Assembly: GCA_963702025.1 (NCBI GenBank)
Contig: OY969699.1
Coordinates: 1,312,001 to 1,376,000, forward strand
DNA from: an uncultured bacterium
GTDB taxonomy: Bacteria > Babelota > Babeliae > Babelales > Vermiphilaceae
Direction of reading: 5' to 3'
DNA: 64,000 nucleotides
A program made the translations under genes and the position numbers. Positions 1-64,000 of this stretch are shown in pieces. Each line of letters opens with the position of its first letter. Within the stretch, counting starts at the first letter, position 1. A model generated the notes under the pieces. It was given only the letters and a program-made list of their open reading frames with translations. It made no database searches and was not told the DNA's origin.

Positions 1-218
1 ATTTTGATCTCTTTTTGGAAATCTGCATTGTTAAATCCACGCTTTGGCAACCGACGATAGAGAGGCATCTGGCCACCCTCATAACCAATACGGACAAATC
101 CGCCGGAACGAGCTTTTTGACCCTTGTGACCCTTACCGGATGTGCCACCGCGAGAACCGCCTCTACCTACTCTTTTTCTTTTTTTAACCAATTTTGTCAG
201 TTTGTGTAAGGTAACCAT
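1..218 (-). CDS. rplO: 50S ribosomal protein L15 (N-terminal part; runs off window start)
   Basis: Manual translation from ATG at 218: [40 protein letters not shown]...[18 protein letters not shown]. The start overlaps the rpsE stop (TAATG). Confidence 0.95.
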
Positions 219-724
219 TATTTGCTCCCAACAATCTCTGCTACAGTTTTACCACGAAGTTTTGCCAAATCAGCTGCTGATCTCATCTGCGCGAAAGCAT
301 TCAGCGTAGCTTTTGCCACATTTTTTGGGTTAGAAGAGCCAAGCGATTTAGTAAGAACATCTTTTACCCCAGCAGCTTCCATTACTTTACGAACGGCGCC
401 ACCTGCTATTACGCCCGTACCTTTGTAAGCCGGTCGAATAACAACTTTACTTGCACCATGGCGGCCTTTTACATCGTAAGGAACAGTTGTGCCTCGCAAT
501 GTAATGGTGATTAAATTTTTTCGTGCTTGATTAGTTGCTTTTGCTATTGCAAGAGAAACTTCACGACTTTTACCCAACCCTATGCCAACATTACCCTGCT
601 GATCGCCAGAAACAACAAGCGCTGAGAATGAGAATGTTTTACCACCTTTTGTTACTTTCGTAACACGCGCCACATGAACAACATAATCTACAAAATTACT
701 GGCTTTGCTTTTATTTTCTGCCAT
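218..724 (-). CDS. rpsE: 30S ribosomal protein S5
   Basis: [27 protein letters not shown] motifs; spc operon position. Confidence 0.98.
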
Positions 725-751
725 TATTAAACCTTGATTTACTAAACAAAT

Positions 752-1105
752 CTAAACTTTAAGTCCGCCCTCACGTAACCCATCTGCTAACATCTTTACT
801 CTCCCATGATAGAGGAAATGGCCACGATCATAGACTGCTGCAGTAACTCCTAACTCTTTCGCTTTTTTTGCTAAAGCTAGTCCAACGGCATGGGCCTTGG
901 CTTTTTTATCACCTTTTAGTGTGGTCAATTCTGCAGTTGATGCGCTTGCCAATGTAGCTTGCTTGGCATCATCAATCAATTGCGCATATATATGATTTAA
1001 ACTTTTGAAAATCGAAACACGAGGTAATTCAAGGTTTTTTAAACGACTACGCACGCGTAATTTTCGTCGGTTCTTTCTTTGTGCTAATTTTTTAATTAAA
1101 CTCAC
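752..1105 (-). CDS. rplR: 50S ribosomal protein L18
   Basis: HIYAQLIDD, YDRGHFLYHGRVK..ADGLREGGL. Confidence 0.97.
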   Translation of the reverse strand: MSLIKKLAQRKNRRKLRVRSRLKNLELPRVSIFKSLNHIYAQLIDDAKQATLASASTAELTTLKGDKKAKAHAVGLALAKKAKELGVTAAVYDRGHFLYHGRVKMLADGLREGGLKV

Positions 1106-1121
1106 GATTCTATCCTATAAA

Positions 1122-1673
1122 TTAAGCTGCTTTTGTTTTTCCAGCTTTACGTGCAATTGTTTCCGATTCTAGTTTAATACCGGTACCTTTGTATGGTTCA
1201 GGTGGACGCAAAGCTCTCACTTTGCTGCAAACTTGCCCTAGTAGCTCTTTATCACTTGATCGAAATAATAGTTTTTGGCCAGTCTTATCAACTTCAAGCG
1301 AGACTTCTTTAGGAAGATCAAAATCTATTTTATGACTAAACCCCAGTGAGAATACTACTTTATTTCCCGAAACTGCTGCTTTAAAGCCAAGCCCGTTAAT
1401 CTGCACGGCTTTCTCAAATTCTTGCTGGCATCCTTGTATATTATTAGCAAGTAATGCTCTATTTAGCCCCCAGATTCTATTCACATCCTTAGAACTTTTT
1501 CCGGGTATTTTATCACATTTTAAAGAGAGAAGTTTTTCATTAAGCTCGGCAGTTACTCCTTTGGGGAGTGTATACTTACCGGAACCTTTCTTGCCAGAAA
1601 AGCTGATCTCTTGACCATTAATTTCAACTTTTGCCGACCCTATATCAATCGGCTTTCTGCCAATTTTTGACAT
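1122..1673 (-). CDS. rplF: 50S ribosomal protein L6
   Basis: MSKIGRKPI, LGFSH, RPPEPYKGTGI. Confidence 0.98.
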   Translation of the reverse strand: MSKIGRKPIDIGSAKVEINGQEISFSGKKGSGKYTLPKGVTAELNEKLLSLKCDKIPGKSSKDVNRIWGLNRALLANNIQGCQQEFEKAVQINGLGFKAAVSGNKVVFSLGFSHKIDFDLPKEVSLEVDKTGQKLLFRSSDKELLGQVCSKVRALRPPEPYKGTGIKLESETIARKAGKTKAA

Positions 1674-1682
1674 AATTTACCT

Positions 1683-2075
1683 TTACCAAACAGTGCAAAC
1701 AACTTCGCCGCCAATTCCAAGTTCTTTCGCTTTCTTATGAGAAACTACCCCTTTGCTGGTAGTTAAAATAGAAAGTCCTAAACCACCAATAACAGGCTTG
1801 ATTGAAGCTGCACCTTTATAATTTCTTCTGCCAGGCCGACTTACTCTTTTCAAATCGTGAATGACTGATTCGCCATTAACATATTTAAGAAAAATTTTAA
1901 TTGCCTTTTTTCCGTCTTCGTCAATAACCGTAAAATCTTTAATAAAACCTTCTTCTTTTAAAATAGAAGCGATTTCCAATTTTAGCGTTGAGTGCGGAGC
2001 AACAATAAAAGACTTTGATGACATAATACCGTTACGAATAATTGTCAGAAAGTCACCAATTGTATCTATAGACAT
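1683..2075 (-). CDS. rpsH: 30S ribosomal protein S8
   Basis: DTIGDFLTIIRNG, RVSRPGRR, GGEVVCTVW. Confidence 0.98.
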   Translation of the reverse strand: MSIDTIGDFLTIIRNGIMSSKSFIVAPHSTLKLEIASILKEEGFIKDFTVIDEDGKKAIKIFLKYVNGESVIHDLKRVSRPGRRNYKGAASIKPVIGGLGLSILTTSKGVVSHKKAKELGIGGEVVCTVW

Positions 2076-2095
2076 TTTTTACCTTCAACTAAAGT

Positions 2096-2281
2096 TTACC
2101 AACTTGTCTTTTTCACACCGGGAAGCAACCCGTCCAATGCCATTTTTCTAAAGCAAAGGCGACACATCATAAACATTCTCAGATAAGCACGAGGCCTTCC
2201 ACAAAGCTTACAACGATTTTTTTGTCGTGTTGAAAATTTAGGCGGTTGATTTGATTTTTCAATGAGCGCTTTTCTCGCCAT
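2096..2281 (-). CDS. rpsN: 30S ribosomal protein S14, zinc-binding type Z
   Basis: 61 aa, RCKLCGRPR...[16 protein letters not shown]. Confidence 0.97.
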
Positions 2282-2302
2282 TTTATCATCCTATTATACT
2301 AA

Positions 2303-2848
2303 CTATACTTTACGAAACGGCATTCCGAACGACTTTAATAACTCAACGCCATGCTCATCGGTTAATGCAGTTGTACAAATTGTTACATTCATGCCATGTG
2401 GTTTTTGATTAATGTCATATTCGACTTCGGGAAAAATTGTAATTTCTTTAAGCCCTAAATTATAATTACCTCTACCGTCAAAGGAAGAAGTAACGCCCTG
2501 AAAGTCTCTGGTTTTAGGCAATGATAAGTTGATAAGCTTATCCAAAAAATTGTACATGTTCTTTTTTCTCATTGTAACCATTACACCGATCGGCATACCA
2601 TCTCTTAACTTAAAGCTTGCAATAGATTTTCTAGCAAGCGTTTTAACCGGTGCCTGACCAGATATTTTTGCAATGCTATCGATGACTGTTTGCAACACTT
2701 TACTGTCACCAACAGCATCTTTAACACCCACATTTAATACGATCTTGGTTACCTTGGGAATTTCCATTATATTTTTTAACCCAAGTTTTTTTTGTAACTC
2801 CGGTCGTATTTTGCTGACATATAATTCTTCAAGCCGAGCTTTACTCAT
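2303..2848 (-). CDS. rplE: 50S ribosomal protein L5
   Basis: KIVLNVGV, ARKSIASFKLR, FDGRGNYNLG. Confidence 0.98.
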   Translation of the reverse strand: MSKARLEELYVSKIRPELQKKLGLKNIMEIPKVTKIVLNVGVKDAVGDSKVLQTVIDSIAKISGQAPVKTLARKSIASFKLRDGMPIGVMVTMRKKNMYNFLDKLINLSLPKTRDFQGVTSSFDGRGNYNLGLKEITIFPEVEYDINQKPHGMNVTICTTALTDEHGVELLKSFGMPFRKV

Positions 2849-2875
2849 GGTACTTATTTTCCTATAAGCGTTAAT

Positions 2876-3190
2876 TTAAAATATTTCTTCACAGCGGTTG
2901 CAAGTACGCTCTCTTTTGCCATCTTCTAAAAGACGGGTATTTATGCGGGATGGCTTTTTACAAGCAGTACATACCGGCATTACCATAGAAGTATTAATGT
3001 ATGACTCTTCTTTTTTTATACCAGGAACATCGCCTTGCTTACGAGCCTTTACATGTCGAGTCTTTAGCGCAATCCCTTTTACCAATACTTTACCTTTTTT
3101 TGGTAAAACTTCAATCACTGTGCCATTTTTATCTTTATCTTTTCCGGATAAAACAACAACCGTATCGTTTTTCTTTATTCGTGCAACCAT
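2876..3190 (-). CDS. rplX: 50S ribosomal protein L24 (CxxC...CxxC form)
   Basis: IKKNDTVVVLSGKDK KOW motif; CTAC and CNRC. Confidence 0.97.
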   Translation of the reverse strand: MVARIKKNDTVVVLSGKDKDKNGTVIEVLPKKGKVLVKGIALKTRHVKARKQGDVPGIKKEESYINTSMVMPVCTACKKPSRINTRLLEDGKRERTCNRCEEIF

Positions 3191-3203
3191 ATCACGTATT
3201 CCT

Positions 3204-3584
3204 TTATATAACCTCAGGCGCTAACGACACAATTTTTGAGTAACCCTTTGCGCGCAATTCACGTGCAATAGGTCCGAAAATACGGGTCCCGACTGGCTCT
3301 TTTTCACCCTTTTCGCCCTTAACGATAACCGCAGCATTTTCACCAAAACTAATGTATGAACCATCATCACGTTTGAACGGTTTTCTAACCCGGACAATAA
3401 CGGCTTCTACAACATCTTTTTTCTTAACTGCCTGTCCTGGGATAGCCTCTTTAACGGCACACTTAACTAAATCGCCCAATTCAGCGCATTTTTTGCCGGT
3501 GCTACCAACTATTGAGATCACTCTCATTGCTTTAGCACCCGAATTATCCGCAACTTCTAAGTTAGTTTCTTTTTGAATACTCAT
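3204..3584 (-). CDS. rplN: 50S ribosomal protein L14
   Basis: [30 protein letters not shown]. Confidence 0.98.
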
Positions 3585-3862
3585 GCAATCTCTCCCGCAG
3601 CTGCCGGTTTGATAACTTGTTTAAGATACATGTATTTCGTTTTTGAAACCGGGCGACCTTCAAAGAACTCAACAAGATCGCCTACTTGCGCCTGTTCTTT
3701 CTCATCATGCACTTTATACTTTTTCGAAGTTTTCATTATTTTTGAAAACTCTTTTTGTACAAAGGTTCGCTCGGTCTGAACGACTATTGTTTTGTTCATT
3801 TTATCCGAAATAACCGTACCTGTGTAGGTACGCTTTACTTTCTTCTGGGCTGCCGTATTCAT
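3581..3862 (-). CDS. rpsQ: 30S ribosomal protein S17
   Basis: [28 protein letters not shown]. Confidence 0.97.
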
Positions 3863-4062
3863 TTAACACCTTTTTGGCTCAACATTGTTAAGATACGAGC
3901 AATGTTTTTTCGGCTTTTTCTGAATTGTGAATAATCCTTAACATGGGATGTCGAGGAATTCAGCCGTAAACTAAAATGATCGCGTCTCAACGCATCGAGC
4001 TTCCCAATTAGCTCTTGTATATTTAATTCGCTTAGTTCTTTTTTAAAATTACCGGTTTTCAT
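3859..4062 (-). CDS. rpmC: 50S ribosomal protein L29
   Basis: FSLRL...RKNIARILT; lies between rplP and rpsQ; start set at ATG 4062. Confidence 0.93.
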   Translation of the reverse strand: MKTGNFKKELSELNIQELIGKLDALRRDHFSLRLNSSTSHVKDYSQFRKSRKNIARILTMLSQKGVK

Positions 4063-4078
4063 TCTATAACCACCAACG

Positions 4079-4504
4079 TTATTCTGTGACTGCAAGAGTC
4101 GATTTTTTCACAAACTTAGTTTTTAAGGGCAATTTATAAGTAGCAGTTTTAAGAGCCACCCTTGCCTCAGCTTCGGTCATTCCTGCAACTTCACAAATTA
4201 TTCGCTCACGCTTAACCACCGCAACCCACAACTCAGGATTACCTTTTCCTTTACCCATACGAGTTTCAGCTGGTTTCTTGGTAACCGGCTTGTCGGGAAA
4301 AATGCGCAAATAGAATTTACCCGTTTTTGTCAACTTACGCGCTACAGTAATTCGCATAGACTCAATTTGTTGAGCAGTAATTCTACACGGCTCCACCGCT
4401 TGCAATCCATACTCACCAAAGGCAACTTCGCGGGCTCCTTTAGAGATACCCTTCATGTTACCTTTTTGAACTTTTCTAAATTTTGTTTTTTTGGGCATCA
4501 ACAT
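4079..4504 (-). CDS. rplP: 50S ribosomal protein L16
   Basis: [33 protein letters not shown]. Confidence 0.98.
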
Positions 4505-4516
4505 GTTTGTATCCTA

Positions 4517-5155
4517 CTAATTAGCCGCGTGCTGGTATTCGCCTTTACAGATCCATACCTTAACACCAATAATACCGTATGTGGTTTTTGCTTCGGCCAA
4601 GCCATAATCAACGTCGGAGCGAAGAGTATGCAATGGAATTGAACCAACCCGTGTCCATTCTTCACGCGCAATTTCAGCACCATTCAATCGTCCAGAGCAG
4701 CATACTTTTATACCTTTAGCGCCACTTTTCATGGCAGATATTGCCGCACGCTTCATTGCCTTTTTAAAACTGCCACGTTTAACGAGCTGTTCAGCAATAT
4801 TTTTTGCAACCAGAACAGCGTCAATTTCCGGAGATTTAACTTCTTGTACGGAGATTTCGACGTTTTTCTTATTTAATCTGCGAGCAATTTCATTTCGCAA
4901 AGATTCAATTTCTTGACCCTTTTTTCCAATAACAACACCAGGACGGCCTGAATGTATAGTTATTCGAATATTGTCGCCCGCCTTCTCAATTTCAATTTTA
5001 GAAATTTCAGCGTTCTCTAAAGCAGTATTGAGAAATTGACGAATTTTAACGTCTTCTAATACTTCTTTTCCATATGATTTTCGCGCAAACCAGCGAGAAT
5101 CCCAAAAACGATAAATACCTAATCTAAATCCAACCGGATTAACCTTTTGTCCCAC
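4517..5155 (-). CDS. rpsC: 30S ribosomal protein S3
   Basis: [33 protein letters not shown]. Confidence 0.98.
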
Positions 5156-5501
5156 GCTTATCCTTGTTTGTTACAGGTTCAACAATAACACTCATGTGGC
5201 TCAAACGCTTTCTATATATATTCGCACGACCCATTGCTCCTGGCTTAAAATAGCGGAACATAGGACCTTGATCAATCCGTATATCGGTAATAACTAGATC
5301 ACGCGAATCAAGATTCTGTAAAGATTTTGCATTTGCAGCTGCTGATTCTATCATTTTTTGAATTGGCACAGCCTTCTTCAGTGCGCATGTGCTCAGCCAA
5401 TTCAAGGCATAGGCAACATTTTTGCCGCGTACAACGTCGGCCAAAGGCCTCATTTTGTACTGCGAAACGCGAACATAGCGAGCTTTTGCGGTAAATTGCA
5501 T
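5139..5501 (-). CDS. rplV: 50S ribosomal protein L22
   Basis: [23 protein letters not shown]; start ATG 5501 or TTG 5507. Confidence 0.96.
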
Positions 5502-5589
5502 GCTCAAACCTCAAGTATTACTTTTAATTGTACACTAATTACTTTTGTTATTTAATATTAATTTATCCGATTTCCCGTAAACGGGCAAT

Positions 5590-5886
5590 CTATTTCTCTT
5601 CAGCAGTGGCGGTAGCACCAGCTTGTCTTTGCCCACTGTGTACTCGGAAAGTACGGGTTGGGGCAAATTCACCAAGATAATGACCCACCATGTTTTCCGT
5701 TACAAAAACAGAAACAAACTTTTTTCCGTTATGAACAGCGATCGTAAGCCCAACAAATTCAGGCAAAACCATCGATCTTCGAGACCATGTTTTAATAACA
5801 TCTCGCTTACCTGATGACTTAACTTTCTGAATCTTTTCCATTAAAGACGGCTGTACGTAAGGACCTTTCTTTGCGGATCTTGCCAT
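5590..5886 (-). CDS. rpsS: 30S ribosomal protein S19
   Basis: [25 protein letters not shown]. Confidence 0.98.
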
Positions 5887-5897
5887 TATAGTTATCC

Positions 5898-6713
5898 TTA
5901 TTTTCTTCGTTTAATTATTAGTGGATTTTTTCGGGTTCTAGTTTTGGTTCCCTTGCATCCCTTACCCCAGGGAGTCATAGGATGTGAACCCGATTTTGAA
6001 CGCCCTTCACCACCACCATGCGGGTGATCAACAGGATTCATAGCCATACCACGAACAGAAGAACGCCATCCACGATATCGGGTTCTGCCCGCTTTACCCC
6101 AATTGATGTTTTGATACTCAGCATTGCCAAGAACACCAATGGTTGCCCAGCAGTTAATCGGCACCATTCTTATTTCACCGGAAGGCATTTTAAGAGTTGC
6201 ATAATCATCAGTTTTTGCCATGAGCTGAACTGATGCACCGGCGCTTCGCGCCAATTTGCCGCCCGAACCCGGGGTAATTTCTATATTATGCAGCTGAAAG
6301 CCAACGGGAATGCTACGAATAGGTAAACAATTTCCAGTACGGGCCTCAACGTTTTCTCCGGCAAGAACCGTATTGCCGACACCCAATCCTTCAGGAAGCA
6401 AAATATATTTTTTTGAACCATTTGCGTAGAATACCAACCCAATACGAACATTTCGATTAGGGTCATATTCGACGGCGACCACTTTTCCCGGCACATCGCG
6501 TTCTATGCGTTTGAAATCAATCATACGATATTTTTGAAACGCGCCGCCACCCGTATGACGAACGGTTATACGCCCATATGCGTTACGACCGCCCTTTTTT
6601 CGTAAACCGCGCACCAAGCTTTTTTCAGGTGATTTTTTTGTAATATCACTAGTATCTAAAAAAGTTTGAAAACGAAGCGAAGAATTACGAGGTCTTTTTG
6701 TTATCATTGCCAT
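5898..6713 (-). CDS. rplB: 50S ribosomal protein L2
   Basis: [32 protein letters not shown]. Confidence 0.98.
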
Positions 6714-6722
6714 TGTAGTACC

Positions 6723-7058
6723 TTATTCTTTCTTAGACGCTTGGGCAGACGCTATGTTAGTTCCTGCTTGATCGATAAAATCAAGAGAGTAACCATCGGC
6801 CAAAGTAACGATTGCTCGTTTGGATAGTTTACCGGTTGTTTCTTTACCCCCGCGCATCCGTCTCTTTTTGCCCTTACGAACAACAATGCTCACTTTATCC
6901 ACCTTTACGCTAAATAGCTTTTCAAGGGCTTCTTTAACCATCGGCTTGTTCGCTTTTGGATGCACTTTTAATGCAAGCTTCTTAAAAAGCTTATTGAGCT
7001 TATAGGCTTTATCGGAAATAACCGGCCCGATTATAATATCATAAATACTTAAATCCAT
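6723..7058 (-). CDS. rplW: 50S ribosomal protein L23
   Basis: PVISDKA, ANKPMVKEALEKLFSVKV, KRAIVTL. Confidence 0.96.
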   Translation of the reverse strand: MDLSIYDIIIGPVISDKAYKLNKLFKKLALKVHPKANKPMVKEALEKLFSVKVDKVSIVVRKGKKRRMRGGKETTGKLSKRAIVTLADGYSLDFIDQAGTNIASAQASKKE

Positions 7059-7699
7059 TGTGAAACCATTTTTTTAAAGTGCTCAAAATCTTTTTTAAGA
7101 ACAAGCCATTGTGTTCCATTTGACAAATCGAATGCATTCGGCTGATCAAAATACAAAATACGAATATTTGGGATATTCGCAAATGATGCATGATTTACCG
7201 CATCATTTGCCGTCAAAAATAGCACTACCTTATCTTGATGCAATCCTGAATTCTTTAACAATTTATAGGCTGCTGAGGTGCTTGGCTTTTCAGTTGCATC
7301 CCAATTAGCCATAACTACTTTGCTATTATCCAAATAATCAAACAAAATGGCATTGAGAACATTTCGTTTAACCTGCTTATCGGCTTTTAATACACGTGTT
7401 CTTGGTTGGGGACCAAAAATAACCCCACCGCCTCGCCATAATGGTGAACGGGCCGATCCGGCTCGCGCTCTACCGGTACCTTTTTGTTTCCACGGTTTTT
7501 TATTTGAATAGGCAACATCGGAGCGTCCTTTACACGCTACCGTTCCTTGTCGCCAATTCTGTAATAATGATCGGATGTAAATAGCTGAAGATTCAGCCGA
7601 AACATCTTTGCGTGCCTCTTGCATAGATAAGTCAGCAGCAGTAATTGGCTGAAGTGCTGAAGCAGTATTTTCTGTAGCTGTTACTTTACGCTTAGTCAT
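7049..7699 (-). CDS. rplD: 50S ribosomal protein L4
   Basis: KPWKQKGTGRARAGSARSPLWRGGGVIFGP. Confidence 0.97.
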   Translation of the reverse strand: MTKRKVTATENTASALQPITAADLSMQEARKDVSAESSAIYIRSLLQNWRQGTVACKGRSDVAYSNKKPWKQKGTGRARAGSARSPLWRGGGVIFGPQPRTRVLKADKQVKRNVLNAILFDYLDNSKVVMANWDATEKPSTSAAYKLLKNSGLHQDKVVLFLTANDAVNHASFANIPNIRILYFDQPNAFDLSNGTQWLVLKKDFEHFKKMVSQWI

Positions 7700-7701
7700 A
7701 A

Positions 7702-8325
7702 TTACCCCACTGATTTTCTAATACAAAGAAGCGAACCTGATTTCCCCGGAACTGAACCTTTAACAAAGATGACATTGGCATCTTTATCAACAGAAACAAT
7801 CTCAAGGTTTTTCATCACCACGGCATCTACACCCATATGACCAGGAAATTTCTTTCCTTTAATGATTCGTCCTTGCGATCTATAAGAGCTGCTTGAACCA
7901 GGACGTTTACCCATAGTTGAACCGTGACTACCCGGAGGACCATTAAAATCATGACGTTTGACAACACCGGCAAAACCTCGTCCGATTGTTGTTCCCAAGA
8001 CATCAACTGATTCCCCTGGATTCACTAAACTATTAAAGTCGAAAGCCGTACCAACCTCAAAGGCATTAACATCACCCTCAACAGCAACTTCTTTTACATG
8101 ATAAAAGTGCTTGTTGAGTTCGGTAAGCCATTCTTTATCAAACTGCTTAGCGGCATAACGATCTTTTAAGAGTCCAACCTGTATAGCCTCATATCCATCG
8201 CGCTCTTTTGTTTTCTTATTGGTAACAAACCATTGTGAAATATCAATGGCCGTTACCGGAACAACTTTATTTTGGGCAAAGAGCTGCGTCATTCCTATTT
8301 TTTTACCCCATATTCTTGCTGACAT
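7702..8325 (-). CDS. rplC: 50S ribosomal protein L3
   Basis: GKKIGMTQ, DGYEAIQ, GRGFAGVVKRH, KGSVPG. Confidence 0.97.
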   Translation of the reverse strand: MSARIWGKKIGMTQLFAQNKVVPVTAIDISQWFVTNKKTKERDGYEAIQVGLLKDRYAAKQFDKEWLTELNKHFYHVKEVAVEGDVNAFEVGTAFDFNSLVNPGESVDVLGTTIGRGFAGVVKRHDFNGPPGSHGSTMGKRPGSSSSYRSQGRIIKGKKFPGHMGVDAVVMKNLEIVSVDKDANVIFVKGSVPGKSGSLLCIRKSVG

Positions 8326-8337
8326 AGAATGACCTCT

Positions 8338-8643
8338 TTACTTAATTTCCACATCAACGCCAGAAGATATGCTCAATTTCATCAATGCATCCATTGTTTG
8401 ATCGGATGGTGAGACAATATCAAGAATACGGCAATGAGTAGTTAATTCAAATTGTTCGCGTGATTTTTTATCGATATGAGGAGATCTCAGAACAGTAAAA
8501 CAACGTTTCTTATTAGGAAGAGGAACAGGTCCCATAAGTTGGGAACCTGTTCTTTTAACTGTAGAAACAATCTGTTTAGTTGCTTTATCGAGTAACTGAT
8601 GATCGTACGATTTCAATGTTAAACGAATTTTTTGTTTTTTCAT
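8338..8643 (-). CDS. rpsJ: 30S ribosomal protein S10
   Basis: [30 protein letters not shown]; start set at ATG 8643. Confidence 0.97.
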
Positions 8644-8656
8644 TTTAACATCCAAA

Positions 8657-9844
8657 CTATTTAATGATTTCAGTTACAACACCAGAGCCAACCGTTCTGC
8701 CACCTTCACGGATTGCAAAACGAAGGTCTTTATCCATAGCAACGCTTGCAATTAACTCGACGGTTAAGTCAACGTTATCGCCAGGCATTACCATTTCTCG
8801 ACCAGCAGGCAACGTAACCACACCGGTCACATCTGTTGTTCTGAAATAAAATTGAGGTTTATATCCATTAAAGAAAGGACTATGACGGCCACCTTCTTCT
8901 TTGCTCAAAATATACACTTTGGCTTTGAATTTTTCATGAGGATTAATAGAACCCGGTTTAGCAAGAACCATTCCGCGTTCTATTTCTTCTTTTTTAAGTC
9001 CTCGAAGGAGCAATCCAGCATTATCCCCTGCTTGACCTTCAGAAAGTTCTTTACGGAACATTTCTACGCCGGTCACCACAGTTTTAAGACGTTTGCCGAA
9101 GCCAATCACTTCAACTTCTTCGCCAATCTTAACTTTTCCTTGTTCAATTCTTCCGGTAGCAACGGTACCACGACCAGCAATTGAGAAGACTGATTCAATA
9201 GGCATCAAGAAAGGCTTTTCAATATCACGCTTTGGTTCAGGTATATAGGAATCTAATGCATCAACTAATTTTTGCATTGCGCCATAGCCAAGATCGCCCT
9301 TATCGCCGCCCATTGCTTTGAGTGCAGAGCCACGAATTACGGGAATTTGATCGCCGGGGAAATCGTATTTTTTTAACAAATCACGTATTTCTTCTTCGAC
9401 CATATCAACCATTTCAGGGTCACCAACCATGTCAACTTTATTCAAGAAGACAACCAATGCAGGAACACCAACGTTTTTAGCCAAAACAATGTGCTCACGA
9501 GTTTGAGGCATCGCGCCATCTGAAGCAGAAACAACAAGAATTCCGCCGTCCATTTGTGCGGCACCGGTGATCATGTTTTTAACATAGTCAGCGTGTCCCG
9601 GACAGTCAACGTGCGCATAGTGACGTTTTTCTGATTCATACTCAACGTGTGAAGTTGCAATGGTAATACCACGTGCTTTTTCTTCAGGCGCGTTATCGAT
9701 TGAATCATATCCTCTAAAATTTGCTAAACCTTTTTCCGATAGGAATTTAGTAATCGCTGCAGTTAAGGTTGTTTTACCATGGTCAACGTGACCAATGGTT
9801 CCTACGTTTAAATGCGGCTTTTTACGTTCAAATTTACCTGCCAT
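8657..9844 (-). CDS. tuf: Elongation factor Tu
   Basis: [32 protein letters not shown]. Confidence 0.99.
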
Positions 9845-9867
9845 CGTTTCTCCTGTAACTAAATAAA

Positions 9868-11928
9868 CTATTTGTTTTTAACAACGGACTCTTCAATATT
9901 CTTCGGAGCCTCACTATAATGCTTAAACTCCATCGAATAACTTGCGCGACCTTTGGTCATAGAGCGCAACTCTGTCGCATAACCAAACATTTCACCAAGT
10001 GGAACCTCTGCGGTAATAACCTGGTTACTGCTTCGCACTTCCATTCCTTGGATCTTGCCCCGCTTGGAGCTAATCGCCCCCATTACATCTCCCATATATT
10101 CTTCTGGCGTTTCAACTTCAACTTGCATTATAGGTTCAAGTAATACTGGCGTAGCTTTGGCCATGCCACTCTTAAAGGCCATTGATGCAGCGATTTTAAA
10201 TGCCATTTCTGATGAGTCAACGTCGTGATAAGAACCGTCATAGACCGTTGCTTTAACGTCTACTACCGGATACCCACCCAAGATTCCCGTTGTAATGGCC
10301 TCTTCAAGACCTTTTTCAACGGCAGGTATATATTCACGCGGTATCGATCCACCGACAACACCGTTTACAAATTCGAAACCTTTTCCTCTTTCTTGAGGTT
10401 CAAGCTTGATCCAGACATGACCATATTGTCCACGGCCACCCGATTGACGAATAAACTTACCTTCAACCTCTACCGGTTTCTTGATAGTTTCTTTATACGC
10501 AACCTGCAGTTTTCCCTGTACAACATCAATTTTGTGATCACGTTTTAAAAGATCCACTTTAATTTCTAAGTGAAGTTCACCCATTCCTTCAATAACAGTT
10601 TGTGCTGTTTCTTCATTGTATGAAAATCTAAAGGATGGATCTTCTTGCATGAGCTTGCGAAGCGTAAGCACCATTTTTTCATAATCAGCTTTGTTCTTCG
10701 GTTCAATCGAAGCAGAAATTACCGGAGCCGGAATATCGATCGACTCTAAAAACATCACTTTGCCTTCTTGGCATAATGTGTCACCGGTAGTCGCTTCTTT
10801 TACCCCAACAATCGCCGCAATGTCTCCAGCCTGAATCGAATCAATTTCTTCACGCTGATTGGCATGCATACGCACCAAACGGCTTACCCGCTCTTTAGAG
10901 CGTGAACGTGAATTATAAACGTAGGATCCAGCCTTTAATTCGCCCGAGTAAACTCGTATAAAGTTCAGAACACCTACAAAAGGATCAGTCATAATTTTAA
11001 AGACCAATGCGTAGAATGGTGCTTTTGGATCTGAAGGGATTTGCACTTCCTGTTTGTCATCATTAGTACCAATAACTGGTGGCCTATCAATAGGAGACGG
11101 TAAATAATCAACTACCGCATCAAGAATAAGCTGAACACCTTTATTTTTAAAAGCAGTACCACAAAATGCCGGCACAATTTTACGGGCAATCACCCCTTTG
11201 CGCAGCGCAGCTTTAATTTCGGGTAAAGAAATTTCTTGTTCATTCAGAAATTTTTCAGCAACTACATCATCAACTTCAGCAGCAGCTTCAATTATCTTGG
11301 CACGCAGTTCTTTAATTTTATCTGCATATTCCGCAGGAGCATCTTTTAGAACGACCTCTGAACCCATTTCCCCTTCAAAGGTTGCCATTTTCTCCGTCAA
11401 GACATCAATAATTGCATGAAAATCTTCTGAAACGCCGACAGCAATTTGCATTGCAACCGCATTCGCGCCCAACTTATTTTTGATATCCGCTACAACGCGA
11501 GGAAAATCGGCGCCGATGCGATCCATTTTATTGACGAAAATAAGCCTTGGTACATGATAACGATTTGCCTGACGCCATACCGTTTCAGATTGTGGCTGAA
11601 CTCCATCAACACCGCTAAATACCGCGATCACACCATCGAGTACGCGTAAAGAACGCCCAACTTCAATGGTAAAATCAACGTGTCCGGGAGTATCAATCAC
11701 GTTAATATGGTAATTTTTCCACGTACACGTTGTCGCCGCTGATGTGATGGTTATACCGCGCTCACGCTCTTGCACCATCCAATCCATAGTGGTTTCACCC
11801 TCGTGAACCTCACCTATTTTATGGGTGATACCGGTATAAAAAAGTATTCGCTCAGTGACAGTCGTTTTACCCGCATCAATATGCGCGGCAATCCCGATAT
11901 TTCTATAACGATCTAATGGAGTGCTCAT
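9868..11928 (-). CDS. fusA: Elongation factor G
   Basis: [35 protein letters not shown]. Confidence 0.99.
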
Positions 11929-11941
11929 TGTTCACCTTCAT

Positions 11942-12424
11942 TTACCAAGCATAATGGGAGAATGCTCTATTGGATTCTGCCATTCTATGGACGTCTAATT
12001 TCTTTTTAACGGCACCGCCACGACCTTCAACCGCATCCATTAACTCGTAAGCCAGCCGGATGCCCATAGTTTTATCGGAACGTGCGGCGGCAGCATCAAT
12101 GAGCCAACGCATTGCAAGCGCACGACCTCTATCTTGATTCACTTCCATCGGAATTTGGTACACACTACCACCAACTCTTCGCGGGCGAACTTCTACCAGA
12201 GGAATCAATTGCTCAAAGCCCCGATAAAAAAGGTCTAAGGCCTTGTTTTTATCGCCTTGCGACTTCTTGATTAACAAATCAATTGCATCATAAACAATTT
12301 CACGCGCAATGCTTTTTTTGCCATCATCCATCACAATATTGATTAATTTTTGAATCATTTGTGATCCATAACGGGGATCAACACCTATCTCTCTTTTTAA
12401 AATACTTTTTTTACGCCGTGGCAT
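11942..12424 (-). CDS. rpsG: 30S ribosomal protein S7
   Basis: EVRPRRVGGSVYQIP, HRMAESNRAFSHY. Confidence 0.98.
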   Translation of the reverse strand: MPRRKKSILKREIGVDPRYGSQMIQKLINIVMDDGKKSIAREIVYDAIDLLIKKSQGDKNKALDLFYRGFEQLIPLVEVRPRRVGGSVYQIPMEVNQDRGRALAMRWLIDAAAARSDKTMGIRLAYELMDAVEGRGGAVKKKLDVHRMAESNRAFSHYAW

Positions 12425-12435
12425 ACTTTACCTCA

Positions 12436-12810
12436 TTATTGTTTAGGACGTTTAGCGCCATATAATGAACGTGACTGTCTTCTCTTCTCAACACCGGCGC
12501 AATCTAATGCCCCACGAACGATGTGGTATTTAACACCCGGCAAATCAGGAACCCTTCCCCCGCGAACAAGGACAACAGAGTGCTCTTGCAGGTTATGACC
12601 TTCCCCGCCAATATACGCGGTTACCTCAACGCCATTTGACAACTTAACACGCGCAACTTTACGAAGTGCTGAGTTTGGCTTTTTAGGCGTCGTGGTAAAT
12701 ACTCTCGTGCAAACACCACGTGCTTGCGGCGAGCTTTTAAGAGCTGGGCTCTTTGATTTTGATTTGGAGCTTATTCTGCCAAATCGACAAAGCTGATTTA
12801 TCGTGGGCAT
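12436..12810 (-). CDS. rpsL: 30S ribosomal protein S12
   Basis: [31 protein letters not shown]. Confidence 0.99.
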
Positions 12811-12920
12811 AGTATAACATTCCTACACAGTATAAGGGGTGACAAATCTGAATTAATAACCATAATTTGCTCATTTTTTGAAATACTTATTCGTGTCAAA
12901 TGGCAAACAACAGTAAAAGT

Positions 12921-12948
12921 ATTTTACTTCTTTTTCATTTTTTTTCAA
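12921..12948 (-). promoter_or_regulatory. Putative sigma70 promoter of the str/S10/spc cluster
   Basis: Minus strand TTGAAA-16 bp-TAAAAT about 110 bp upstream of rpsL. Confidence 0.4.
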
Positions 12949-13155
12949 GTGGAAACTATATAAAAGCATGCATATTACTAGAAAAAAATGATAAAAGTTG
13001 ATCAAAAAAATAATTATATTCCTTCAATCTGTTGATTAAATAGTTTTATTGGTGATCACCAGGTTATTTTTAGTTAGACTTAGCCGCATGTTAGTGCTAT
13101 CTTAACAGGATGTCACTTATTGTAGAAGATCCTATTTTTTCAGGGAGAATTTTTC

Positions 13156-14280
13156 ATGATTTTGGTAAAAGCAGTTACTTTTTTGGCACATAATTTCGCA
13201 TTTGCTGTTGTAGCATTGGCTGGATTAGGCTTCCTGTTAGGATTTCATGAATTGGGCCACTTTCTTTTTTGCAAGCTGTTTCACATACGCACTCCCTCCT
13301 TTTCTATTGGTTTTGGCCCTCGCCTCCTGTCAAAAAAAATTGGCGAAACAGAGTTTGCGCTTTCAGCTATTCCTTTGGGGGGATATGTTGAAATAGCAGG
13401 TTCAGCCGAAATGGGTCAAGGGGAACAAAAAGAAGCACACGCAAAAGATACGCATTCTTTTGCCATTAAACCATATTGGCAAAAACTACTGGTAATGCTT
13501 GGTGGCATTCTTTTTAATCTCATTTTTGCCTATTTTGCTCTCATTCTACTTCATCTGATTGGCATACCAAAAACAGTACCTATAATAAGAACAGTACAAC
13601 CTGAATCTCCCGCGGCACAATATAACCTTGCTCCCGGGGACAAGATCATCGCAATTAATAATCAAAATATAAACAACGATCTTCCAAAGGCACTGGAACT
13701 TATTGCACCCCTGGCAAATCAAGAAACAACGATTACCGTTGAACGTGGTGGCCAAGAAGTGGTTCTTCCTATTAAACTCGGCACCAAAAAAGATGCTACC
13801 GGTAAAGAGGTGGGATCATTGGGCGTCACTTTTGAAATGGCAAAGACACCCGGTGAGTCACTCTCTGGAGCAATAACAAAAGGGATTGCGCTCACCAACT
13901 CATATATCCTTGGGACCATTAGAGGATTTAAAAATATCTTTTTCAAGGGCGAAGTTTCAGGGGTTCAGGGGCCTGTCGCTATTATTTCTCTTATCATGGA
14001 AGGAATAAGCCAGAGCTTTGGCGTATTTTTGCTCCTTCTTGCATTGATTAGCGTGAACTTGGCAATCTTTAATTTGATTCCATTGCCTATCCTTGATGGT
14101 GGTCAGATTCTCTATTACACCATTGAAGCGATAATCGGTCGCCCAATTCCAAACAAAATACGTGAATATATACATATCGGCAGTTGGCTCTTAGTGCTCG
14201 CACTCATTCTGTATCTGAGTGCGCAAGATATTTATCGCCTAGTTAAGCCCTTGCTGGCTAAAATTATGGGTAAAATCTAG
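13156..14280 (+). CDS. rseP: Site-2 membrane metalloprotease RseP (M50, PDZ)
   Basis: HELGH zinc motif, FSIGFGP, IPLGGYV, PDZ (SPAA..L.PGD.I), NLIPLPILDGG. Confidence 0.93.
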   Translation: MILVKAVTFLAHNFAFAVVALAGLGFLLGFHELGHFLFCKLFHIRTPSFSIGFGPRLLSKKIGETEFALSAIPLGGYVEIAGSAEMGQGEQKEAHAKDTHSFAIKPYWQKLLVMLGGILFNLIFAYFALILLHLIGIPKTVPIIRTVQPESPAAQYNLAPGDKIIAINNQNINNDLPKALELIAPLANQETTITVERGGQEVVLPIKLGTKKDATGKEVGSLGVTFEMAKTPGESLSGAITKGIALTNSYILGTIRGFKNIFFKGEVSGVQGPVAIISLIMEGISQSFGVFLLLLALISVNLAIFNLIPLPILDGGQILYYTIEAIIGRPIPNKIREYIHIGSWLLVLALILYLSAQDIYRLVKPLLAKIMGKI

Positions 14281-14305
14281 AATTAAGGGAGCAGAATATT
14301 TCAAC

Positions 14306-14341
14306 AAGGCGCTGAATTTAATTTTCGGCGCCTTTTCTTTT
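14306..14341 (+). terminator. Intrinsic terminator after rseP
   Basis: AAGGCGCTGAA/TTCGGCGCCTT stem followed by a T-rich run. Confidence 0.75.
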
Positions 14342-14472
14342 TGGCGTTAAACTATTTCAAATATGCAATTTTTATAATGCTTTGCTCTATCAAAGTAGAC
14401 AAAAATATCGTTTTTAATTAACATGAGAAAGTAAATTCTGTCTAAACTATCTATTTCAAATTGAGGTTCTCA

Positions 14473-14895
14473 ATGAAAAAACCGATACTTGTTTTAACGT
14501 TAGTTGCAATGAGCAGTATTCTTGCGCCACAACCCACTAAAGCGATTACCCCGGAGAATGCAGCCACAATTGCGGTAATTTCAACCGGACCAGCAATCTA
14601 CGGATTATATAAATTCTGCAAATGGGTTAAAAGCACCAAAACAGGCAAGACTGTGGCTAAAGGTATCGGGGCCGTTACAACTGGGTTAGGCGCATGGGTA
14701 GCGAGCCGTGCAGCCGCAGATTTTTTTTCTGAAGCAAATTGGGCTTACAACAATGGAGCCTTTGATAGGGGGAATTCATATCACAACGGTGCATTGTTAG
14801 GCGCAGCACTCTCATGCGGTTTAGGGCTTTCCAGTTGCTTACTAGCAGAATCAACTATTAAAGACCTAAAGAATACAACCCAAAATAATAACTAA
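14473..14895 (+). CDS. Hypothetical exported membrane protein
   Basis: GAGG SD before ATG 14473; signal peptide plus Gly/Ala-rich hydrophobic segments. Confidence 0.7.
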   Translation: MKKPILVLTLVAMSSILAPQPTKAITPENAATIAVISTGPAIYGLYKFCKWVKSTKTGKTVAKGIGAVTTGLGAWVASRAAADFFSEANWAYNNGAFDRGNSYHNGALLGAALSCGLGLSSCLLAESTIKDLKNTTQNNN

Positions 14896-14905
14896 AGGCG
14901 CTCAG

Positions 14906-15151
14906 ATGAAAAAGTTATTATTTTTAGTAGTTTCACTACTAATCTTGGCTAACACTGCTACTTCAACACAAGCACACATTCCGAATCACTTTAAAAAAAC
15001 TGCCTGCGTACTTGGCTCTTTAGGTGTCGCTACCTTGGCACTGGGATTGATATATAAGTATGTAAACAACCTGGTATTAAAGCAGTATGACGCCTATCAC
15101 AAGAGCCGAAATGAATCTCATTTCATGAGCAATAGCGGCAAAAAATTATAA
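14906..15151 (+). CDS. Small hypothetical protein, signal peptide plus one TM helix
   Basis: MKKLLFLVV...TQA signal; ACVLGSLGVATLALGLIY. Confidence 0.65.
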   Translation: MKKLLFLVVSLLILANTATSTQAHIPNHFKKTACVLGSLGVATLALGLIYKYVNNLVLKQYDAYHKSRNESHFMSNSGKKL

Positions 15152-15169
15152 ATTTAATAAGGATTTTTT

Positions 15170-15475
15170 ATGAAAAGTAAATTAGTATTTTCACTTTTAT
15201 TTAGCACATTTGCCATTTTTTCAGCGCAACCTTCGCAAGCACTCCCAACAAATGCAAAAATCGCTGCAGAACTCGTTGGCGGAGTAGCAGCGGGCGCAGT
15301 TGCCCTCATCGCGGGAAAAGTTGCCTATGAGTTTATAAAAGAAAAACCAAGCAATTCGCATGAGCCATCGTTGATGACTATTTTTACCGTAGTACCAACA
15401 ACCCTACTTGCAGCAACTTCAGGAATCTTGAGCTATCTGGCATTTAACGCAGCATATAATAACATCAAAGCATAA
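15170..15475 (+). CDS. Small hypothetical protein, signal peptide plus two TM helices
   Basis: AAGGA SD; signal ending SQA; two hydrophobic helices. Confidence 0.7.
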   Translation: MKSKLVFSLLFSTFAIFSAQPSQALPTNAKIAAELVGGVAAGAVALIAGKVAYEFIKEKPSNSHEPSLMTIFTVVPTTLLAATSGILSYLAFNAAYNNIKA

Positions 15476-15491
15476 GCTAAATCGTAGAACA

Positions 15492-15533
15492 AAATAAAAA
15501 GAGGCACGTTCTTAAACGTGCCTCTTTTTATTT
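15492..15533. terminator. Bidirectional intrinsic terminator
   Basis: AAATAAAAAGAGGCACGTT-CTTA-AACGTGCCTCTTTTTATTT between convergent genes. Confidence 0.9.
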
Positions 15534-15549
15534 CTGTCTTAAGACAATT

Positions 15550-16116
15550 TTATGCTTCTTTATCAGCATCCGGCTTTTGACCGATATGAGGATGCTGGCT
15601 GCCCGGATAAACGCGCAGTTTACGCAACAGGTAGCGGCTCAAAATATTTTTTGGGAGCATACCTTTCACCGCAAGAGTAATCACTCTATCAGGATGTTTT
15701 TCTAGCAATTCTTTTGCTGAAGTAACTTTACGACCACCAATCCAGCCGGTGTAATGGGCATATTCCTTATCTTCCATTTTATTGCCGGTAAGCACCACTT
15801 GTGACGCGTTAATCACAATCACATAATCTCCCGCATCAGTATGAGGAGTAAAATATGGCTTGTTTTTGCCACGCAAAATGTCTGCGATCTCTGTCGCCAT
15901 GCGACCCAACACTTTCCCCTTAGCATCAATAACACGCCATTTGGGGTGTTTATTGTCCTCTTTTCTAACATAGAAAGCTGAATTCATATCTACTGCTTTA
16001 GATTGATCTTTCTTCTTTGCAGTTGTTTTTTTGGTTGTTGCTTGAGCAGCAGGAGTAGTTTTACTCTTTGTTTTTTCAGTTTTAGCGACAGCAGGGGAAG
16101 ACTTTTTAACAGCCAT
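15550..16116 (-). CDS. rplM: 50S ribosomal protein L13 with N-terminal Lys/Thr/Ala-rich extension
   Basis: WRVIDA..LGR, LRGKNKP.FTPH.D.GDYVIVINA, AVKGMLPKN. Confidence 0.97.
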   Translation of the reverse strand: MAVKKSSPAVAKTEKTKSKTTPAAQATTKKTTAKKKDQSKAVDMNSAFYVRKEDNKHPKWRVIDAKGKVLGRMATEIADILRGKNKPYFTPHTDAGDYVIVINASQVVLTGNKMEDKEYAHYTGWIGGRKVTSAKELLEKHPDRVITLAVKGMLPKNILSRYLLRKLRVYPGSQHPHIGQKPDADKEA

Positions 16117-16245
16117 GAAACACCTTTTCTAACCTAAAGAAATAATTAAACTTTTGATTTATAAATGACATATATGACGAACGAAGCTATTATATACTTT
16201 AAATAAAAATAGAATAAGGGTCAAATTCTTAAAAAAGGTATTTAT

Positions 16246-17838
16246 ATGATACACAGTTGGCTAGTGTTACTTCCTCCGGTATTTATTCTGATTGCGGCAC
16301 TCATTTCCAAACGCTTAAACCCATCGATTATTTTAGGGCTTATTACTGCCGCATTCATTGCGCAAAATTTCATGCTTTTGCCCGCTATCAACCTTTTAAT
16401 AACGCGACTTTATAAACAGGTGACTGATCCTGAAAACATTTACCTGTATGGATTCTTATTTATTTTGGGAATCCTTATCAGCCTGCTTGAATATACTGGT
16501 GCAGCAATGGCCTTTGCTCACCGCCTTACCACGCGCTTAAAAACTGCCAAAAGTGCACAGACTGCCACGCTCGTTATTTCAAGCATTCTTTTTATCGATG
16601 ACTATTTAAGCTGCTTAACAACCGGCTATGTTATGCGGCCCATATTAGATCGATTCCGATTACCTCGCGTAAAACTAGCTTATTTAATTCATTCATTCTC
16701 TGCTCCAGTGGTAATTTTGGCACCAATTTCCAGCTGGATCGCATTGATTACCAGTCAACTTGAAAATGCAGGCATATCCCCAATCGCCAATCACAATACT
16801 CGCATTATCGCCGATCCTTTTTATATTTACCTACAATCAATCCCCTATATTTTTTACTCTGTTATTTTGATTATCAGCGTATGGCTCGTCGTGCGCCGGT
16901 CACTTTCTTTTGGGCCCATGCATGAGCAGGAAGTAATAGCTCATAAAACAGGAAATCTTTTTGGCGGCAAAGAGCCATTGACCGGAACAACTATCACTCA
17001 AAAGACAACAAGCGGCTCGATCTGGGATCTTATATTCCCTCTCTTTCTCTTGATCATTATTTTTATCAGCGGTATTGCCTGGGCCGGCGGCTATTGGTTA
17101 TTTGGCGGTAGCTATTCTTTTGTGTACGCACTGCAAAAAAATCATCAAACCGCGCTTATGCTTTTCATTGCCAGCATCATTACTTTATCAGTCACTTTTT
17201 TGATAAATCTCATTAATAAAAAAGTTAACTTTAACGTTTTTCTCAAAAACATTGTTCCCAACGGGATTACCATGATGCAGTCTTCCGTTATCATGGTCTT
17301 TCTTGCCTCAACTTTTGGTATCATGCTTCGCGAGGATCTACAAACTGGTGTTTACCTTGCGCAAGTATTGCAGGGTACGATTAGCATGGCCTTGCTTCCA
17401 TTTCTCTTTTATCTTATTTCAATTATTGCAGCATTTATTACCGGGTCAGCATGGGGAACCATTGCACTCATGATTCCAATCGCAATTCAAATGATTACCA
17501 CCTTATCGGCAGTTTCCCTTCCGGCAAATCCTACTGACATTAGTATTCTTTTTCCTGCACTTGGCGCCATTTTTTCTGGTGCAGTCTGTGGAAATCATAT
17601 TTCTCCCATTGCCGAAACTACCATCATGTCCGCCAATAGCGCCGGCTGCTATCCGATTGATCATGCAGTTACACAATTTTGGTACGCGCTGCCAGCAGTT
17701 ATCGGTGCAGGAATTTCATTTATTCTGTGCGGATTCTTGACCGCCGCAGCACCTTTGGTAACTATTGGCATTTCATTGGTAGTAGGATTGATTTTTTGCC
17801 TGGCGTCTCTTCTGCTTGCGAATCGATTCGAAAAATAA
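16246..17838 (+). CDS. NhaC-family (Na+/H+ antiporter / amino-acid exchanger-like) membrane transporter
   Basis: About 12 TM helices; FIDDY, PISSW, TGSAWGT, GAVCGNHISPIAETTIMS motifs. Confidence 0.85.
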   Translation: MIHSWLVLLPPVFILIAALISKRLNPSIILGLITAAFIAQNFMLLPAINLLITRLYKQVTDPENIYLYGFLFILGILISLLEYTGAAMAFAHRLTTRLKTAKSAQTATLVISSILFIDDYLSCLTTGYVMRPILDRFRLPRVKLAYLIHSFSAPVVILAPISSWIALITSQLENAGISPIANHNTRIIADPFYIYLQSIPYIFYSVILIISVWLVVRRSLSFGPMHEQEVIAHKTGNLFGGKEPLTGTTITQKTTSGSIWDLIFPLFLLIIIFISGIAWAGGYWLFGGSYSFVYALQKNHQTALMLFIASIITLSVTFLINLINKKVNFNVFLKNIVPNGITMMQSSVIMVFLASTFGIMLREDLQTGVYLAQVLQGTISMALLPFLFYLISIIAAFITGSAWGTIALMIPIAIQMITTLSAVSLPANPTDISILFPALGAIFSGAVCGNHISPIAETTIMSANSAGCYPIDHAVTQFWYALPAVIGAGISFILCGFLTAAAPLVTIGISLVVGLIFCLASLLLANRFEK

Positions 17839-17926
17839 CATTACAACCTGTATTAATTGCTCTTTGCCAGCAAAGGCGGTATACTTGCACTATTAATCAG
17901 AAATTAAATAATTGCAGGAAATAATT

Positions 17927-18658
17927 ATGTTTAAAAAAATAGTTTTTCTTATTTGTCTCTCAATGAGCGCATCATCGTATGCCATGACTTTCAGTGTCGT
18001 CGGGCAACCATTAAGCAATGTTGATCCAAAACTAGCTCAGGCAATTGCAGATTTAGGAACAAAAGCACTAAGCAACGTAGCAATTTCATTGGAAGCAACT
18101 GGTGTAAACCTTGGTGCAACACTACAAGAATCCGTTAAAATTTTGCGCAAAGCACTCGAGAATGTAGCTACAACGTTCTCCGAAAATGGTTTTAAATTAG
18201 TACTTGATCCAGAACTCGATCCAAAACTAATTGATAGCATTCAACTCATTTCTAAAGATGGCGCCAAAATAGCACTTAATCTTGATCCCGCTCTTACTAA
18301 AACTATGCAAACGATTGCCGAAAAGGGCTTCCAAATAATAGTTGATCCTGAACTTAATAAGAATCTTAAAACGTTTGCAGACCAGGGAGTAAAAGCACAG
18401 TTCGCTATTGATCCGATCACCCTAAAAACTTTCTGCTTAACCAGTGTTGGTGCAACCCTAGCGGTAGCGGGAATTTTAGTACTCTATCATGAACTTACCA
18501 AAACAGATGCCACGACAACAGAAACAGAATCTGCACAAAAAACCTACTTCCAACACTTTAAAGCATTGTTGCAAAACAAATATGTGATTGGTTCTGCGCA
18601 AGTGCTGGCCGGTCTCTTGTTGATTATCAAAAGCAATGCGTTGATCGCAAGAGGTTAA
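17927..18658 (+). CDS. Hypothetical exported protein with internal ~22-aa repeats and two C-terminal TM helices
   Basis: Signal MFKKIV...SYA; repeats of form G.....DP.L; two hydrophobic helices. Confidence 0.75.
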   Translation: MFKKIVFLICLSMSASSYAMTFSVVGQPLSNVDPKLAQAIADLGTKALSNVAISLEATGVNLGATLQESVKILRKALENVATTFSENGFKLVLDPELDPKLIDSIQLISKDGAKIALNLDPALTKTMQTIAEKGFQIIVDPELNKNLKTFADQGVKAQFAIDPITLKTFCLTSVGATLAVAGILVLYHELTKTDATTTETESAQKTYFQHFKALLQNKYVIGSAQVLAGLLLIIKSNALIARG

Positions 18659-20028
18659 GCCATATTAAATTCTTCGGATTCTTCCTCAACATCATTAAAT
18701 GAATGTTCTTCAGATTCCGATTCTTCTTCATCAGTATCATTTTGCATGAGCGCTTCGATATCTTCTGGTTTTTTTGGCAAGGATTCGCTCAAGCAGACTA
18801 CACCGTCTTTGACAACCCAATAGTTATCTTCGATACGAATACCAATTCCTTCTTGAGGGATATAGATTCCCGGTTCGATGGTGAAAACATCACCTTCTTT
18901 TAAAGGTTCTTTAAGATCACCCACATCATGAACATCAATACCTAAGAAATGGCCAATACCATGGGGAAAATAGTTGCCATAGCCTCGCTCATCCAAGAAT
19001 TTCTTCGCCAAATGATTGAGAGATTTTTCTGGCTGTTCTTTGTTTGATAACCACATGCCCGGCTTTGCAAGATCCGCAATATATTCTTGCGTTGCAAGAA
19101 CCAGATTATAGAGCTCTTTTTGGCGTTTGGTAAAAGTACCTGAAACCGGATACGTTCGGGTTAAATCGGCACAGTAATATTCATATTCGGCGCCAATATC
19201 CACCACTACCAATTGACCATTTTTTAAGACGTCAGCATTTGTTTGATAATGAAGTATGGTGCCATTTTTGCCACCCGCCACGATGCTTGGAAATGATGGG
19301 CGGGCATTCGATCCGGTAAACATATACTCAAGACTTGCCTGCACTTCACATTCAAGAATGCCGTCTTGTATGGCGTGGGCAGCAGCTTCCTGGGCCAACA
19401 TGGTAATCTCTACTGCTTTATACATAGTTTCAATTTCACGCATATCTTTTTTGCGACGCAGTGCGGCTACCAATGGCGCTATATCAATGCAATGACTTTG
19501 AAACCCGGTGATCATCGTATCAAAGCGTGCAAGCATGGAACGTTGCTCAACGTATTCCCATGAATTTTGTGGCGCCAAGGTAAATAACTTCCCATTATCC
19601 TTTATGATCGCACTCAGATCGGCAATGAGATTGGAATAATGCTTTTTATCTGAAAAAGGGTGGAACTGATAGCCCGGCGCCATTTGCCCCAACGATTTGA
19701 TATGTTCAAATCCTAGTTTTTTTGCATTTTCTTGCGTTAAAGGAACCGGCGTGTGCACCCATGCAGATCTATTTGCTCCGTGATCGGGAGTATACAGCGT
19801 TGATTTTCCTTGTAAGTCGATAACAACTACCGCTCCGGGTTCAGTAATGCCGGTTAAATAATAGAATGAACTTTCTTGACGAAATTTAGTGCGATCGTGT
19901 TCAAAAGCACCAAAAAGAACAATTGCCCCTTTTTTCTCAGGGTATTCTTGGCTAATCAGTGCGCTCAGATCTTGTCTGCGCAACTGAGATAATGATGCGG
20001 TTGTTTGCGTTGTTTCATTAATAAACAT
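18655..20028 (-). CDS. pepP: Xaa-Pro aminopeptidase (M24B)
   Basis: FRQESSFYYLTG, VDIGAE..ADLTRT, HGIGHFLGIDVHD, TIEPGIY, GIRIED. Confidence 0.93.
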   Translation of the reverse strand: MFINETTQTTASLSQLRRQDLSALISQEYPEKKGAIVLFGAFEHDRTKFRQESSFYYLTGITEPGAVVVIDLQGKSTLYTPDHGANRSAWVHTPVPLTQENAKKLGFEHIKSLGQMAPGYQFHPFSDKKHYSNLIADLSAIIKDNGKLFTLAPQNSWEYVEQRSMLARFDTMITGFQSHCIDIAPLVAALRRKKDMREIETMYKAVEITMLAQEAAAHAIQDGILECEVQASLEYMFTGSNARPSFPSIVAGGKNGTILHYQTNADVLKNGQLVVVDIGAEYEYYCADLTRTYPVSGTFTKRQKELYNLVLATQEYIADLAKPGMWLSNKEQPEKSLNHLAKKFLDERGYGNYFPHGIGHFLGIDVHDVGDLKEPLKEGDVFTIEPGIYIPQEGIGIRIEDNYWVVKDGVVCLSESLPKKPEDIEALMQNDTDEEESESEEHSFNDVEEESEEFNMA

Positions 20029-20057
20029 GGAAATTCCTTATAAATTTTTTTCAGATA

Positions 20058-20198
20058 TCATTCGACACGCTTCGCTACTCCGGATGTGTTCCTAAAACTT
20101 ATTTAAAGCTTAAAACTTACTCGATGTTTTTTACACTTTCTCATGAACTTTTAACCACACATCCTGAATAAAAAATCGAAGATTTTTGTATCGAAGGA
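20058..20198. repeat. Inverted pair of REP-like palindromic units downstream of the GIY-YIG gene
   Basis: 20058-20088 TCATTCGACACGCTTCGCTACTCCGGATGTG and, inverted, 20156-20198 CACACATCCTGAAT-hairpin-GTATCGAAGGA. Confidence 0.8.
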
Positions 20199-20202
20199 TT
20201 TC

Positions 20203-20498
20203 CTACTTTTTAATATTAAAGTTTTTTTTAGATAAAAGTTTTATCTTGTTCCAGTCTTTAGCAAGTAGGGCCGCTTTTTTCTTTCTCGACCATCCTTTGA
20301 TTTGTCTTTCAATAATCAGAGCATCATCTTTTGTTGCAAAATCTTGAACAAAAACTAATTCAACCGGCAACGTGAAGCTGTAGAATATCCACCCTGCCTA
20401 TTGTTATGTTCTGCAAACCTTTGCTCAAGATCCCTCGTTAGTCCAACATAATAAGAATTATCGGCACATTTTAACATATAAACAAAATAACTTTTCAT
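20203..20498 (-). pseudogene. GIY-YIG nuclease (UPF0213/YhbQ-like) with a 1-bp frameshift
   Basis: MKSYFVYMLKCADNSYYVGLTRDLEQRFAEHN..GGYSTASR, then in a shifted frame LPVELVFVQDFATKDDALIIERQIKGWSRKKKAALL...K* (stop 20203-20205). The break is near 20370. Confidence 0.88.
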
Positions 20499-20501
20499 AA
20501 C

Positions 20502-20658
20502 TTTGAATATCCTTCGATACGCTTCGCTACTCAGGATGTGTGATTTCAAATTCTCTTAAATATTAAAATTTTTCATTTGTCATACAAAATAACTATTTCA
20601 AGCTGATAGCATTTAATTTGAATATCCTTCGATACGCTTCGCTACTCAGGATGTGTGA
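20502..20658 (+). repeat. Two identical 42-bp REP-like direct repeats upstream of the GIY-YIG gene
   Basis: TTTGAATATCCTTCGATACGCTTCGCTACTCAGGATGTGTGA at 20502-20543 and 20617-20658. Confidence 0.92.
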
Positions 20659-20661
20659 AGA

Positions 20662-21264
20662 TTAAAATGGTCTACGTTCAGATAATGCCTTATACACGGT
20701 AACTCTATCCATCGATTCTATGGCGGATCCTACCGGAATGCCACGCGCCAGACAAGAAATCTTAACGCCACTTTGCCGTAATTTGCTCGCGATAAACGAT
20801 GCTGTTGCCTCACCTTCTGGCGTCTGATTTGTTGCTAAAATAATTTCTGCAATCTGACTATTTTCAACGCGATGAATCAAGGGGATAATATTTAAATTTT
20901 CCGGGCCGATTCCTTCCAAGGGGCAAATTGCCCCACCAAGCACATGATAGACACCGGTATAACCGCCGGTTTTTTCTATCGCAATAAGCTCTTGCCATGT
21001 CTCTACCACGCAGACAAGCGATTGATCACGGCGCGTATTGGAGCACAACGAACAGGCGCGATCTTTTTCGCGCCATGAAAAGCAGGTGCCGCATTGGGTT
21101 ATATTTTGTTTTACTTCTTTAAGAGTTGCACAAAATTGATCAACCTTGTGTTCCTCAAGGTGCAAAAAATAGCTGGCGACTCGATAAATATTTTTTGAAG
21201 CCAGATAGGGCACTTGCTGCAAGGTTTTAAGAAGTCTGGTGAGCGAAGGGGTTTCTGGCAACAT
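20662..21264 (-). CDS. recR: Recombination mediator RecR
   Basis: C4 zinc finger (CGTC..CSLC), CVVE, YHVLGG, EIILATN.TPEGEATA, LARGIPVG. Confidence 0.96.
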   Translation of the reverse strand: MLPETPSLTRLLKTLQQVPYLASKNIYRVASYFLHLEEHKVDQFCATLKEVKQNITQCGTCFSWREKDRACSLCSNTRRDQSLVCVVETWQELIAIEKTGGYTGVYHVLGGAICPLEGIGPENLNIIPLIHRVENSQIAEIILATNQTPEGEATASFIASKLRQSGVKISCLARGIPVGSAIESMDRVTVYKALSERRPF

Positions 21265-21267
21265 GAT

Positions 21268-22812
21268 TTATGCCCAGCCCATTTTTTGCTGAAAGAAATT
21301 CTGGATCACGCCCAACAAAACACCAATAAAAATATACAAACTTAATCCGGCAGAGAAATTGGCTGAAAAAGCACCGAAAATAAGCGCCATAGCAATCATG
21401 GTAAAACGCTGTTTTGGATCATTGGTCGGCGCCAAAAAGAGCATGCTGCCCCCGATAAGAACGGGCAAAATATAATAGGGATCGGTTGCTGATAAATCAG
21501 GGATCCATAAGAAGGGCGCCTTATATAACTCAATTGCACTGGAAAGCACTCGGCTCAATGCAAAGAAAATCGGCAATTGCAATAATTTGGGTAAACATCC
21601 ACCAACGCCCGGCATGCCATGCTTATTGATAAGCTCAGCTCGCTCACGCGCCAATGTATCCGGATCATTTTTATATCGCTGCTGAATATACGCCAGCTTC
21701 TTCTGCATATCGGTATATTTTTTCATACTCTTGGAGCCAATAAGGTTAAGCGGTAATAAAATCAAATTGATTACGAGCGTTAATATAACAATAGCCCAGC
21801 CATAGTTATGTAAAAAACGGTATAAATAGTTTAAGATCCAAAGAAGCGCACGTGAGATGGGAGCAAGTATTCCTGAATAATCAAGCGTCTGCTCCAACCG
21901 GGGATCAACACCAGTCATCACCGCTTCCTCTTTAGGACCAAAATAAAATGATACCGTCCACTGAGTTGGTGCAGTAATTGCCGCACTTTCTAAAATACTA
22001 ATTAAGCGTGTCTGCCCGACCAGCGAATAATAGGCACGTTGCGTAAAGTGTTGCGGATCAGCTACCATCGCGTGAATAAAATATCTATCATCGCTACCAA
22101 ACAATGTCGGCGCAAACCAGCCGGTGTTGGGGTCAACCTTTGCACGCGCTTTTTTAGCTACTGATCCTTTTTGGTTGTTATAAATAGCAGATACCACATC
22201 CCCTTTTACTGAAAGAGCCGGCGAACTAAAGAAAATGCGGACCTGCACAGGTTCTTTTTTAGGTGTAATGGTAACTGCCAGATCAATCTTAAATTGAGCA
22301 TGGTAGATAGTAAACGTTTTATCTATAATGGCATGCTCCGTCTGCCCGCGATAGGTTACGTGCGAAACTGATTCACCTTGATCATGATCAATGAGGGTAA
22401 AATTATAAGGAGTGTTTGTATCCAAGCCCACCAAGAAGCAATTATTTTCACGCGAAAGATCGTGCGGGGTTTCAATGGTTTTGAGCGAAATAAGCTCACC
22501 ATTCATATGCCTTTTGAAAATCAATTGCTCCAAGCAAGCCCCTTTATTAGAAAAAATATAGGTGGCAAATTCTGTTTCAATGCGCGTTTGAACAGCCGGC
22601 AATGAATCACTCTCCTCAGAATCATTAAAATTAACTTCTCGATTCAAGGGCTGAACCTCAAGCGGACTTTGGGGCGCAACAAAGGTTTGACCCGATTGCA
22701 CTTCTTCAGCCCCATTGCCCGGGTTTAAATAAGGCCTAATAATAAAATATTCAAGAGCAAAAAGAGTGAGGGAGGCAAGAGCAAACGGCAATAATAAATT
22801 CTTGAAATTCAT
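21268..22812 (-). CDS. yidC: Membrane protein insertase YidC
   Basis: NYGWAIVILT, GGCLP.LLQLPIF, FLWIPDLSATDPYYILP. Confidence 0.95.
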   Translation of the reverse strand: MNFKNLLLPFALASLTLFALEYFIIRPYLNPGNGAEEVQSGQTFVAPQSPLEVQPLNREVNFNDSEESDSLPAVQTRIETEFATYIFSNKGACLEQLIFKRHMNGELISLKTIETPHDLSRENNCFLVGLDTNTPYNFTLIDHDQGESVSHVTYRGQTEHAIIDKTFTIYHAQFKIDLAVTITPKKEPVQVRIFFSSPALSVKGDVVSAIYNNQKGSVAKKARAKVDPNTGWFAPTLFGSDDRYFIHAMVADPQHFTQRAYYSLVGQTRLISILESAAITAPTQWTVSFYFGPKEEAVMTGVDPRLEQTLDYSGILAPISRALLWILNYLYRFLHNYGWAIVILTLVINLILLPLNLIGSKSMKKYTDMQKKLAYIQQRYKNDPDTLARERAELINKHGMPGVGGCLPKLLQLPIFFALSRVLSSAIELYKAPFLWIPDLSATDPYYILPVLIGGSMLFLAPTNDPKQRFTMIAMALIFGAFSANFSAGLSLYIFIGVLLGVIQNFFQQKMGWA

Positions 22813-23009
22813 AGATACAAATCCTTGAGAAACAGCAAATGATCGGGATATTTACAAAACAAACCATCCTAATAGTAGCAAAAAAACTGTATGCTTACCA
22901 GGCGAACGCATAACTTTTTGCAAAAAAATAATGCTCTATTTTAACTATTTTGGTATACCTATATCTACTACCTTGCAAAATGAGAAAAGGTAATGAAAAG
23001 GAAAATTAC

Positions 23010-23405
23010 ATGAAAATGCAAAAAAGACAATTTAGAATCGGCCAACTTGCCAACTATTTAAAGGTTGAAAAATTCGTTATCAGATTTTGGGAAAAAGAAT
23101 TTGAAATGAAAAGCGCGCGCTCAACAGGCGGCCAACGATTTTATGACCAAAAAGATATTGAGCGGTTTAAAATAATTAAAGAACTGCTCTATCAAAAAGG
23201 TTTTACCATTGCGGGAGCAAAACAACAGCTCAAGGAACGCTCAAAGCGTAAGCAAGCATTGCTTGAAGAGGATTCAAAAATTTTAGGATCCCACAAAACA
23301 ACGCTCGAGCATACGGTGAACACGCCGCAACCAACGCGAGAAGAACTGGAGCAGCAGATTGTCGACTTACAGAAAAAATTATTAAAGTTACGGGAATTGC
23401 TGTAA
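23010..23405 (+). CDS. MerR-family HTH transcriptional regulator
   Basis: FRIGQLA...VIRFWEKEF...GGQRFY, LLYQKGFTIAGAK; start set at ATG 23010. Confidence 0.88.
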   Translation: MKMQKRQFRIGQLANYLKVEKFVIRFWEKEFEMKSARSTGGQRFYDQKDIERFKIIKELLYQKGFTIAGAKQQLKERSKRKQALLEEDSKILGSHKTTLEHTVNTPQPTREELEQQIVDLQKKLLKLRELL

Positions 23406-23572
23406 CCCTTCGTGACCCGTCTTCCGACTTCGCTAAAGCTACGTCGGGCAGGTCGCCAAGGCGGAGTTTATCCTGAGCTCACCGAAGGGCCGGGCACGCG
23501 CACAACGACCCGTTCGTGCTGAGCCCGTCGAAGCATCGTGGTGAGTGATTGCGAAGCAATTGTATCGAACCA
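23406..23572. repeat. Composite cluster of REP-like palindromes
   Basis: CCGACTTCGCTAAAGCTACGTCGG hairpin (23424-47), TCCTGAG..CCGAAGGG (23471-89), TGCTGAG..TCGAAGCA (23510-35), TGGTGAGT..GTATCGAACCA (23536-72). Confidence 0.8.
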
Positions 23573-23593
23573 TATTGTAAAGATTGTTTAAGT

Positions 23594-24985
23594 ATGTACA
23601 ACAGCAAAGCACATATTCATTTTGTGGGAATCGGCGGCATCGGCATGAGCGGCATCGCACAGATCCTCAAAAACCAGGGATATACAATATCCGGTTGCGA
23701 CGCGGATATGGATCAACAAAGCATTAAAGATCTCAAAGCGGCCGGGTGCATTATTTTTGAAGGCAACAATAGCAATCATTGCCAAACTGCATGCCCAGAT
23801 ATTTTGGTCTACTCCTCGGCAATTCGTGCCCACAATCCCGAAATTGTTGCCGCGCAAGCGCGCGGCATTCCCACAATACCACGCGCCCTTATGCTCGCTG
23901 AGCTCATGCGCACCAAATTTAGCATTGCTATCAGCGGTGCTCATGGCAAAACGACCACTACATCATTGATTTCTCATATTTTACTGGAGGCCCATCGGGA
24001 TCCAACCGTGGTTATTGGCGGGCATCTGAAAAATATTGAAGCAAACGCGCGCCTTGGCAATGGTGATTTTTTAGTTGCTGAAGCTGATGAAAGCGATCGT
24101 TCGCTCCAAAATCTTCATCCGACTCTTGCCGTTGTCACCAATATTGATTTGGAACATTTAGAAACGTATAAAGATTTGGACGATATTAAAGAAACATTCA
24201 AGCGATTTTTGAATAATATTCCCTTTTACGGGAAAGCATTCGTATGCCTCGATGATGCCAATATTCGTTCCATTATTCCCTCACTGCCCCATATTAAATT
24301 AATAAAATACGGATTTGACGAAATTGCTGACCTTTATGCTACTAACGTTGCTCTCCATGCCGATTACACCACTTTTACGATTCATAAAAAAGATATTCAA
24401 GAGCCACTCGGCACCATTCATAGTTTTTTACTGGGCAGGCACAATGTTTTAAATTCGTTGGCAGCAATAGCGGTTGCTTTAGATGTTGGCATTCCCTTTG
24501 AGACAATTTCCCGTGCAATAACCAGCTTTAAAGGTATTGAGCGAAGATTTTGTTACAAAGGCACTTTTCAAGGCGCTGAAATTTTTGACGACTACGGCCA
24601 TCACCCACAAGAAATTTATAATACACTCTTGGTTGCCAAAAAAAGATCAAAAAGGAAACTCATCGTGGTTTTTCAACCGCACCGATACACAAGAACAGAT
24701 AAGTTATGGCATGATTTTATTAAAATATTTATTGAAAGCGCCATTGATCATTTAATCGTGACCGATATTTATCCGGCAAGCGAAGCGCCCATTCTCAATG
24801 TTACCAGCCCAAATTTAGTAAGTGCCATGCAAGAACAAAATCCGGCATTTACCATTACCTATGCCCCGTATGAAAAAGATTTTGTGGCGATCAAAGAATC
24901 ACTCAAATCTATTGCGCATGAAGATGATTTGGTTCTCTTGCTGGGCGCGGGTAAAGTAAACAAATTGGTCGATTATCTAACCTAA
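23594..24985 (+). CDS. murC: UDP-N-acetylmuramate--L-alanine ligase
   Basis: IHFVGIGGIGMSG, GAHGKTTTT, EADESD, DDYGHHP, FQPHRY. Confidence 0.97.
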   Translation: MYNSKAHIHFVGIGGIGMSGIAQILKNQGYTISGCDADMDQQSIKDLKAAGCIIFEGNNSNHCQTACPDILVYSSAIRAHNPEIVAAQARGIPTIPRALMLAELMRTKFSIAISGAHGKTTTTSLISHILLEAHRDPTVVIGGHLKNIEANARLGNGDFLVAEADESDRSLQNLHPTLAVVTNIDLEHLETYKDLDDIKETFKRFLNNIPFYGKAFVCLDDANIRSIIPSLPHIKLIKYGFDEIADLYATNVALHADYTTFTIHKKDIQEPLGTIHSFLLGRHNVLNSLAAIAVALDVGIPFETISRAITSFKGIERRFCYKGTFQGAEIFDDYGHHPQEIYNTLLVAKKRSKRKLIVVFQPHRYTRTDKLWHDFIKIFIESAIDHLIVTDIYPASEAPILNVTSPNLVSAMQEQNPAFTITYAPYEKDFVAIKESLKSIAHEDDLVLLLGAGKVNKLVDYLT

Positions 24986-25405
24986 CGCTACAATGAAGTC
25001 AGGATTTTTTTCTAAAACACGTCCGAATGCTTGGGAAATCACGTTCTGTTTTTCCTCCATACTCAACTGATCGTAATGAGAAAATTCTTTATCCGTTTGG
25101 GCTTCTTGTAAAGTTTCCTGTAAAATTGGGTAACTGTATTCGTTAAGTGATTCAACCGAAATGGTCCTTCCATCTGTTAAATTTTTTATTTTCTCAGCGA
25201 ATGATTTAAACTCCGGCGATTCAAGATCTCTCTGCGCAGAAGCCTCCAGGAGTTCCCCATGTTTTTTTATAACAGCATCAAGTTCATGAATGAGCTTTCT
25301 CGATTGTGGCTTTAACTGATTAAGCCAACTCTGCTCAATTGGTTTTTCCATAGCAGAAATAGTCGCAACACCAAATATTAAAAGCAGTAATAATCGTAAT
25401 TTCAT
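24977..25405 (-). CDS. Hypothetical secreted protein
   Basis: Signal MKLRLLLLLIFGVATISA-MEK; helical body. Confidence 0.7.
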   Translation of the reverse strand: MKLRLLLLLIFGVATISAMEKPIEQSWLNQLKPQSRKLIHELDAVIKKHGELLEASAQRDLESPEFKSFAEKIKNLTDGRTISVESLNEYSYPILQETLQEAQTDKEFSHYDQLSMEEKQNVISQAFGRVLEKNPDFIVALG

Positions 25406-25413
25406 TGACAACC

Positions 25414-26247
25414 TCACTCCAACTTAGTTTTCCCATTATATTGTTTAAGCAATTGAATTATTTGGTTCCCTTTTGCTGGATCCCGAATATTTTTGACCGC
25501 ATTAGCAACTTCAGTCTTTGCAATACCTTGATCCGCACCTGCCTCAAGAAGCATTTGAATTATAACTGGATTTTCTTCAAGAATGGCAATTACAAGGGGG
25601 ATAATTGAAGATCGAGAGCTCGTATAAGCATTCGGATCAGCCCCAAGCTCTAAAAGCTTATCTACCATTTCGACGTTATCATTTGCGATTGCTGCTCCCA
25701 GCGGAGATATATCTAAATCATCAAAAAGCTCAATGCTTGCACCAAGATTCACTAAAAAAGTAAAAAGCGTTACATTATTTTTTTGTATTGCAAGCAAAAA
25801 ATCTCTCTGCAGTTGTTTAAGAAATTTATCTTCATCCTGATCGTGAGATAGCGAAGCCGGAATTAAGCCCTTTTGATAATTCTGTTTATACCAATCTCGT
25901 GCGCCCGGGACATTTAAACGAGCCGCAACATCAATATAGGCATAATGCGCATCATCAGGGTCGATTGTTGTCCCAAATTTCTCATATAACTGTTCCATAA
26001 TATCGTCCGTTATTTGATCATCATCAAGCAAGTTACGAATTTGTATACTATCCGCACCTGCTTTATGTATTCCATTAATAGCTTCATCTAGGGTTACTGC
26101 ATTGGCAATAATATTTTTTATTATTGGACGCATAGTTAGTTGCTGAAGGCTTAATGGCTCGAATAACTTTAATCGTAAATTAGGGATTTCGGGCGCAAAA
26201 ATGGTTCCGAAGACAAATAGCGAAAGTCCTAACAATCGCAATTTCAT
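25414..26247 (-). CDS. Secreted ankyrin-repeat protein with BC-box-like N-terminal motif
   Basis: Signal peptide; PLSLQQL; SPLGAAIA..LLELGADPN ankyrin repeats. Confidence 0.85.
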   Translation of the reverse strand: MKLRLLGLSLFVFGTIFAPEIPNLRLKLFEPLSLQQLTMRPIIKNIIANAVTLDEAINGIHKAGADSIQIRNLLDDDQITDDIMEQLYEKFGTTIDPDDAHYAYIDVAARLNVPGARDWYKQNYQKGLIPASLSHDQDEDKFLKQLQRDFLLAIQKNNVTLFTFLVNLGASIELFDDLDISPLGAAIANDNVEMVDKLLELGADPNAYTSSRSSIIPLVIAILEENPVIIQMLLEAGADQGIAKTEVANAVKNIRDPAKGNQIIQLLKQYNGKTKLE

Positions 26248-26258
26248 TATTCTTCTCC

Positions 26259-27101
26259 TTACTCCAACTTAGTTTTCTCGGTATATGGTTTAAGCAATTG
26301 AATTATTTTGTTTCTTGTTGCAGGATCCTGAATATCTTGTACGGCCTTGGCAACATTTACTGTTGGAGTTGCGATATTTTGATCAGCACCTGCCTCAAGA
26401 AGCATTCGAACTATGTCCGGATTTTCTTTATGTATTGCTGTTATAAGTGGAGTCGCCAAAAAGAATCCGGCATTTCCGTTAGGATCAGCCCCCATATCTA
26501 AAAGCTTTTTTACCACTTGAACGTTGTCACTCCTAATCGCTTCGCCCAATGGAGATATACTAAACCCAGCGAAAAGCTCAATGCTCGCTCCAAGATTTAA
26601 TAAAAAATTAAAGAATATGAGATTATTTGCTCTTATAGCAGCCAAAAATTCTTTATTTAACCATAGACGAAATCGTTCCTCAGTTTTTTCTTGGGGTTTC
26701 TCAAAGATTATGCCCTTATCATAATTCTGAGCATACCAATCTCGCGCACCTTGGGTATTTAAACGAGCAGCGATATCAATATAGGCATAATGCGTATCAT
26801 CTGGACTGATTTCGGCCCCAAATTTATCATATAACTGTTTCATAATATCATTCGTTATTTGCTCATTATCAAGTAAGTTAAGAATTTGAATATTATCTGT
26901 AGCTGCTTTATGTATTCCATTAATTGCTTGATTTAAAGTAGCCGCATTGGCAATAATATTTTTTATTATTGGGCGCATAGTTAGTTGCTGCAAACTTAAT
27001 GGCTGGAATTGTTTTACTTGCGCTTGCACAGGCGGTTTTTCCATCGCACCACTGGTTAAAACAGCTAAAAAAGTAATCATTACACATGCTTGGATCTTCA
27101 T
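26259..27101 (-). CDS. Secreted ankyrin-repeat protein, tandem paralog of 25414..26247
   Basis: Shared PLSLQQLTMRPIIKNIIANA, ankyrin repeats and C-terminal KTKLE. Confidence 0.85.
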   Translation of the reverse strand: MKIQACVMITFLAVLTSGAMEKPPVQAQVKQFQPLSLQQLTMRPIIKNIIANAATLNQAINGIHKAATDNIQILNLLDNEQITNDIMKQLYDKFGAEISPDDTHYAYIDIAARLNTQGARDWYAQNYDKGIIFEKPQEKTEERFRLWLNKEFLAAIRANNLIFFNFLLNLGASIELFAGFSISPLGEAIRSDNVQVVKKLLDMGADPNGNAGFFLATPLITAIHKENPDIVRMLLEAGADQNIATPTVNVAKAVQDIQDPATRNKIIQLLKPYTEKTKLE

Positions 27102-27433
27102 TATTCTCCATAAAGCATTTTTGTTAGCTTTTGGATATATTCACCATATAACTGCTTTGCCCTTACAGTATATTCATCCGCGTTTATTTTACCTGTTACA
27201 AATTCTTGCAAAGCTTGTGCTTTTTTTTCTTGAAAATCACGAGTTCCTTCAGCCGAAACTTTTTCTTTTATATCTTCGGGAAGATTTTGAACTGACTGTC
27301 CTCTCTTCCATATTTCTTGTACGGTTATGTCAATCAGTGATTTGGGTTGTTGGGGTTGTTGGGTATGGCTACTTCCTACAAAACATAATGCGAAAATACT
27401 TAACACTTTTAACAAATTAATGGCTTTATTCAT
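27101..27433 (-). CDS. Small secreted protein with BC-box-like motif
   Basis: Signal peptide; PKSLIDITVQEIW..VQNLPEDIKEKV. Confidence 0.65.
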   Translation of the reverse strand: MNKAINLLKVLSIFALCFVGSSHTQQPQQPKSLIDITVQEIWKRGQSVQNLPEDIKEKVSAEGTRDFQEKKAQALQEFVTGKINADEYTVRAKQLYGEYIQKLTKMLYGE

Positions 27434-27562
27434 TATTCTTCTCCTCAATAGGGTTTATTTCTATTTCTCTCATATAATGGCATATTTTTATTACAATTTG
27501 CAATATTATTGATTATTTTATGAATAATTTGGTACGCTAATGGTATATAAGGGAGTTTTGCA

Positions 27563-27946
27563 ATGAAAAAACTATCTAAAATACTGACTTTTTTGCTGAT
27601 ACTCGTTTTGAGCAACGATTATATTTCGCTCCATGCGGATGAAGCTTCTGACATTTTAGGGCCAACTATTGGCGGGGCAGCCCTTGGTGGTATTTTTGGC
27701 GGCGGCCGCGGCGCAGCAATTGGCGCCGGGGTCGGGTTTGGCATTGGCGCACTCAATGCATCCCGTAATCGCGAACGGCAGTATTATTACCGTAATGAAC
27801 CGTATTATGATGATGATTATGATTATTATGATGATGACTATTATTATCAACCAGTAAGAAGAAGTTTTCGCACGCGCCGGTACAATCAACGCCGCGCCCA
27901 ACCGGCAACAAACCAATCGTCCGGCAAAATAATATACGTTAATTAA
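27563..27946 (+). CDS. Exported glycine-zipper protein with Tyr/Asp-rich region
   Basis: GGAG SD; signal; GGAALGGIFGGGRGAAIGAGVG; YYDDDYDYYDDDYYY. Confidence 0.75.
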   Translation: MKKLSKILTFLLILVLSNDYISLHADEASDILGPTIGGAALGGIFGGGRGAAIGAGVGFGIGALNASRNRERQYYYRNEPYYDDDYDYYDDDYYYQPVRRSFRTRRYNQRRAQPATNQSSGKIIYVN

Positions 27947-27952
27947 AAGATA

Positions 27953-28453
27953 TTACTCATCATCAGCGCTATTTTTTGGACTCACCAGCAGATGAACTAA
28001 ATGAGTATATTTACTCGTATAAGCATTTTCGAGTGATCGAACGGTAACAAGAGCAATTTTCTTTGGCTTTTCAAAAAGTAAGAATTTTTCATCAACATCA
28101 ACCATTGCAGCCTGGTGCCACCCCATGCACGCCATTTGCGTGCAATAAAAAGCGATAATCTCATCGGCCAAACAAATTGTTGCAAAAACAATCATTTGCT
28201 GATCATTGCGCAAACTTTGATGAGCGTGCTGTAGAATAACCGAACCTATCATGGTTGGCAAATCGGTTAAGGTTGCCTCAATACTCAGTTGCCGTTCTTG
28301 TGCTTGTTCGAGGGTTCCAATATCAATATTGGTTTCAATAGAAAAAGCTGCTTCATTGTGAGAAGCAGCTTTTTTATAATTTTTTGGTGCGCAACCGGAA
28401 ATGGCACCCAGGAGGGCCATTAGGCCGGCTAAAGACACCATGCGCGCGTACAT
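27953..28453 (-). CDS. Hypothetical lipoprotein
   Basis: Hydrophobic leader ending in lipobox ISGC; follows rplS directly. Confidence 0.65.
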   Translation of the reverse strand: MYARMVSLAGLMALLGAISGCAPKNYKKAASHNEAAFSIETNIDIGTLEQAQERQLSIEATLTDLPTMIGSVILQHAHQSLRNDQQMIVFATICLADEIIAFYCTQMACMGWHQAAMVDVDEKFLLFEKPKKIALVTVRSLENAYTSKYTHLVHLLVSPKNSADDE

Positions 28454-28454
28454 T

Positions 28455-28850
28455 TTACGCAGCTGAAACGGTGTTATTTGCAGTGTGGCTTGCAATTTTT
28501 TCTTTTACACGTCCCGCTTTACCAACTCTATCACGCAAATAATAAAGCTTTGCACGGCAAACGTCACCACGTCTAATCACATTAATTGATTCAATCAATG
28601 GTGAATAAACGGGAAAGATTCTTTCTACCGGCACTGCATTGGCACCAATTTTACGAACGGTAAAGGTGCTTGAAATGCCATGATTGTTTTTGGCAATAAC
28701 ATCACCTTCAAACATTTGAATACGTTCTTTGTCGCCTTCCTTAATTTTTTGTGCAACAGCAATGGTGTCACCAATATTAAATGCCGGAAAACCGCGATCA
28801 ACTATACCAACATTGGCAAGCGTTTCTTTAGTAAGTTTTTTTGCTTTCAT
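28455..28850 (-). CDS. rplS: 50S ribosomal protein L19
   Basis: [33 protein letters not shown]. Confidence 0.97.
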
Positions 28851-28955
28851 CGTAAACCTTTGGATGATTTTGTCCTGCGTGGAACACTAACACTGCTTTT
28901 TAGGGCACTTTAGCATAGCCAATAGGGATTGCTTAAATGGAAGAATTTAATTTTT

Positions 28956-28984
28956 ACTATAACAAAAAAAAAGAAATATGCCAA
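28956..28984 (-). promoter_or_regulatory. Putative internal sigma70 promoter for rplS
   Basis: TTGGCA-17 bp-TATAGT with TGn extension on the minus strand. Confidence 0.55.
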
Positions 28985-28989
28985 TTCAA

Positions 28990-30297
28990 CTACTTTTTAA
29001 TGTTTAATCCCAGCCATTTATCAAGAATAATAGCCACTGCGGAACGAACTGATAAGTGATTATAATCAGTTAACCCTTCTAAAGGGGCCAATATATAGTC
29101 ACATTTTTCAAGGAGTGCAGGGCTCAATCCTTTGCCGGTGCCAAAAATAAGCACAACGGGCCGTTTTTGGGCCCATATCGTGCCCTGATCATGGAAAGTA
29201 ATCATTTTGTTCCCTTGACTTGGGCGAGCGGAGGTAGCTATCAGCAGTGGTTTTGCCCCCTCTTTGCGCTCAACATCAGCAAGAACAGCTTCAAGAGAAT
29301 CCTTGAGCTCAACATGTTTCACTGCATCATGCCTGCTGGCATTATATTCAACCCCGGTGCCTGTCTGCCAAAAATCAAGCAATTTTCTTACGATTTTTTG
29401 CTGGTCAAGCAAGGGGGTAACGATAAAATAATTTCGCAAACCATAGGTGCGTGATGAACGCGCGATATCATGAATATCAAGAGAAGTTACCGACGTGTTG
29501 CCCACGCGATCCCCTGCTGCATCAGCCACCACCACATCAGTATGCATAAGCACACTGTAATGAGACGGTAAAGCCTGTGCGACCAATCTCCTTTGTTCAA
29601 CATTCAATGGGCAAGCCGAAAGCCAATCCCAATGATTTTCTAGCGTTCGCTCGATTGCCATGCGTACGCGCCACTGCTCAATGAGTGCATGATTGCCCGA
29701 TCGGAGAACCTCAGGAACCTCTTTATCCTGCCAGATAGCCGGCATAGTATATTCAGGATAATCAACAAACGGCCCCGAGAATGAATCACGTTGTACCGAT
29801 TCTTGCTTGCCAACCACGCCGGGTAATAATCGCAAGAGCCCTTCGAGCAAAATCATTGCCGGTAGATCACCGCCCATCAGCACAAAATCACCGATGGAAA
29901 TAACCTGATCAGCATAAACCTGCTCCACGCGATCATCCATTCCTTCATACCGAGCGGGAATAAGCATTAAATGTTTTTTTTCCTGAACCTGCTGGGCAAT
30001 CTCTTTGAGCAGATTCTGGTCAAGCTTTTTGCCATGGGGCGAGAAAAAGATTTTATACGCGCTGCCATGAGCCTGTTCTTGCGCCTCGATTGCCTTTTGC
30101 ACCACTTCAGGCTTAATGAGCATACCCGCGCCATGGCCAAAGGTAGGAGAATCGATGCGTTCTTTAGGTGCAACAACAGAAAAAAAATCGGCCAGATTAA
30201 ACTGGACCAATTTTTGTTCCTGCGCACGACGCACTAAACTCGTTTCAAGAAACGGTGTATAGAGTTGCGGGAAAACGGAGAGAATGGATATGTTCAT
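28990..30297 (-). CDS. trmD: tRNA (guanine37-N1)-methyltransferase TrmD fused to a C-terminal SPOUT-type methyltransferase domain
   Basis: GHGAGMLIK, RYEGMDDR, SIGDFVLMGG, SGNH; second domain SVTSLDIHDIARSSRTYG...FGTGKGL...YNHLSVRSAVAIILD. Confidence 0.93.
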   Translation of the reverse strand: MNISILSVFPQLYTPFLETSLVRRAQEQKLVQFNLADFFSVVAPKERIDSPTFGHGAGMLIKPEVVQKAIEAQEQAHGSAYKIFFSPHGKKLDQNLLKEIAQQVQEKKHLMLIPARYEGMDDRVEQVYADQVISIGDFVLMGGDLPAMILLEGLLRLLPGVVGKQESVQRDSFSGPFVDYPEYTMPAIWQDKEVPEVLRSGNHALIEQWRVRMAIERTLENHWDWLSACPLNVEQRRLVAQALPSHYSVLMHTDVVVADAAGDRVGNTSVTSLDIHDIARSSRTYGLRNYFIVTPLLDQQKIVRKLLDFWQTGTGVEYNASRHDAVKHVELKDSLEAVLADVERKEGAKPLLIATSARPSQGNKMITFHDQGTIWAQKRPVVLIFGTGKGLSPALLEKCDYILAPLEGLTDYNHLSVRSAVAIILDKWLGLNIKK

Positions 30298-30302
30298 GTA
30301 AT

Positions 30303-30551
30303 TTATTTCGCCGCGCCTTCTTTATACTGGCGATGCAATTTTTTTACGGTCTCAGATTCTTGCGCACCAACTGAAAGCCAGTAATTAATGCGATCTTCGT
30401 GGAAATGCACCAACTTGCTGTTGAGCATATCATAGGTACCAAGATCTTCTAAACAAGCCCCATCACGTTTTTTGCGTGAATCAAGCGCCACAATGCGCGC
30501 AAAGGGAGCATTTTTTTTACCAATACGTTGTAAACGAATTTTGACTGCCAT
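30303..30551 (-). CDS. rpsP: 30S ribosomal protein S16
   Basis: MAVKIRLQRIGKK, RDG..EDLGTY, YWLSVGAQ.SETV. Confidence 0.97.
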   Translation of the reverse strand: MAVKIRLQRIGKKNAPFARIVALDSRKKRDGACLEDLGTYDMLNSKLVHFHEDRINYWLSVGAQESETVKKLHRQYKEGAAK

Positions 30552-30609
30552 GCAATCATCCTTATGATATTTAAAATAGAAAAATTTTTAAAATGGATTA
30601 CTTAAAATA

Positions 30610-30700
30610 TGGTTCGATACGATTGCTACGCAATCACTCACCACGAGCGGCACACCTAGGCCCGCTCGCCCTGAGTAGCAGTTTACTGCGTATCGAAGGG
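30610..30700. repeat. Inverted pair of REP-like units (REPIN-like) between ffh and rpsP
   Basis: TGGTTCGATAC-GATTGCTACGCAATC-ACTCACCACGAGCGG (30610-50) and CCGCTCGCCCTGAGT-hairpin-GTATCGAAGGG (30662-700). Confidence 0.88.
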
Positions 30701-30724
30701 TCTTTTTAATAAATATACCAATTT

Positions 30725-32062
30725 TTATTTAGGAAAGCCGGGAAAACGCCCAAACTTCTTTAAAAGTTTAACATATTGCTGGCTTTGTTCAAATCGTTCC
30801 AGCAAAAGATTTATATCATTAACCTGTACCCCCGCCCCTTTGGCTATTCTTTTTTTACGAGAAGCATCCAAAATACGGGGAAGAATCCGCTCTTTAGGGG
30901 TCATTGAACTGATAATTGCGTTAAATCTCTTGAGTTCAGCCTCCCCCTTTTGGATCATTTCAGGAGAAAAAGCAGGATTAGCTGCCCCCGGCATATACTT
31001 GACTATTTGCGAAAGGGAACCCATTTTTTGGACCATTTTCATCTGATCGGCAAAATCTTGCAGGGTAATCTGCCCCTTGTTAAAGGCCTTTTTCAAGGAG
31101 TCTTGTTCAGATTGCTTTATTTTTTCATTCGCTCTTTCCATCAACGTGGCAATATCGCCCATCCCCAAAATGCGCCCTGCCAAACGTTCAGGATAGAGGC
31201 GCTCAAGATCGGCTATCTTCTCTCCCGACCCCACAAAAACGATCGGCTTTTTGAGCGCGTAACGGAAGGCAAAAGCTGCCCCGGCGCGTGTATCGCTATC
31301 CAATTTTGTTAAGACAGCCGCATCAAAACCAACTGCTTGATTAAAACTTTGAGCCACTGAGAGCGATTCTTGACCCGTCATCGCATCCAACACGAGCAGT
31401 TTATACTTTGGTTTAAGCAGTTTATCTATCACCTTGAGCTGTTCCAACATCTCCTGGTCAACATGCAAGCGCCCTGCTGTATCAAGAAATAGCAATTCAA
31501 AAAGTTCTTTTTGGTAATACGCAAAAATCTCTTGTGCCGCTTTAACCGGATCAGTATTTTGAGCCCGATAAAAGGTGACGCCTGGAATCTGCTTTGCGAG
31601 AATTTCTAGTTGATCAATGGCAGCGGGCCGGTAAAAATCTACCGATGCAAGTAAAATTCTGCGCGATTTACCCTTGGCTTGCGATTCGGTTGTCACTAAG
31701 TTTGCCATCTTGGCAATCGAGGTTGTTTTACCCGACCCTTGCAGGCCCATCACCATCACCACTGATGGTAATTGAAAAGTAAAAGGCACCGCATCTTGAC
31801 CACCCAAAAAAGATTTTAAGCGATCATGCACCACTTTAATTAATTGCTCAGCAGGTTTTAAAGAAGTGAGCACTTTTTGGCCCACTACTTCATTTTTAAT
31901 ATCATTGCAAAAGGTCTCAACCAATGAAAGCGGCACATCGGCCTCTATAAGGGCATCCTTCACTTTGGCAAGCACATCGGCAACATCATTTTCTGTTAAG
32001 GTGCCTTTACCGGTTATTTTTGAAAAAATAGATGAAAATTTATTCGTGAGAAAATCAAACAT
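30725..32062 (-). CDS. ffh: Signal recognition particle protein Ffh
   Basis: GLQGSGKTT, DTAGR, TKLD, RILGMGD, SMTPKER. Confidence 0.97.
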   Translation of the reverse strand: MFDFLTNKFSSIFSKITGKGTLTENDVADVLAKVKDALIEADVPLSLVETFCNDIKNEVVGQKVLTSLKPAEQLIKVVHDRLKSFLGGQDAVPFTFQLPSVVMVMGLQGSGKTTSIAKMANLVTTESQAKGKSRRILLASVDFYRPAAIDQLEILAKQIPGVTFYRAQNTDPVKAAQEIFAYYQKELFELLFLDTAGRLHVDQEMLEQLKVIDKLLKPKYKLLVLDAMTGQESLSVAQSFNQAVGFDAAVLTKLDSDTRAGAAFAFRYALKKPIVFVGSGEKIADLERLYPERLAGRILGMGDIATLMERANEKIKQSEQDSLKKAFNKGQITLQDFADQMKMVQKMGSLSQIVKYMPGAANPAFSPEMIQKGEAELKRFNAIISSMTPKERILPRILDASRKKRIAKGAGVQVNDINLLLERFEQSQQYVKLLKKFGRFPGFPK

Positions 32063-32166
32063 GGTAATCCTGAAAAAAAGATTTTATTCAAGTTTATCAA
32101 AAAAAAGAATTATTGTATTATTTCATAGTCAACGTCTGTTTTCCCCTTAAAGAATAAAGTGAAACC

Positions 32167-32646
32167 ATGAAAAAAATATCCTACTGTTTTCTCGCATTAT
32201 TATTCGCAATCAAAATGAATGCTAATCCTTGGAAAGCGATCAGAGAATCGGCACAACAATCATTTGCCACTGCGCGCACTCATCTGATTCCAGCAATCAA
32301 AATTATTGGTGGATTACAACTCAGCACAGCTGGCGCTATTCAGGGCGCTGAGGCAATTGCCCAAGGCTATAAAGGAATTAAAAAAACAATCGCCGGCACC
32401 TATGAGAACGATTATAAAGAATACTTAGCCGCTCTTAAACAACATCAAGAAGAAAAAGCAAAGCATACCGATGGCGGTGGCGTTTTGGGAGGAATTATGC
32501 TGCTTGCATATACAAACAAACCGAGAGCCCCCCGTGCTCCCAGCGAGTATTATAAAACTGCTGCAGCCAAAACGGCTCTGAGTCTTTCATTACTTGCCAC
32601 GGGCATGTATCTCTTTGGCAATGGTATTAATGCTATCAAGAAGTAA
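32167..32646 (+). CDS. Hypothetical exported membrane protein
   Basis: Signal peptide plus several Gly/Ala-rich hydrophobic segments. Confidence 0.65.
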   Translation: MKKISYCFLALLFAIKMNANPWKAIRESAQQSFATARTHLIPAIKIIGGLQLSTAGAIQGAEAIAQGYKGIKKTIAGTYENDYKEYLAALKQHQEEKAKHTDGGGVLGGIMLLAYTNKPRAPRAPSEYYKTAAAKTALSLSLLATGMYLFGNGINAIKK

Positions 32647-32729
32647 CAAGATCAATAATATATCTCCCAGGGCAGAAGAATCTATTTTCTGCTTCCACAT
32701 AATTAGAAAAACATCTATACTTACCTATT

Positions 32730-33833
32730 ATGGCAAGAAAAAATGAATACCTCACCCATGTATATCCTAAAACACTCGTTGTCGGCATCGAGGCTCCTTA
32801 TAATAAGACGGTGAATATCGATTCTTATTTTCAGGAATTCCTTAATTTGGTAAAAACAAATGGGATCCCCTATGAAGAAGCTATCTTTATTAAGCTGCGT
32901 GAAATTGATCCCGGGTACTTTTTAACCAAAGGGAAACTCCAGGAGCTCAAAGAACTGGTAGAAAAATTATCTATTAAAGAGATTATTTTTTCTGAACCAT
33001 TTTCGGTGCAGCAAGAGCGGAACCTCAACGACTTTTTACATTGCAAAATTTATGACCGCACCCGTTTAATTTTAGAGATTTTTGAAAAAGCGGCCCATAC
33101 CGCCGAAGGCAAAATCCAAGTGGCGATTGCCATGTTGCAATTTGATAAATCTCGCTTGGCCGGGCAGGGAATTTTCCTTTCCCAACAAGCGGGCGTTATT
33201 GGTAACCGCGGACCGGGTGAAACATTAAAAGAACGGGAAACACGGCACATTGAAAACGCCGTACTTAAATTAAAACGGCAATTAGAATCTCTTGCAAAAG
33301 CACGTGAAACACAACGCAAGCGCCGCTTGATGAGCAACATACCGCTCATTTGCTTGGTTGGGTACACCAACGCCGGCAAATCAACCATTCTCAATGCGCT
33401 GACCAAAAGTAATGTGCTTGCCGAAGACAAACTGTTTGCCACCCTTGATACCACAACGCGCGAACTCTACATCGATGGCAACAAAAAAGCGTTAATTTCT
33501 GACACAGTTGGTTTTATTCAACAACTGCCCCATCAACTCATTGAAGCATTTAAATCTACCTTATCCGAATTACAGTTTGCCGATCTGCTTTTGCACGTGA
33601 TTGATATTTCTGACGCAAACTGGGGATCCCATATAAAAGTGGTTCTTGCAATTTTGCGAGAAATTAATGTTGATAAACCAATGCTCTATGTTTTTAATAA
33701 AGCAGATAAAGTTGTTGACAGTGCGCAATTGGAGCAATCTATTGCTGCGTATCAACCACATGTAATTATTTCTGCCAATTCAAAAGAGGGCTTGCAGCCA
33801 CTCGTCGAATACCTCCGCAATTGGAAAAGATAG
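32730..33833 (+). CDS. hflX: Ribosome-splitting GTPase HflX
   Basis: DRTRLILEIF, RGPGET, GYTNAGKST, LFATLDTT, DTVGF, NKAD. Confidence 0.96.
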   Translation: MARKNEYLTHVYPKTLVVGIEAPYNKTVNIDSYFQEFLNLVKTNGIPYEEAIFIKLREIDPGYFLTKGKLQELKELVEKLSIKEIIFSEPFSVQQERNLNDFLHCKIYDRTRLILEIFEKAAHTAEGKIQVAIAMLQFDKSRLAGQGIFLSQQAGVIGNRGPGETLKERETRHIENAVLKLKRQLESLAKARETQRKRRLMSNIPLICLVGYTNAGKSTILNALTKSNVLAEDKLFATLDTTTRELYIDGNKKALISDTVGFIQQLPHQLIEAFKSTLSELQFADLLLHVIDISDANWGSHIKVVLAILREINVDKPMLYVFNKADKVVDSAQLEQSIAAYQPHVIISANSKEGLQPLVEYLRNWKR

Positions 33834-33919
33834 TTGTATTTTGATTCATTTTGTGTATAAGCTTTAAACGATTTTTTGAAGTCGTTTAAAACGTATATTT
33901 TCAAAAAGGAGTCCTCACT

Positions 33920-34648
33920 ATGTTTTCTTACACTAAAGCATTACCACTTGCTTTGCTCATTTCTCTTCCGGCAATTGCAATGGAAAATGAAGCGGCAAAA
34001 CCAACTTCAGCACAATTAGCTACAACAACTTGGATCACTAATAATCTTAATAACGGCGCTGAGGGTCTTAACAATTTAAAACAAAGAATTTCTGATAAAA
34101 ACGATAGGATAACGGGTCTTACTAAAGATTTAGATGCACTTAGCTTAGACACAGCAGCAAAAAGAAATATGCTCAAACAGCTTCCGACAGAAGAAAAAAA
34201 TAAACAATCTGAATATATGAAAAATCTTGCGACACAAACGGCACTGCTCAAAAAAGATTATTTCTCAACTATCGAAATCGAAACACAACAAAAAATTAAG
34301 AGCAATGAAGAAGAAATCAAAAAAGTGGATGCGGAAATAGCATCTCTTGTTCAATTTAAAAAAGAATATCTTGAAGACATCAAGAAATTTAAGCAGGAAG
34401 AAGAAACTGCAAAAGCAAATTACGTAAAAAAAATCCAGACGCAAAATGAAACGGCAAAAAAAGAACAATTCTCGGAGATTGAAAAAGGTGTCAAGGCGAA
34501 AGAAACAGAAATTAATGCCGAAATAACAAACCTACAAGAAAAAATACAAGAACTACAAAAAAATAAAGAAACCATACAACAAGAAGTTGCTGAGTTAAAA
34601 CAATTGCAGCCGGGATGGTGGAATTGGTTGCTTACCAAAAATTCTTAA
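33920..34648 (+). CDS. Secreted coiled-coil protein
   Basis: AGGAG SD; signal ...PAIA-MEN; long K/E/Q heptads; C-terminal GWWNWLL. Confidence 0.8.
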   Translation: MFSYTKALPLALLISLPAIAMENEAAKPTSAQLATTTWITNNLNNGAEGLNNLKQRISDKNDRITGLTKDLDALSLDTAAKRNMLKQLPTEEKNKQSEYMKNLATQTALLKKDYFSTIEIETQQKIKSNEEEIKKVDAEIASLVQFKKEYLEDIKKFKQEEETAKANYVKKIQTQNETAKKEQFSEIEKGVKAKETEINAEITNLQEKIQELQKNKETIQQEVAELKQLQPGWWNWLLTKNS

Positions 34649-34668
34649 TTTCTCACGATCAATGAAAC

Positions 34669-34706
34669 GGCGCTGCACCTATGCCTAAAAGTGTGGCGCC
34701 TTTTTT
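34669..34706 (+). terminator. Putative intrinsic terminator
   Basis: GGCGCTGCAC/GTGTGGCGCC stem followed by TTTTTT. Confidence 0.6.
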
Positions 34707-34723
34707 ATAATAAGGAGTTTGAC

Positions 34724-35839
34724 ATGAACATACGTACTCAATGTAGCCTCTTTTGTATGATGCTTGTGCTTTGTCTTTCGGTGAGCGCGAGTCAAGGTCC
34801 ACGAAAAAAACCATTAACGTTGCAAGATTTTTTACCAAAGACATTAGCAGATGTATTATCCCCAAAAAATCAACGCAAAGAATTACTAAAACGGACTGCA
34901 ATTCCTGATATTGTTGCGGCACAAAAAATTGAAACGAGCTCAATAGCTCCCGTCACCGATTCTCAATCGGAATCAAAAAATGTGATCGTTACTGATCTGC
35001 CTGGTCTTTTTGATATAAAAAAAATGGAAGCTGATTTGCATAACCAACAAAAAGAATTATCTAAACGTACTGTGGCGGACATTCTTGATGATATGAAAAA
35101 GGTTGAGTTGTTAAAAGATTCGCAGCCTGAAGAATTTCATGATAAATTAGCAAATCTATGTTTTGAGGTTGCCAATCTTGAGCAAATCAAAAGATTTGAA
35201 AAAGCAAAATATTTAGAGCAGTTCAGACTTCACGCCAATGAGGCAGAGGAAATAAAAAAATCATACCAACCTTTAGAGGGTCAGATTGAGCAGTTAAAAA
35301 CTGAAAACAATTTTTTCCCAATTATTCGACTGTATGAACAATTAATCGTTCTATCAAAATCTGAGAAACGATCCAATCATTACCAAGCAGAGTTAGCCAA
35401 AGTTAAAACATTGTGCTTGCGCCAAGGAATAGAACAAACTATAAAAAATGCTGCCCAAACAAAAAATTATGCTGAACTAATTGCCGCATACGGCACATTA
35501 GCTGAAACGTACGACACCGTAGAAGAAAAATCCTCAATCGATCAAAAAATATCAGACATAGAAAAAGAAATCATTGAAAATGAATATCAAGAAAAATTAT
35601 CAATCATTGAAAAGGAACAACAAGAAATAACTGCCAATAAAAAAACACTCGATGCGACCGGACTTCATCAAGCAAGCTTATGTTTAAAGAAGAAAGCTAA
35701 TTTGGCGACTAAGTATCCCGCTCATCTGCAAGATCACGCCGATGACGCAAAACGAGCAGACCAACTTCATTGGCAGGCACTTGGAAGAGCGAAAGATAAA
35801 ACGCTCGAAGAGAAAATAAGAAAGGAATTTGGAAAATAA
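34724..35839 (+). CDS. Secreted alpha-helical/coiled-coil hypothetical protein
   Basis: AAGGAG SD before ATG 34724; signal peptide; K/E-rich helices. Confidence 0.75.
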   Translation: MNIRTQCSLFCMMLVLCLSVSASQGPRKKPLTLQDFLPKTLADVLSPKNQRKELLKRTAIPDIVAAQKIETSSIAPVTDSQSESKNVIVTDLPGLFDIKKMEADLHNQQKELSKRTVADILDDMKKVELLKDSQPEEFHDKLANLCFEVANLEQIKRFEKAKYLEQFRLHANEAEEIKKSYQPLEGQIEQLKTENNFFPIIRLYEQLIVLSKSEKRSNHYQAELAKVKTLCLRQGIEQTIKNAAQTKNYAELIAAYGTLAETYDTVEEKSSIDQKISDIEKEIIENEYQEKLSIIEKEQQEITANKKTLDATGLHQASLCLKKKANLATKYPAHLQDHADDAKRADQLHWQALGRAKDKTLEEKIRKEFGK

Positions 35840-35979
35840 ATCAATATCGGAATTATCTTGATGGTTCATCGCAACTGGTGAACCATCAATTATTTCTATC
35901 AACCAACGCTATTCTTTGATACACTAATTTTCGCTTACGGTCCCATTTTAAATCTATTTTGCCCGGCGAAAAGAATTTC

Positions 35980-38247
35980 ATGAACATAGAAAACATTCAT
36001 CGTTTTAATACATTTTTGCAAAACAATTTAAATGCCGCGCAGCGTGAAGCGGTTACCCATCAGACCGGATCGGTGTTAATTGTTGCCGGTGCCGGATCAG
36101 GAAAAACACGCGTTATCACCACACGCATTACTCATTTATTGCTCAATCATCAGGCATTGCCCGCAACTATTTTGGCATTAACATTTACCAATAAGGCCGC
36201 TCTGGAGATGAAAGAGCGGATAGAAACTTTTCTTGAGCGCAAACATGATCTTCCCTTTGTTGGCACATTCCATTCATTTTGTTTGCGGTTGCTCAAACAA
36301 CAGAGCGAACTTTTGGAAAATCCATTTTTTTCTATCTTGGATGAAGATGATCAACATAAAATTCTACAATCTATCATAGCCAAATCAGGGTTACAAAAAA
36401 AAATAACCGCAAAACAGCTTGCCTATCAAATCTCACAAATTAAAAATCAAACTATTGATCCGCAAAGCCATGATCTCATTTCACTCAATCCACTCATCCG
36501 TGAGGTGTATCATGCGTATGAACAGGAAAAACGGGCAAGCAAATGTTTGGATTTTGATGATCTTCTTTTGGAGGTAGTAAAACTTTTTAAAAAACATGAA
36601 TCATTAAAAAATGATTTTCAGAACCAAGTGCGCCATATTTTAGTTGATGAATATCAAGATACTAATGTGGTGCAACATGAGTTACTTAAGCAGATGGCGC
36701 TGACTAGCGGGAAAAAAACTAAACTCGCCGTTGATTCACTCTGTGCCGTCGGCGATGAGGACCAATCAATTTATTCCTGGCGCGGCGCCACCGTGAGTAA
36801 TATCATGAATTTTACCAACGATTTTTTGGGCACCAAAATCATCAAGATCGAACAAAATTACCGCTCCGTGCAGCCGATCCTTGATTTGGCCAATATGGTA
36901 ATTGAGCAAAATACCAACCGTAATCCCAAAAACCTGTGGTCAGAGAAACAGGGAACTGATCGAATCAGATTATGCGCCTTTTTATCCGAATACCAAGAAG
37001 CTGAGGCTATTGCCCATTGTTTAAAAGCCGCGGTTGCTAAAAAACAAAAGTTAAATACGATTGCACTGCTCTATCGGACCCATTTTCAATCACGTGCCTT
37101 GGAAGAAGCACTATTAAAACATTCGATTCCGTATAAAATTATCGGCGGCATCCAATTCTATGAACGCAAAGAGATCAAAGATATTTTGGCGTATTTAAAA
37201 TTGGTAGTAAATCCATTCGATCGCCCTTCATTATTCCGTGTTATTAACAGCCCTTTGCGTGGCCTTGGCAATAAATTTGAAGAATTATTTCACCAAACAT
37301 GGAACAGCAATCTGTTTGCCACATTTAAAGATATTGCCGCAACATTAATTGAAACAAAAGAAGTAACCGGCACCAAAAAAGATGCGCTCGTTGATTTTGT
37401 AAAATTATTTGAATCGCTCCAGCATACGGATAAACCCAGCAAAGCGGTGGAATATTTTATAAGCGCCACCCGTTATTTTTCTTATTTAAAAGAGAGTTAT
37501 GATCCTGAAGAGGCAATGAGCAAAATAGACAACGTAAAAGAACTATTAAAAGCGATTGATCATCTTGAAGCACAAAAAAATCTTACTCTTGCCGATTTTC
37601 TTGATGAAGTAGCACTCATGCAGGCGCAAATTCAAGCAGAGAGTAATGAAAAGGATCCGGTCCTGCTCATGACATTGCATGCGGCAAAAGGGTTGGAGTT
37701 TGATACGGTAATCTTGGCCGGCCTTGAAGAAGGATTATTGCCCAGCTCCCGTTCTTTAACACTGGAAGAATCTATCGAGGAGGAACGGCGCCTCTTTTAT
37801 GTTGGCATCACCCGCGCACAAGAACGGTTATTGCTTACCTATTCGCGGTATCGCTACAACTATGGCACCATGACCGATCAACGCCCTTCCCGCTTTATAC
37901 AAGATATACCACCCGGCACGGTGCCGACGTTTGACGCTTCATACTGGAACACGCTGCAAATGAGCCAATTTTTTAACGGGTGGGCTAAGAATCCTAATAA
38001 CGCCGACTTGTCCGTCGTACCTATCCGGCCAAGCCTTGGCCAAGACGGATCGAACCATAAAAAAACTGAAACCAAATCAAAACTTGTCCCTGCCATATTC
38101 AAAAAAAATCAACCGGTATCTCATCAAAAATTTGGCATCGGCATCGTCGAAGATATTGAACTGCGCGCCAATGGCATCACCTATTTGCAGGTAAAATTTA
38201 AAAGCGGCAGCAAGAAGCTCGATGCAAGTTTTTTAAAAACAATGTGA
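35980..38247 (+). CDS. uvrD: UvrD/PcrA SF1 DNA helicase
   Basis: AGAGSGKT, TFTNKAA, VDEYQDTN, VGDEDQSIY, QNYRS, TLHAAKGLEF, EERRLFYVGITRA. Confidence 0.95.
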   Translation: MNIENIHRFNTFLQNNLNAAQREAVTHQTGSVLIVAGAGSGKTRVITTRITHLLLNHQALPATILALTFTNKAALEMKERIETFLERKHDLPFVGTFHSFCLRLLKQQSELLENPFFSILDEDDQHKILQSIIAKSGLQKKITAKQLAYQISQIKNQTIDPQSHDLISLNPLIREVYHAYEQEKRASKCLDFDDLLLEVVKLFKKHESLKNDFQNQVRHILVDEYQDTNVVQHELLKQMALTSGKKTKLAVDSLCAVGDEDQSIYSWRGATVSNIMNFTNDFLGTKIIKIEQNYRSVQPILDLANMVIEQNTNRNPKNLWSEKQGTDRIRLCAFLSEYQEAEAIAHCLKAAVAKKQKLNTIALLYRTHFQSRALEEALLKHSIPYKIIGGIQFYERKEIKDILAYLKLVVNPFDRPSLFRVINSPLRGLGNKFEELFHQTWNSNLFATFKDIAATLIETKEVTGTKKDALVDFVKLFESLQHTDKPSKAVEYFISATRYFSYLKESYDPEEAMSKIDNVKELLKAIDHLEAQKNLTLADFLDEVALMQAQIQAESNEKDPVLLMTLHAAKGLEFDTVILAGLEEGLLPSSRSLTLEESIEEERRLFYVGITRAQERLLLTYSRYRYNYGTMTDQRPSRFIQDIPPGTVPTFDASYWNTLQMSQFFNGWAKNPNNADLSVVPIRPSLGQDGSNHKKTETKSKLVPAIFKKNQPVSHQKFGIGIVEDIELRANGITYLQVKFKSGSKKLDASFLKTM

Positions 38248-38251
38248 TCTT

Positions 38252-38812
38252 CTATTCCTCATCTTCAGGCATTATTACTTGTTGAAATGGTGTAACGGCG
38301 CCCACACTAATTTTGGCAGCAAGCGGCTTGGCTTGATAAAACAATGGTTTGCCTTCTTGCGTTAATGATTCAATATCCGCATTTTCATCAAGCATAAGAT
38401 CTTTGCCGATCACCATACCGTTGGGCAGCTTTATGCCATCGGCCGGTGTGATGAAATACCCTTTTTTGGTGCGCACAATCATATAATCTTCTTCTTTGAA
38501 TGTTTGCACTTGGGAAACATACGGACCATCCCATTTATCCGGGTGTGCCAAATTCATCGAACCGAGTTCCGAACCAACAAACCCATCTTTTTTAATATTC
38601 AAAAAATCGATTCTATTCTTTTGATAATCGAAATTCAAAATGCCGGCCGTTTTATTTATTCGGTCAAAGATATCGGCAAGTTGCGCGATGTCTTGCGCCA
38701 ATGTTTGCCCCCTATTTTCTTGAATCGCGTGGGGAAAATACAAAAGCGTTATGGCAATCAACGCGCCAATAATGCCAATAGTGAGCACGGAAAAGAGTAT
38801 TTTTCGTTTCAT
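38252..38812 (-). CDS. Membrane-anchored pseudopilin (GspG)-like protein
   Basis: N-terminal TM helix, amphipathic helix QDIAQLADIF, KWDGPYV motif; no GFTLxE prepilin site. Confidence 0.55.
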   Translation of the reverse strand: MKRKILFSVLTIGIIGALIAITLLYFPHAIQENRGQTLAQDIAQLADIFDRINKTAGILNFDYQKNRIDFLNIKKDGFVGSELGSMNLAHPDKWDGPYVSQVQTFKEEDYMIVRTKKGYFITPADGIKLPNGMVIGKDLMLDENADIESLTQEGKPLFYQAKPLAAKISVGAVTPFQQVIMPEDEE

Positions 38813-38910
38813 GGGATTCCTTTTTTATATGCCTATTTATATACCAAAGCAAATTTTATGCAATAGAACTTATGCGTAATAAGCTGCATAAAAAATGAAT
38901 TCTCCAGAAA

Positions 38911-39021
38911 CCGTTCGTGGTGAGTGCGAACGCAGTGAGCGTATCGAACCATAATTGGAAAAATTCAAATCATAAGCACCCTTCGATACGCCGCTCTTCG
39001 AGCGGCACTCAGGGCGAACGG
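38911..39021. repeat. Inverted pair of REP-like units
   Basis: CCGTTCGTGGTGAGT..GTATCGAACCA (38911-51) and CCCTTCGATAC-GCCGCTCTTCGAGCGGC-ACTCAGGGCGAACGG (38979-39021). Confidence 0.88.
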
Positions 39022-39324
39022 CTAGTGGTTTTTTCAGTTAGATAAAATAATAACGCATAGGATTTATCCACTATAACGGTAAAAATTGTGGATAAAAAAA
39101 GACAATTCGAACAAAATTTTATTAATAATAGATTTTAGTAATTATTATTTGCTAATTGTAAAAAAGTAGGGAAGGGTGGCCGTGTCCACACTCTTTGTGT
39201 TTGATTTCTTAATTTACTGAGTAATTTTATCGCGTATCATGCTAATAACTCATAGAAATTTGACTATAGAGCACTAAACAATAATCTATAGTATGCAACA
39301 TAATTTTAACCTTCTGTAAAGAAA

Positions 39325-40548
39325 ATGAAAATTAAGCTACTCATACACATAATCATTTTCAGCGTATCTCCTGTTCATCTTATGGCAATGGAATTGCCTT
39401 CCCGCTTGGAAACTGGTGCTCACCATAGCGCGCAACGGATCATCAAAAGACAACAAATTTTTAACGCACTCTTACAAAAAGGATATTTCGAAAACCTTCC
39501 GGCCGAAATAAAAGCACATATTTGCTTTTATTTATTGCGATCTTACGTTTACAAACGCAAAACCACAAAAAGAAAAGTCCAAAAGGATATACGCAATTAT
39601 TTGTTAACCTGCAAAAGAACTGCCTACAGTCTAAACCTTAATGAAGCACTTCTATCAATGATACAAAAAAAATATTCGTGTACTGCTTTTGACGCACTCA
39701 AATTTTTAGGCGCAACGGCAGCTCGGGCTTTTGGTATAATTCATGATACGGTCCCTTCTTTTGATATTATTGATAAAAAAGCTAGTCGTTTCATTCGCAG
39801 AGAAGAGAGGAATGAAGCCATAAATTGGAGAATTTTTGGTATTTGCGCCGGAATTCTAAAAAAAAATCAATACATCAAAGATATGCTATTAATGAAAGCC
39901 ATAGAAATAAATGATGTAGATGCTACAAAATGGTTATTAGAAAAAAAAGCAGACCCAAATATTGAGGGTGACAATAACTCTTATAGCGCTATTCAGAAAG
40001 CGGCTATAAAAGGAAATCAGGAAATAATACGATTACTGCTGGCAGCAGGTGCTAACCTTCAGGTAAAAAATTGTTACTACCCTTCCGCATTAGCTGAGGC
40101 AGTATCTTATGGCCATGTGCAAGCAGTACAACTTCTTTTAGAGGCCGGAGCTGATAGTAATCAAATACGCAGCAAAGATAGAAATTTGTTATTTGTCGCC
40201 GTAAAATATGCACAAACAGAAAATGACAATCGTGTTAAAATAACCGAATTATTAATACGCCATGGGTGCAGTGTGAATCATGCTTCATCACAATTTGATG
40301 CCAGCTATCTCAGGCGGGGTCCCGCTGGATGCACCGCCTTACATGAAGCGGCAGCCAATGGAAATCGCAAATTAGTTGAAATATTACTCAAAGCAGGCGC
40401 TAATCCCTATCTTGAAGGCTCTCATTCTTGTTTCGATTGGAAGCAAAAAAACGCTATTGATTTTTGCGAACAATATTGCACCACTACTAATAAACAAGAA
40501 ATTCTTGCCCTACTGCGTGAAAAATCAAAAGCAAAGGGCGGGAAATAA
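39325..40548 (+). CDS. Secreted F-box-like plus ankyrin-repeat protein
   Basis: Signal ..HLMA-MEL; YFENLPAEIKAHICFYL; about 5 ankyrin repeats (TALHEAAANG..LLKAGANP). Confidence 0.88.
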   Translation: MKIKLLIHIIIFSVSPVHLMAMELPSRLETGAHHSAQRIIKRQQIFNALLQKGYFENLPAEIKAHICFYLLRSYVYKRKTTKRKVQKDIRNYLLTCKRTAYSLNLNEALLSMIQKKYSCTAFDALKFLGATAARAFGIIHDTVPSFDIIDKKASRFIRREERNEAINWRIFGICAGILKKNQYIKDMLLMKAIEINDVDATKWLLEKKADPNIEGDNNSYSAIQKAAIKGNQEIIRLLLAAGANLQVKNCYYPSALAEAVSYGHVQAVQLLLEAGADSNQIRSKDRNLLFVAVKYAQTENDNRVKITELLIRHGCSVNHASSQFDASYLRRGPAGCTALHEAAANGNRKLVEILLKAGANPYLEGSHSCFDWKQKNAIDFCEQYCTTTNKQEILALLREKSKAKGGK

Positions 40549-40564
40549 ATAAAAAGCCCGCCCT
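40535..40564. terminator. Hairpin/terminator between convergent genes
   Basis: AGGGCGGG...CCCGCCCT stem overlapping the 3' end of the ankyrin gene. Confidence 0.55.
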
Positions 40565-40584
40565 ATATAATTCTATGTTATCAA

Positions 40585-41970
40585 TTAACTACTATATAAA
40601 CGCTTTATAATATCATCTGCTTTAATAATAATTTCTCTGCCATGCCGCATTTCAAGATTGGTATATTGCTTAGCATATTCCTCGGCAAGTTTTTTCAGCT
40701 CAGCCGATTTTCTTACCTGCTCAGAGGTAAGCGTTTGCAATCCTTGTTTTTTTGCTGCAACAGATAATTGATCTTTTTCATCTTTTGAAAGTTCAGAATC
40801 ATTTTTCAGTAGAGCATCAAGAGCTTGCAAGAACTCTACCGGTATGCGTTCTTTTCTGTTTTCTGCTGCGTCATCCGAACCAATATTCCAGCCAAACCAA
40901 GCAAGCACGCCTTTTATTCTCGGCGATTTACGTACTTGGGCCATTACATATTCATGAACATGTCCGGGCAACCCATCATACAGGTATAATCCATGATTTT
41001 CCGGCTTAATGTATAGTAACTGTTTTGCTTCATCAATTTTACCGCACAGCATATGCTTCTTATTTGCCGGCAACATTGATTCTTCACGGCCATTCGGGCC
41101 AAATCGCATATCAATCCCATACGGGCGATATAATTTTTTTCTATCAACAAAATGTGATGCGTCACGCGAATAGGCAAACGGATTTTTACTATAAAAGGCA
41201 AGAGGATCTTGAATTGTTCCGGTAATGGTCGGATTAAACTTTTTTATATAGTTCATGATAAAGTTGTATATCTTGAAATCTTTATCTTCAATCACAAAAG
41301 TACCTTCATCAAATCCCTGTCCATTTTCTAACGCGAAACTGTAAAAAAACCAGTTTAAGGCGACAAGAGAACGCAAATACTCTTCTTGCGTTGCTGTTGG
41401 TATTTGATCCAATTTTCCTTCCATAATGCTCCGCATATATGATGTGCCCAACGTAATTTGGGTAAAAGCATTATAAGGATTCATCGGAGTAGTAGTAGCA
41501 ATTTTATTAAATCCGGCTTCAATTTTGCCAGCAAGCTCAATAGGTAATTTTAGTAATGTTATAGCGCTGTTTGCCAAATCAACCCAGTCATCTTCTACTA
41601 TTGCAGACGGCACCAGGCGCAATTGAGGCAATTGGGGCAATTGAGATTGCAAGAGATTTATGTTTTGGTTAATTGAGGCATTCGGCACAATATTTTGTTC
41701 ATGGTGATCCCTATTAAATGGTTCTTGAGGAACTTGATCTTGAGTAATAGGCGATGATACATTGATATTTTGTTGTTTTCTGAGCGCAACTTCTTCATAA
41801 GTGCCAAGCCTGTTGTTTAACGTTAGATCTTTATACATTAGATATGCCAATGTTCCACCGGCAACTATTGCTCCGGCAGTAGCTTTTTTCCAATTTGATT
41901 TCAACCATTGCATTGGCAATGCTGTTGAGGGGATCAAGAGCGCTAAAAGCGCTATTTTTAAATAATTCAT
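40585..41970 (-). CDS. Exported hypothetical protein with N-terminal TM helix, Q/N/P-rich linker and globular C-terminal domain
   Basis: 461-aa ORF, GGAGG upstream, signal peptide, TM helix ATAGAIVAGGTLAYLMY. Confidence 0.8.
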   Translation of the reverse strand: MNYLKIALLALLIPSTALPMQWLKSNWKKATAGAIVAGGTLAYLMYKDLTLNNRLGTYEEVALRKQQNINVSSPITQDQVPQEPFNRDHHEQNIVPNASINQNINLLQSQLPQLPQLRLVPSAIVEDDWVDLANSAITLLKLPIELAGKIEAGFNKIATTTPMNPYNAFTQITLGTSYMRSIMEGKLDQIPTATQEEYLRSLVALNWFFYSFALENGQGFDEGTFVIEDKDFKIYNFIMNYIKKFNPTITGTIQDPLAFYSKNPFAYSRDASHFVDRKKLYRPYGIDMRFGPNGREESMLPANKKHMLCGKIDEAKQLLYIKPENHGLYLYDGLPGHVHEYVMAQVRKSPRIKGVLAWFGWNIGSDDAAENRKERIPVEFLQALDALLKNDSELSKDEKDQLSVAAKKQGLQTLTSEQVRKSAELKKLAEEYAKQYTNLEMRHGREIIIKADDIIKRLYSS

Positions 41971-42160
41971 CTATATCTATAAAACCTCCATAATAATTTA
42001 GTTATACCTCAAGGATACCAAATTAGGCCTATTTGTCAATTGCCAACTTAGTATTACCCAATAACCCTCGCCCAATCTTTTCTATTTGTCAATTTAAACC
42101 TGTCTGCTTGATTTACAAATATGATTTTAAACACGGAACCGACTAATCTTTCATTATAAT

Positions 42161-42188
42161 TTGACATTTAAAACAAAAAAGACATACT
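42161..42188 (+). promoter_or_regulatory. Putative sigma70 promoter of the ankyrin array
   Basis: TTGACA-16 bp-CATACT about 50 bp upstream of the first array gene. Confidence 0.5.
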
Positions 42189-42235
42189 AATTACTAACAG
42201 CATTTAAGACTGATATAACCAAATATGGAGATTAT

Positions 42236-43597
42236 ATGTATACCAAGAAACACTTAAGCACACTTTTTTTTGCCGCTGCTTTAACAGGCAATGCATCACA
42301 TGCAATGCATCTTTATCAGCAAGAACGAGTCGTTGAAAAACAACAAGAAGAAGCAACCAAGCAATTGATCATCCTGCTTTCCTTCACTTATCCTACAAAT
42401 ACTCAAGAAAAAGATAATTTGATAACCAAAATTAAAGAATTATTAGTAAAAGGTGCAAATCCCGATGGAGATCAAGATGGCAATAGACCGTTAGTGTGGG
42501 CCGCTCGAAGCTGCGGCCGTTATGTTGATCCGGTACGCACTCTCCTTGAGCATGGCGCCAATCCTAATGTGCAAGTGCAAGATACTAGGGGCGAAACCGC
42601 ATTAATAGGTGCTGCCCGCTCTGGCCATCTAGATACGGCGCGACTCCTACTTGAGCATGGCGCTGAAGCTAATATGCAAGTTAATGATGGCAATACTGCA
42701 TTACTAGTTGCTACTGATTATCACAATAAAAATATCGTGCGCCTTCTTCTTGCTCATCATGCAAAGCCAAATATTAAAAATAATAATGGAGATACCGCAC
42801 TTCTTAAAGCAGTCAAAAAAGAAAAACCCGCAATTGACATTATTCGTTTACTTCTTGAAGACGGGCATGCCGATCCTAACATTCAAGATACAGATGGCAA
42901 TAGCCCATTGCATTTGGCCACCCCTCATGAAAATATTGTTCGTCTTCTTTTTGAGCATAAGGCAAAACCTAATCTAAAAAATAATGCTGGCTACACGGCC
43001 TTAATTAATTTTATTAAAAATAAAAATCAAATTCCCTCCATGCCGGTACAGATCATTCTTGAGAATGAAGCTAATCCAAATATAAAAGACACAGATGGCG
43101 CTACTGCATTGCACCATGCCGCACGGTATGGGCATGCTCCTATAGCCAAGCTACTTCTTGAATACGGCGCTGATCCACTGATAGCAGATAATCATGGCGT
43201 AACAGCCTTATTATTGGCCGCTCAGCATGGACAAAGGGAAATTGCTTCGCAACTCATTAAGTATGCAATCACAAAGAGAATAGCTGGACTCAAGGTAATC
43301 CGCGCAGCAAATGATTCCTATTTAAGCTTACTACCTGCTGATCTTTTTGAATTTGCAACAAAAAATTTTCTAAGCCAAGCGTCCGATAACACCACTAACG
43401 ATGTTGGCAATACCCCTTTACACGCTGCTGCTCAAAATGGCCACGATGATATTGTAAAGCTTCTTCTTAAGAATTGCGCGGATAAAGAATGCTTAAACAA
43501 TGCGGGCAAAACTGCGTTGGCTCTAGCACAAGAAAAAAACTATCAAGCTGTTATTGATTTGCTGGAAGAAAAACCAGCAGAGGGCAAGCAAAAATAA
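42236..43597 (+). CDS. Secreted ankyrin-repeat protein (array gene 1)
   Basis: Signal ..SHA-MHLYQQ; multiple G.T(A/P)LH.AA..G ankyrin repeats. Confidence 0.93.
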   Translation: MYTKKHLSTLFFAAALTGNASHAMHLYQQERVVEKQQEEATKQLIILLSFTYPTNTQEKDNLITKIKELLVKGANPDGDQDGNRPLVWAARSCGRYVDPVRTLLEHGANPNVQVQDTRGETALIGAARSGHLDTARLLLEHGAEANMQVNDGNTALLVATDYHNKNIVRLLLAHHAKPNIKNNNGDTALLKAVKKEKPAIDIIRLLLEDGHADPNIQDTDGNSPLHLATPHENIVRLLFEHKAKPNLKNNAGYTALINFIKNKNQIPSMPVQIILENEANPNIKDTDGATALHHAARYGHAPIAKLLLEYGADPLIADNHGVTALLLAAQHGQREIASQLIKYAITKRIAGLKVIRAANDSYLSLLPADLFEFATKNFLSQASDNTTNDVGNTPLHAAAQNGHDDIVKLLLKNCADKECLNNAGKTALALAQEKNYQAVIDLLEEKPAEGKQK

Positions 43598-43615
43598 ATT
43601 TTAAATGGAGAAACC

Positions 43616-45094
43616 ATGAATATAAAAAAACAATATGTCACACTTTTTATTACCGCTGCTTTAATGGGTAGTTCATCTTACGCAATGCATCTTTATCAAC
43701 AAACGAAAGTAATTGAAAAACAACAAGAAGAAGCAACCAAGCAATTGATCATCCTGCTTTCCTTCACTTATCCTACAAATACTCAAGAAAAAGATAATTT
43801 GATAACCAAAATTAAAGAATTATTAGTAAAAGGTGCAAATCCCGATGGAGATCAAGATGGCAATAGACCGTTAGTGTGGGCCGCTCGAAGCTGCGGCCGT
43901 TATGTTGATCCGGTACGCACTCTCCTTGAGCATGGCGCCAATCCTAATATCCAAGATTGGTTTGGCAATACCGCATTAATAGACGCCGCACAGACTGACC
44001 AAGTTGCCTCTGTAAGCCTCCTGCTTGAGCGTGGCGCTAAATCTGATATCCAAGATCATTGGGGCTCAACCGCATTAATATGTGCTGCCAATCGGGGGCA
44101 TTCTGATACGACGCGCGTTCTGCTTGAGCATGGCGCTAATACTGATATCCAAGCTAATGATGGCAAAACCGCATTACTAGTTGCTACTCAATTCCACAAT
44201 AAAAATATCATGCGCCTCCTTCTTGCTCATCAGGCCAAGCCAAATATTAAAAACCATCATGGAGATACCGCACTTCTTACCGCAATAAAAAAAGAAGAAC
44301 CAGCAATTGAGATTATTCGTTTACTTCTTGAAGACGGGCATGCCGATCCTAACATTCAAGATAAAGATGGCAATAGCCCATTGCATTTGGCCACCCATAA
44401 TGAAAATATTGTAAGTCTTCTTTTTGAGCATGAAGCGAAGCCTAATCTAAAAAATAACGCCGGAAATACAGCCTTGATTAATTTTATTAAAAACCAGAAT
44501 CAAATTCCCTCCATGCCGGTACAGATCATTCTTGAGAATGAAGCTAATCCAAATATAAAAGACACAGATGGCGCTACTGCATTGCACTACGCCGCACGGT
44601 ATGGGCATGCTCCCATTGCAAAACTACTTCTTGAATATGGCGCTGATCCGCTGATAGCAGATAATCATGGCGTAACAGCTTTATTATTGGCCGCACAGCA
44701 TGGACAAAAGGAAATTGCTTCGCAACTCATTAAGTATGCTATCACCTTGAAAATAGCTGGACTCAAGTCAATCCGGGCAGAAAAAGACTGCTATTTAAAC
44801 TTATTACCCGGTGACCTTTTTCAATTTACTTTAAAATCTTTTCTGATCCCAAGTTGCCTCAGTTTCCTCAATGGCGCCAATGATGTTGGCAACACGCCAT
44901 TACATGTTGCCGCTCAAAATAACGATTTTGATATGATAAAGCTCCTTCTTGAGCATGGTGCAGATAAAACATACTTAAACAATGAGGGCAAAACTGCATT
45001 GGATATAGCCAAAGAAAAAAGCTATAAAACTATTATTGATTTGCTGCAAGATAAACCGGCGGAGAATCCAAGCGAGCAAGATAATAAAAAGTAA
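43616..45094 (+). CDS. Secreted ankyrin-repeat protein (array gene 2)
   Basis: Paralog of gene 1 with one extra repeat. Confidence 0.93.
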   Translation: MNIKKQYVTLFITAALMGSSSYAMHLYQQTKVIEKQQEEATKQLIILLSFTYPTNTQEKDNLITKIKELLVKGANPDGDQDGNRPLVWAARSCGRYVDPVRTLLEHGANPNIQDWFGNTALIDAAQTDQVASVSLLLERGAKSDIQDHWGSTALICAANRGHSDTTRVLLEHGANTDIQANDGKTALLVATQFHNKNIMRLLLAHQAKPNIKNHHGDTALLTAIKKEEPAIEIIRLLLEDGHADPNIQDKDGNSPLHLATHNENIVSLLFEHEAKPNLKNNAGNTALINFIKNQNQIPSMPVQIILENEANPNIKDTDGATALHYAARYGHAPIAKLLLEYGADPLIADNHGVTALLLAAQHGQKEIASQLIKYAITLKIAGLKSIRAEKDCYLNLLPGDLFQFTLKSFLIPSCLSFLNGANDVGNTPLHVAAQNNDFDMIKLLLEHGADKTYLNNEGKTALDIAKEKSYKTIIDLLQDKPAENPSEQDNKK

Positions 45095-45112
45095 AGTTTA
45101 GATGGAGAAATT

Positions 45113-46480
45113 ATGAATACCAGAAAACACTTAATAACACTGTTTATTGCCGCTTCTTTAACCGCCAGTTCATCTCGCGCAATGCATCTTTACCAGCAAG
45201 AGCGAGTAGTTGAAAAACAAAAAGAAGAAGCAACCAAGCAATTAATCACATTGATTTCCAACATCTATCCTACAAATACTCAAGAAAAAGATAATTTAAT
45301 AACCAAAATTAAAGAATTATTGTTAAAAGGTGCAAATCCCGATGGATATAAAGATAGTCATAGACCGTTAGTATGGGCTGCTAGAAACAGCCGCTATGCT
45401 GATCCGGTGCGCATTCTTCTTGAGTATGGGGCTAACCCCAATGTACAAGATAATAGCGGCACAACCGCATTAATAGGCGCTGCCTGCGGTGGCCATGTTG
45501 ATACGGCACGCATTCTCTTTGAGCATTGCGTGGATCCTGATATCCAAGATTATCGTGGCAATACCGCTTTAATATTTGCAACCCATTTTCACAATAAAAA
45601 TATCGTGCGCCTCCTTCTTACTTATCATACTCATTGGGCCGATCCCGATATTAAAGATAATCATGGAGATACGGCACTTATTGTAGCAAGTAGAGAAGAA
45701 AAACCGATCATCGAAATTATTCGTTTACTTCTTGAAAAGAAAGGCCACGCCAATCCTAACATTCAAGATAAAGATGGCAACAGCCCATTGCTCTTGGCCA
45801 CCCATAATGAAAATATTATAAGTCTTCTTTTTGAGCACGGGGCAAAACCTAATTTAAAAAATAAGGCCGGCAACACCGCATTAATTAATTTTGTTAAAAG
45901 CTCGCATAATATACCCTCCATGCCAGTAGAGCTCCTTCTTAAAAATGAAGCTAATCCAAATATAAAAAATAATGATGGTGCCACTGCATTGCACTATGCT
46001 GCACGGTACGGGCATGCTCCTATAGCCAAACTCCTTCTTGAATATGGTGCTGCCCCGGTAATGGCCGATAATCATGGCGTAACAGCCTTATTATTGGCCG
46101 CTCAGCATGGACAAAGGGAAATTGCTTCGGAACTTATTAAGCATGCAATCACAAAGAAAATAGATGGACTCAAAGCACTTCGTGAGGTGAAAAACTGCTA
46201 TTTAAGCTTATTGCCGAGTGACCTTATTGTATTTACCGTAAAACTGCAAGCCGCAGATTTCATCAATGGCGCCAATGATGTTGGCAATACCCCTTTACAC
46301 GCTGCTGCTCAAAATGGCCATGCTGAGATTGTACGGCTTCTTCTTGAAAATAGTGCGGATAAAGCATTCTTAAACAATGAGGGCAAAACTGCGTTGGCTC
46401 TAGCGCAAGAAAATAAAAATCAAAATATTATTGATCTGCTGCACGATAAATCAGCAGAGAACCAAAACGAGCAAAAGTAA
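45113..46480 (+). CDS. Secreted ankyrin-repeat protein (array gene 3)
   Basis: Paralog of genes 1 and 2. Confidence 0.93.
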   Translation: MNTRKHLITLFIAASLTASSSRAMHLYQQERVVEKQKEEATKQLITLISNIYPTNTQEKDNLITKIKELLLKGANPDGYKDSHRPLVWAARNSRYADPVRILLEYGANPNVQDNSGTTALIGAACGGHVDTARILFEHCVDPDIQDYRGNTALIFATHFHNKNIVRLLLTYHTHWADPDIKDNHGDTALIVASREEKPIIEIIRLLLEKKGHANPNIQDKDGNSPLLLATHNENIISLLFEHGAKPNLKNKAGNTALINFVKSSHNIPSMPVELLLKNEANPNIKNNDGATALHYAARYGHAPIAKLLLEYGAAPVMADNHGVTALLLAAQHGQREIASELIKHAITKKIDGLKALREVKNCYLSLLPSDLIVFTVKLQAADFINGANDVGNTPLHAAAQNGHAEIVRLLLENSADKAFLNNEGKTALALAQENKNQNIIDLLHDKSAENQNEQK

Positions 46481-46498
46481 ATTCTAAATGGAGAAATC

Positions 46499-47476
46499 AT
46501 GGATATCAAAAAACTAAATTTTCTTTTTGCACCAGTCATACTCATCAGCACCGGTGCAAGCACAATGGAAAAAGCTTGGATACCTACTTATTTAAACAAA
46601 CAAGAAGCGCTCAAAATTGAAAAAGAAAAAAAAGCTGCGGCAGAAGAAGCTGCTAAAAAAGCTGCGCATGAAACCGCAATAGCTGCTGAGAAAGCAAGGG
46701 AAGCTGCAACTTATGAATTGATTATGCTTATCAAAAAAACTAGAAGTCAATTTGATTATAACAAGTATACCCCCGAAGGGCAAAAAGCTATTATTGAAGC
46801 AAAAGAAGAAGAAGCTCTTGCAGAAAAAAGAGTAGCGGAACTACTTCAAGCTGGCGCAGATCCAAATGTAAAAACTTCTGTTAATCGTGGGTTTAAAAAG
46901 TATAGCGCTAAGACCACACTTCTTATTTTGGCTCTTGAGAAGGGATTTTTTGGAATTGCCAAATTACTTATCAAAGCCGGATCGGATGTAAACTTTACAG
47001 ATAGTCATAACACCATATTGCAAACAGCAATAAAAATTCAAATGGATAATAGATCTATTGATACTGTTCGTATGCTTCTTGAATATGGAGCCAATCCAGA
47101 TTTAACGAGCGTAAGCGATACTAGAACCCCATTGGAGCTTGCTCTTAATTGTTATGATTTTTGTTATCAAAAATTTACAGAAACTTTACAAATTCTATTA
47201 GATCATGGCGCCAATCCAAATATGATTACGAACAGTGAAGGCTATACATTATTACATATGGCAGCTCTAAAAAATAATCCAGAAGCAGTTTCCCTATTAC
47301 TTCAATTCGGCGCCGATCCGCTCCTTCTCAATAAGGAAGGAAAATCGGCAGGCATGATTGCACAAGAAAAATTAGAATCCGAACAAACAGATGAAGAAAA
47401 AGCGCGGTATAAAGAAATAATTGAAATGCTCAACAACCCCCGAGCTATTAAATGCGGAGGTCAAAAGCTGATCTAA
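46499..47476 (+). CDS. Secreted ankyrin-repeat protein with E/A/K-rich helix (array gene 4)
   Basis: Signal ..GAST-MEK; EKKAAAEEAAKKAA; LLEYGANPD ankyrin repeats. Confidence 0.9.
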   Translation: MDIKKLNFLFAPVILISTGASTMEKAWIPTYLNKQEALKIEKEKKAAAEEAAKKAAHETAIAAEKAREAATYELIMLIKKTRSQFDYNKYTPEGQKAIIEAKEEEALAEKRVAELLQAGADPNVKTSVNRGFKKYSAKTTLLILALEKGFFGIAKLLIKAGSDVNFTDSHNTILQTAIKIQMDNRSIDTVRMLLEYGANPDLTSVSDTRTPLELALNCYDFCYQKFTETLQILLDHGANPNMITNSEGYTLLHMAALKNNPEAVSLLLQFGADPLLLNKEGKSAGMIAQEKLESEQTDEEKARYKEIIEMLNNPRAIKCGGQKLI

Positions 47477-47505
47477 ATGATAAGAATAATTTTGATGGAG
47501 AAAAT

Positions 47506-48879
47506 ATGAACACCAAAAAACATTTATGCATGCTTTTTATTACCGCTGCTTTAATGGGTAGTTCATCTCAGGCTATGCATCTTTATCAGCAAGAGCGAGT
47601 GGTTGAAAAAGAAGAAGCAAAAAAAGCTACTGATCAACTAATGAAACTACTAAGGGAAACTGATTTTAAAAGAATATTAGATAATGATGCAGAAATAAAC
47701 CATCTTACAAAAAAAATAAATAATTTAATATCAAAAGGTGCAGATCCTGATCTCAAGTATGAGAATTGTATGGTTGCATTCAGTTTGGCTGCGGCAACAG
47801 GCAATATTAAAATTGTGAGATTCTTTCTTAAAAATATAAATTCTGATCTAAAAGGTAAGCCTTTATATTTAGCTGCGCGCAACGGCCATACTGATATTGC
47901 AAAACTTCTGCTTGAAAACGAGGCTAATCCCCATAGAGCCTATGAGTATGAGAGAAAAACCCCATTGATGCAAGCTTCAGAAAAAGGACATCTTGGTATT
48001 GTAAGTCTATTGCTTGAAAAAGGCGCCTATATAAATGCAAAAGATTATAATGACTGTACCGCATTAAGCTTTGCTGCAGAGCATAATCATACTGCCATCG
48101 TAAAACTGCTCCTTGAAAAGGGTGCCAACGCCAATACACAAGAATATACTCTTTATAGAGATACACCTCTTATCAAAGCGGCTGCTCGCGGCTATTTAGA
48201 TATCGTTGATCTTTTACTAAAAGCAGGAGCAAATCCGGATACACAAAATAAAGATCGAGAGACTGCGTTAACATGGGCGACCCGTCGAAAGAATATAAAG
48301 ATTATGAATCTTCTTCTTGAAAAAAATGCTAACCCTAATCTACAACAGCATGAGCTCAAAACTGCATTAATGATTGCAGCCGAACAAGGCGATACTGGTG
48401 CTGTAGAAATACTTCTTAAAAAAAATGCCGATCCTTATATCAAATCTAAATATGGTAAAAACGCATTATTTTTTGCCGCTGAGCAGGGACACTGTGACAT
48501 TGCTCACCTTTTGCTTCAATCTCTTGTTCAGTTGCAAAAATTGACAACGACTTCAATAGAATCGGCTAGCAAAGAAAAAAATTCTTATTTGTGTTTGCTG
48601 CCCGGTGATCTTGTTAAACTGGCAACAAAATACACGATAACTGCTTATCGAATAAACATGATTCATGCTGTTAGTGATTATGGCAGTACGCCATTACATG
48701 GTGCAACTTTCTACGGGCATGCTGATTTTGTACGACTTCTTCTTGAGCATGGTGCTGATAAAACCATTAAAAATAATTTTGGCAAAACTGCGTTGGATAT
48801 AGCTAAGGAAAAAAGCAATCAAGCTATTATTGATCTGCTACACGATAAACCGGCAGAGAGCCAAAGCGAGCAAAACTAA
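47506..48879 (+). CDS. Secreted ankyrin-repeat protein (array gene 5)
   Basis: GGAG SD before ATG 47506; A-MHLYQQ leader; divergent ankyrin core. Confidence 0.92.
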   Translation: MNTKKHLCMLFITAALMGSSSQAMHLYQQERVVEKEEAKKATDQLMKLLRETDFKRILDNDAEINHLTKKINNLISKGADPDLKYENCMVAFSLAAATGNIKIVRFFLKNINSDLKGKPLYLAARNGHTDIAKLLLENEANPHRAYEYERKTPLMQASEKGHLGIVSLLLEKGAYINAKDYNDCTALSFAAEHNHTAIVKLLLEKGANANTQEYTLYRDTPLIKAAARGYLDIVDLLLKAGANPDTQNKDRETALTWATRRKNIKIMNLLLEKNANPNLQQHELKTALMIAAEQGDTGAVEILLKKNADPYIKSKYGKNALFFAAEQGHCDIAHLLLQSLVQLQKLTTTSIESASKEKNSYLCLLPGDLVKLATKYTITAYRINMIHAVSDYGSTPLHGATFYGHADFVRLLLEHGADKTIKNNFGKTALDIAKEKSNQAIIDLLHDKPAESQSEQN

Positions 48880-48898
48880 ATTTTAAATGGAGAACACT

Positions 48899-50218
48899 AT
48901 GAATACCAAAAAAATAATATCCAATATTTGCGTGCCGCTCTTGTTTTCAGGCTCCTTTTTAGGCGCCATGGAAAAAGTAACGCCCACTTATCCACAAGAA
49001 CTTCAGCGCACTCAATTCGTTTTTGAAAACTTACCTCTGGATATTCGGCGCTATTTGCTTCCATTCATTGCCAGCGGCGATATTCCTACCGCAGCACGAA
49101 GCATCCTTGCCCTTGCAGCAACCAATAAAGCATTGCGCGCATTTCTCAATAATCCTGATAATATGCTGATTGTGCTCCAATCTTTACCGTATCCTGCCCA
49201 TGCAATTGATTTAGCAATTGGAGAAGGTCGCAGATCATATGGATCTACCAATCGGCCAAAACTAGCAAAGATGCCGGTTATAAAGAATAAAAAAATAAGA
49301 GACTGGATTGAAAAACAACAAAATGAACTCGTAATGGGGGAAGAACTTGTAAATGCTGCCACAAACCATAATCTAGAAACAGTAGAGCTGCTTCTTAAAA
49401 ATCCAAAAATAGATTTAAATTATCAATGGGGCTTTGGATTTACTGCTCTCATGGAAGCAGTACGATCGAGACCAAAAGGGCGCATTGACAATAGCATCGC
49501 AATCATGAAACTACTTCTTGATGCGCAAGCAAATCCTGATTTGCAAAATTTTAGCTCGGGAAATACTGCGCTTATACAAGCCGCAAATAGGTGGTGGCGT
49601 CCAGAAAGAACTGTTCTCTTGCTTGAAAAAGGAGCAGATATACATCTTTTAAATAAAGATAATGAAACTGCATACGATTGCCTTTATTCCCAATGTCAGA
49701 AAAGTCCATATCGCAAAAGCGATAATGAGGTTAATGATATTCATCAATTGTTATTTTTGTTAGAACCACTAAAATCGGCTGCCGTAAATGAAAGAGGTCA
49801 AGCAGCCTTATGTTGGGCGATCGAAAACGGCCATATTAAAACAGCATCCCAGTTGATTGAACGTGTTGTTCGGCCCGCACAATATACATTTAATTTACGC
49901 ACGGAAGACAAAAAATCCTATTTTCATTTAATACAAGATGTAGAAGTTCTTAATTTAACCGCAAAATATCTGCTAGGTTATTATGTTAATTGTACATATG
50001 TTAATTGTAAAGATGTTACTGGCAATACCCCATTACATATCGCCGCTCAAAATGGCCATGCTGATTTTGTACGGCTTCTTCTTGAGTCTGGTGCGGATAA
50101 AACCATTAAAAATAATTTCGGCAAAACAGCATTAGATATAGCAAAAGAAAAAAGCTATCAAGCTATTATTGATCTGCTGCAAAGTAAATCGGCAGAGAGC
50201 CAAAGCGAGCAAAAGTAA
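48899..50218 (+). CDS. Secreted F-box-like plus ankyrin protein (array gene 6)
   Basis: Signal ..FLGA-MEK; FENLPLDIRRYLLPFI..LAATNK; ankyrin repeats; C-terminus shared with genes 5 and 7. Confidence 0.9.
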   Translation: MNTKKIISNICVPLLFSGSFLGAMEKVTPTYPQELQRTQFVFENLPLDIRRYLLPFIASGDIPTAARSILALAATNKALRAFLNNPDNMLIVLQSLPYPAHAIDLAIGEGRRSYGSTNRPKLAKMPVIKNKKIRDWIEKQQNELVMGEELVNAATNHNLETVELLLKNPKIDLNYQWGFGFTALMEAVRSRPKGRIDNSIAIMKLLLDAQANPDLQNFSSGNTALIQAANRWWRPERTVLLLEKGADIHLLNKDNETAYDCLYSQCQKSPYRKSDNEVNDIHQLLFLLEPLKSAAVNERGQAALCWAIENGHIKTASQLIERVVRPAQYTFNLRTEDKKSYFHLIQDVEVLNLTAKYLLGYYVNCTYVNCKDVTGNTPLHIAAQNGHADFVRLLLESGADKTIKNNFGKTALDIAKEKSYQAIIDLLQSKSAESQSEQK

Positions 50219-50236
50219 ATTTTAAATGGAGAAACC

Positions 50237-51403
50237 ATGAATATCAAAAAACGCTTAATAACACTTTTTATTACCGCCGCGCTAACTGGCTATTCATCAC
50301 AGGCCATGCATCTTTATCAGCAAAAGCGAGTAGATGAGAAGCAACAAAAGGAAGCAACTGAGCAATTAATCACGCTGCTTTCCTCTTATCCTATAAATAT
50401 TCAAGAAAAAGATAATTTAACAAGCAAAGTTAAAGAATTGTTAGCAAAAGGTGCAAATCCTGATGGCGATAATGATAGTAAAAGACCGTTAGTATGGGCT
50501 GCTCGATACAGCCGCCATGTTGATCCGGCGCGCATTCTCCTTGAGCATAACGCTAACCCTAATGTAAAAGGTTATAACGGCGTAACTGCGTTAATTAATG
50601 CTACTCAGCATCACCAGGTTGACACAGTGCGCCTCCTTTTGGAACACAACGCCAACCCTGATATCCAAGATAATGATGGCGATGCCGCATTAATAGTTGC
50701 TGCCTGCTGTGGCTATGGTGATACGGAGCGGGTCCTCCTTGAGCATGGCGCTAAACCTGATATCCAAGATAATCGTGGCAATACCCCCTTACTAGTCGCT
50801 ACTAGATATCACCATAAAGATACAGCGCGCCTCCTTCTTGCTCATCATGCAAAGCCAAATATTAAAAATAATGATGGAGATACGGCACTTCTTACAGCAA
50901 TTAAAAAAGACAAACCAAGCATTGACATTATTCGTTTACTTCTTGAATATGGCGCCGATCCAATGATGACAAATAATCATGGCGAAACAGCCTTATTTCG
51001 AGCCGCACAGTATGGAAAAACAGAAGTCGCTTCGCAACTCATTCAGTCAGTTATCGATCAGAAAATAACCGGACTCAAATACATCCGCGCAGAAAAAGAC
51101 TGCTATTTAAGCTTATTACCTGGTGACCTTTTTCAATTTACCCTAAAATCTTTTCTTATCCCAAGTTGCTTCCTCAATTTCCTCAATGGTGCCAATGATG
51201 TTGGCAACACCCCATTGCATGTTGCCGCAGAATATTACAACGCTGCTGATTTTGTACGGCTTCTTCTTGAACATGGTGCGGATAAAACCATTAAAAATAA
51301 TTTCGGCAAAACAGCATTAGATATAGCAAAAGAAAAAAGCTATCAAGCTATTATTGATCTTCTGCAAGATAAACCGGCAGAGAACAAAAGCGAGCAAAAG
51401 TAA
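50237..51403 (+). CDS. Secreted ankyrin-repeat protein (array gene 7)
   Basis: Paralog of genes 1-3 with fewer repeats. Confidence 0.92.
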   Translation: MNIKKRLITLFITAALTGYSSQAMHLYQQKRVDEKQQKEATEQLITLLSSYPINIQEKDNLTSKVKELLAKGANPDGDNDSKRPLVWAARYSRHVDPARILLEHNANPNVKGYNGVTALINATQHHQVDTVRLLLEHNANPDIQDNDGDAALIVAACCGYGDTERVLLEHGAKPDIQDNRGNTPLLVATRYHHKDTARLLLAHHAKPNIKNNDGDTALLTAIKKDKPSIDIIRLLLEYGADPMMTNNHGETALFRAAQYGKTEVASQLIQSVIDQKITGLKYIRAEKDCYLSLLPGDLFQFTLKSFLIPSCFLNFLNGANDVGNTPLHVAAEYYNAADFVRLLLEHGADKTIKNNFGKTALDIAKEKSYQAIIDLLQDKPAENKSEQK

Positions 51404-51422
51404 ATTTTAAATGGAGAAAACC

Positions 51423-52757
51423 ATGAATATCAAAAAACACTATATCACACTTTTTATTACCGCTGCTTTAATGGGTAGTTCATCTCAGGCTATGCATCTT
51501 TATCAACAAACAAAAGTCGTTGAAAAGCAACGAAAAACTGCACAGCGACAATTCTATTATTTCTCTTTATTACCAAACGATTTGCAAGCGGGCACATTGC
51601 GCAATTTTGTTGTAAATACCATAATTAACGAATCAGAGTCGCTGGACGAGGCAATCACAAAAATTATAGAAAAAGCGGAAGATCCGTTGTTTCACACTAT
51701 GTTAGCCCAAGATAGTAAGTTATTACAAACAGTCGGAAAAGGCGGCTGGTTGATCAATCAGGATATCGACTACATTCTTAAATATTATTTTAGGTACGAT
51801 GCAGGTAACTTGAAAAAGTTCATCAACAAAAAGATTCCTGCAATTCCTGAAATTATAGAAAAAATTAATATATTAATCGAACAACCTAAAAAGGATGGTT
51901 CTGTTTTTAAGGAAGTAGTTTTCAATAAAATAAAAGAGTTGGCCAACTGTCATGCACATAAAACTATACTCAATTCATATGAGATGGCCTGCTACATCAT
52001 TGGCTCTATAGCAGATCCGAAATGGATTGAAGGAAATGTAAGAGTTGCGGCAAAATTACAGACTACGGGAGCAGCAAGTTATATTTTAAGAAAAGCAACA
52101 GTAAAATATATTTTTAATAACATTGATTATTTTCTCTACGATAAAAGTAATTTCTTCATTGAGGTTTTAGTTAATAATGATTTTCCCCAAGAGACCGATT
52201 TAACTAAACAAGAAATATATAACTTCATCCTGGAAAAAGCTATTTGTCATGATTCAGAGGATCTCGTAACATTAGCCTTGAAAAAAGGTGCCATTTCAAA
52301 TGGCTATCGAGAGTATAAAATTTACAGGGATGGTTATAAAATATATGCAAAAGAACCGTATTTACTAAGAGCTACTCGAGAAGGAAATCCTACTATAGTA
52401 AATAGCTTGATCGCGGCCAAAGCACTACCGAATTTACCCGACCAAGATGGCACTACTGCGTTGCATAAAGCGTGCGAAAAAGAAAATCTACCCATAGTAA
52501 CTCAGTTACTTGCTGCAGGCGCGAATCCGAATATTCAAAACAAGTACGGAGAAACTGCATTGCATAAAGCATCGCAAAAGGGAAATCTAGATATTATAAC
52601 AAAGCTCGTTACTGCAGGAGCAGATATTATTCTTCGAGACAAAACGGGTCGAACCGCCTATTCCTATGTCTGTCAGTCTCAAAGCCACCATAAGCAGGCA
52701 ATCCTCGATCTTTTTGATTCTATTGCAGATGAACCAATCACGCTTGAAAAGTCATAA
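51423..52757 (+). CDS. Secreted F-box-like plus ankyrin protein (array gene 8)
   Basis: A-MHLYQQ leader, YFSLLPNDLQ, helical domain, 3-4 C-terminal ankyrin repeats. Confidence 0.88.
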   Translation: MNIKKHYITLFITAALMGSSSQAMHLYQQTKVVEKQRKTAQRQFYYFSLLPNDLQAGTLRNFVVNTIINESESLDEAITKIIEKAEDPLFHTMLAQDSKLLQTVGKGGWLINQDIDYILKYYFRYDAGNLKKFINKKIPAIPEIIEKINILIEQPKKDGSVFKEVVFNKIKELANCHAHKTILNSYEMACYIIGSIADPKWIEGNVRVAAKLQTTGAASYILRKATVKYIFNNIDYFLYDKSNFFIEVLVNNDFPQETDLTKQEIYNFILEKAICHDSEDLVTLALKKGAISNGYREYKIYRDGYKIYAKEPYLLRATREGNPTIVNSLIAAKALPNLPDQDGTTALHKACEKENLPIVTQLLAAGANPNIQNKYGETALHKASQKGNLDIITKLVTAGADIILRDKTGRTAYSYVCQSQSHHKQAILDLFDSIADEPITLEKS

Positions 52758-52929
52758 GAATCAAAAAAAATTAAGGGCTTGATATTTCTCTGCTTCTTAA
52801 TTAACTATCAGCGGTACTATATTTTAGGCTTTCCAAGATTATTTTAAAAGTTACACTAAAAAGCAGAAAGAAACGATATTTAAAGTTAACCAAAAAGCAG
52901 AGAGAACATTTAATGGAAAGCGCATTATC

Positions 52930-53889
52930 ATGAATTTAACGGTAAAAGTTTCTTTCTCAATTTTCATATTCTGTTTTTTTCAAATTGAAGGAAAGCAAAA
53001 GCAATTTCAACCACTATCCCTCAAAGAAATAGTTACTATTGCCGTTCTAAAAACTCTAAAAACGAAGCCTGAGATCAAAAAACTTCCCTTACCAACTGAG
53101 CTTAAAGAACATCTGAGCCATCAGCAGGCCTTACAAAAAATATTAGTAGAACATGAAGAGCGCCGGAACCCGGTGCAAAAGGCATTGTGGTCAATTGCAA
53201 GAAATGGCAGACACGATTTCCTGATCCCCCTGCTCATTGCTAAAGGCGCCGACATATATGAACTGAAATCAAACGACTTTGATGGCTTTACGACAGATTC
53301 GGTTTTATCATGCGCGGTAGAAAATTATCACCCAAATGTTGTAAAAAAACTACTCGAATGCGGGGTTTTTGTAGATTGGCAAAATAATTGGAGAAATACT
53401 GCACTGATAGACGCTTCTAAAAAAGGCTTTGAAGCTATGGTTAGAACTTTGCTCAACAACGGAGCTGATACAAACAAAAAAGGATATGAAGGGTATACTG
53501 CCTTAATGTGGGTTACTAAATTAGGCAAAACTGATATCATGGCTCCTGATATCGCGACTGATATCGCGCGGCTCCTACTCGAACATGGTACCGATCCCAA
53601 TATCCAAAATATCGATGGCTGGACTTCATTAATGTTTGCAGCTCATGAAAATAATATTGATATTATGCAACTTCTTCTTGAGCATGGCGCGGATCAAACT
53701 ATCCAAAATTACGGGACTGAGCATAGGGATCTTATTGGACCACCAACCACAGCATTAACTATTGCAGAAAATCGAGGTCATAATAAAATTGCTGATTTAT
53801 TAAAAAATCCCACCACCACGAAAAAACCAATATCAAATGCCTTAAATGACGGCGAAGCAAACCTGATTCAAAATGAAGTTTTAATTTAG
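52930..53889 (+). CDS. Secreted SOCS-box-like plus ankyrin protein
   Basis: PLSLKEIVTIAV...IKKLPLPTELKEHL, then about 6 ankyrin repeats. Confidence 0.88.
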   Translation: MNLTVKVSFSIFIFCFFQIEGKQKQFQPLSLKEIVTIAVLKTLKTKPEIKKLPLPTELKEHLSHQQALQKILVEHEERRNPVQKALWSIARNGRHDFLIPLLIAKGADIYELKSNDFDGFTTDSVLSCAVENYHPNVVKKLLECGVFVDWQNNWRNTALIDASKKGFEAMVRTLLNNGADTNKKGYEGYTALMWVTKLGKTDIMAPDIATDIARLLLEHGTDPNIQNIDGWTSLMFAAHENNIDIMQLLLEHGADQTIQNYGTEHRDLIGPPTTALTIAENRGHNKIADLLKNPTTTKKPISNALNDGEANLIQNEVLI

Positions 53890-53899
53890 GAGAAAGCCT

Positions 53900-54721
53900 A
53901 TGCAAATTTTATATTTACTATTATTTTTCTCATTCTCAGCATTTTGTATGAACAGCGATGATGAATTAACTGATAAAGAAAGGGAAAAGCAGAAAAGATT
54001 AATTGAAAAATGTACTTTGGAACTTGTTAATACCATTAATGAGCGCTTCTTAAAAAAGATGGATCTTAATACACCAATGCAAAATTACATTGGTCAAACC
54101 CCTCTTCATAGAGCATGCATATTTGATGAATCAGGTGAATTAGTGCGTAAGTTACTTTCTGCGGGAGCTCAAGTAAATGTGCGTGATGATGAAGGACAAA
54201 CACCATTAAACTTTGTATGCAAATATGCTAGACCTAGTTCAATAACTAATATAAAACTACTGCTGGAACATGCAGCCGATCCCAATATTCCAGGAAATAC
54301 TGGGTGGTATCCAATAGCAGAAATAGTCGGAAAACCTCTAAAATTCTGGAACGATTTTCTAGTACGTAAGTCCGGAGCAAAAGCATGGATTAAAATGTTG
54401 CTTGCACATGGTGCAAATCCTTTTATTAAGGGTGAAAATAATGAAACACCTTTACAAATGATTACTCATCTAATTGGACAAGATACGTCTCAATTAATTA
54501 CCCACATTTACAATCATAAAAAACTTGCTTATCTATTACTGCTTCGGGGTAAAGATCCACGTGATTTAAACTATTCACTCTTTAACAAGTTGCCATCGGA
54601 TATAATCAAGCTCATTCTTGATCTGATGTTCCCCGGTTTTCCATTACCCCCTTCTCAATTAAATCATTCACAATTTCTTGCGTTCATGAAAGAGGATGCA
54701 AAAAAAGTGCCGTTTTTTTAG
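53900..54721 (+). CDS. Secreted ankyrin protein with C-terminal F-box-like motif
   Basis: GQTPLHRAC, GQTPLNFVC repeats; SLFNKLPSDIIKLILDLM. Confidence 0.85.
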   Translation: MQILYLLLFFSFSAFCMNSDDELTDKEREKQKRLIEKCTLELVNTINERFLKKMDLNTPMQNYIGQTPLHRACIFDESGELVRKLLSAGAQVNVRDDEGQTPLNFVCKYARPSSITNIKLLLEHAADPNIPGNTGWYPIAEIVGKPLKFWNDFLVRKSGAKAWIKMLLAHGANPFIKGENNETPLQMITHLIGQDTSQLITHIYNHKKLAYLLLLRGKDPRDLNYSLFNKLPSDIIKLILDLMFPGFPLPPSQLNHSQFLAFMKEDAKKVPFF

Positions 54722-54801
54722 TTTTTTTAATTGCAGCGTTATTGCCATCTGATATAATTAACAAAATCTAAAAACAATAAAAGAAATCATAGGAATTCGA
54801 T

Positions 54802-55260
54802 ATGAATGTTAGGCTTAGTGTTTCGTTAATTTCCTTTTTCAGCATTTTCAATCATTCGATGAATGGTATGTTAAACTTTGCCGGCTCTCTAAATATGAAT
54901 GGTAGTTTGAACATGCAAGGAACACTGAACTTTAATGGAACTCAAACGCAGATCCAAAATCTGCATTTAGGTTCCGCAGAAAAGCCTTCAGCACAATCCC
55001 AAGATATTAAATCTTTAGATGATGCACTAAAGCCAACGCCAAAAACTGCTCAAGAGAACTCTAATAAAGCAAAGGAGATAATTACCACGTATTGCAAAGA
55101 AAATGATAAAAAAACGGCAGAACTTATGGCATTAGCGCAATCAGCTTTTAATAGTGATAGTTCTCAATATCCTAAAATTCAACAAAGAATAAATGAAATT
55201 TCTCATGAACTAAACGAAGTATCCAAAAAGGCTGAGACTTCAATCAAAAGTTTAAAATGA
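54802..55260 (+). CDS. Hypothetical secreted protein with hexapeptide repeats
   Basis: Leader followed by GMLNFA GSLNMN GSLNMQ GTLNFN; helical C-terminal half. Confidence 0.7.
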   Translation: MNVRLSVSLISFFSIFNHSMNGMLNFAGSLNMNGSLNMQGTLNFNGTQTQIQNLHLGSAEKPSAQSQDIKSLDDALKPTPKTAQENSNKAKEIITTYCKENDKKTAELMALAQSAFNSDSSQYPKIQQRINEISHELNEVSKKAETSIKSLK

Positions 55261-55361
55261 AAATTTATAGGACTTCTTCTTTTTGAACTACCTTACCATT
55301 TTTGTTTTAGCGCAAAGTGTTCACTTTATCAGACCAATTTCATTAAACCATCACGGGATTG

Positions 55362-56468
55362 CTAGTTCTGCTTTTTCAGGAAAGGTAAGGCAATACGCGT
55401 TAAACCATTCTTATTCTCAGCGGTACAATATTTTATTAGTTCAAAGCGAAGATCTTTTGGTAAAAGATCAGTATACATATCAGCATCAATTTGCCGAGAA
55501 CTCCGCATTACTTCGGCAAGAGGTAACCATTTGGTAATCTTCTGTTTAATTGTTTGCCCGTCTTCATCCTCTTTCTTCTTAACGGTATTTTTTAGAAGAT
55601 CGCTTTTTAAGATTGCAAGAGAGTTATAAAGAATTCTACGGTTTGTTAGAATTTCAACATCATTATTTTTTAATGCCTGCAAAAGAACCGCATGCAAAAA
55701 AACACTGGGGCACGGATTATCTTCGGGTTCAGGAGTATCATAAATCGGATGGAGTCTTTTGCTCATTTCTATAGCTTCGGCAACAAACTCACATCGTTTT
55801 TCAGGATCTTGTTGGAGAATCTCATACTTGCGGGCATTAAAATAATGGGTAAGAACATAAAGCCGCTCCCGATCAAGCTCATTCGCGATTTTATTCATGA
55901 ATAATTTGCGCGAATTTGATGCAGGATTAAAAAGCTGCTCGTGTAACGTATCAAGTTCATAGCGATGAAAATTAAAAAGATTTATTCTATCTTCATGCGC
56001 CAACCATGTTTCGGGAATAACACGACCAGCTCCATTAATTTTGCCATAGTATAATGGTGTATAATTATCCTCGTGTAACGCCGGAGTCTTCAAATAAAAA
56101 GTTATGAGCGGAAGAATGGCGCCCATAATATATTTGGTATGCTCAACTGAACTAAGAATATCAATACCTTGAAAAGACCATAAAGAACGGATTATTTTTG
56201 CTTCTTTACCTTTATAAGGACCCGCAGCTAATGCTTTGACGGTGCGACATTTATCGCCAGAGGTAGAATCATTTTTTGGCCAATCTGGTATTCCCGGTAC
56301 CGGTTCGGGCACCAATTCTCCCGTTTGCATTTTATCATAAATTAATGCTGCAACCTTTGCCGAAGCAGCACGCTCTTTCTCTTCAAGCTCCTTTTCCATT
56401 GTGAGACTATACGATACCCACACCAGCATTACTGCCACGAGAATTGTATTTCTTTGCATCATTTTCAT
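55362..56468 (-). CDS. Hypothetical secreted protein with C-terminal F-box-like motif
   Basis: Signal ..SYSLT-MEK; YTDLLPKDLRFELIKY near the C-terminus. Confidence 0.75.
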   Translation of the reverse strand: MKMMQRNTILVAVMLVWVSYSLTMEKELEEKERAASAKVAALIYDKMQTGELVPEPVPGIPDWPKNDSTSGDKCRTVKALAAGPYKGKEAKIIRSLWSFQGIDILSSVEHTKYIMGAILPLITFYLKTPALHEDNYTPLYYGKINGAGRVIPETWLAHEDRINLFNFHRYELDTLHEQLFNPASNSRKLFMNKIANELDRERLYVLTHYFNARKYEILQQDPEKRCEFVAEAIEMSKRLHPIYDTPEPEDNPCPSVFLHAVLLQALKNNDVEILTNRRILYNSLAILKSDLLKNTVKKKEDEDGQTIKQKITKWLPLAEVMRSSRQIDADMYTDLLPKDLRFELIKYCTAENKNGLTRIALPFLKKQN

Positions 56469-56488
56469 AGCCAACTTTACACTTTAAA

Positions 56489-57496
56489 TTAAAAATAGTT
56501 CAAATGCATTACCGCGCGCACTTCATCCATAGTTTGTTGCGCAACTTTTTGCGTGTCTTGGACTCCTTTATATAAAATGTCCATGACTACCGCAGGATTT
56601 TTTCCCCATTCTTTGCGCTTGGTTCGGATAGGCTCAAGCATCTCATTGAGAACCGTGATTAATCGCTTTTTAAGCACCACGTCGCCCAAACCACCCCGTT
56701 GATAATGTTCTTTTAATTCTTGCACTTCGTCTTTATTTTTGTCAAAAATGTCCAAATACATAAAGACAACGTTTCCTTCCACTTTACCCGGATCGCTTAC
56801 TTTAACATGATCCGGATCGGTGTACATACCCATCACCTTCTTGGCAACCTCATCGGCAGAATCTGAAAGAAAAATAGCATTACCCATTGATTTGCTCATC
56901 TTTGCTTTGCCATCAATGCCCACAAGGCGGGGCACGGTTGACGTGAGAATTTGTGGCTCAACCAATACTGAGCAGTTATAGGTGCGATTGAACGCGCGTA
57001 CAATTTCATGGGCCTGCTCAATCATGGGCAGTTGATCTTCGCCCACGGGCACAATATCCGCTTTTACCACCGTAATATCGGCAACTTGATGAATCGGATA
57101 CATCAAAAATCCGGCTGTAACATTTTCGCCATATCCCTTTTGGCTAATTTCTGTTTTAACCGTCGGATTGCGCCTGAGGCGATTCACGGTTACAAAATTG
57201 AGATAATAGATTGTTAATTCGGCAATCTGGGGAATCATCGATTGCACAAAAAAGGTGGTTTTATTTGGATCAATTCCCACGGCAAGATAATCCAGCATCA
57301 CCTGATAGGTGTTATCATGCACCTTTTGCGGATTTTCATAGTTATCCGTAAGTGCTTGCACATCGGCAATCATTACATATTGCTTATATTTATTTTGAAG
57401 ATCGATGCGGCTCACTAATGAGCCAACATAATGCCCCAAATGGAGCGGGCCGGTTGGTCTATCACCGGTTAAAACGATTTTTTTCTCATGAGCCAT
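56489..57496 (-). CDS. trpS: Tryptophan--tRNA ligase
   Basis: [30 protein letters not shown]. Confidence 0.97.
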
Positions 57497-57581
57497 TAAA
57501 AAACCTTATTGCGCTATAAGTGCAGTGTTAAAGTGATTTTTTGTAATCTCTTCTAAAGATACCCAAATAATATGAAATGCA

Positions 57582-57609
57582 AAGAGCCTGACGGTAAAGT
57601 CAGGCTCTT
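57582..57609 (-). terminator. Intrinsic terminator after the giant repeat protein gene
   Basis: AAGAGCCTGAC-GGTAAA-GTCAGGCTCTT perfect stem. Confidence 0.75.
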
Positions 57610-57644
57610 GGTAGTGTTTAACATAGATTTTGTATCAATTATAC

Positions 57645-60600
57645 TCAGGTTGCCGCGGGTATCAGTTGCAAGTAATTGTAATAAAAAGTTCCCGGAAGCG
57701 GTACCGGACAACAATTAACAAATTGGATTGATGCGGTTCCGGTGTCACTCACACATGGTGGCGTGCTTGAATCAGTTGCCACATACATGAATGTTCCGGT
57801 GCCAACAAAGGTTGAAGGAACCGGCGTAAAGGCAAATGGTCCACTTGCGCTCACGATGGCAGTGCCGTTGGTCGATGTACCAACTTGAGTAAATGTCAAT
57901 GGCGGCACTCCGCCTACCACACTGTTAATCAATGTGCCGGTAAAAGTAGTTCCAACACAAGCAGTAAACGATGGATTAACAATTACCTGACTCGTATTTG
58001 GTGTTATGCTTACGGTTGCAAAATCATTACAGCCATTTGAATCGGTTACTTCATAAGTGAATGCGCATGTTCCGGTAAATGTTGATGAAGGGGCAGTGAA
58101 GCTATAAATACCACTTGGATTAATAGACGCCAGGCCACCAGGACAACTAATGGTTCCGATCGGCCCACTAAAAGTATACGGTCCAGAACCGCCGCTTACC
58201 AAGTTAGCAAGATTACCGGTCAAGGTGGTATGGCAAGTGGTTCCGGTTAAGTCTTGAGCCACCGGGCCGTTAATGCTGATATTTACCGCTCCCGTGCCAA
58301 CACAACTATTAGTATCGGTCACCTGATACACAAATCCACCGGTACCAGTAAATCCTGGTGATGCGGTGAATCCAAAAAGGCCTGTTGATGATACGCTAGC
58401 ACTACCGCCGGTTGGTGCTCCGGTTAACCCGAACACATAAGGAGGGAACCCACTGGTTACCAGACTTGCAAGAGAACCTTGTATCGATCCATTGGTACAC
58501 AAGTTTAAGCCGGTATTACCCGCGATCGGTGCACTTACGGTCACCGCAACATTACCGGTTGCCACGCAGCCAACGGAATCAACAACTTGATAGTTAAAAC
58601 TACCAGCGCCACTAAATCCAGCTGTCGGCGTAAATGTATATAATCCGTTGCCACTCACACTAGGAATACCACCAACCGCTGTTCCGGTTGCGCTGAAAGT
58701 ATATGGTGGGAACCCAGAAGATACCAATGGCGCAAGATTACCGGTTACCGATTGATTCACACAATCGTTAACAGCAGTATTGCCCGCAATTGGTGCCGAA
58801 ATGGTTACACTAACCTGCCCGGTTCCAACGCAGCTATTACTATCGGTCACTTGATATTGGAAACTGCCCGGACCACTAAATCCTGCATTCGGTGTAAATG
58901 TATATCCCCCGGTTGCACTCACGGTAGCAACACCGCCTACCGCAGCACCGGTTGGGCTAAAGGTATATGGCGGGAACCCGGATGATACCAATGGCACAAG
59001 ACTACCGCTTATTGGTTGATTTACACAATCATTGACGGAAGTGTTGCCTGCTACTGGTGATGAGATTGTTACGTTGACTAATCCTGTTCCAAAACAACCA
59101 TTTGTATCGGTCACTTGATACACAAATGGGCACGATCCTGAAAAGCCGGCATTTGGTGTAAAGGTAAATTGTCCGGTCTCAATATTAATTGATACATTAC
59201 CACAGGGGATTGTACCGGTTTGAGTGAAAGTATATGGTGGGATGCCTCCAGAAACTAATCCAGCAAGGCTGCCGGTAATTGCTTGATTCACACAATCATT
59301 AATCGCTGTATTACCCGCGATTGGTGATGTAAAACTTATGTTAACCGCGCCGGTTCCAAAACAACCATTAGTATCGGTCACCTGATATTGGAAACCACCC
59401 GGGCCACTAAATCCGGCTGATGCAGTAAAACTAAAAGGACCGGTCGGATTAATGCTCACCGCTCCGCCCACGGTTGCTCCGGTTGGGCCGAAGGTAAATG
59501 GTGGATTTGCTCCCGTTGCATAGTTATTCAAATCACCCGTTAAGGAACCATTAATGCATGCCGTTAAAGAAACAGGAAAGGTCGTTGGATTTGGGTTAAT
59601 TGTCACCGTAACGGTGGCAACGTTACTCACGCAGCCGGTGGAATCAGTTACTTGGAACGTAAAGGAATCTGCGCCGGTGGCACCGGGATTCGGTACGTAA
59701 TTAAAAGTTCCGGTTGCTGGATTGGTGATGGTCGCAGTCCCCTTTGTTCCATTAGTTACGATAGCAAAAGTATACGCAGGGGTGCCGCCGGATACGCCAA
59801 GTATACCACCGATAAATGATTGATTTTCGCATATAATCAATAGACTCGGTATAGCGGTCGGTCCGAGATTTGCCGTAATAGTAACAACACCCTCAGAGCT
59901 GGTGCAGCCATTGGTATCCGTTGCAATATAATCAAAACTACACGGACCAGAGTATCCTACCGGTGCAGTATATGAAAAGGTACCATCAGAATTCAATGTA
60001 ACCGACCCGCTGCAACTAAGTGCACCACTTTGCGTGAATACATATGGCCCGGATCCACCGCTCACCAATCCACTCAGATTTCCCGTAACAAAATCGCTGC
60101 AACCCGTTATACCTGTGCTTGCTCCGGTGATAGCTGGGCAATTAACAACATTTATATTTACTTTAAATGTTTGTGCCGGGTTACCCAGAACATCAACCTT
60201 ATAACATTGCGGACCAACTGCGGTTGCCAGCACTGATATAGTTACTGAATATATGGTGGCCGGCGGTATGCTTCCGGCAGTAACATTAAAGTTCCCCATT
60301 CCACCTTCATCTAACTCTGAGCCGGAAGTTGTAAAAGTAGTTCCTGCCGGCGGTGGAGTATTACTTTGATATGATAAACCCGGAGTACCTGGACATAGAA
60401 GATCAGGAACTACTAGTCCTGATGGAATAATATCTGCAAATTCAAAGGTGCTTGTCGTTAAAGTAGTGCTCGGATTAGCTATCGTTACGGTTATGGAGAA
60501 CTCATTACCTAAAACCACCGTGCTTGGCGCACAGATAGCATAAATAACGTTATCTACCAATGCAGCACTCGCTGTATATCCCGGATCGCAAGAATAGACA

Positions 60601-61613
60601 TAAATATTTGCATTTTCATCAATCACACAGCCATTGGCATCAGTTACACTGTAAGTCAAAAGACTTGGCCCGTAAAAGGCCTGTGTTGCAGTAACTTGCC
60701 CGGTGGAAGGAGTATCATACATAATATTGGTAAGGTTGGATCCACCTTCAGTTGTATAGGTATAAGGAGGGGTACCACCACTAACATTAAGAGGTGTTGT
60801 CACTGTTAATGAGGTCGTAGTAACCAGAACAGGGGCACCCGCTGTCGGATTATCTACTTTCACCGTTGCAACGTTACTCAAACAACCGGCTACATCGCTA
60901 GCTTGATATTGGAATGAACCAGCCGGACTACTAAATACATAAGCTCCATTAGAGGCAAGAAATACCAAGCCACCACTTTGTGTACCGGTTGCAAAAAAGT
61001 TATAAGGACTGGCGCCACCGGTTACACCCGTAGCAAGATTTCCTGCTTCACAGCCGGTAAAACTACTTGCCGTAATTGTGGGACAGGTGTTTTCTACAGT
61101 GATGGTAATATTTGGAAAGCGGGCAGTACCCAATGGCTGTGCAATACCTACTGGTTGATACGAATAACTACCAACAGCAATTGCCTTCATTGTGGCCGTT
61201 AATTTAGTTGTTGCTCCCATTGCAATACCGCTATTATATACAATTGTCCCCATACCGCCACCGCCGCCGCCTGTATTCGTCCCATCACAAGCAGTTGAAC
61301 CTGCTAAAGAAGGAGGGCATCCGCTACTTACGAGAGTAAATAATGCTGCATGATCAGGCAAAAAGCTATCAAATGTAATACCTTCGGATGTTGTTGATCC
61401 TGTATTAGTCATAGTCATGTAAATATTAAAGTCGCCACCATTAACGCTCATACTCACAACGGTCGGATAACAAACTTCATAAAGAATAATATTTCCAAGT
61501 CCATCGGTTGCAGTTACTGATGTTGTTGTATAATTACTCGGACATGATGCCTGTAAAACTCCTCCAAACAGCATCAACCCTATACACAATAATCTTTTTA
61601 CATATGTGTGCAT
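57645..61613 (-). CDS. Large secreted Cys/Gly/Thr-rich repeat surface protein (Ig-like/SprB-like repeats)
   Basis: Signal peptide; about ten ~87-aa repeats with GG.PPYTF and YQVTD.NGC; two DUF11-like beta segments in the N-terminal half. Confidence 0.88.
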   Translation of the reverse strand: MHTYVKRLLCIGLMLFGGVLQASCPSNYTTTSVTATDGLGNIILYEVCYPTVVSMSVNGGDFNIYMTMTNTGSTTSEGITFDSFLPDHAALFTLVSSGCPPSLAGSTACDGTNTGGGGGGMGTIVYNSGIAMGATTKLTATMKAIAVGSYSYQPVGIAQPLGTARFPNITITVENTCPTITASSFTGCEAGNLATGVTGGASPYNFFATGTQSGGLVFLASNGAYVFSSPAGSFQYQASDVAGCLSNVATVKVDNPTAGAPVLVTTTSLTVTTPLNVSGGTPPYTYTTEGGSNLTNIMYDTPSTGQVTATQAFYGPSLLTYSVTDANGCVIDENANIYVYSCDPGYTASAALVDNVIYAICAPSTVVLGNEFSITVTIANPSTTLTTSTFEFADIIPSGLVVPDLLCPGTPGLSYQSNTPPPAGTTFTTSGSELDEGGMGNFNVTAGSIPPATIYSVTISVLATAVGPQCYKVDVLGNPAQTFKVNINVVNCPAITGASTGITGCSDFVTGNLSGLVSGGSGPYVFTQSGALSCSGSVTLNSDGTFSYTAPVGYSGPCSFDYIATDTNGCTSSEGVVTITANLGPTAIPSLLIICENQSFIGGILGVSGGTPAYTFAIVTNGTKGTATITNPATGTFNYVPNPGATGADSFTFQVTDSTGCVSNVATVTVTINPNPTTFPVSLTACINGSLTGDLNNYATGANPPFTFGPTGATVGGAVSINPTGPFSFTASAGFSGPGGFQYQVTDTNGCFGTGAVNISFTSPIAGNTAINDCVNQAITGSLAGLVSGGIPPYTFTQTGTIPCGNVSINIETGQFTFTPNAGFSGSCPFVYQVTDTNGCFGTGLVNVTISSPVAGNTSVNDCVNQPISGSLVPLVSSGFPPYTFSPTGAAVGGVATVSATGGYTFTPNAGFSGPGSFQYQVTDSNSCVGTGQVSVTISAPIAGNTAVNDCVNQSVTGNLAPLVSSGFPPYTFSATGTAVGGIPSVSGNGLYTFTPTAGFSGAGSFNYQVVDSVGCVATGNVAVTVSAPIAGNTGLNLCTNGSIQGSLASLVTSGFPPYVFGLTGAPTGGSASVSSTGLFGFTASPGFTGTGGFVYQVTDTNSCVGTGAVNISINGPVAQDLTGTTCHTTLTGNLANLVSGGSGPYTFSGPIGTISCPGGLASINPSGIYSFTAPSSTFTGTCAFTYEVTDSNGCNDFATVSITPNTSQVIVNPSFTACVGTTFTGTLINSVVGGVPPLTFTQVGTSTNGTAIVSASGPFAFTPVPSTFVGTGTFMYVATDSSTPPCVSDTGTASIQFVNCCPVPLPGTFYYNYLQLIPAAT

Positions 61614-61644
61614 CTTAATTCTCCTATTCTTTTTTCAAACTTTT

Positions 61645-63225
61645 TTAAAAACTAATTGCGGTTTTGAGCCAGACACCATATTGATTCAGCGCACTGCGGC
61701 GATGAGCAAATTCATACTGACCGCCAACGCCGATCATCACCGGATATTCACAGCACAGGCAGCAATCATATGAAACTGCACCATAAACTGTGCTGGAAAG
61801 CGCTTTGGGGCTTGCTGCCGAATCTAAATTCAAATAAGAGCATTGTGTTGAGCAATATGTTGGACAACAGTTGCTCCCATCTCTTTGTGTGCCGATTTTA
61901 TTACTTGCTTTTGAGTTTTTCACCGAAACAAACGTTGCATCGCTTGCCGGTGCACCCGCTTGACCGCGAACCGCTTGGCAAATACGCGCGCAGCTTGCTG
62001 ACATGTTGCACGGCGGTAACCCTGCAGCAATATCAAAAATACCAACACCCAAATCTTGATCAGGTAAACATATTTTTTCCTTGGAGCGGTACCAGAAATC
62101 GTAACCAATTTCCGCATGGAAGTTGCAATGATTAAAACTGAGTGCTAACCAGACTTCAAAGAATGATCGGGGCTTTACTTGTACTTCTTTGGTAAAGAAA
62201 TTGATGCCCGGCAATGGATTTACCTGATTTGTTGTTACTGCTGCCGTGTTAGGCAACACTACTAATAAGTAACGTGAAAGATCACCGTTGAATAAATCGA
62301 TGGATCTGATTTCTTTTGCTTTGAAAAAGTAGGCATACCGCACATCAAGCATCATATCAAAACTGTTAGGACCACACTCATAGGCCACATAATCACCATT
62401 AAAGCCGGCCCCTACTCCTACCTGTCTACCGCCGACTATTGGTTCAAAAAGATATCTTGCTCTGTTTTTGTTACCCGTAGGCGCAAAGATTTGGCCATAG
62501 AATCCTGCATGCCCCCATTGATCTTTGTCAAAATCAAGTCCCACTTTTATATTTACATCATCAACGCCGGTCTTTTTGAGCCTATGCACCGACCATTTGC
62601 CATAGTTCCATGCCGGATTATTGAATGCTTCTATTTCATTGGTTATACCGTCAAATACTCCCGGTACTGCGGATGCTGTTTCAGTAATATGTAAATCATG
62701 ACGCACTTGCTGCACCGGCACAAATATGCTTGCCCACCAATTGTTATACCAACAGTTACCATCAAACCAGTAACTCAGATCCATAAACAGTTTAAATGCG
62801 CCGCCAATAACCGTTCTTTTTGGATCTATACATATTGTTGATTGATACGGTGTAGCGATCGGGGTTATCAGTTGCAACCATGGTGAGCTGACATCGGCAG
62901 TATTATTTTCTGCAACGGTGAGACAATTTTTACAGTCGGGCAAAAAATAGCTGGCCAACCGTTTATTTTTAGTTGATTTAAAATAATAAGGAGCCGTAAC
63001 TTCAAGGCTGATCCATGGCGGACACTCTGAATCACAGCAAGGCAAATGGTAATGGTAATAATTGTGTAATGCTAATTCAAGCACGGAGTTTTGCGACATC
63101 AATCGGGGCACAAAGGTGGTATGCGCCGATATATTACATGCAGTACTGCACATAGCCTGCACACCCACATTCACTATCATTGCAAGCAAGGCGAGCAAAA
63201 ACCGTATGGTAATTTTATTCATCAT
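61645..63225 (-). CDS. Cys-rich putative outer-membrane beta-barrel protein
   Basis: GAGG SD, signal peptide, alternating beta strands, C-terminal YGVWLKTAISF. Confidence 0.7.
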   Translation of the reverse strand: MMNKITIRFLLALLAMIVNVGVQAMCSTACNISAHTTFVPRLMSQNSVLELALHNYYHYHLPCCDSECPPWISLEVTAPYYFKSTKNKRLASYFLPDCKNCLTVAENNTADVSSPWLQLITPIATPYQSTICIDPKRTVIGGAFKLFMDLSYWFDGNCWYNNWWASIFVPVQQVRHDLHITETASAVPGVFDGITNEIEAFNNPAWNYGKWSVHRLKKTGVDDVNIKVGLDFDKDQWGHAGFYGQIFAPTGNKNRARYLFEPIVGGRQVGVGAGFNGDYVAYECGPNSFDMMLDVRYAYFFKAKEIRSIDLFNGDLSRYLLVVLPNTAAVTTNQVNPLPGINFFTKEVQVKPRSFFEVWLALSFNHCNFHAEIGYDFWYRSKEKICLPDQDLGVGIFDIAAGLPPCNMSASCARICQAVRGQAGAPASDATFVSVKNSKASNKIGTQRDGSNCCPTYCSTQCSYLNLDSAASPKALSSTVYGAVSYDCCLCCEYPVMIGVGGQYEFAHRRSALNQYGVWLKTAISF

Positions 63226-63300
63226 ACTATCCTCTTTATTTGGTGTTACATAATATTTTATACTTAACATATGACACATTAGAAAAACAAGTTATTTTTC

Positions 63301-63336
63301 AAAAAAAAGAGTCCGGCTTTTTAAAACCGGACTCTT
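63301..63336 (-). terminator. Intrinsic terminator
   Basis: AAGAGTCCGG/CCGGACTCTT stem with an A-run (U-tract on the minus strand). Confidence 0.85.
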
Positions 63337-63351
63337 GGTTATACTTATTCT

Positions 63352-64000
63352 TTACGCGACTCCCGTTACTGCCGTTGCACCAAAACAACATGGCACCGAT
63401 ATGGTCACCGTTGCAATATTGCTTTGACAATAAACGTTACTCGAATCAACCGCTACAAATTGGAAGCTTGCTGTTCCTATAAAGTTGACGGCAGGCAAGA
63501 AGGTAAATTGGCCTGTTATCGAATTCAGTAATAATGTGCCGCCGATAACCGTGCCAACTTGAATGAATTGGTATGGCGGAACGCCACCACTCACTAATGA
63601 ATTCAAGTTACCGGTGACCGGTGTGTTAAAGCATGCACAGAACGAGCCGTCCATTGCTACCGGCGCACCCGTTGCGGTCATCATAATAGTAAAGGCACCG
63701 GTATTTGAGCACCCATTCACATCGGTAACCACAAAATCAAAAGTGCACGGTCCGGTGTATCCGGCCGGGCCGGTATACACAAAACTGCCATTCGGATTCA
63801 CCGTCACCGCGCCGCAGGTGATAGTTCCCACCTCGGTGAACGTGTACGGTGGTGTGCCACCCGAAACGAGGCTGTTCAGATTGCCAAATACTACATCCTG
63901 GCAGCTATCAACACCCGTGCTTTGCACCGTCGGCGAAGGCTTCACTTTAACGATAATCATCACTTTAGAGCTGCATCCAAGGCTATCGGAAACACCAATA
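63352..64000 (-). CDS. C-terminal part of a second Cys-rich repeat surface protein (paralog of 57645..61613)
   Basis: Frame open to the window end (..VSDSLGCSSK..); GGTPPYTF and VTDVNGC repeats; CC near the C-terminus. Confidence 0.88.
   Translation of the reverse strand, partial: IGVSDSLGCSSKVMIIVKVKPSPTVQSTGVDSCQDVVFGNLNSLVSGGTPPYTFTEVGTITCGAVTVNPNGSFVYTGPAGYTGPCTFDFVVTDVNGCSNTGAFTIMMTATGAPVAMDGSFCACFNTPVTGNLNSLVSGGVPPYQFIQVGTVIGGTLLLNSITGQFTFLPAVNFIGTASFQFVAVDSSNVYCQSNIATVTISVPCCFGATAVTGVA

Follow-up and report, generated by a model that had tools for sequence, protein, structure and literature searches.

The stretch of DNA analyzed here (the window, 64,000 nucleotides, G000:C1:1312001-1376000) belongs to a genome that is represented by one contig of 1.6 Mb and is 95%-complete. 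Named close homologues and the ankyrin-like repeats indicate that the host is likely a Babeliales (Dependentiae) bacterium. On the minus strand, recR (20662..21264, called from TIGR00615 above the cut-off) is followed by a 636-bp gap holding a small GIY-YIG gene, and then by pepP, an Xaa-Pro aminopeptidase-like gene for an M24/AMP_N peptidase (18655..20028), such that the two host genes form the left and right borders, respectively, of the insertion. The GIY-YIG gene, of a UPF0213-like branch, runs from an ATG at 20498 to a stop codon at 20203 (minus strand, 296 nt), a length of 98 codons plus the stop minus one base, and is split over two frames by a one-base frameshift near 20368. Both pieces match PF01541 (E 2.8e-10 and 0.003), which is the only domain of the 98-codon protein and leaves it well within the size range of the published Ssn nucleases (<150 aa). 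A sequence-only reading of this DNA had placed a GIY-YIG gene of about 98 codons between pepP and recR, and the profile matches to all three genes bear this out.

The window gene keeps the GIY-YIG signature residues Y7, Y17, G19, R27 and H31, as well as the conserved Glu; 11/11 aligned homologues show no change at the signature Tyr, Arg, His and Glu, and the predicted structure of an intact paralogue shows the GIY-YIG fold. Selection on the gene is purifying, with dN/dS of 0.015-0.105 in 10 of 12 pairs, the other two being saturated. The frame is open in a related strain, represented by contigs of runs X2, X3 and X7 from three studies, which have one more base after 20368. Runs X1, X11 and X12 match the genome exactly but leave base 20368 uncovered, so that a real mutation and an assembly error are indistinguishable at this position.

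The gene lies between palindromic units. Upstream, two 42-mers (20502-20543 and 20617-20658) are identical, and contain the unit nearest the gene, with its ACACA tag outward (20510..20543, minus strand), and a second unit that adjoins the recR stop codon (20625..20658, minus strand); the AT-rich, 81-bp spacer between them (20544..20624) has no clear copy elsewhere in the genome. Downstream, a unit with its tag outward (20155..20198, plus strand), 97.7% identical to three dispersed gene-less copies, closes the bracket, and is followed near pepP by a degenerate unit (20058..20091, minus strand), which is likely older; a lone unit is also present at the recR-pepP junction of one relative (G002). 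Thus, tags point outward in the two units nearest the gene, and the inverted downstream pair, tags facing, is indeed present together with the two identical 42-bp upstream units, as had been described, although both downstream units are degenerate.

The 3' arm of the nearest upstream unit supplies an AAGGA that ends 11 nt before the ATG, in line with the earlier proposal that the repeat provides the ribosome-binding site of the gene. However, among 18 starts measured in cassettes, the distance from unit to ATG is mostly 19-42 nt, and many cassette arms have no AGGA, several ending in ACCA or AGCA instead. The proposal can therefore stand at the window locus, but not as a feature of the family. 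A scan for promoters and terminators gave results at chance level.

Two other repetitive regions were seen in the window, namely an array of paralogous genes made of 99-108 bp repeats resembling ankyrin repeats (42200-54400) and four or five 264-267 bp repeats that probably lie inside one coding sequence (58000-59500).

The Repeat Unit and Its Copies

Each unit consists of a tag of 5-7 nt, a 4-bp stem, GA, one pair, a variable inner hairpin, GA, and the returning stem arm, with the GA/GA internal loop being invariant. The stems vary in step (TCCT/AGGA, TGGT/ACCA, CCCT/AGGG, TCCC/GGGA, GTTC/GAAC and others): among 45 distinct arm pairs, chosen by tag and spacing alone and with pairing not a criterion, 13 are fully complementary, compared to a mean of 2.0 and a maximum of 8 in shuffles, and at looser spacing the count becomes noisy (52-69% paired). 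Folding energy gives no signal, as single units are no better than shuffles in 5/5 tested (z -1.9 to +0.9), and it is therefore covariation that supports the stem. Tandem GA pairs stabilize DNA hairpins. A search of Rfam returned one chance match to the unit (E 3.5).

The tag is ACACA in the four units at the gene and CCGYTCR in the gene-less copies elsewhere in the window, which comprise two nested or tandem units of the CCGTTCG-tag subtype (23510..23572, plus strand), a dimer with facing tags and TGGT and CCCT stems (30610..30700), and a dimer with outward tags and a 27-bp spacer, one of five similar in the genome (38911..39021). Hence, the family does recur at 23.5, 30.6 and 38.9 kb without the gene, as first described, but under a different tag. 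As a side observation, the five TGGT/CCCT dimers (window 38911-39021; G000:C1:559580, 593826, 845073 and 1051338) share the 27-bp spacer, and in at least three of them the shared sequence continues past the tags for about 40 bp into the flanks, so that they may represent another composite element.

The pattern taken from the sequence-only reading has 117 matches in the 1.6-Mb genome, compared to 8, 6 and 5 in three order-5 Markov genomes, and a broader unit definition gives 159 compared to 3 and 2. Clean copies of the ACACA subtype number 18 in the window genome, 21 in G006 and 14 in G001; this subtype is absent from the 58 other family genomes searched, and stands beside only 1/103 cassettes, that of the window. 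Viral contigs gave 153 pattern matches, none of them confirmed. The unit may resemble the cyanobacterial SDR repeats, a likeness on which a literature search gave nothing. Membership in the CGTC-3 family, a candidate identity, is unsupported by the accessible text of Di Nocera et al. 2013 (PMC3733652).

Homologues, Repeat Load and the Ssn Family

Relatives carry three kinds of small GIY-YIG gene, named here from a reading of their sequences: UPF0213-like (the window gene), SsnA-like, and 80-residue Slx1-like. The UPF0213-like gene is patchy (45/151 genomes) and often multicopy, at nonconserved sites, with a fixed orientation relative to its flanking units. An alignment of 11 bracketed proteins gave at least 602 matching stretches in genome contigs, of which 80 were kept (5 of these duplicate loci already in the set), from Alpha-, Beta- and Gammaproteobacteria, Thermodesulfobacteriota, Nitrospirota, Chloroflexota and others. 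Among the 77 homologues with full flanks, a tag-outward unit lies upstream of 58, downstream of 61 and on both sides of 47, compared to 1, 2 and 0 of 71, respectively, for control windows 500 bp farther out. In a looser test, units lie on both sides of 21/27 order-level and 49/71 distant loci (in the wrong orientation on both sides at 0/27 and 9/71), compared to 0/13 housekeeping and other outgroup rows, 0/9 SsnA-like rows and 0/50 Slx1-like rows. The enrichment of the repeat in the flanks of homologues, which had been put forward as a check, is thus observed.

Repeat abundance also tracks the nuclease across 150 genomes of the order, a set in which kin are not independent and broken genes are missed at the threshold used: 35/44 genomes with the gene have at least 5 repeats, compared to 17/106 without it, and 10/44 compared to 1/106 have at least 50. 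In a within-family permutation, the observed 35 compares to a maximum of 30 in 20000 trials. The repeat load does not follow Y1 transposases, since Y1_Tnp is unassociated with it (22/60 vs 30/90), no unit was found at 20 Y1 loci, and Y1_Tnp (PF01797) has 0 matches in the 95%-complete window genome; DUF559 was likewise sought in this genome, and none was found. Exceptions occur in both directions, as 13/106 gene-negative genomes have at least 10 repeats and 9/44 gene-positive genomes have fewer than 5, and in G006, with its 21 ACACA-tag units, no ACACA-bracketed gene was found.

Two further groups of loci were recorded alongside these. The Slx1-like genes (G000:C1:1567658-1567873, 1568458-1568595 and 1019370-1019573, with 52 rows among L003-L127) have a different hairpin family, mainly upstream and often near the ends of tRNA genes, copies of which nest inside units of the UPF0213-branch cassette family. 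A sister cassette at G000:C1:490356-490736 (L002), together with L074, L075 and L076, has an altered unit with a CCTC stem and a modified internal loop, and the proteins of these cassettes form one cluster in the tree, which hints at covariation between enzyme and repeat.

Membership in the Ssn family was assessed by its BLAST criterion (E<1e-10 over 75% of the query), with the N. gonorrhoeae orthologue as a stand-in for SsnA and the database size set to 500000. The window protein matches the Neisseria orthologue at E 8e-6 (32%) and falls short of this threshold, which is passed by 0/28 order-level and 9/75 distant proteins, compared to 10/10 Ssn-like rows. The YhbQ/YazA profile beats the Ssn profile for 28/28 order-level proteins (88 compared to 55 bits for the window protein), and the nearest solved structures are the UPF0213 proteins 1ZG2 and 1YWL. 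The SRM repeat of Ssn loci was found within 500 bp on both sides at 0/103 loci, with a pattern that picks up the Neisseria, Azospirillum and Shinella loci, and has 2 matches in the whole window genome, none at the locus. Two quick trees place the window branch in a group separate from Ssn, but a union of the two groups survives the AU tests (p-AU 0.705 and 0.925, the free tree search being suboptimal). On a Planktothrix plasmid (L234, ~590-700 and 985-1100), an Ssn-clade gene has GTCA-tagged units with the GA/GA stem on its flanks, along with short repeats in tandem, and this locus is a possible link between the two repeat families. Because the trees cannot reject the union, 9/75 distant proteins pass the threshold, and one hybrid unit exists, the window system and Ssn are probably related. 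At the same time, since the window protein is closer to YhbQ/YazA than to Ssn, fails the BLAST threshold and has no SRM, the system looks like a parallel variant beside Ssn.

Signs of Mobility and the IS982-Type Ends

Among the recR loci of 29 relatives, pepP is next in 25, and the GIY-YIG gene is present at 0/25 of these syntenic junctions, three of which hold gene-less units; the comparison of this junction in relatives, suggested as a check, thus returned a site empty of the gene in every case. In G001, a paralogous cassette sits on the other side of recR, and only 2 homologous flank pairs were found among 30 cassettes. In the related strain, about 6/485 bases differ between the outer tags, compared to 108/1257 in pepP and recR (8-9%; binomial 2e-12, from short contigs of three studies that are broken at repeats), which suggests that the cassette was recently exchanged between lineages at the same site.

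Units insert in intergenic DNA, in one another, and in frame within conserved genes. In-frame insertions occur at 7 sites in 6 genes, which we read from their translations as argS, mnmE (twice), transketolase, holB, pgeF and uvrC. Repeat-derived inserts of 25-70 residues, reminiscent of the Rickettsia palindromic elements, are present in core proteins at G000:C1:931906-933651, 308768-310297, 561043-563046, 666101-666955, 268769-269602 and 384641-386122. The insertions are lineage-specific, being absent from most of 3-7 congeners, and at the uvrC, mnmE and transketolase sites other congeners carry different insertions. Their junctions are untidy, with no duplication evident, but at the mere ~80% identity of these congeners, precise ends and short duplications may escape notice. 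A search for empty paralogous sites within the window genome gave a few untidy pairs with no clean ends.

An intact cassette at C1:1201.8 kb aligns with eleven gene-less dimers as its internally deleted forms, 9 of which have BLAST matches to its interior. Outer inverted ends surround 14/16 TGGT/TGGT elements, with target duplications of 6-7 bp that are exact in 4/14 and have at most one mismatch in 9/14 (random 0.00075). In relatives, these same ends are also found next to PF13612 transposase genes, paired ~1 kb apart in 9/15 loci; in the window genome, PF13612 has no match above the cut-off. Because IS982-type ends with target duplications surround the deletion derivatives, a DDE transposase likely moved them as an IS982-type MITE (G000:C1:140115-140380 and 13 similar sites). 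This subfamily, with elements of 190-275 bp, accounts for 21/159 units, and the window cassette has no outer-end motif at its locus. No deletion derivative of the window cassette was found in the window genome or in the ACACA-type dimers of two congeners, where none of 12 stretches contained clear gene remnants. The idea that gene-less copies are nonautonomous derivatives therefore holds for some dimers, which derive from a paralogous cassette and lie inside IS982-type ends, whereas no such derivative of the window cassette was found. Separately, one arm of this MITE is interrupted at G000:C1:852199-853500 by a transposase gene that has short inverted ends of its own, with an apparent 8-bp duplication.

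Interpretation and Comparison with Known Systems

On sequence grounds, the window element is a mobile cassette, in which hairpin units with outward tags enclose a GIY-YIG gene of the UPF0213 branch. We consider it reasonably probable that the cognate nuclease cuts the repeat and also drives most of its spread. By analogy to SsnA, the enzyme would bind the unit as single-stranded DNA, as Ssn nucleases do theirs, and would likely recognize and cut it just 5' of the tag, in which case tag-outward pairs would mark both ends of the cassette. Since a GIY-YIG enzyme hydrolyzes DNA and forms no covalent intermediate, completing the insertion would fall to host repair or recombination, in keeping with the untidy junctions and the reuse of the same sites. 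One cassette would have been taken up between IS982-type ends, which would have dispersed a small share of the gene-less copies. The proposal that a GIY-YIG enzyme takes the role of a RAYT here is thus backed by the flank enrichment, the empty site, the repeat load that tracks the gene and the absence of Y1_Tnp, and it is the mobilization by the nuclease that we infer. A wider version, which we offer more tentatively and think somewhat less likely to hold than to fail, is that an autonomous element of ~300-500 bp with a hydrolytic 95-residue GIY-YIG enzyme spreads itself and its hairpins by nick-and-repair or homing-like replacement, as a third REP-type route beside HUH and DDE enzymes, that would be used in parallel by the Ssn, UPF0213 and 80-residue Slx1-like branches, each with its own hairpin.

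The most serious competitor, which we nevertheless regard as rather unlikely, is that the nuclease cuts or binds the repeat without spreading it, in an SsnA-like role of restricting or processing repeat-bearing single-stranded DNA or of keeping cruciforms in check, with IS982-type transposases or repeat recombination moving the units and the cassette. The outer ends and duplications of the TGGT/TGGT elements (14/16, with 4/14 exact and 9/14 at one mismatch) and the pairing of the same ends around PF13612 genes (9/15) would be expected from such transposases, and repeat-rich genomes that keep a repeat-resolving enzyme would give the same correlation of gene and repeat load. SsnA itself lowers the integration of NTS-bearing DNA in N. 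meningitidis, and transposition is not demonstrated in the available text of Chenal et al. 2025 (PMC11893778). However, only 21/159 units sit in IS982-type elements, the window cassette has no outer ends, PF13612 stays below the cut-off in its genome, and a gene with a protective role only would have no need of brackets whose orientation stays fixed while the site keeps changing. Spread by the cognate nuclease must in turn accommodate the gene-negative genomes with many repeats (13/106), the gene-positive genomes with few (9/44), the 21 orphan ACACA-tag units of G006, the confinement of the only clear deletion derivatives to IS982-type ends, and a window gene that is broken in the assembly.

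That the window protein is no more than an outlying member of the published Ssn family (cd10448), with an SRM that has drifted, is improbable: its size, its tag-outward geometry, the AU tests, the 9/75 distant homologues at E<1e-10 and the Planktothrix gene with GTCA-tagged GA/GA units would all be compatible with this, but the missing SRM (0/103), the weak match of the window protein (E 8e-6, 32%), the 0/28 against 10/10 rows that pass the threshold, and the preference of 28/28 proteins for the YhbQ/YazA profile, with 1ZG2 and 1YWL as best solved relatives, point away from it. That same profile closeness would suit a housekeeping repair nuclease of the YhbQ/YazA type, around which repeats had simply accumulated in AT-rich DNA, and repeats do reuse insertion hot spots; yet none of 13 housekeeping and outgroup rows has units, and the gene is patchy, often multicopy and fixed in orientation to its units at nonconserved sites. 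This last reading, which we hold to be very improbable indeed, is already largely refuted by the bracketing, the outgroup rows and the sites of the cassettes.

How REP-type repeats spread without a RAYT is an open question in the accessible text of Di Nocera et al. 2013 (PMC3733652), with a hypothesis in that of Chenal et al. 2025 (PMC11893778). The UPF0213 branch adds a second pairing of enzyme and hairpin, distinct in sequence from the first, for which genomes show direct signs of mobility, and its culturable hosts (Sphingobium, Sphingomonas and Herbaspirillum) make the question of spread testable. If the enzyme cuts as SsnA does, it would widen the small set of site-specific single-strand DNA nucleases to a structurally different target. 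In addition, core proteins of these bacteria, whose genomes are small, gain peptides from the repeats. The open-access literature search found no paper on a UPF0213-branch cassette or its repeat. The arrangement of nuclease and hairpins is itself of a kind published in 2025, and what is new here are the membership tests, the order-wide association checked against Y1 transposases, the recognition of IS982-type ends as a confounder, the units inserted in frame, and the indication that a cassette was recently exchanged.

With regard to known systems, YhbQ (E. coli), YazA (B. subtilis), 1ZG2 and 1YWL of UPF0213 are the nearest named relatives in sequence and fold, but YhbQ/YazA genes are tightly packed among housekeeping genes, without repeats, and the window branch lacks such a fixed, repeat-free neighborhood. 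RAYT/TnpA-REP genes with their REPs and REPINs are likewise flanked by inverted tagged palindromes and accompanied by many gene-less monomers and dimers; in contrast to them, the enzyme here is a GIY-YIG hydrolase and not an HUH tyrosine transposase (PF01797 not being found in the window genome), and several cassette types per genome occur at shifting sites. The CGTC-tagged REPs described in the accessible text of Di Nocera et al. 2013 (PMC3733652) are also tagged palindromes in dimers, with heterodimers common and some copies inside repair genes, and are said there to have no dedicated transposase. They have stems of 8-9 bp, loops of 4-5 nt and CCA tails, whereas the units here have a GA/GA internal loop and a variable arm. 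MITEs derived from IS982 are known, such as MITECca01 (PMC9769881), and one subfamily here shares their IS982-type ends and 6-7 bp duplications; unlike them, its cargo is a decayed nuclease cassette, and the window cassette is free of such ends.

The closest parallel is Ssn, a cd10448 clade flanked by SRM repeats, for which, in the available text of Chenal et al. 2025 (PMC11893778), site-specific single-strand cleavage is shown for four enzymes and an analogy to IS200/IS605 and REP-associated transposases is proposed. Both the nuclease-plus-hairpin layout and the RAYT analogy were thus already in print, and the idea of the sequence-only reading is not new. In the accessible part of a 2026 Minerva preprint, SsnA serves only as a benchmark. 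The window system is like Ssn in its single-domain GIY-YIG gene of ~95 residues, its tag-outward hairpins that are also dispersed, in the same geometry as at the Neisseria, Azospirillum and Shinella loci, and its wide, patchy distribution. It differs from Ssn in the repeat, which has a GTTCR or ACACA tag, a 4-bp stem, the GA/GA loop and a variable arm rather than an SRM, and, compared to the available Ssn text, in its genomic signs of mobility, namely empty sites, deletion derivatives, in-frame insertions and recent exchange.
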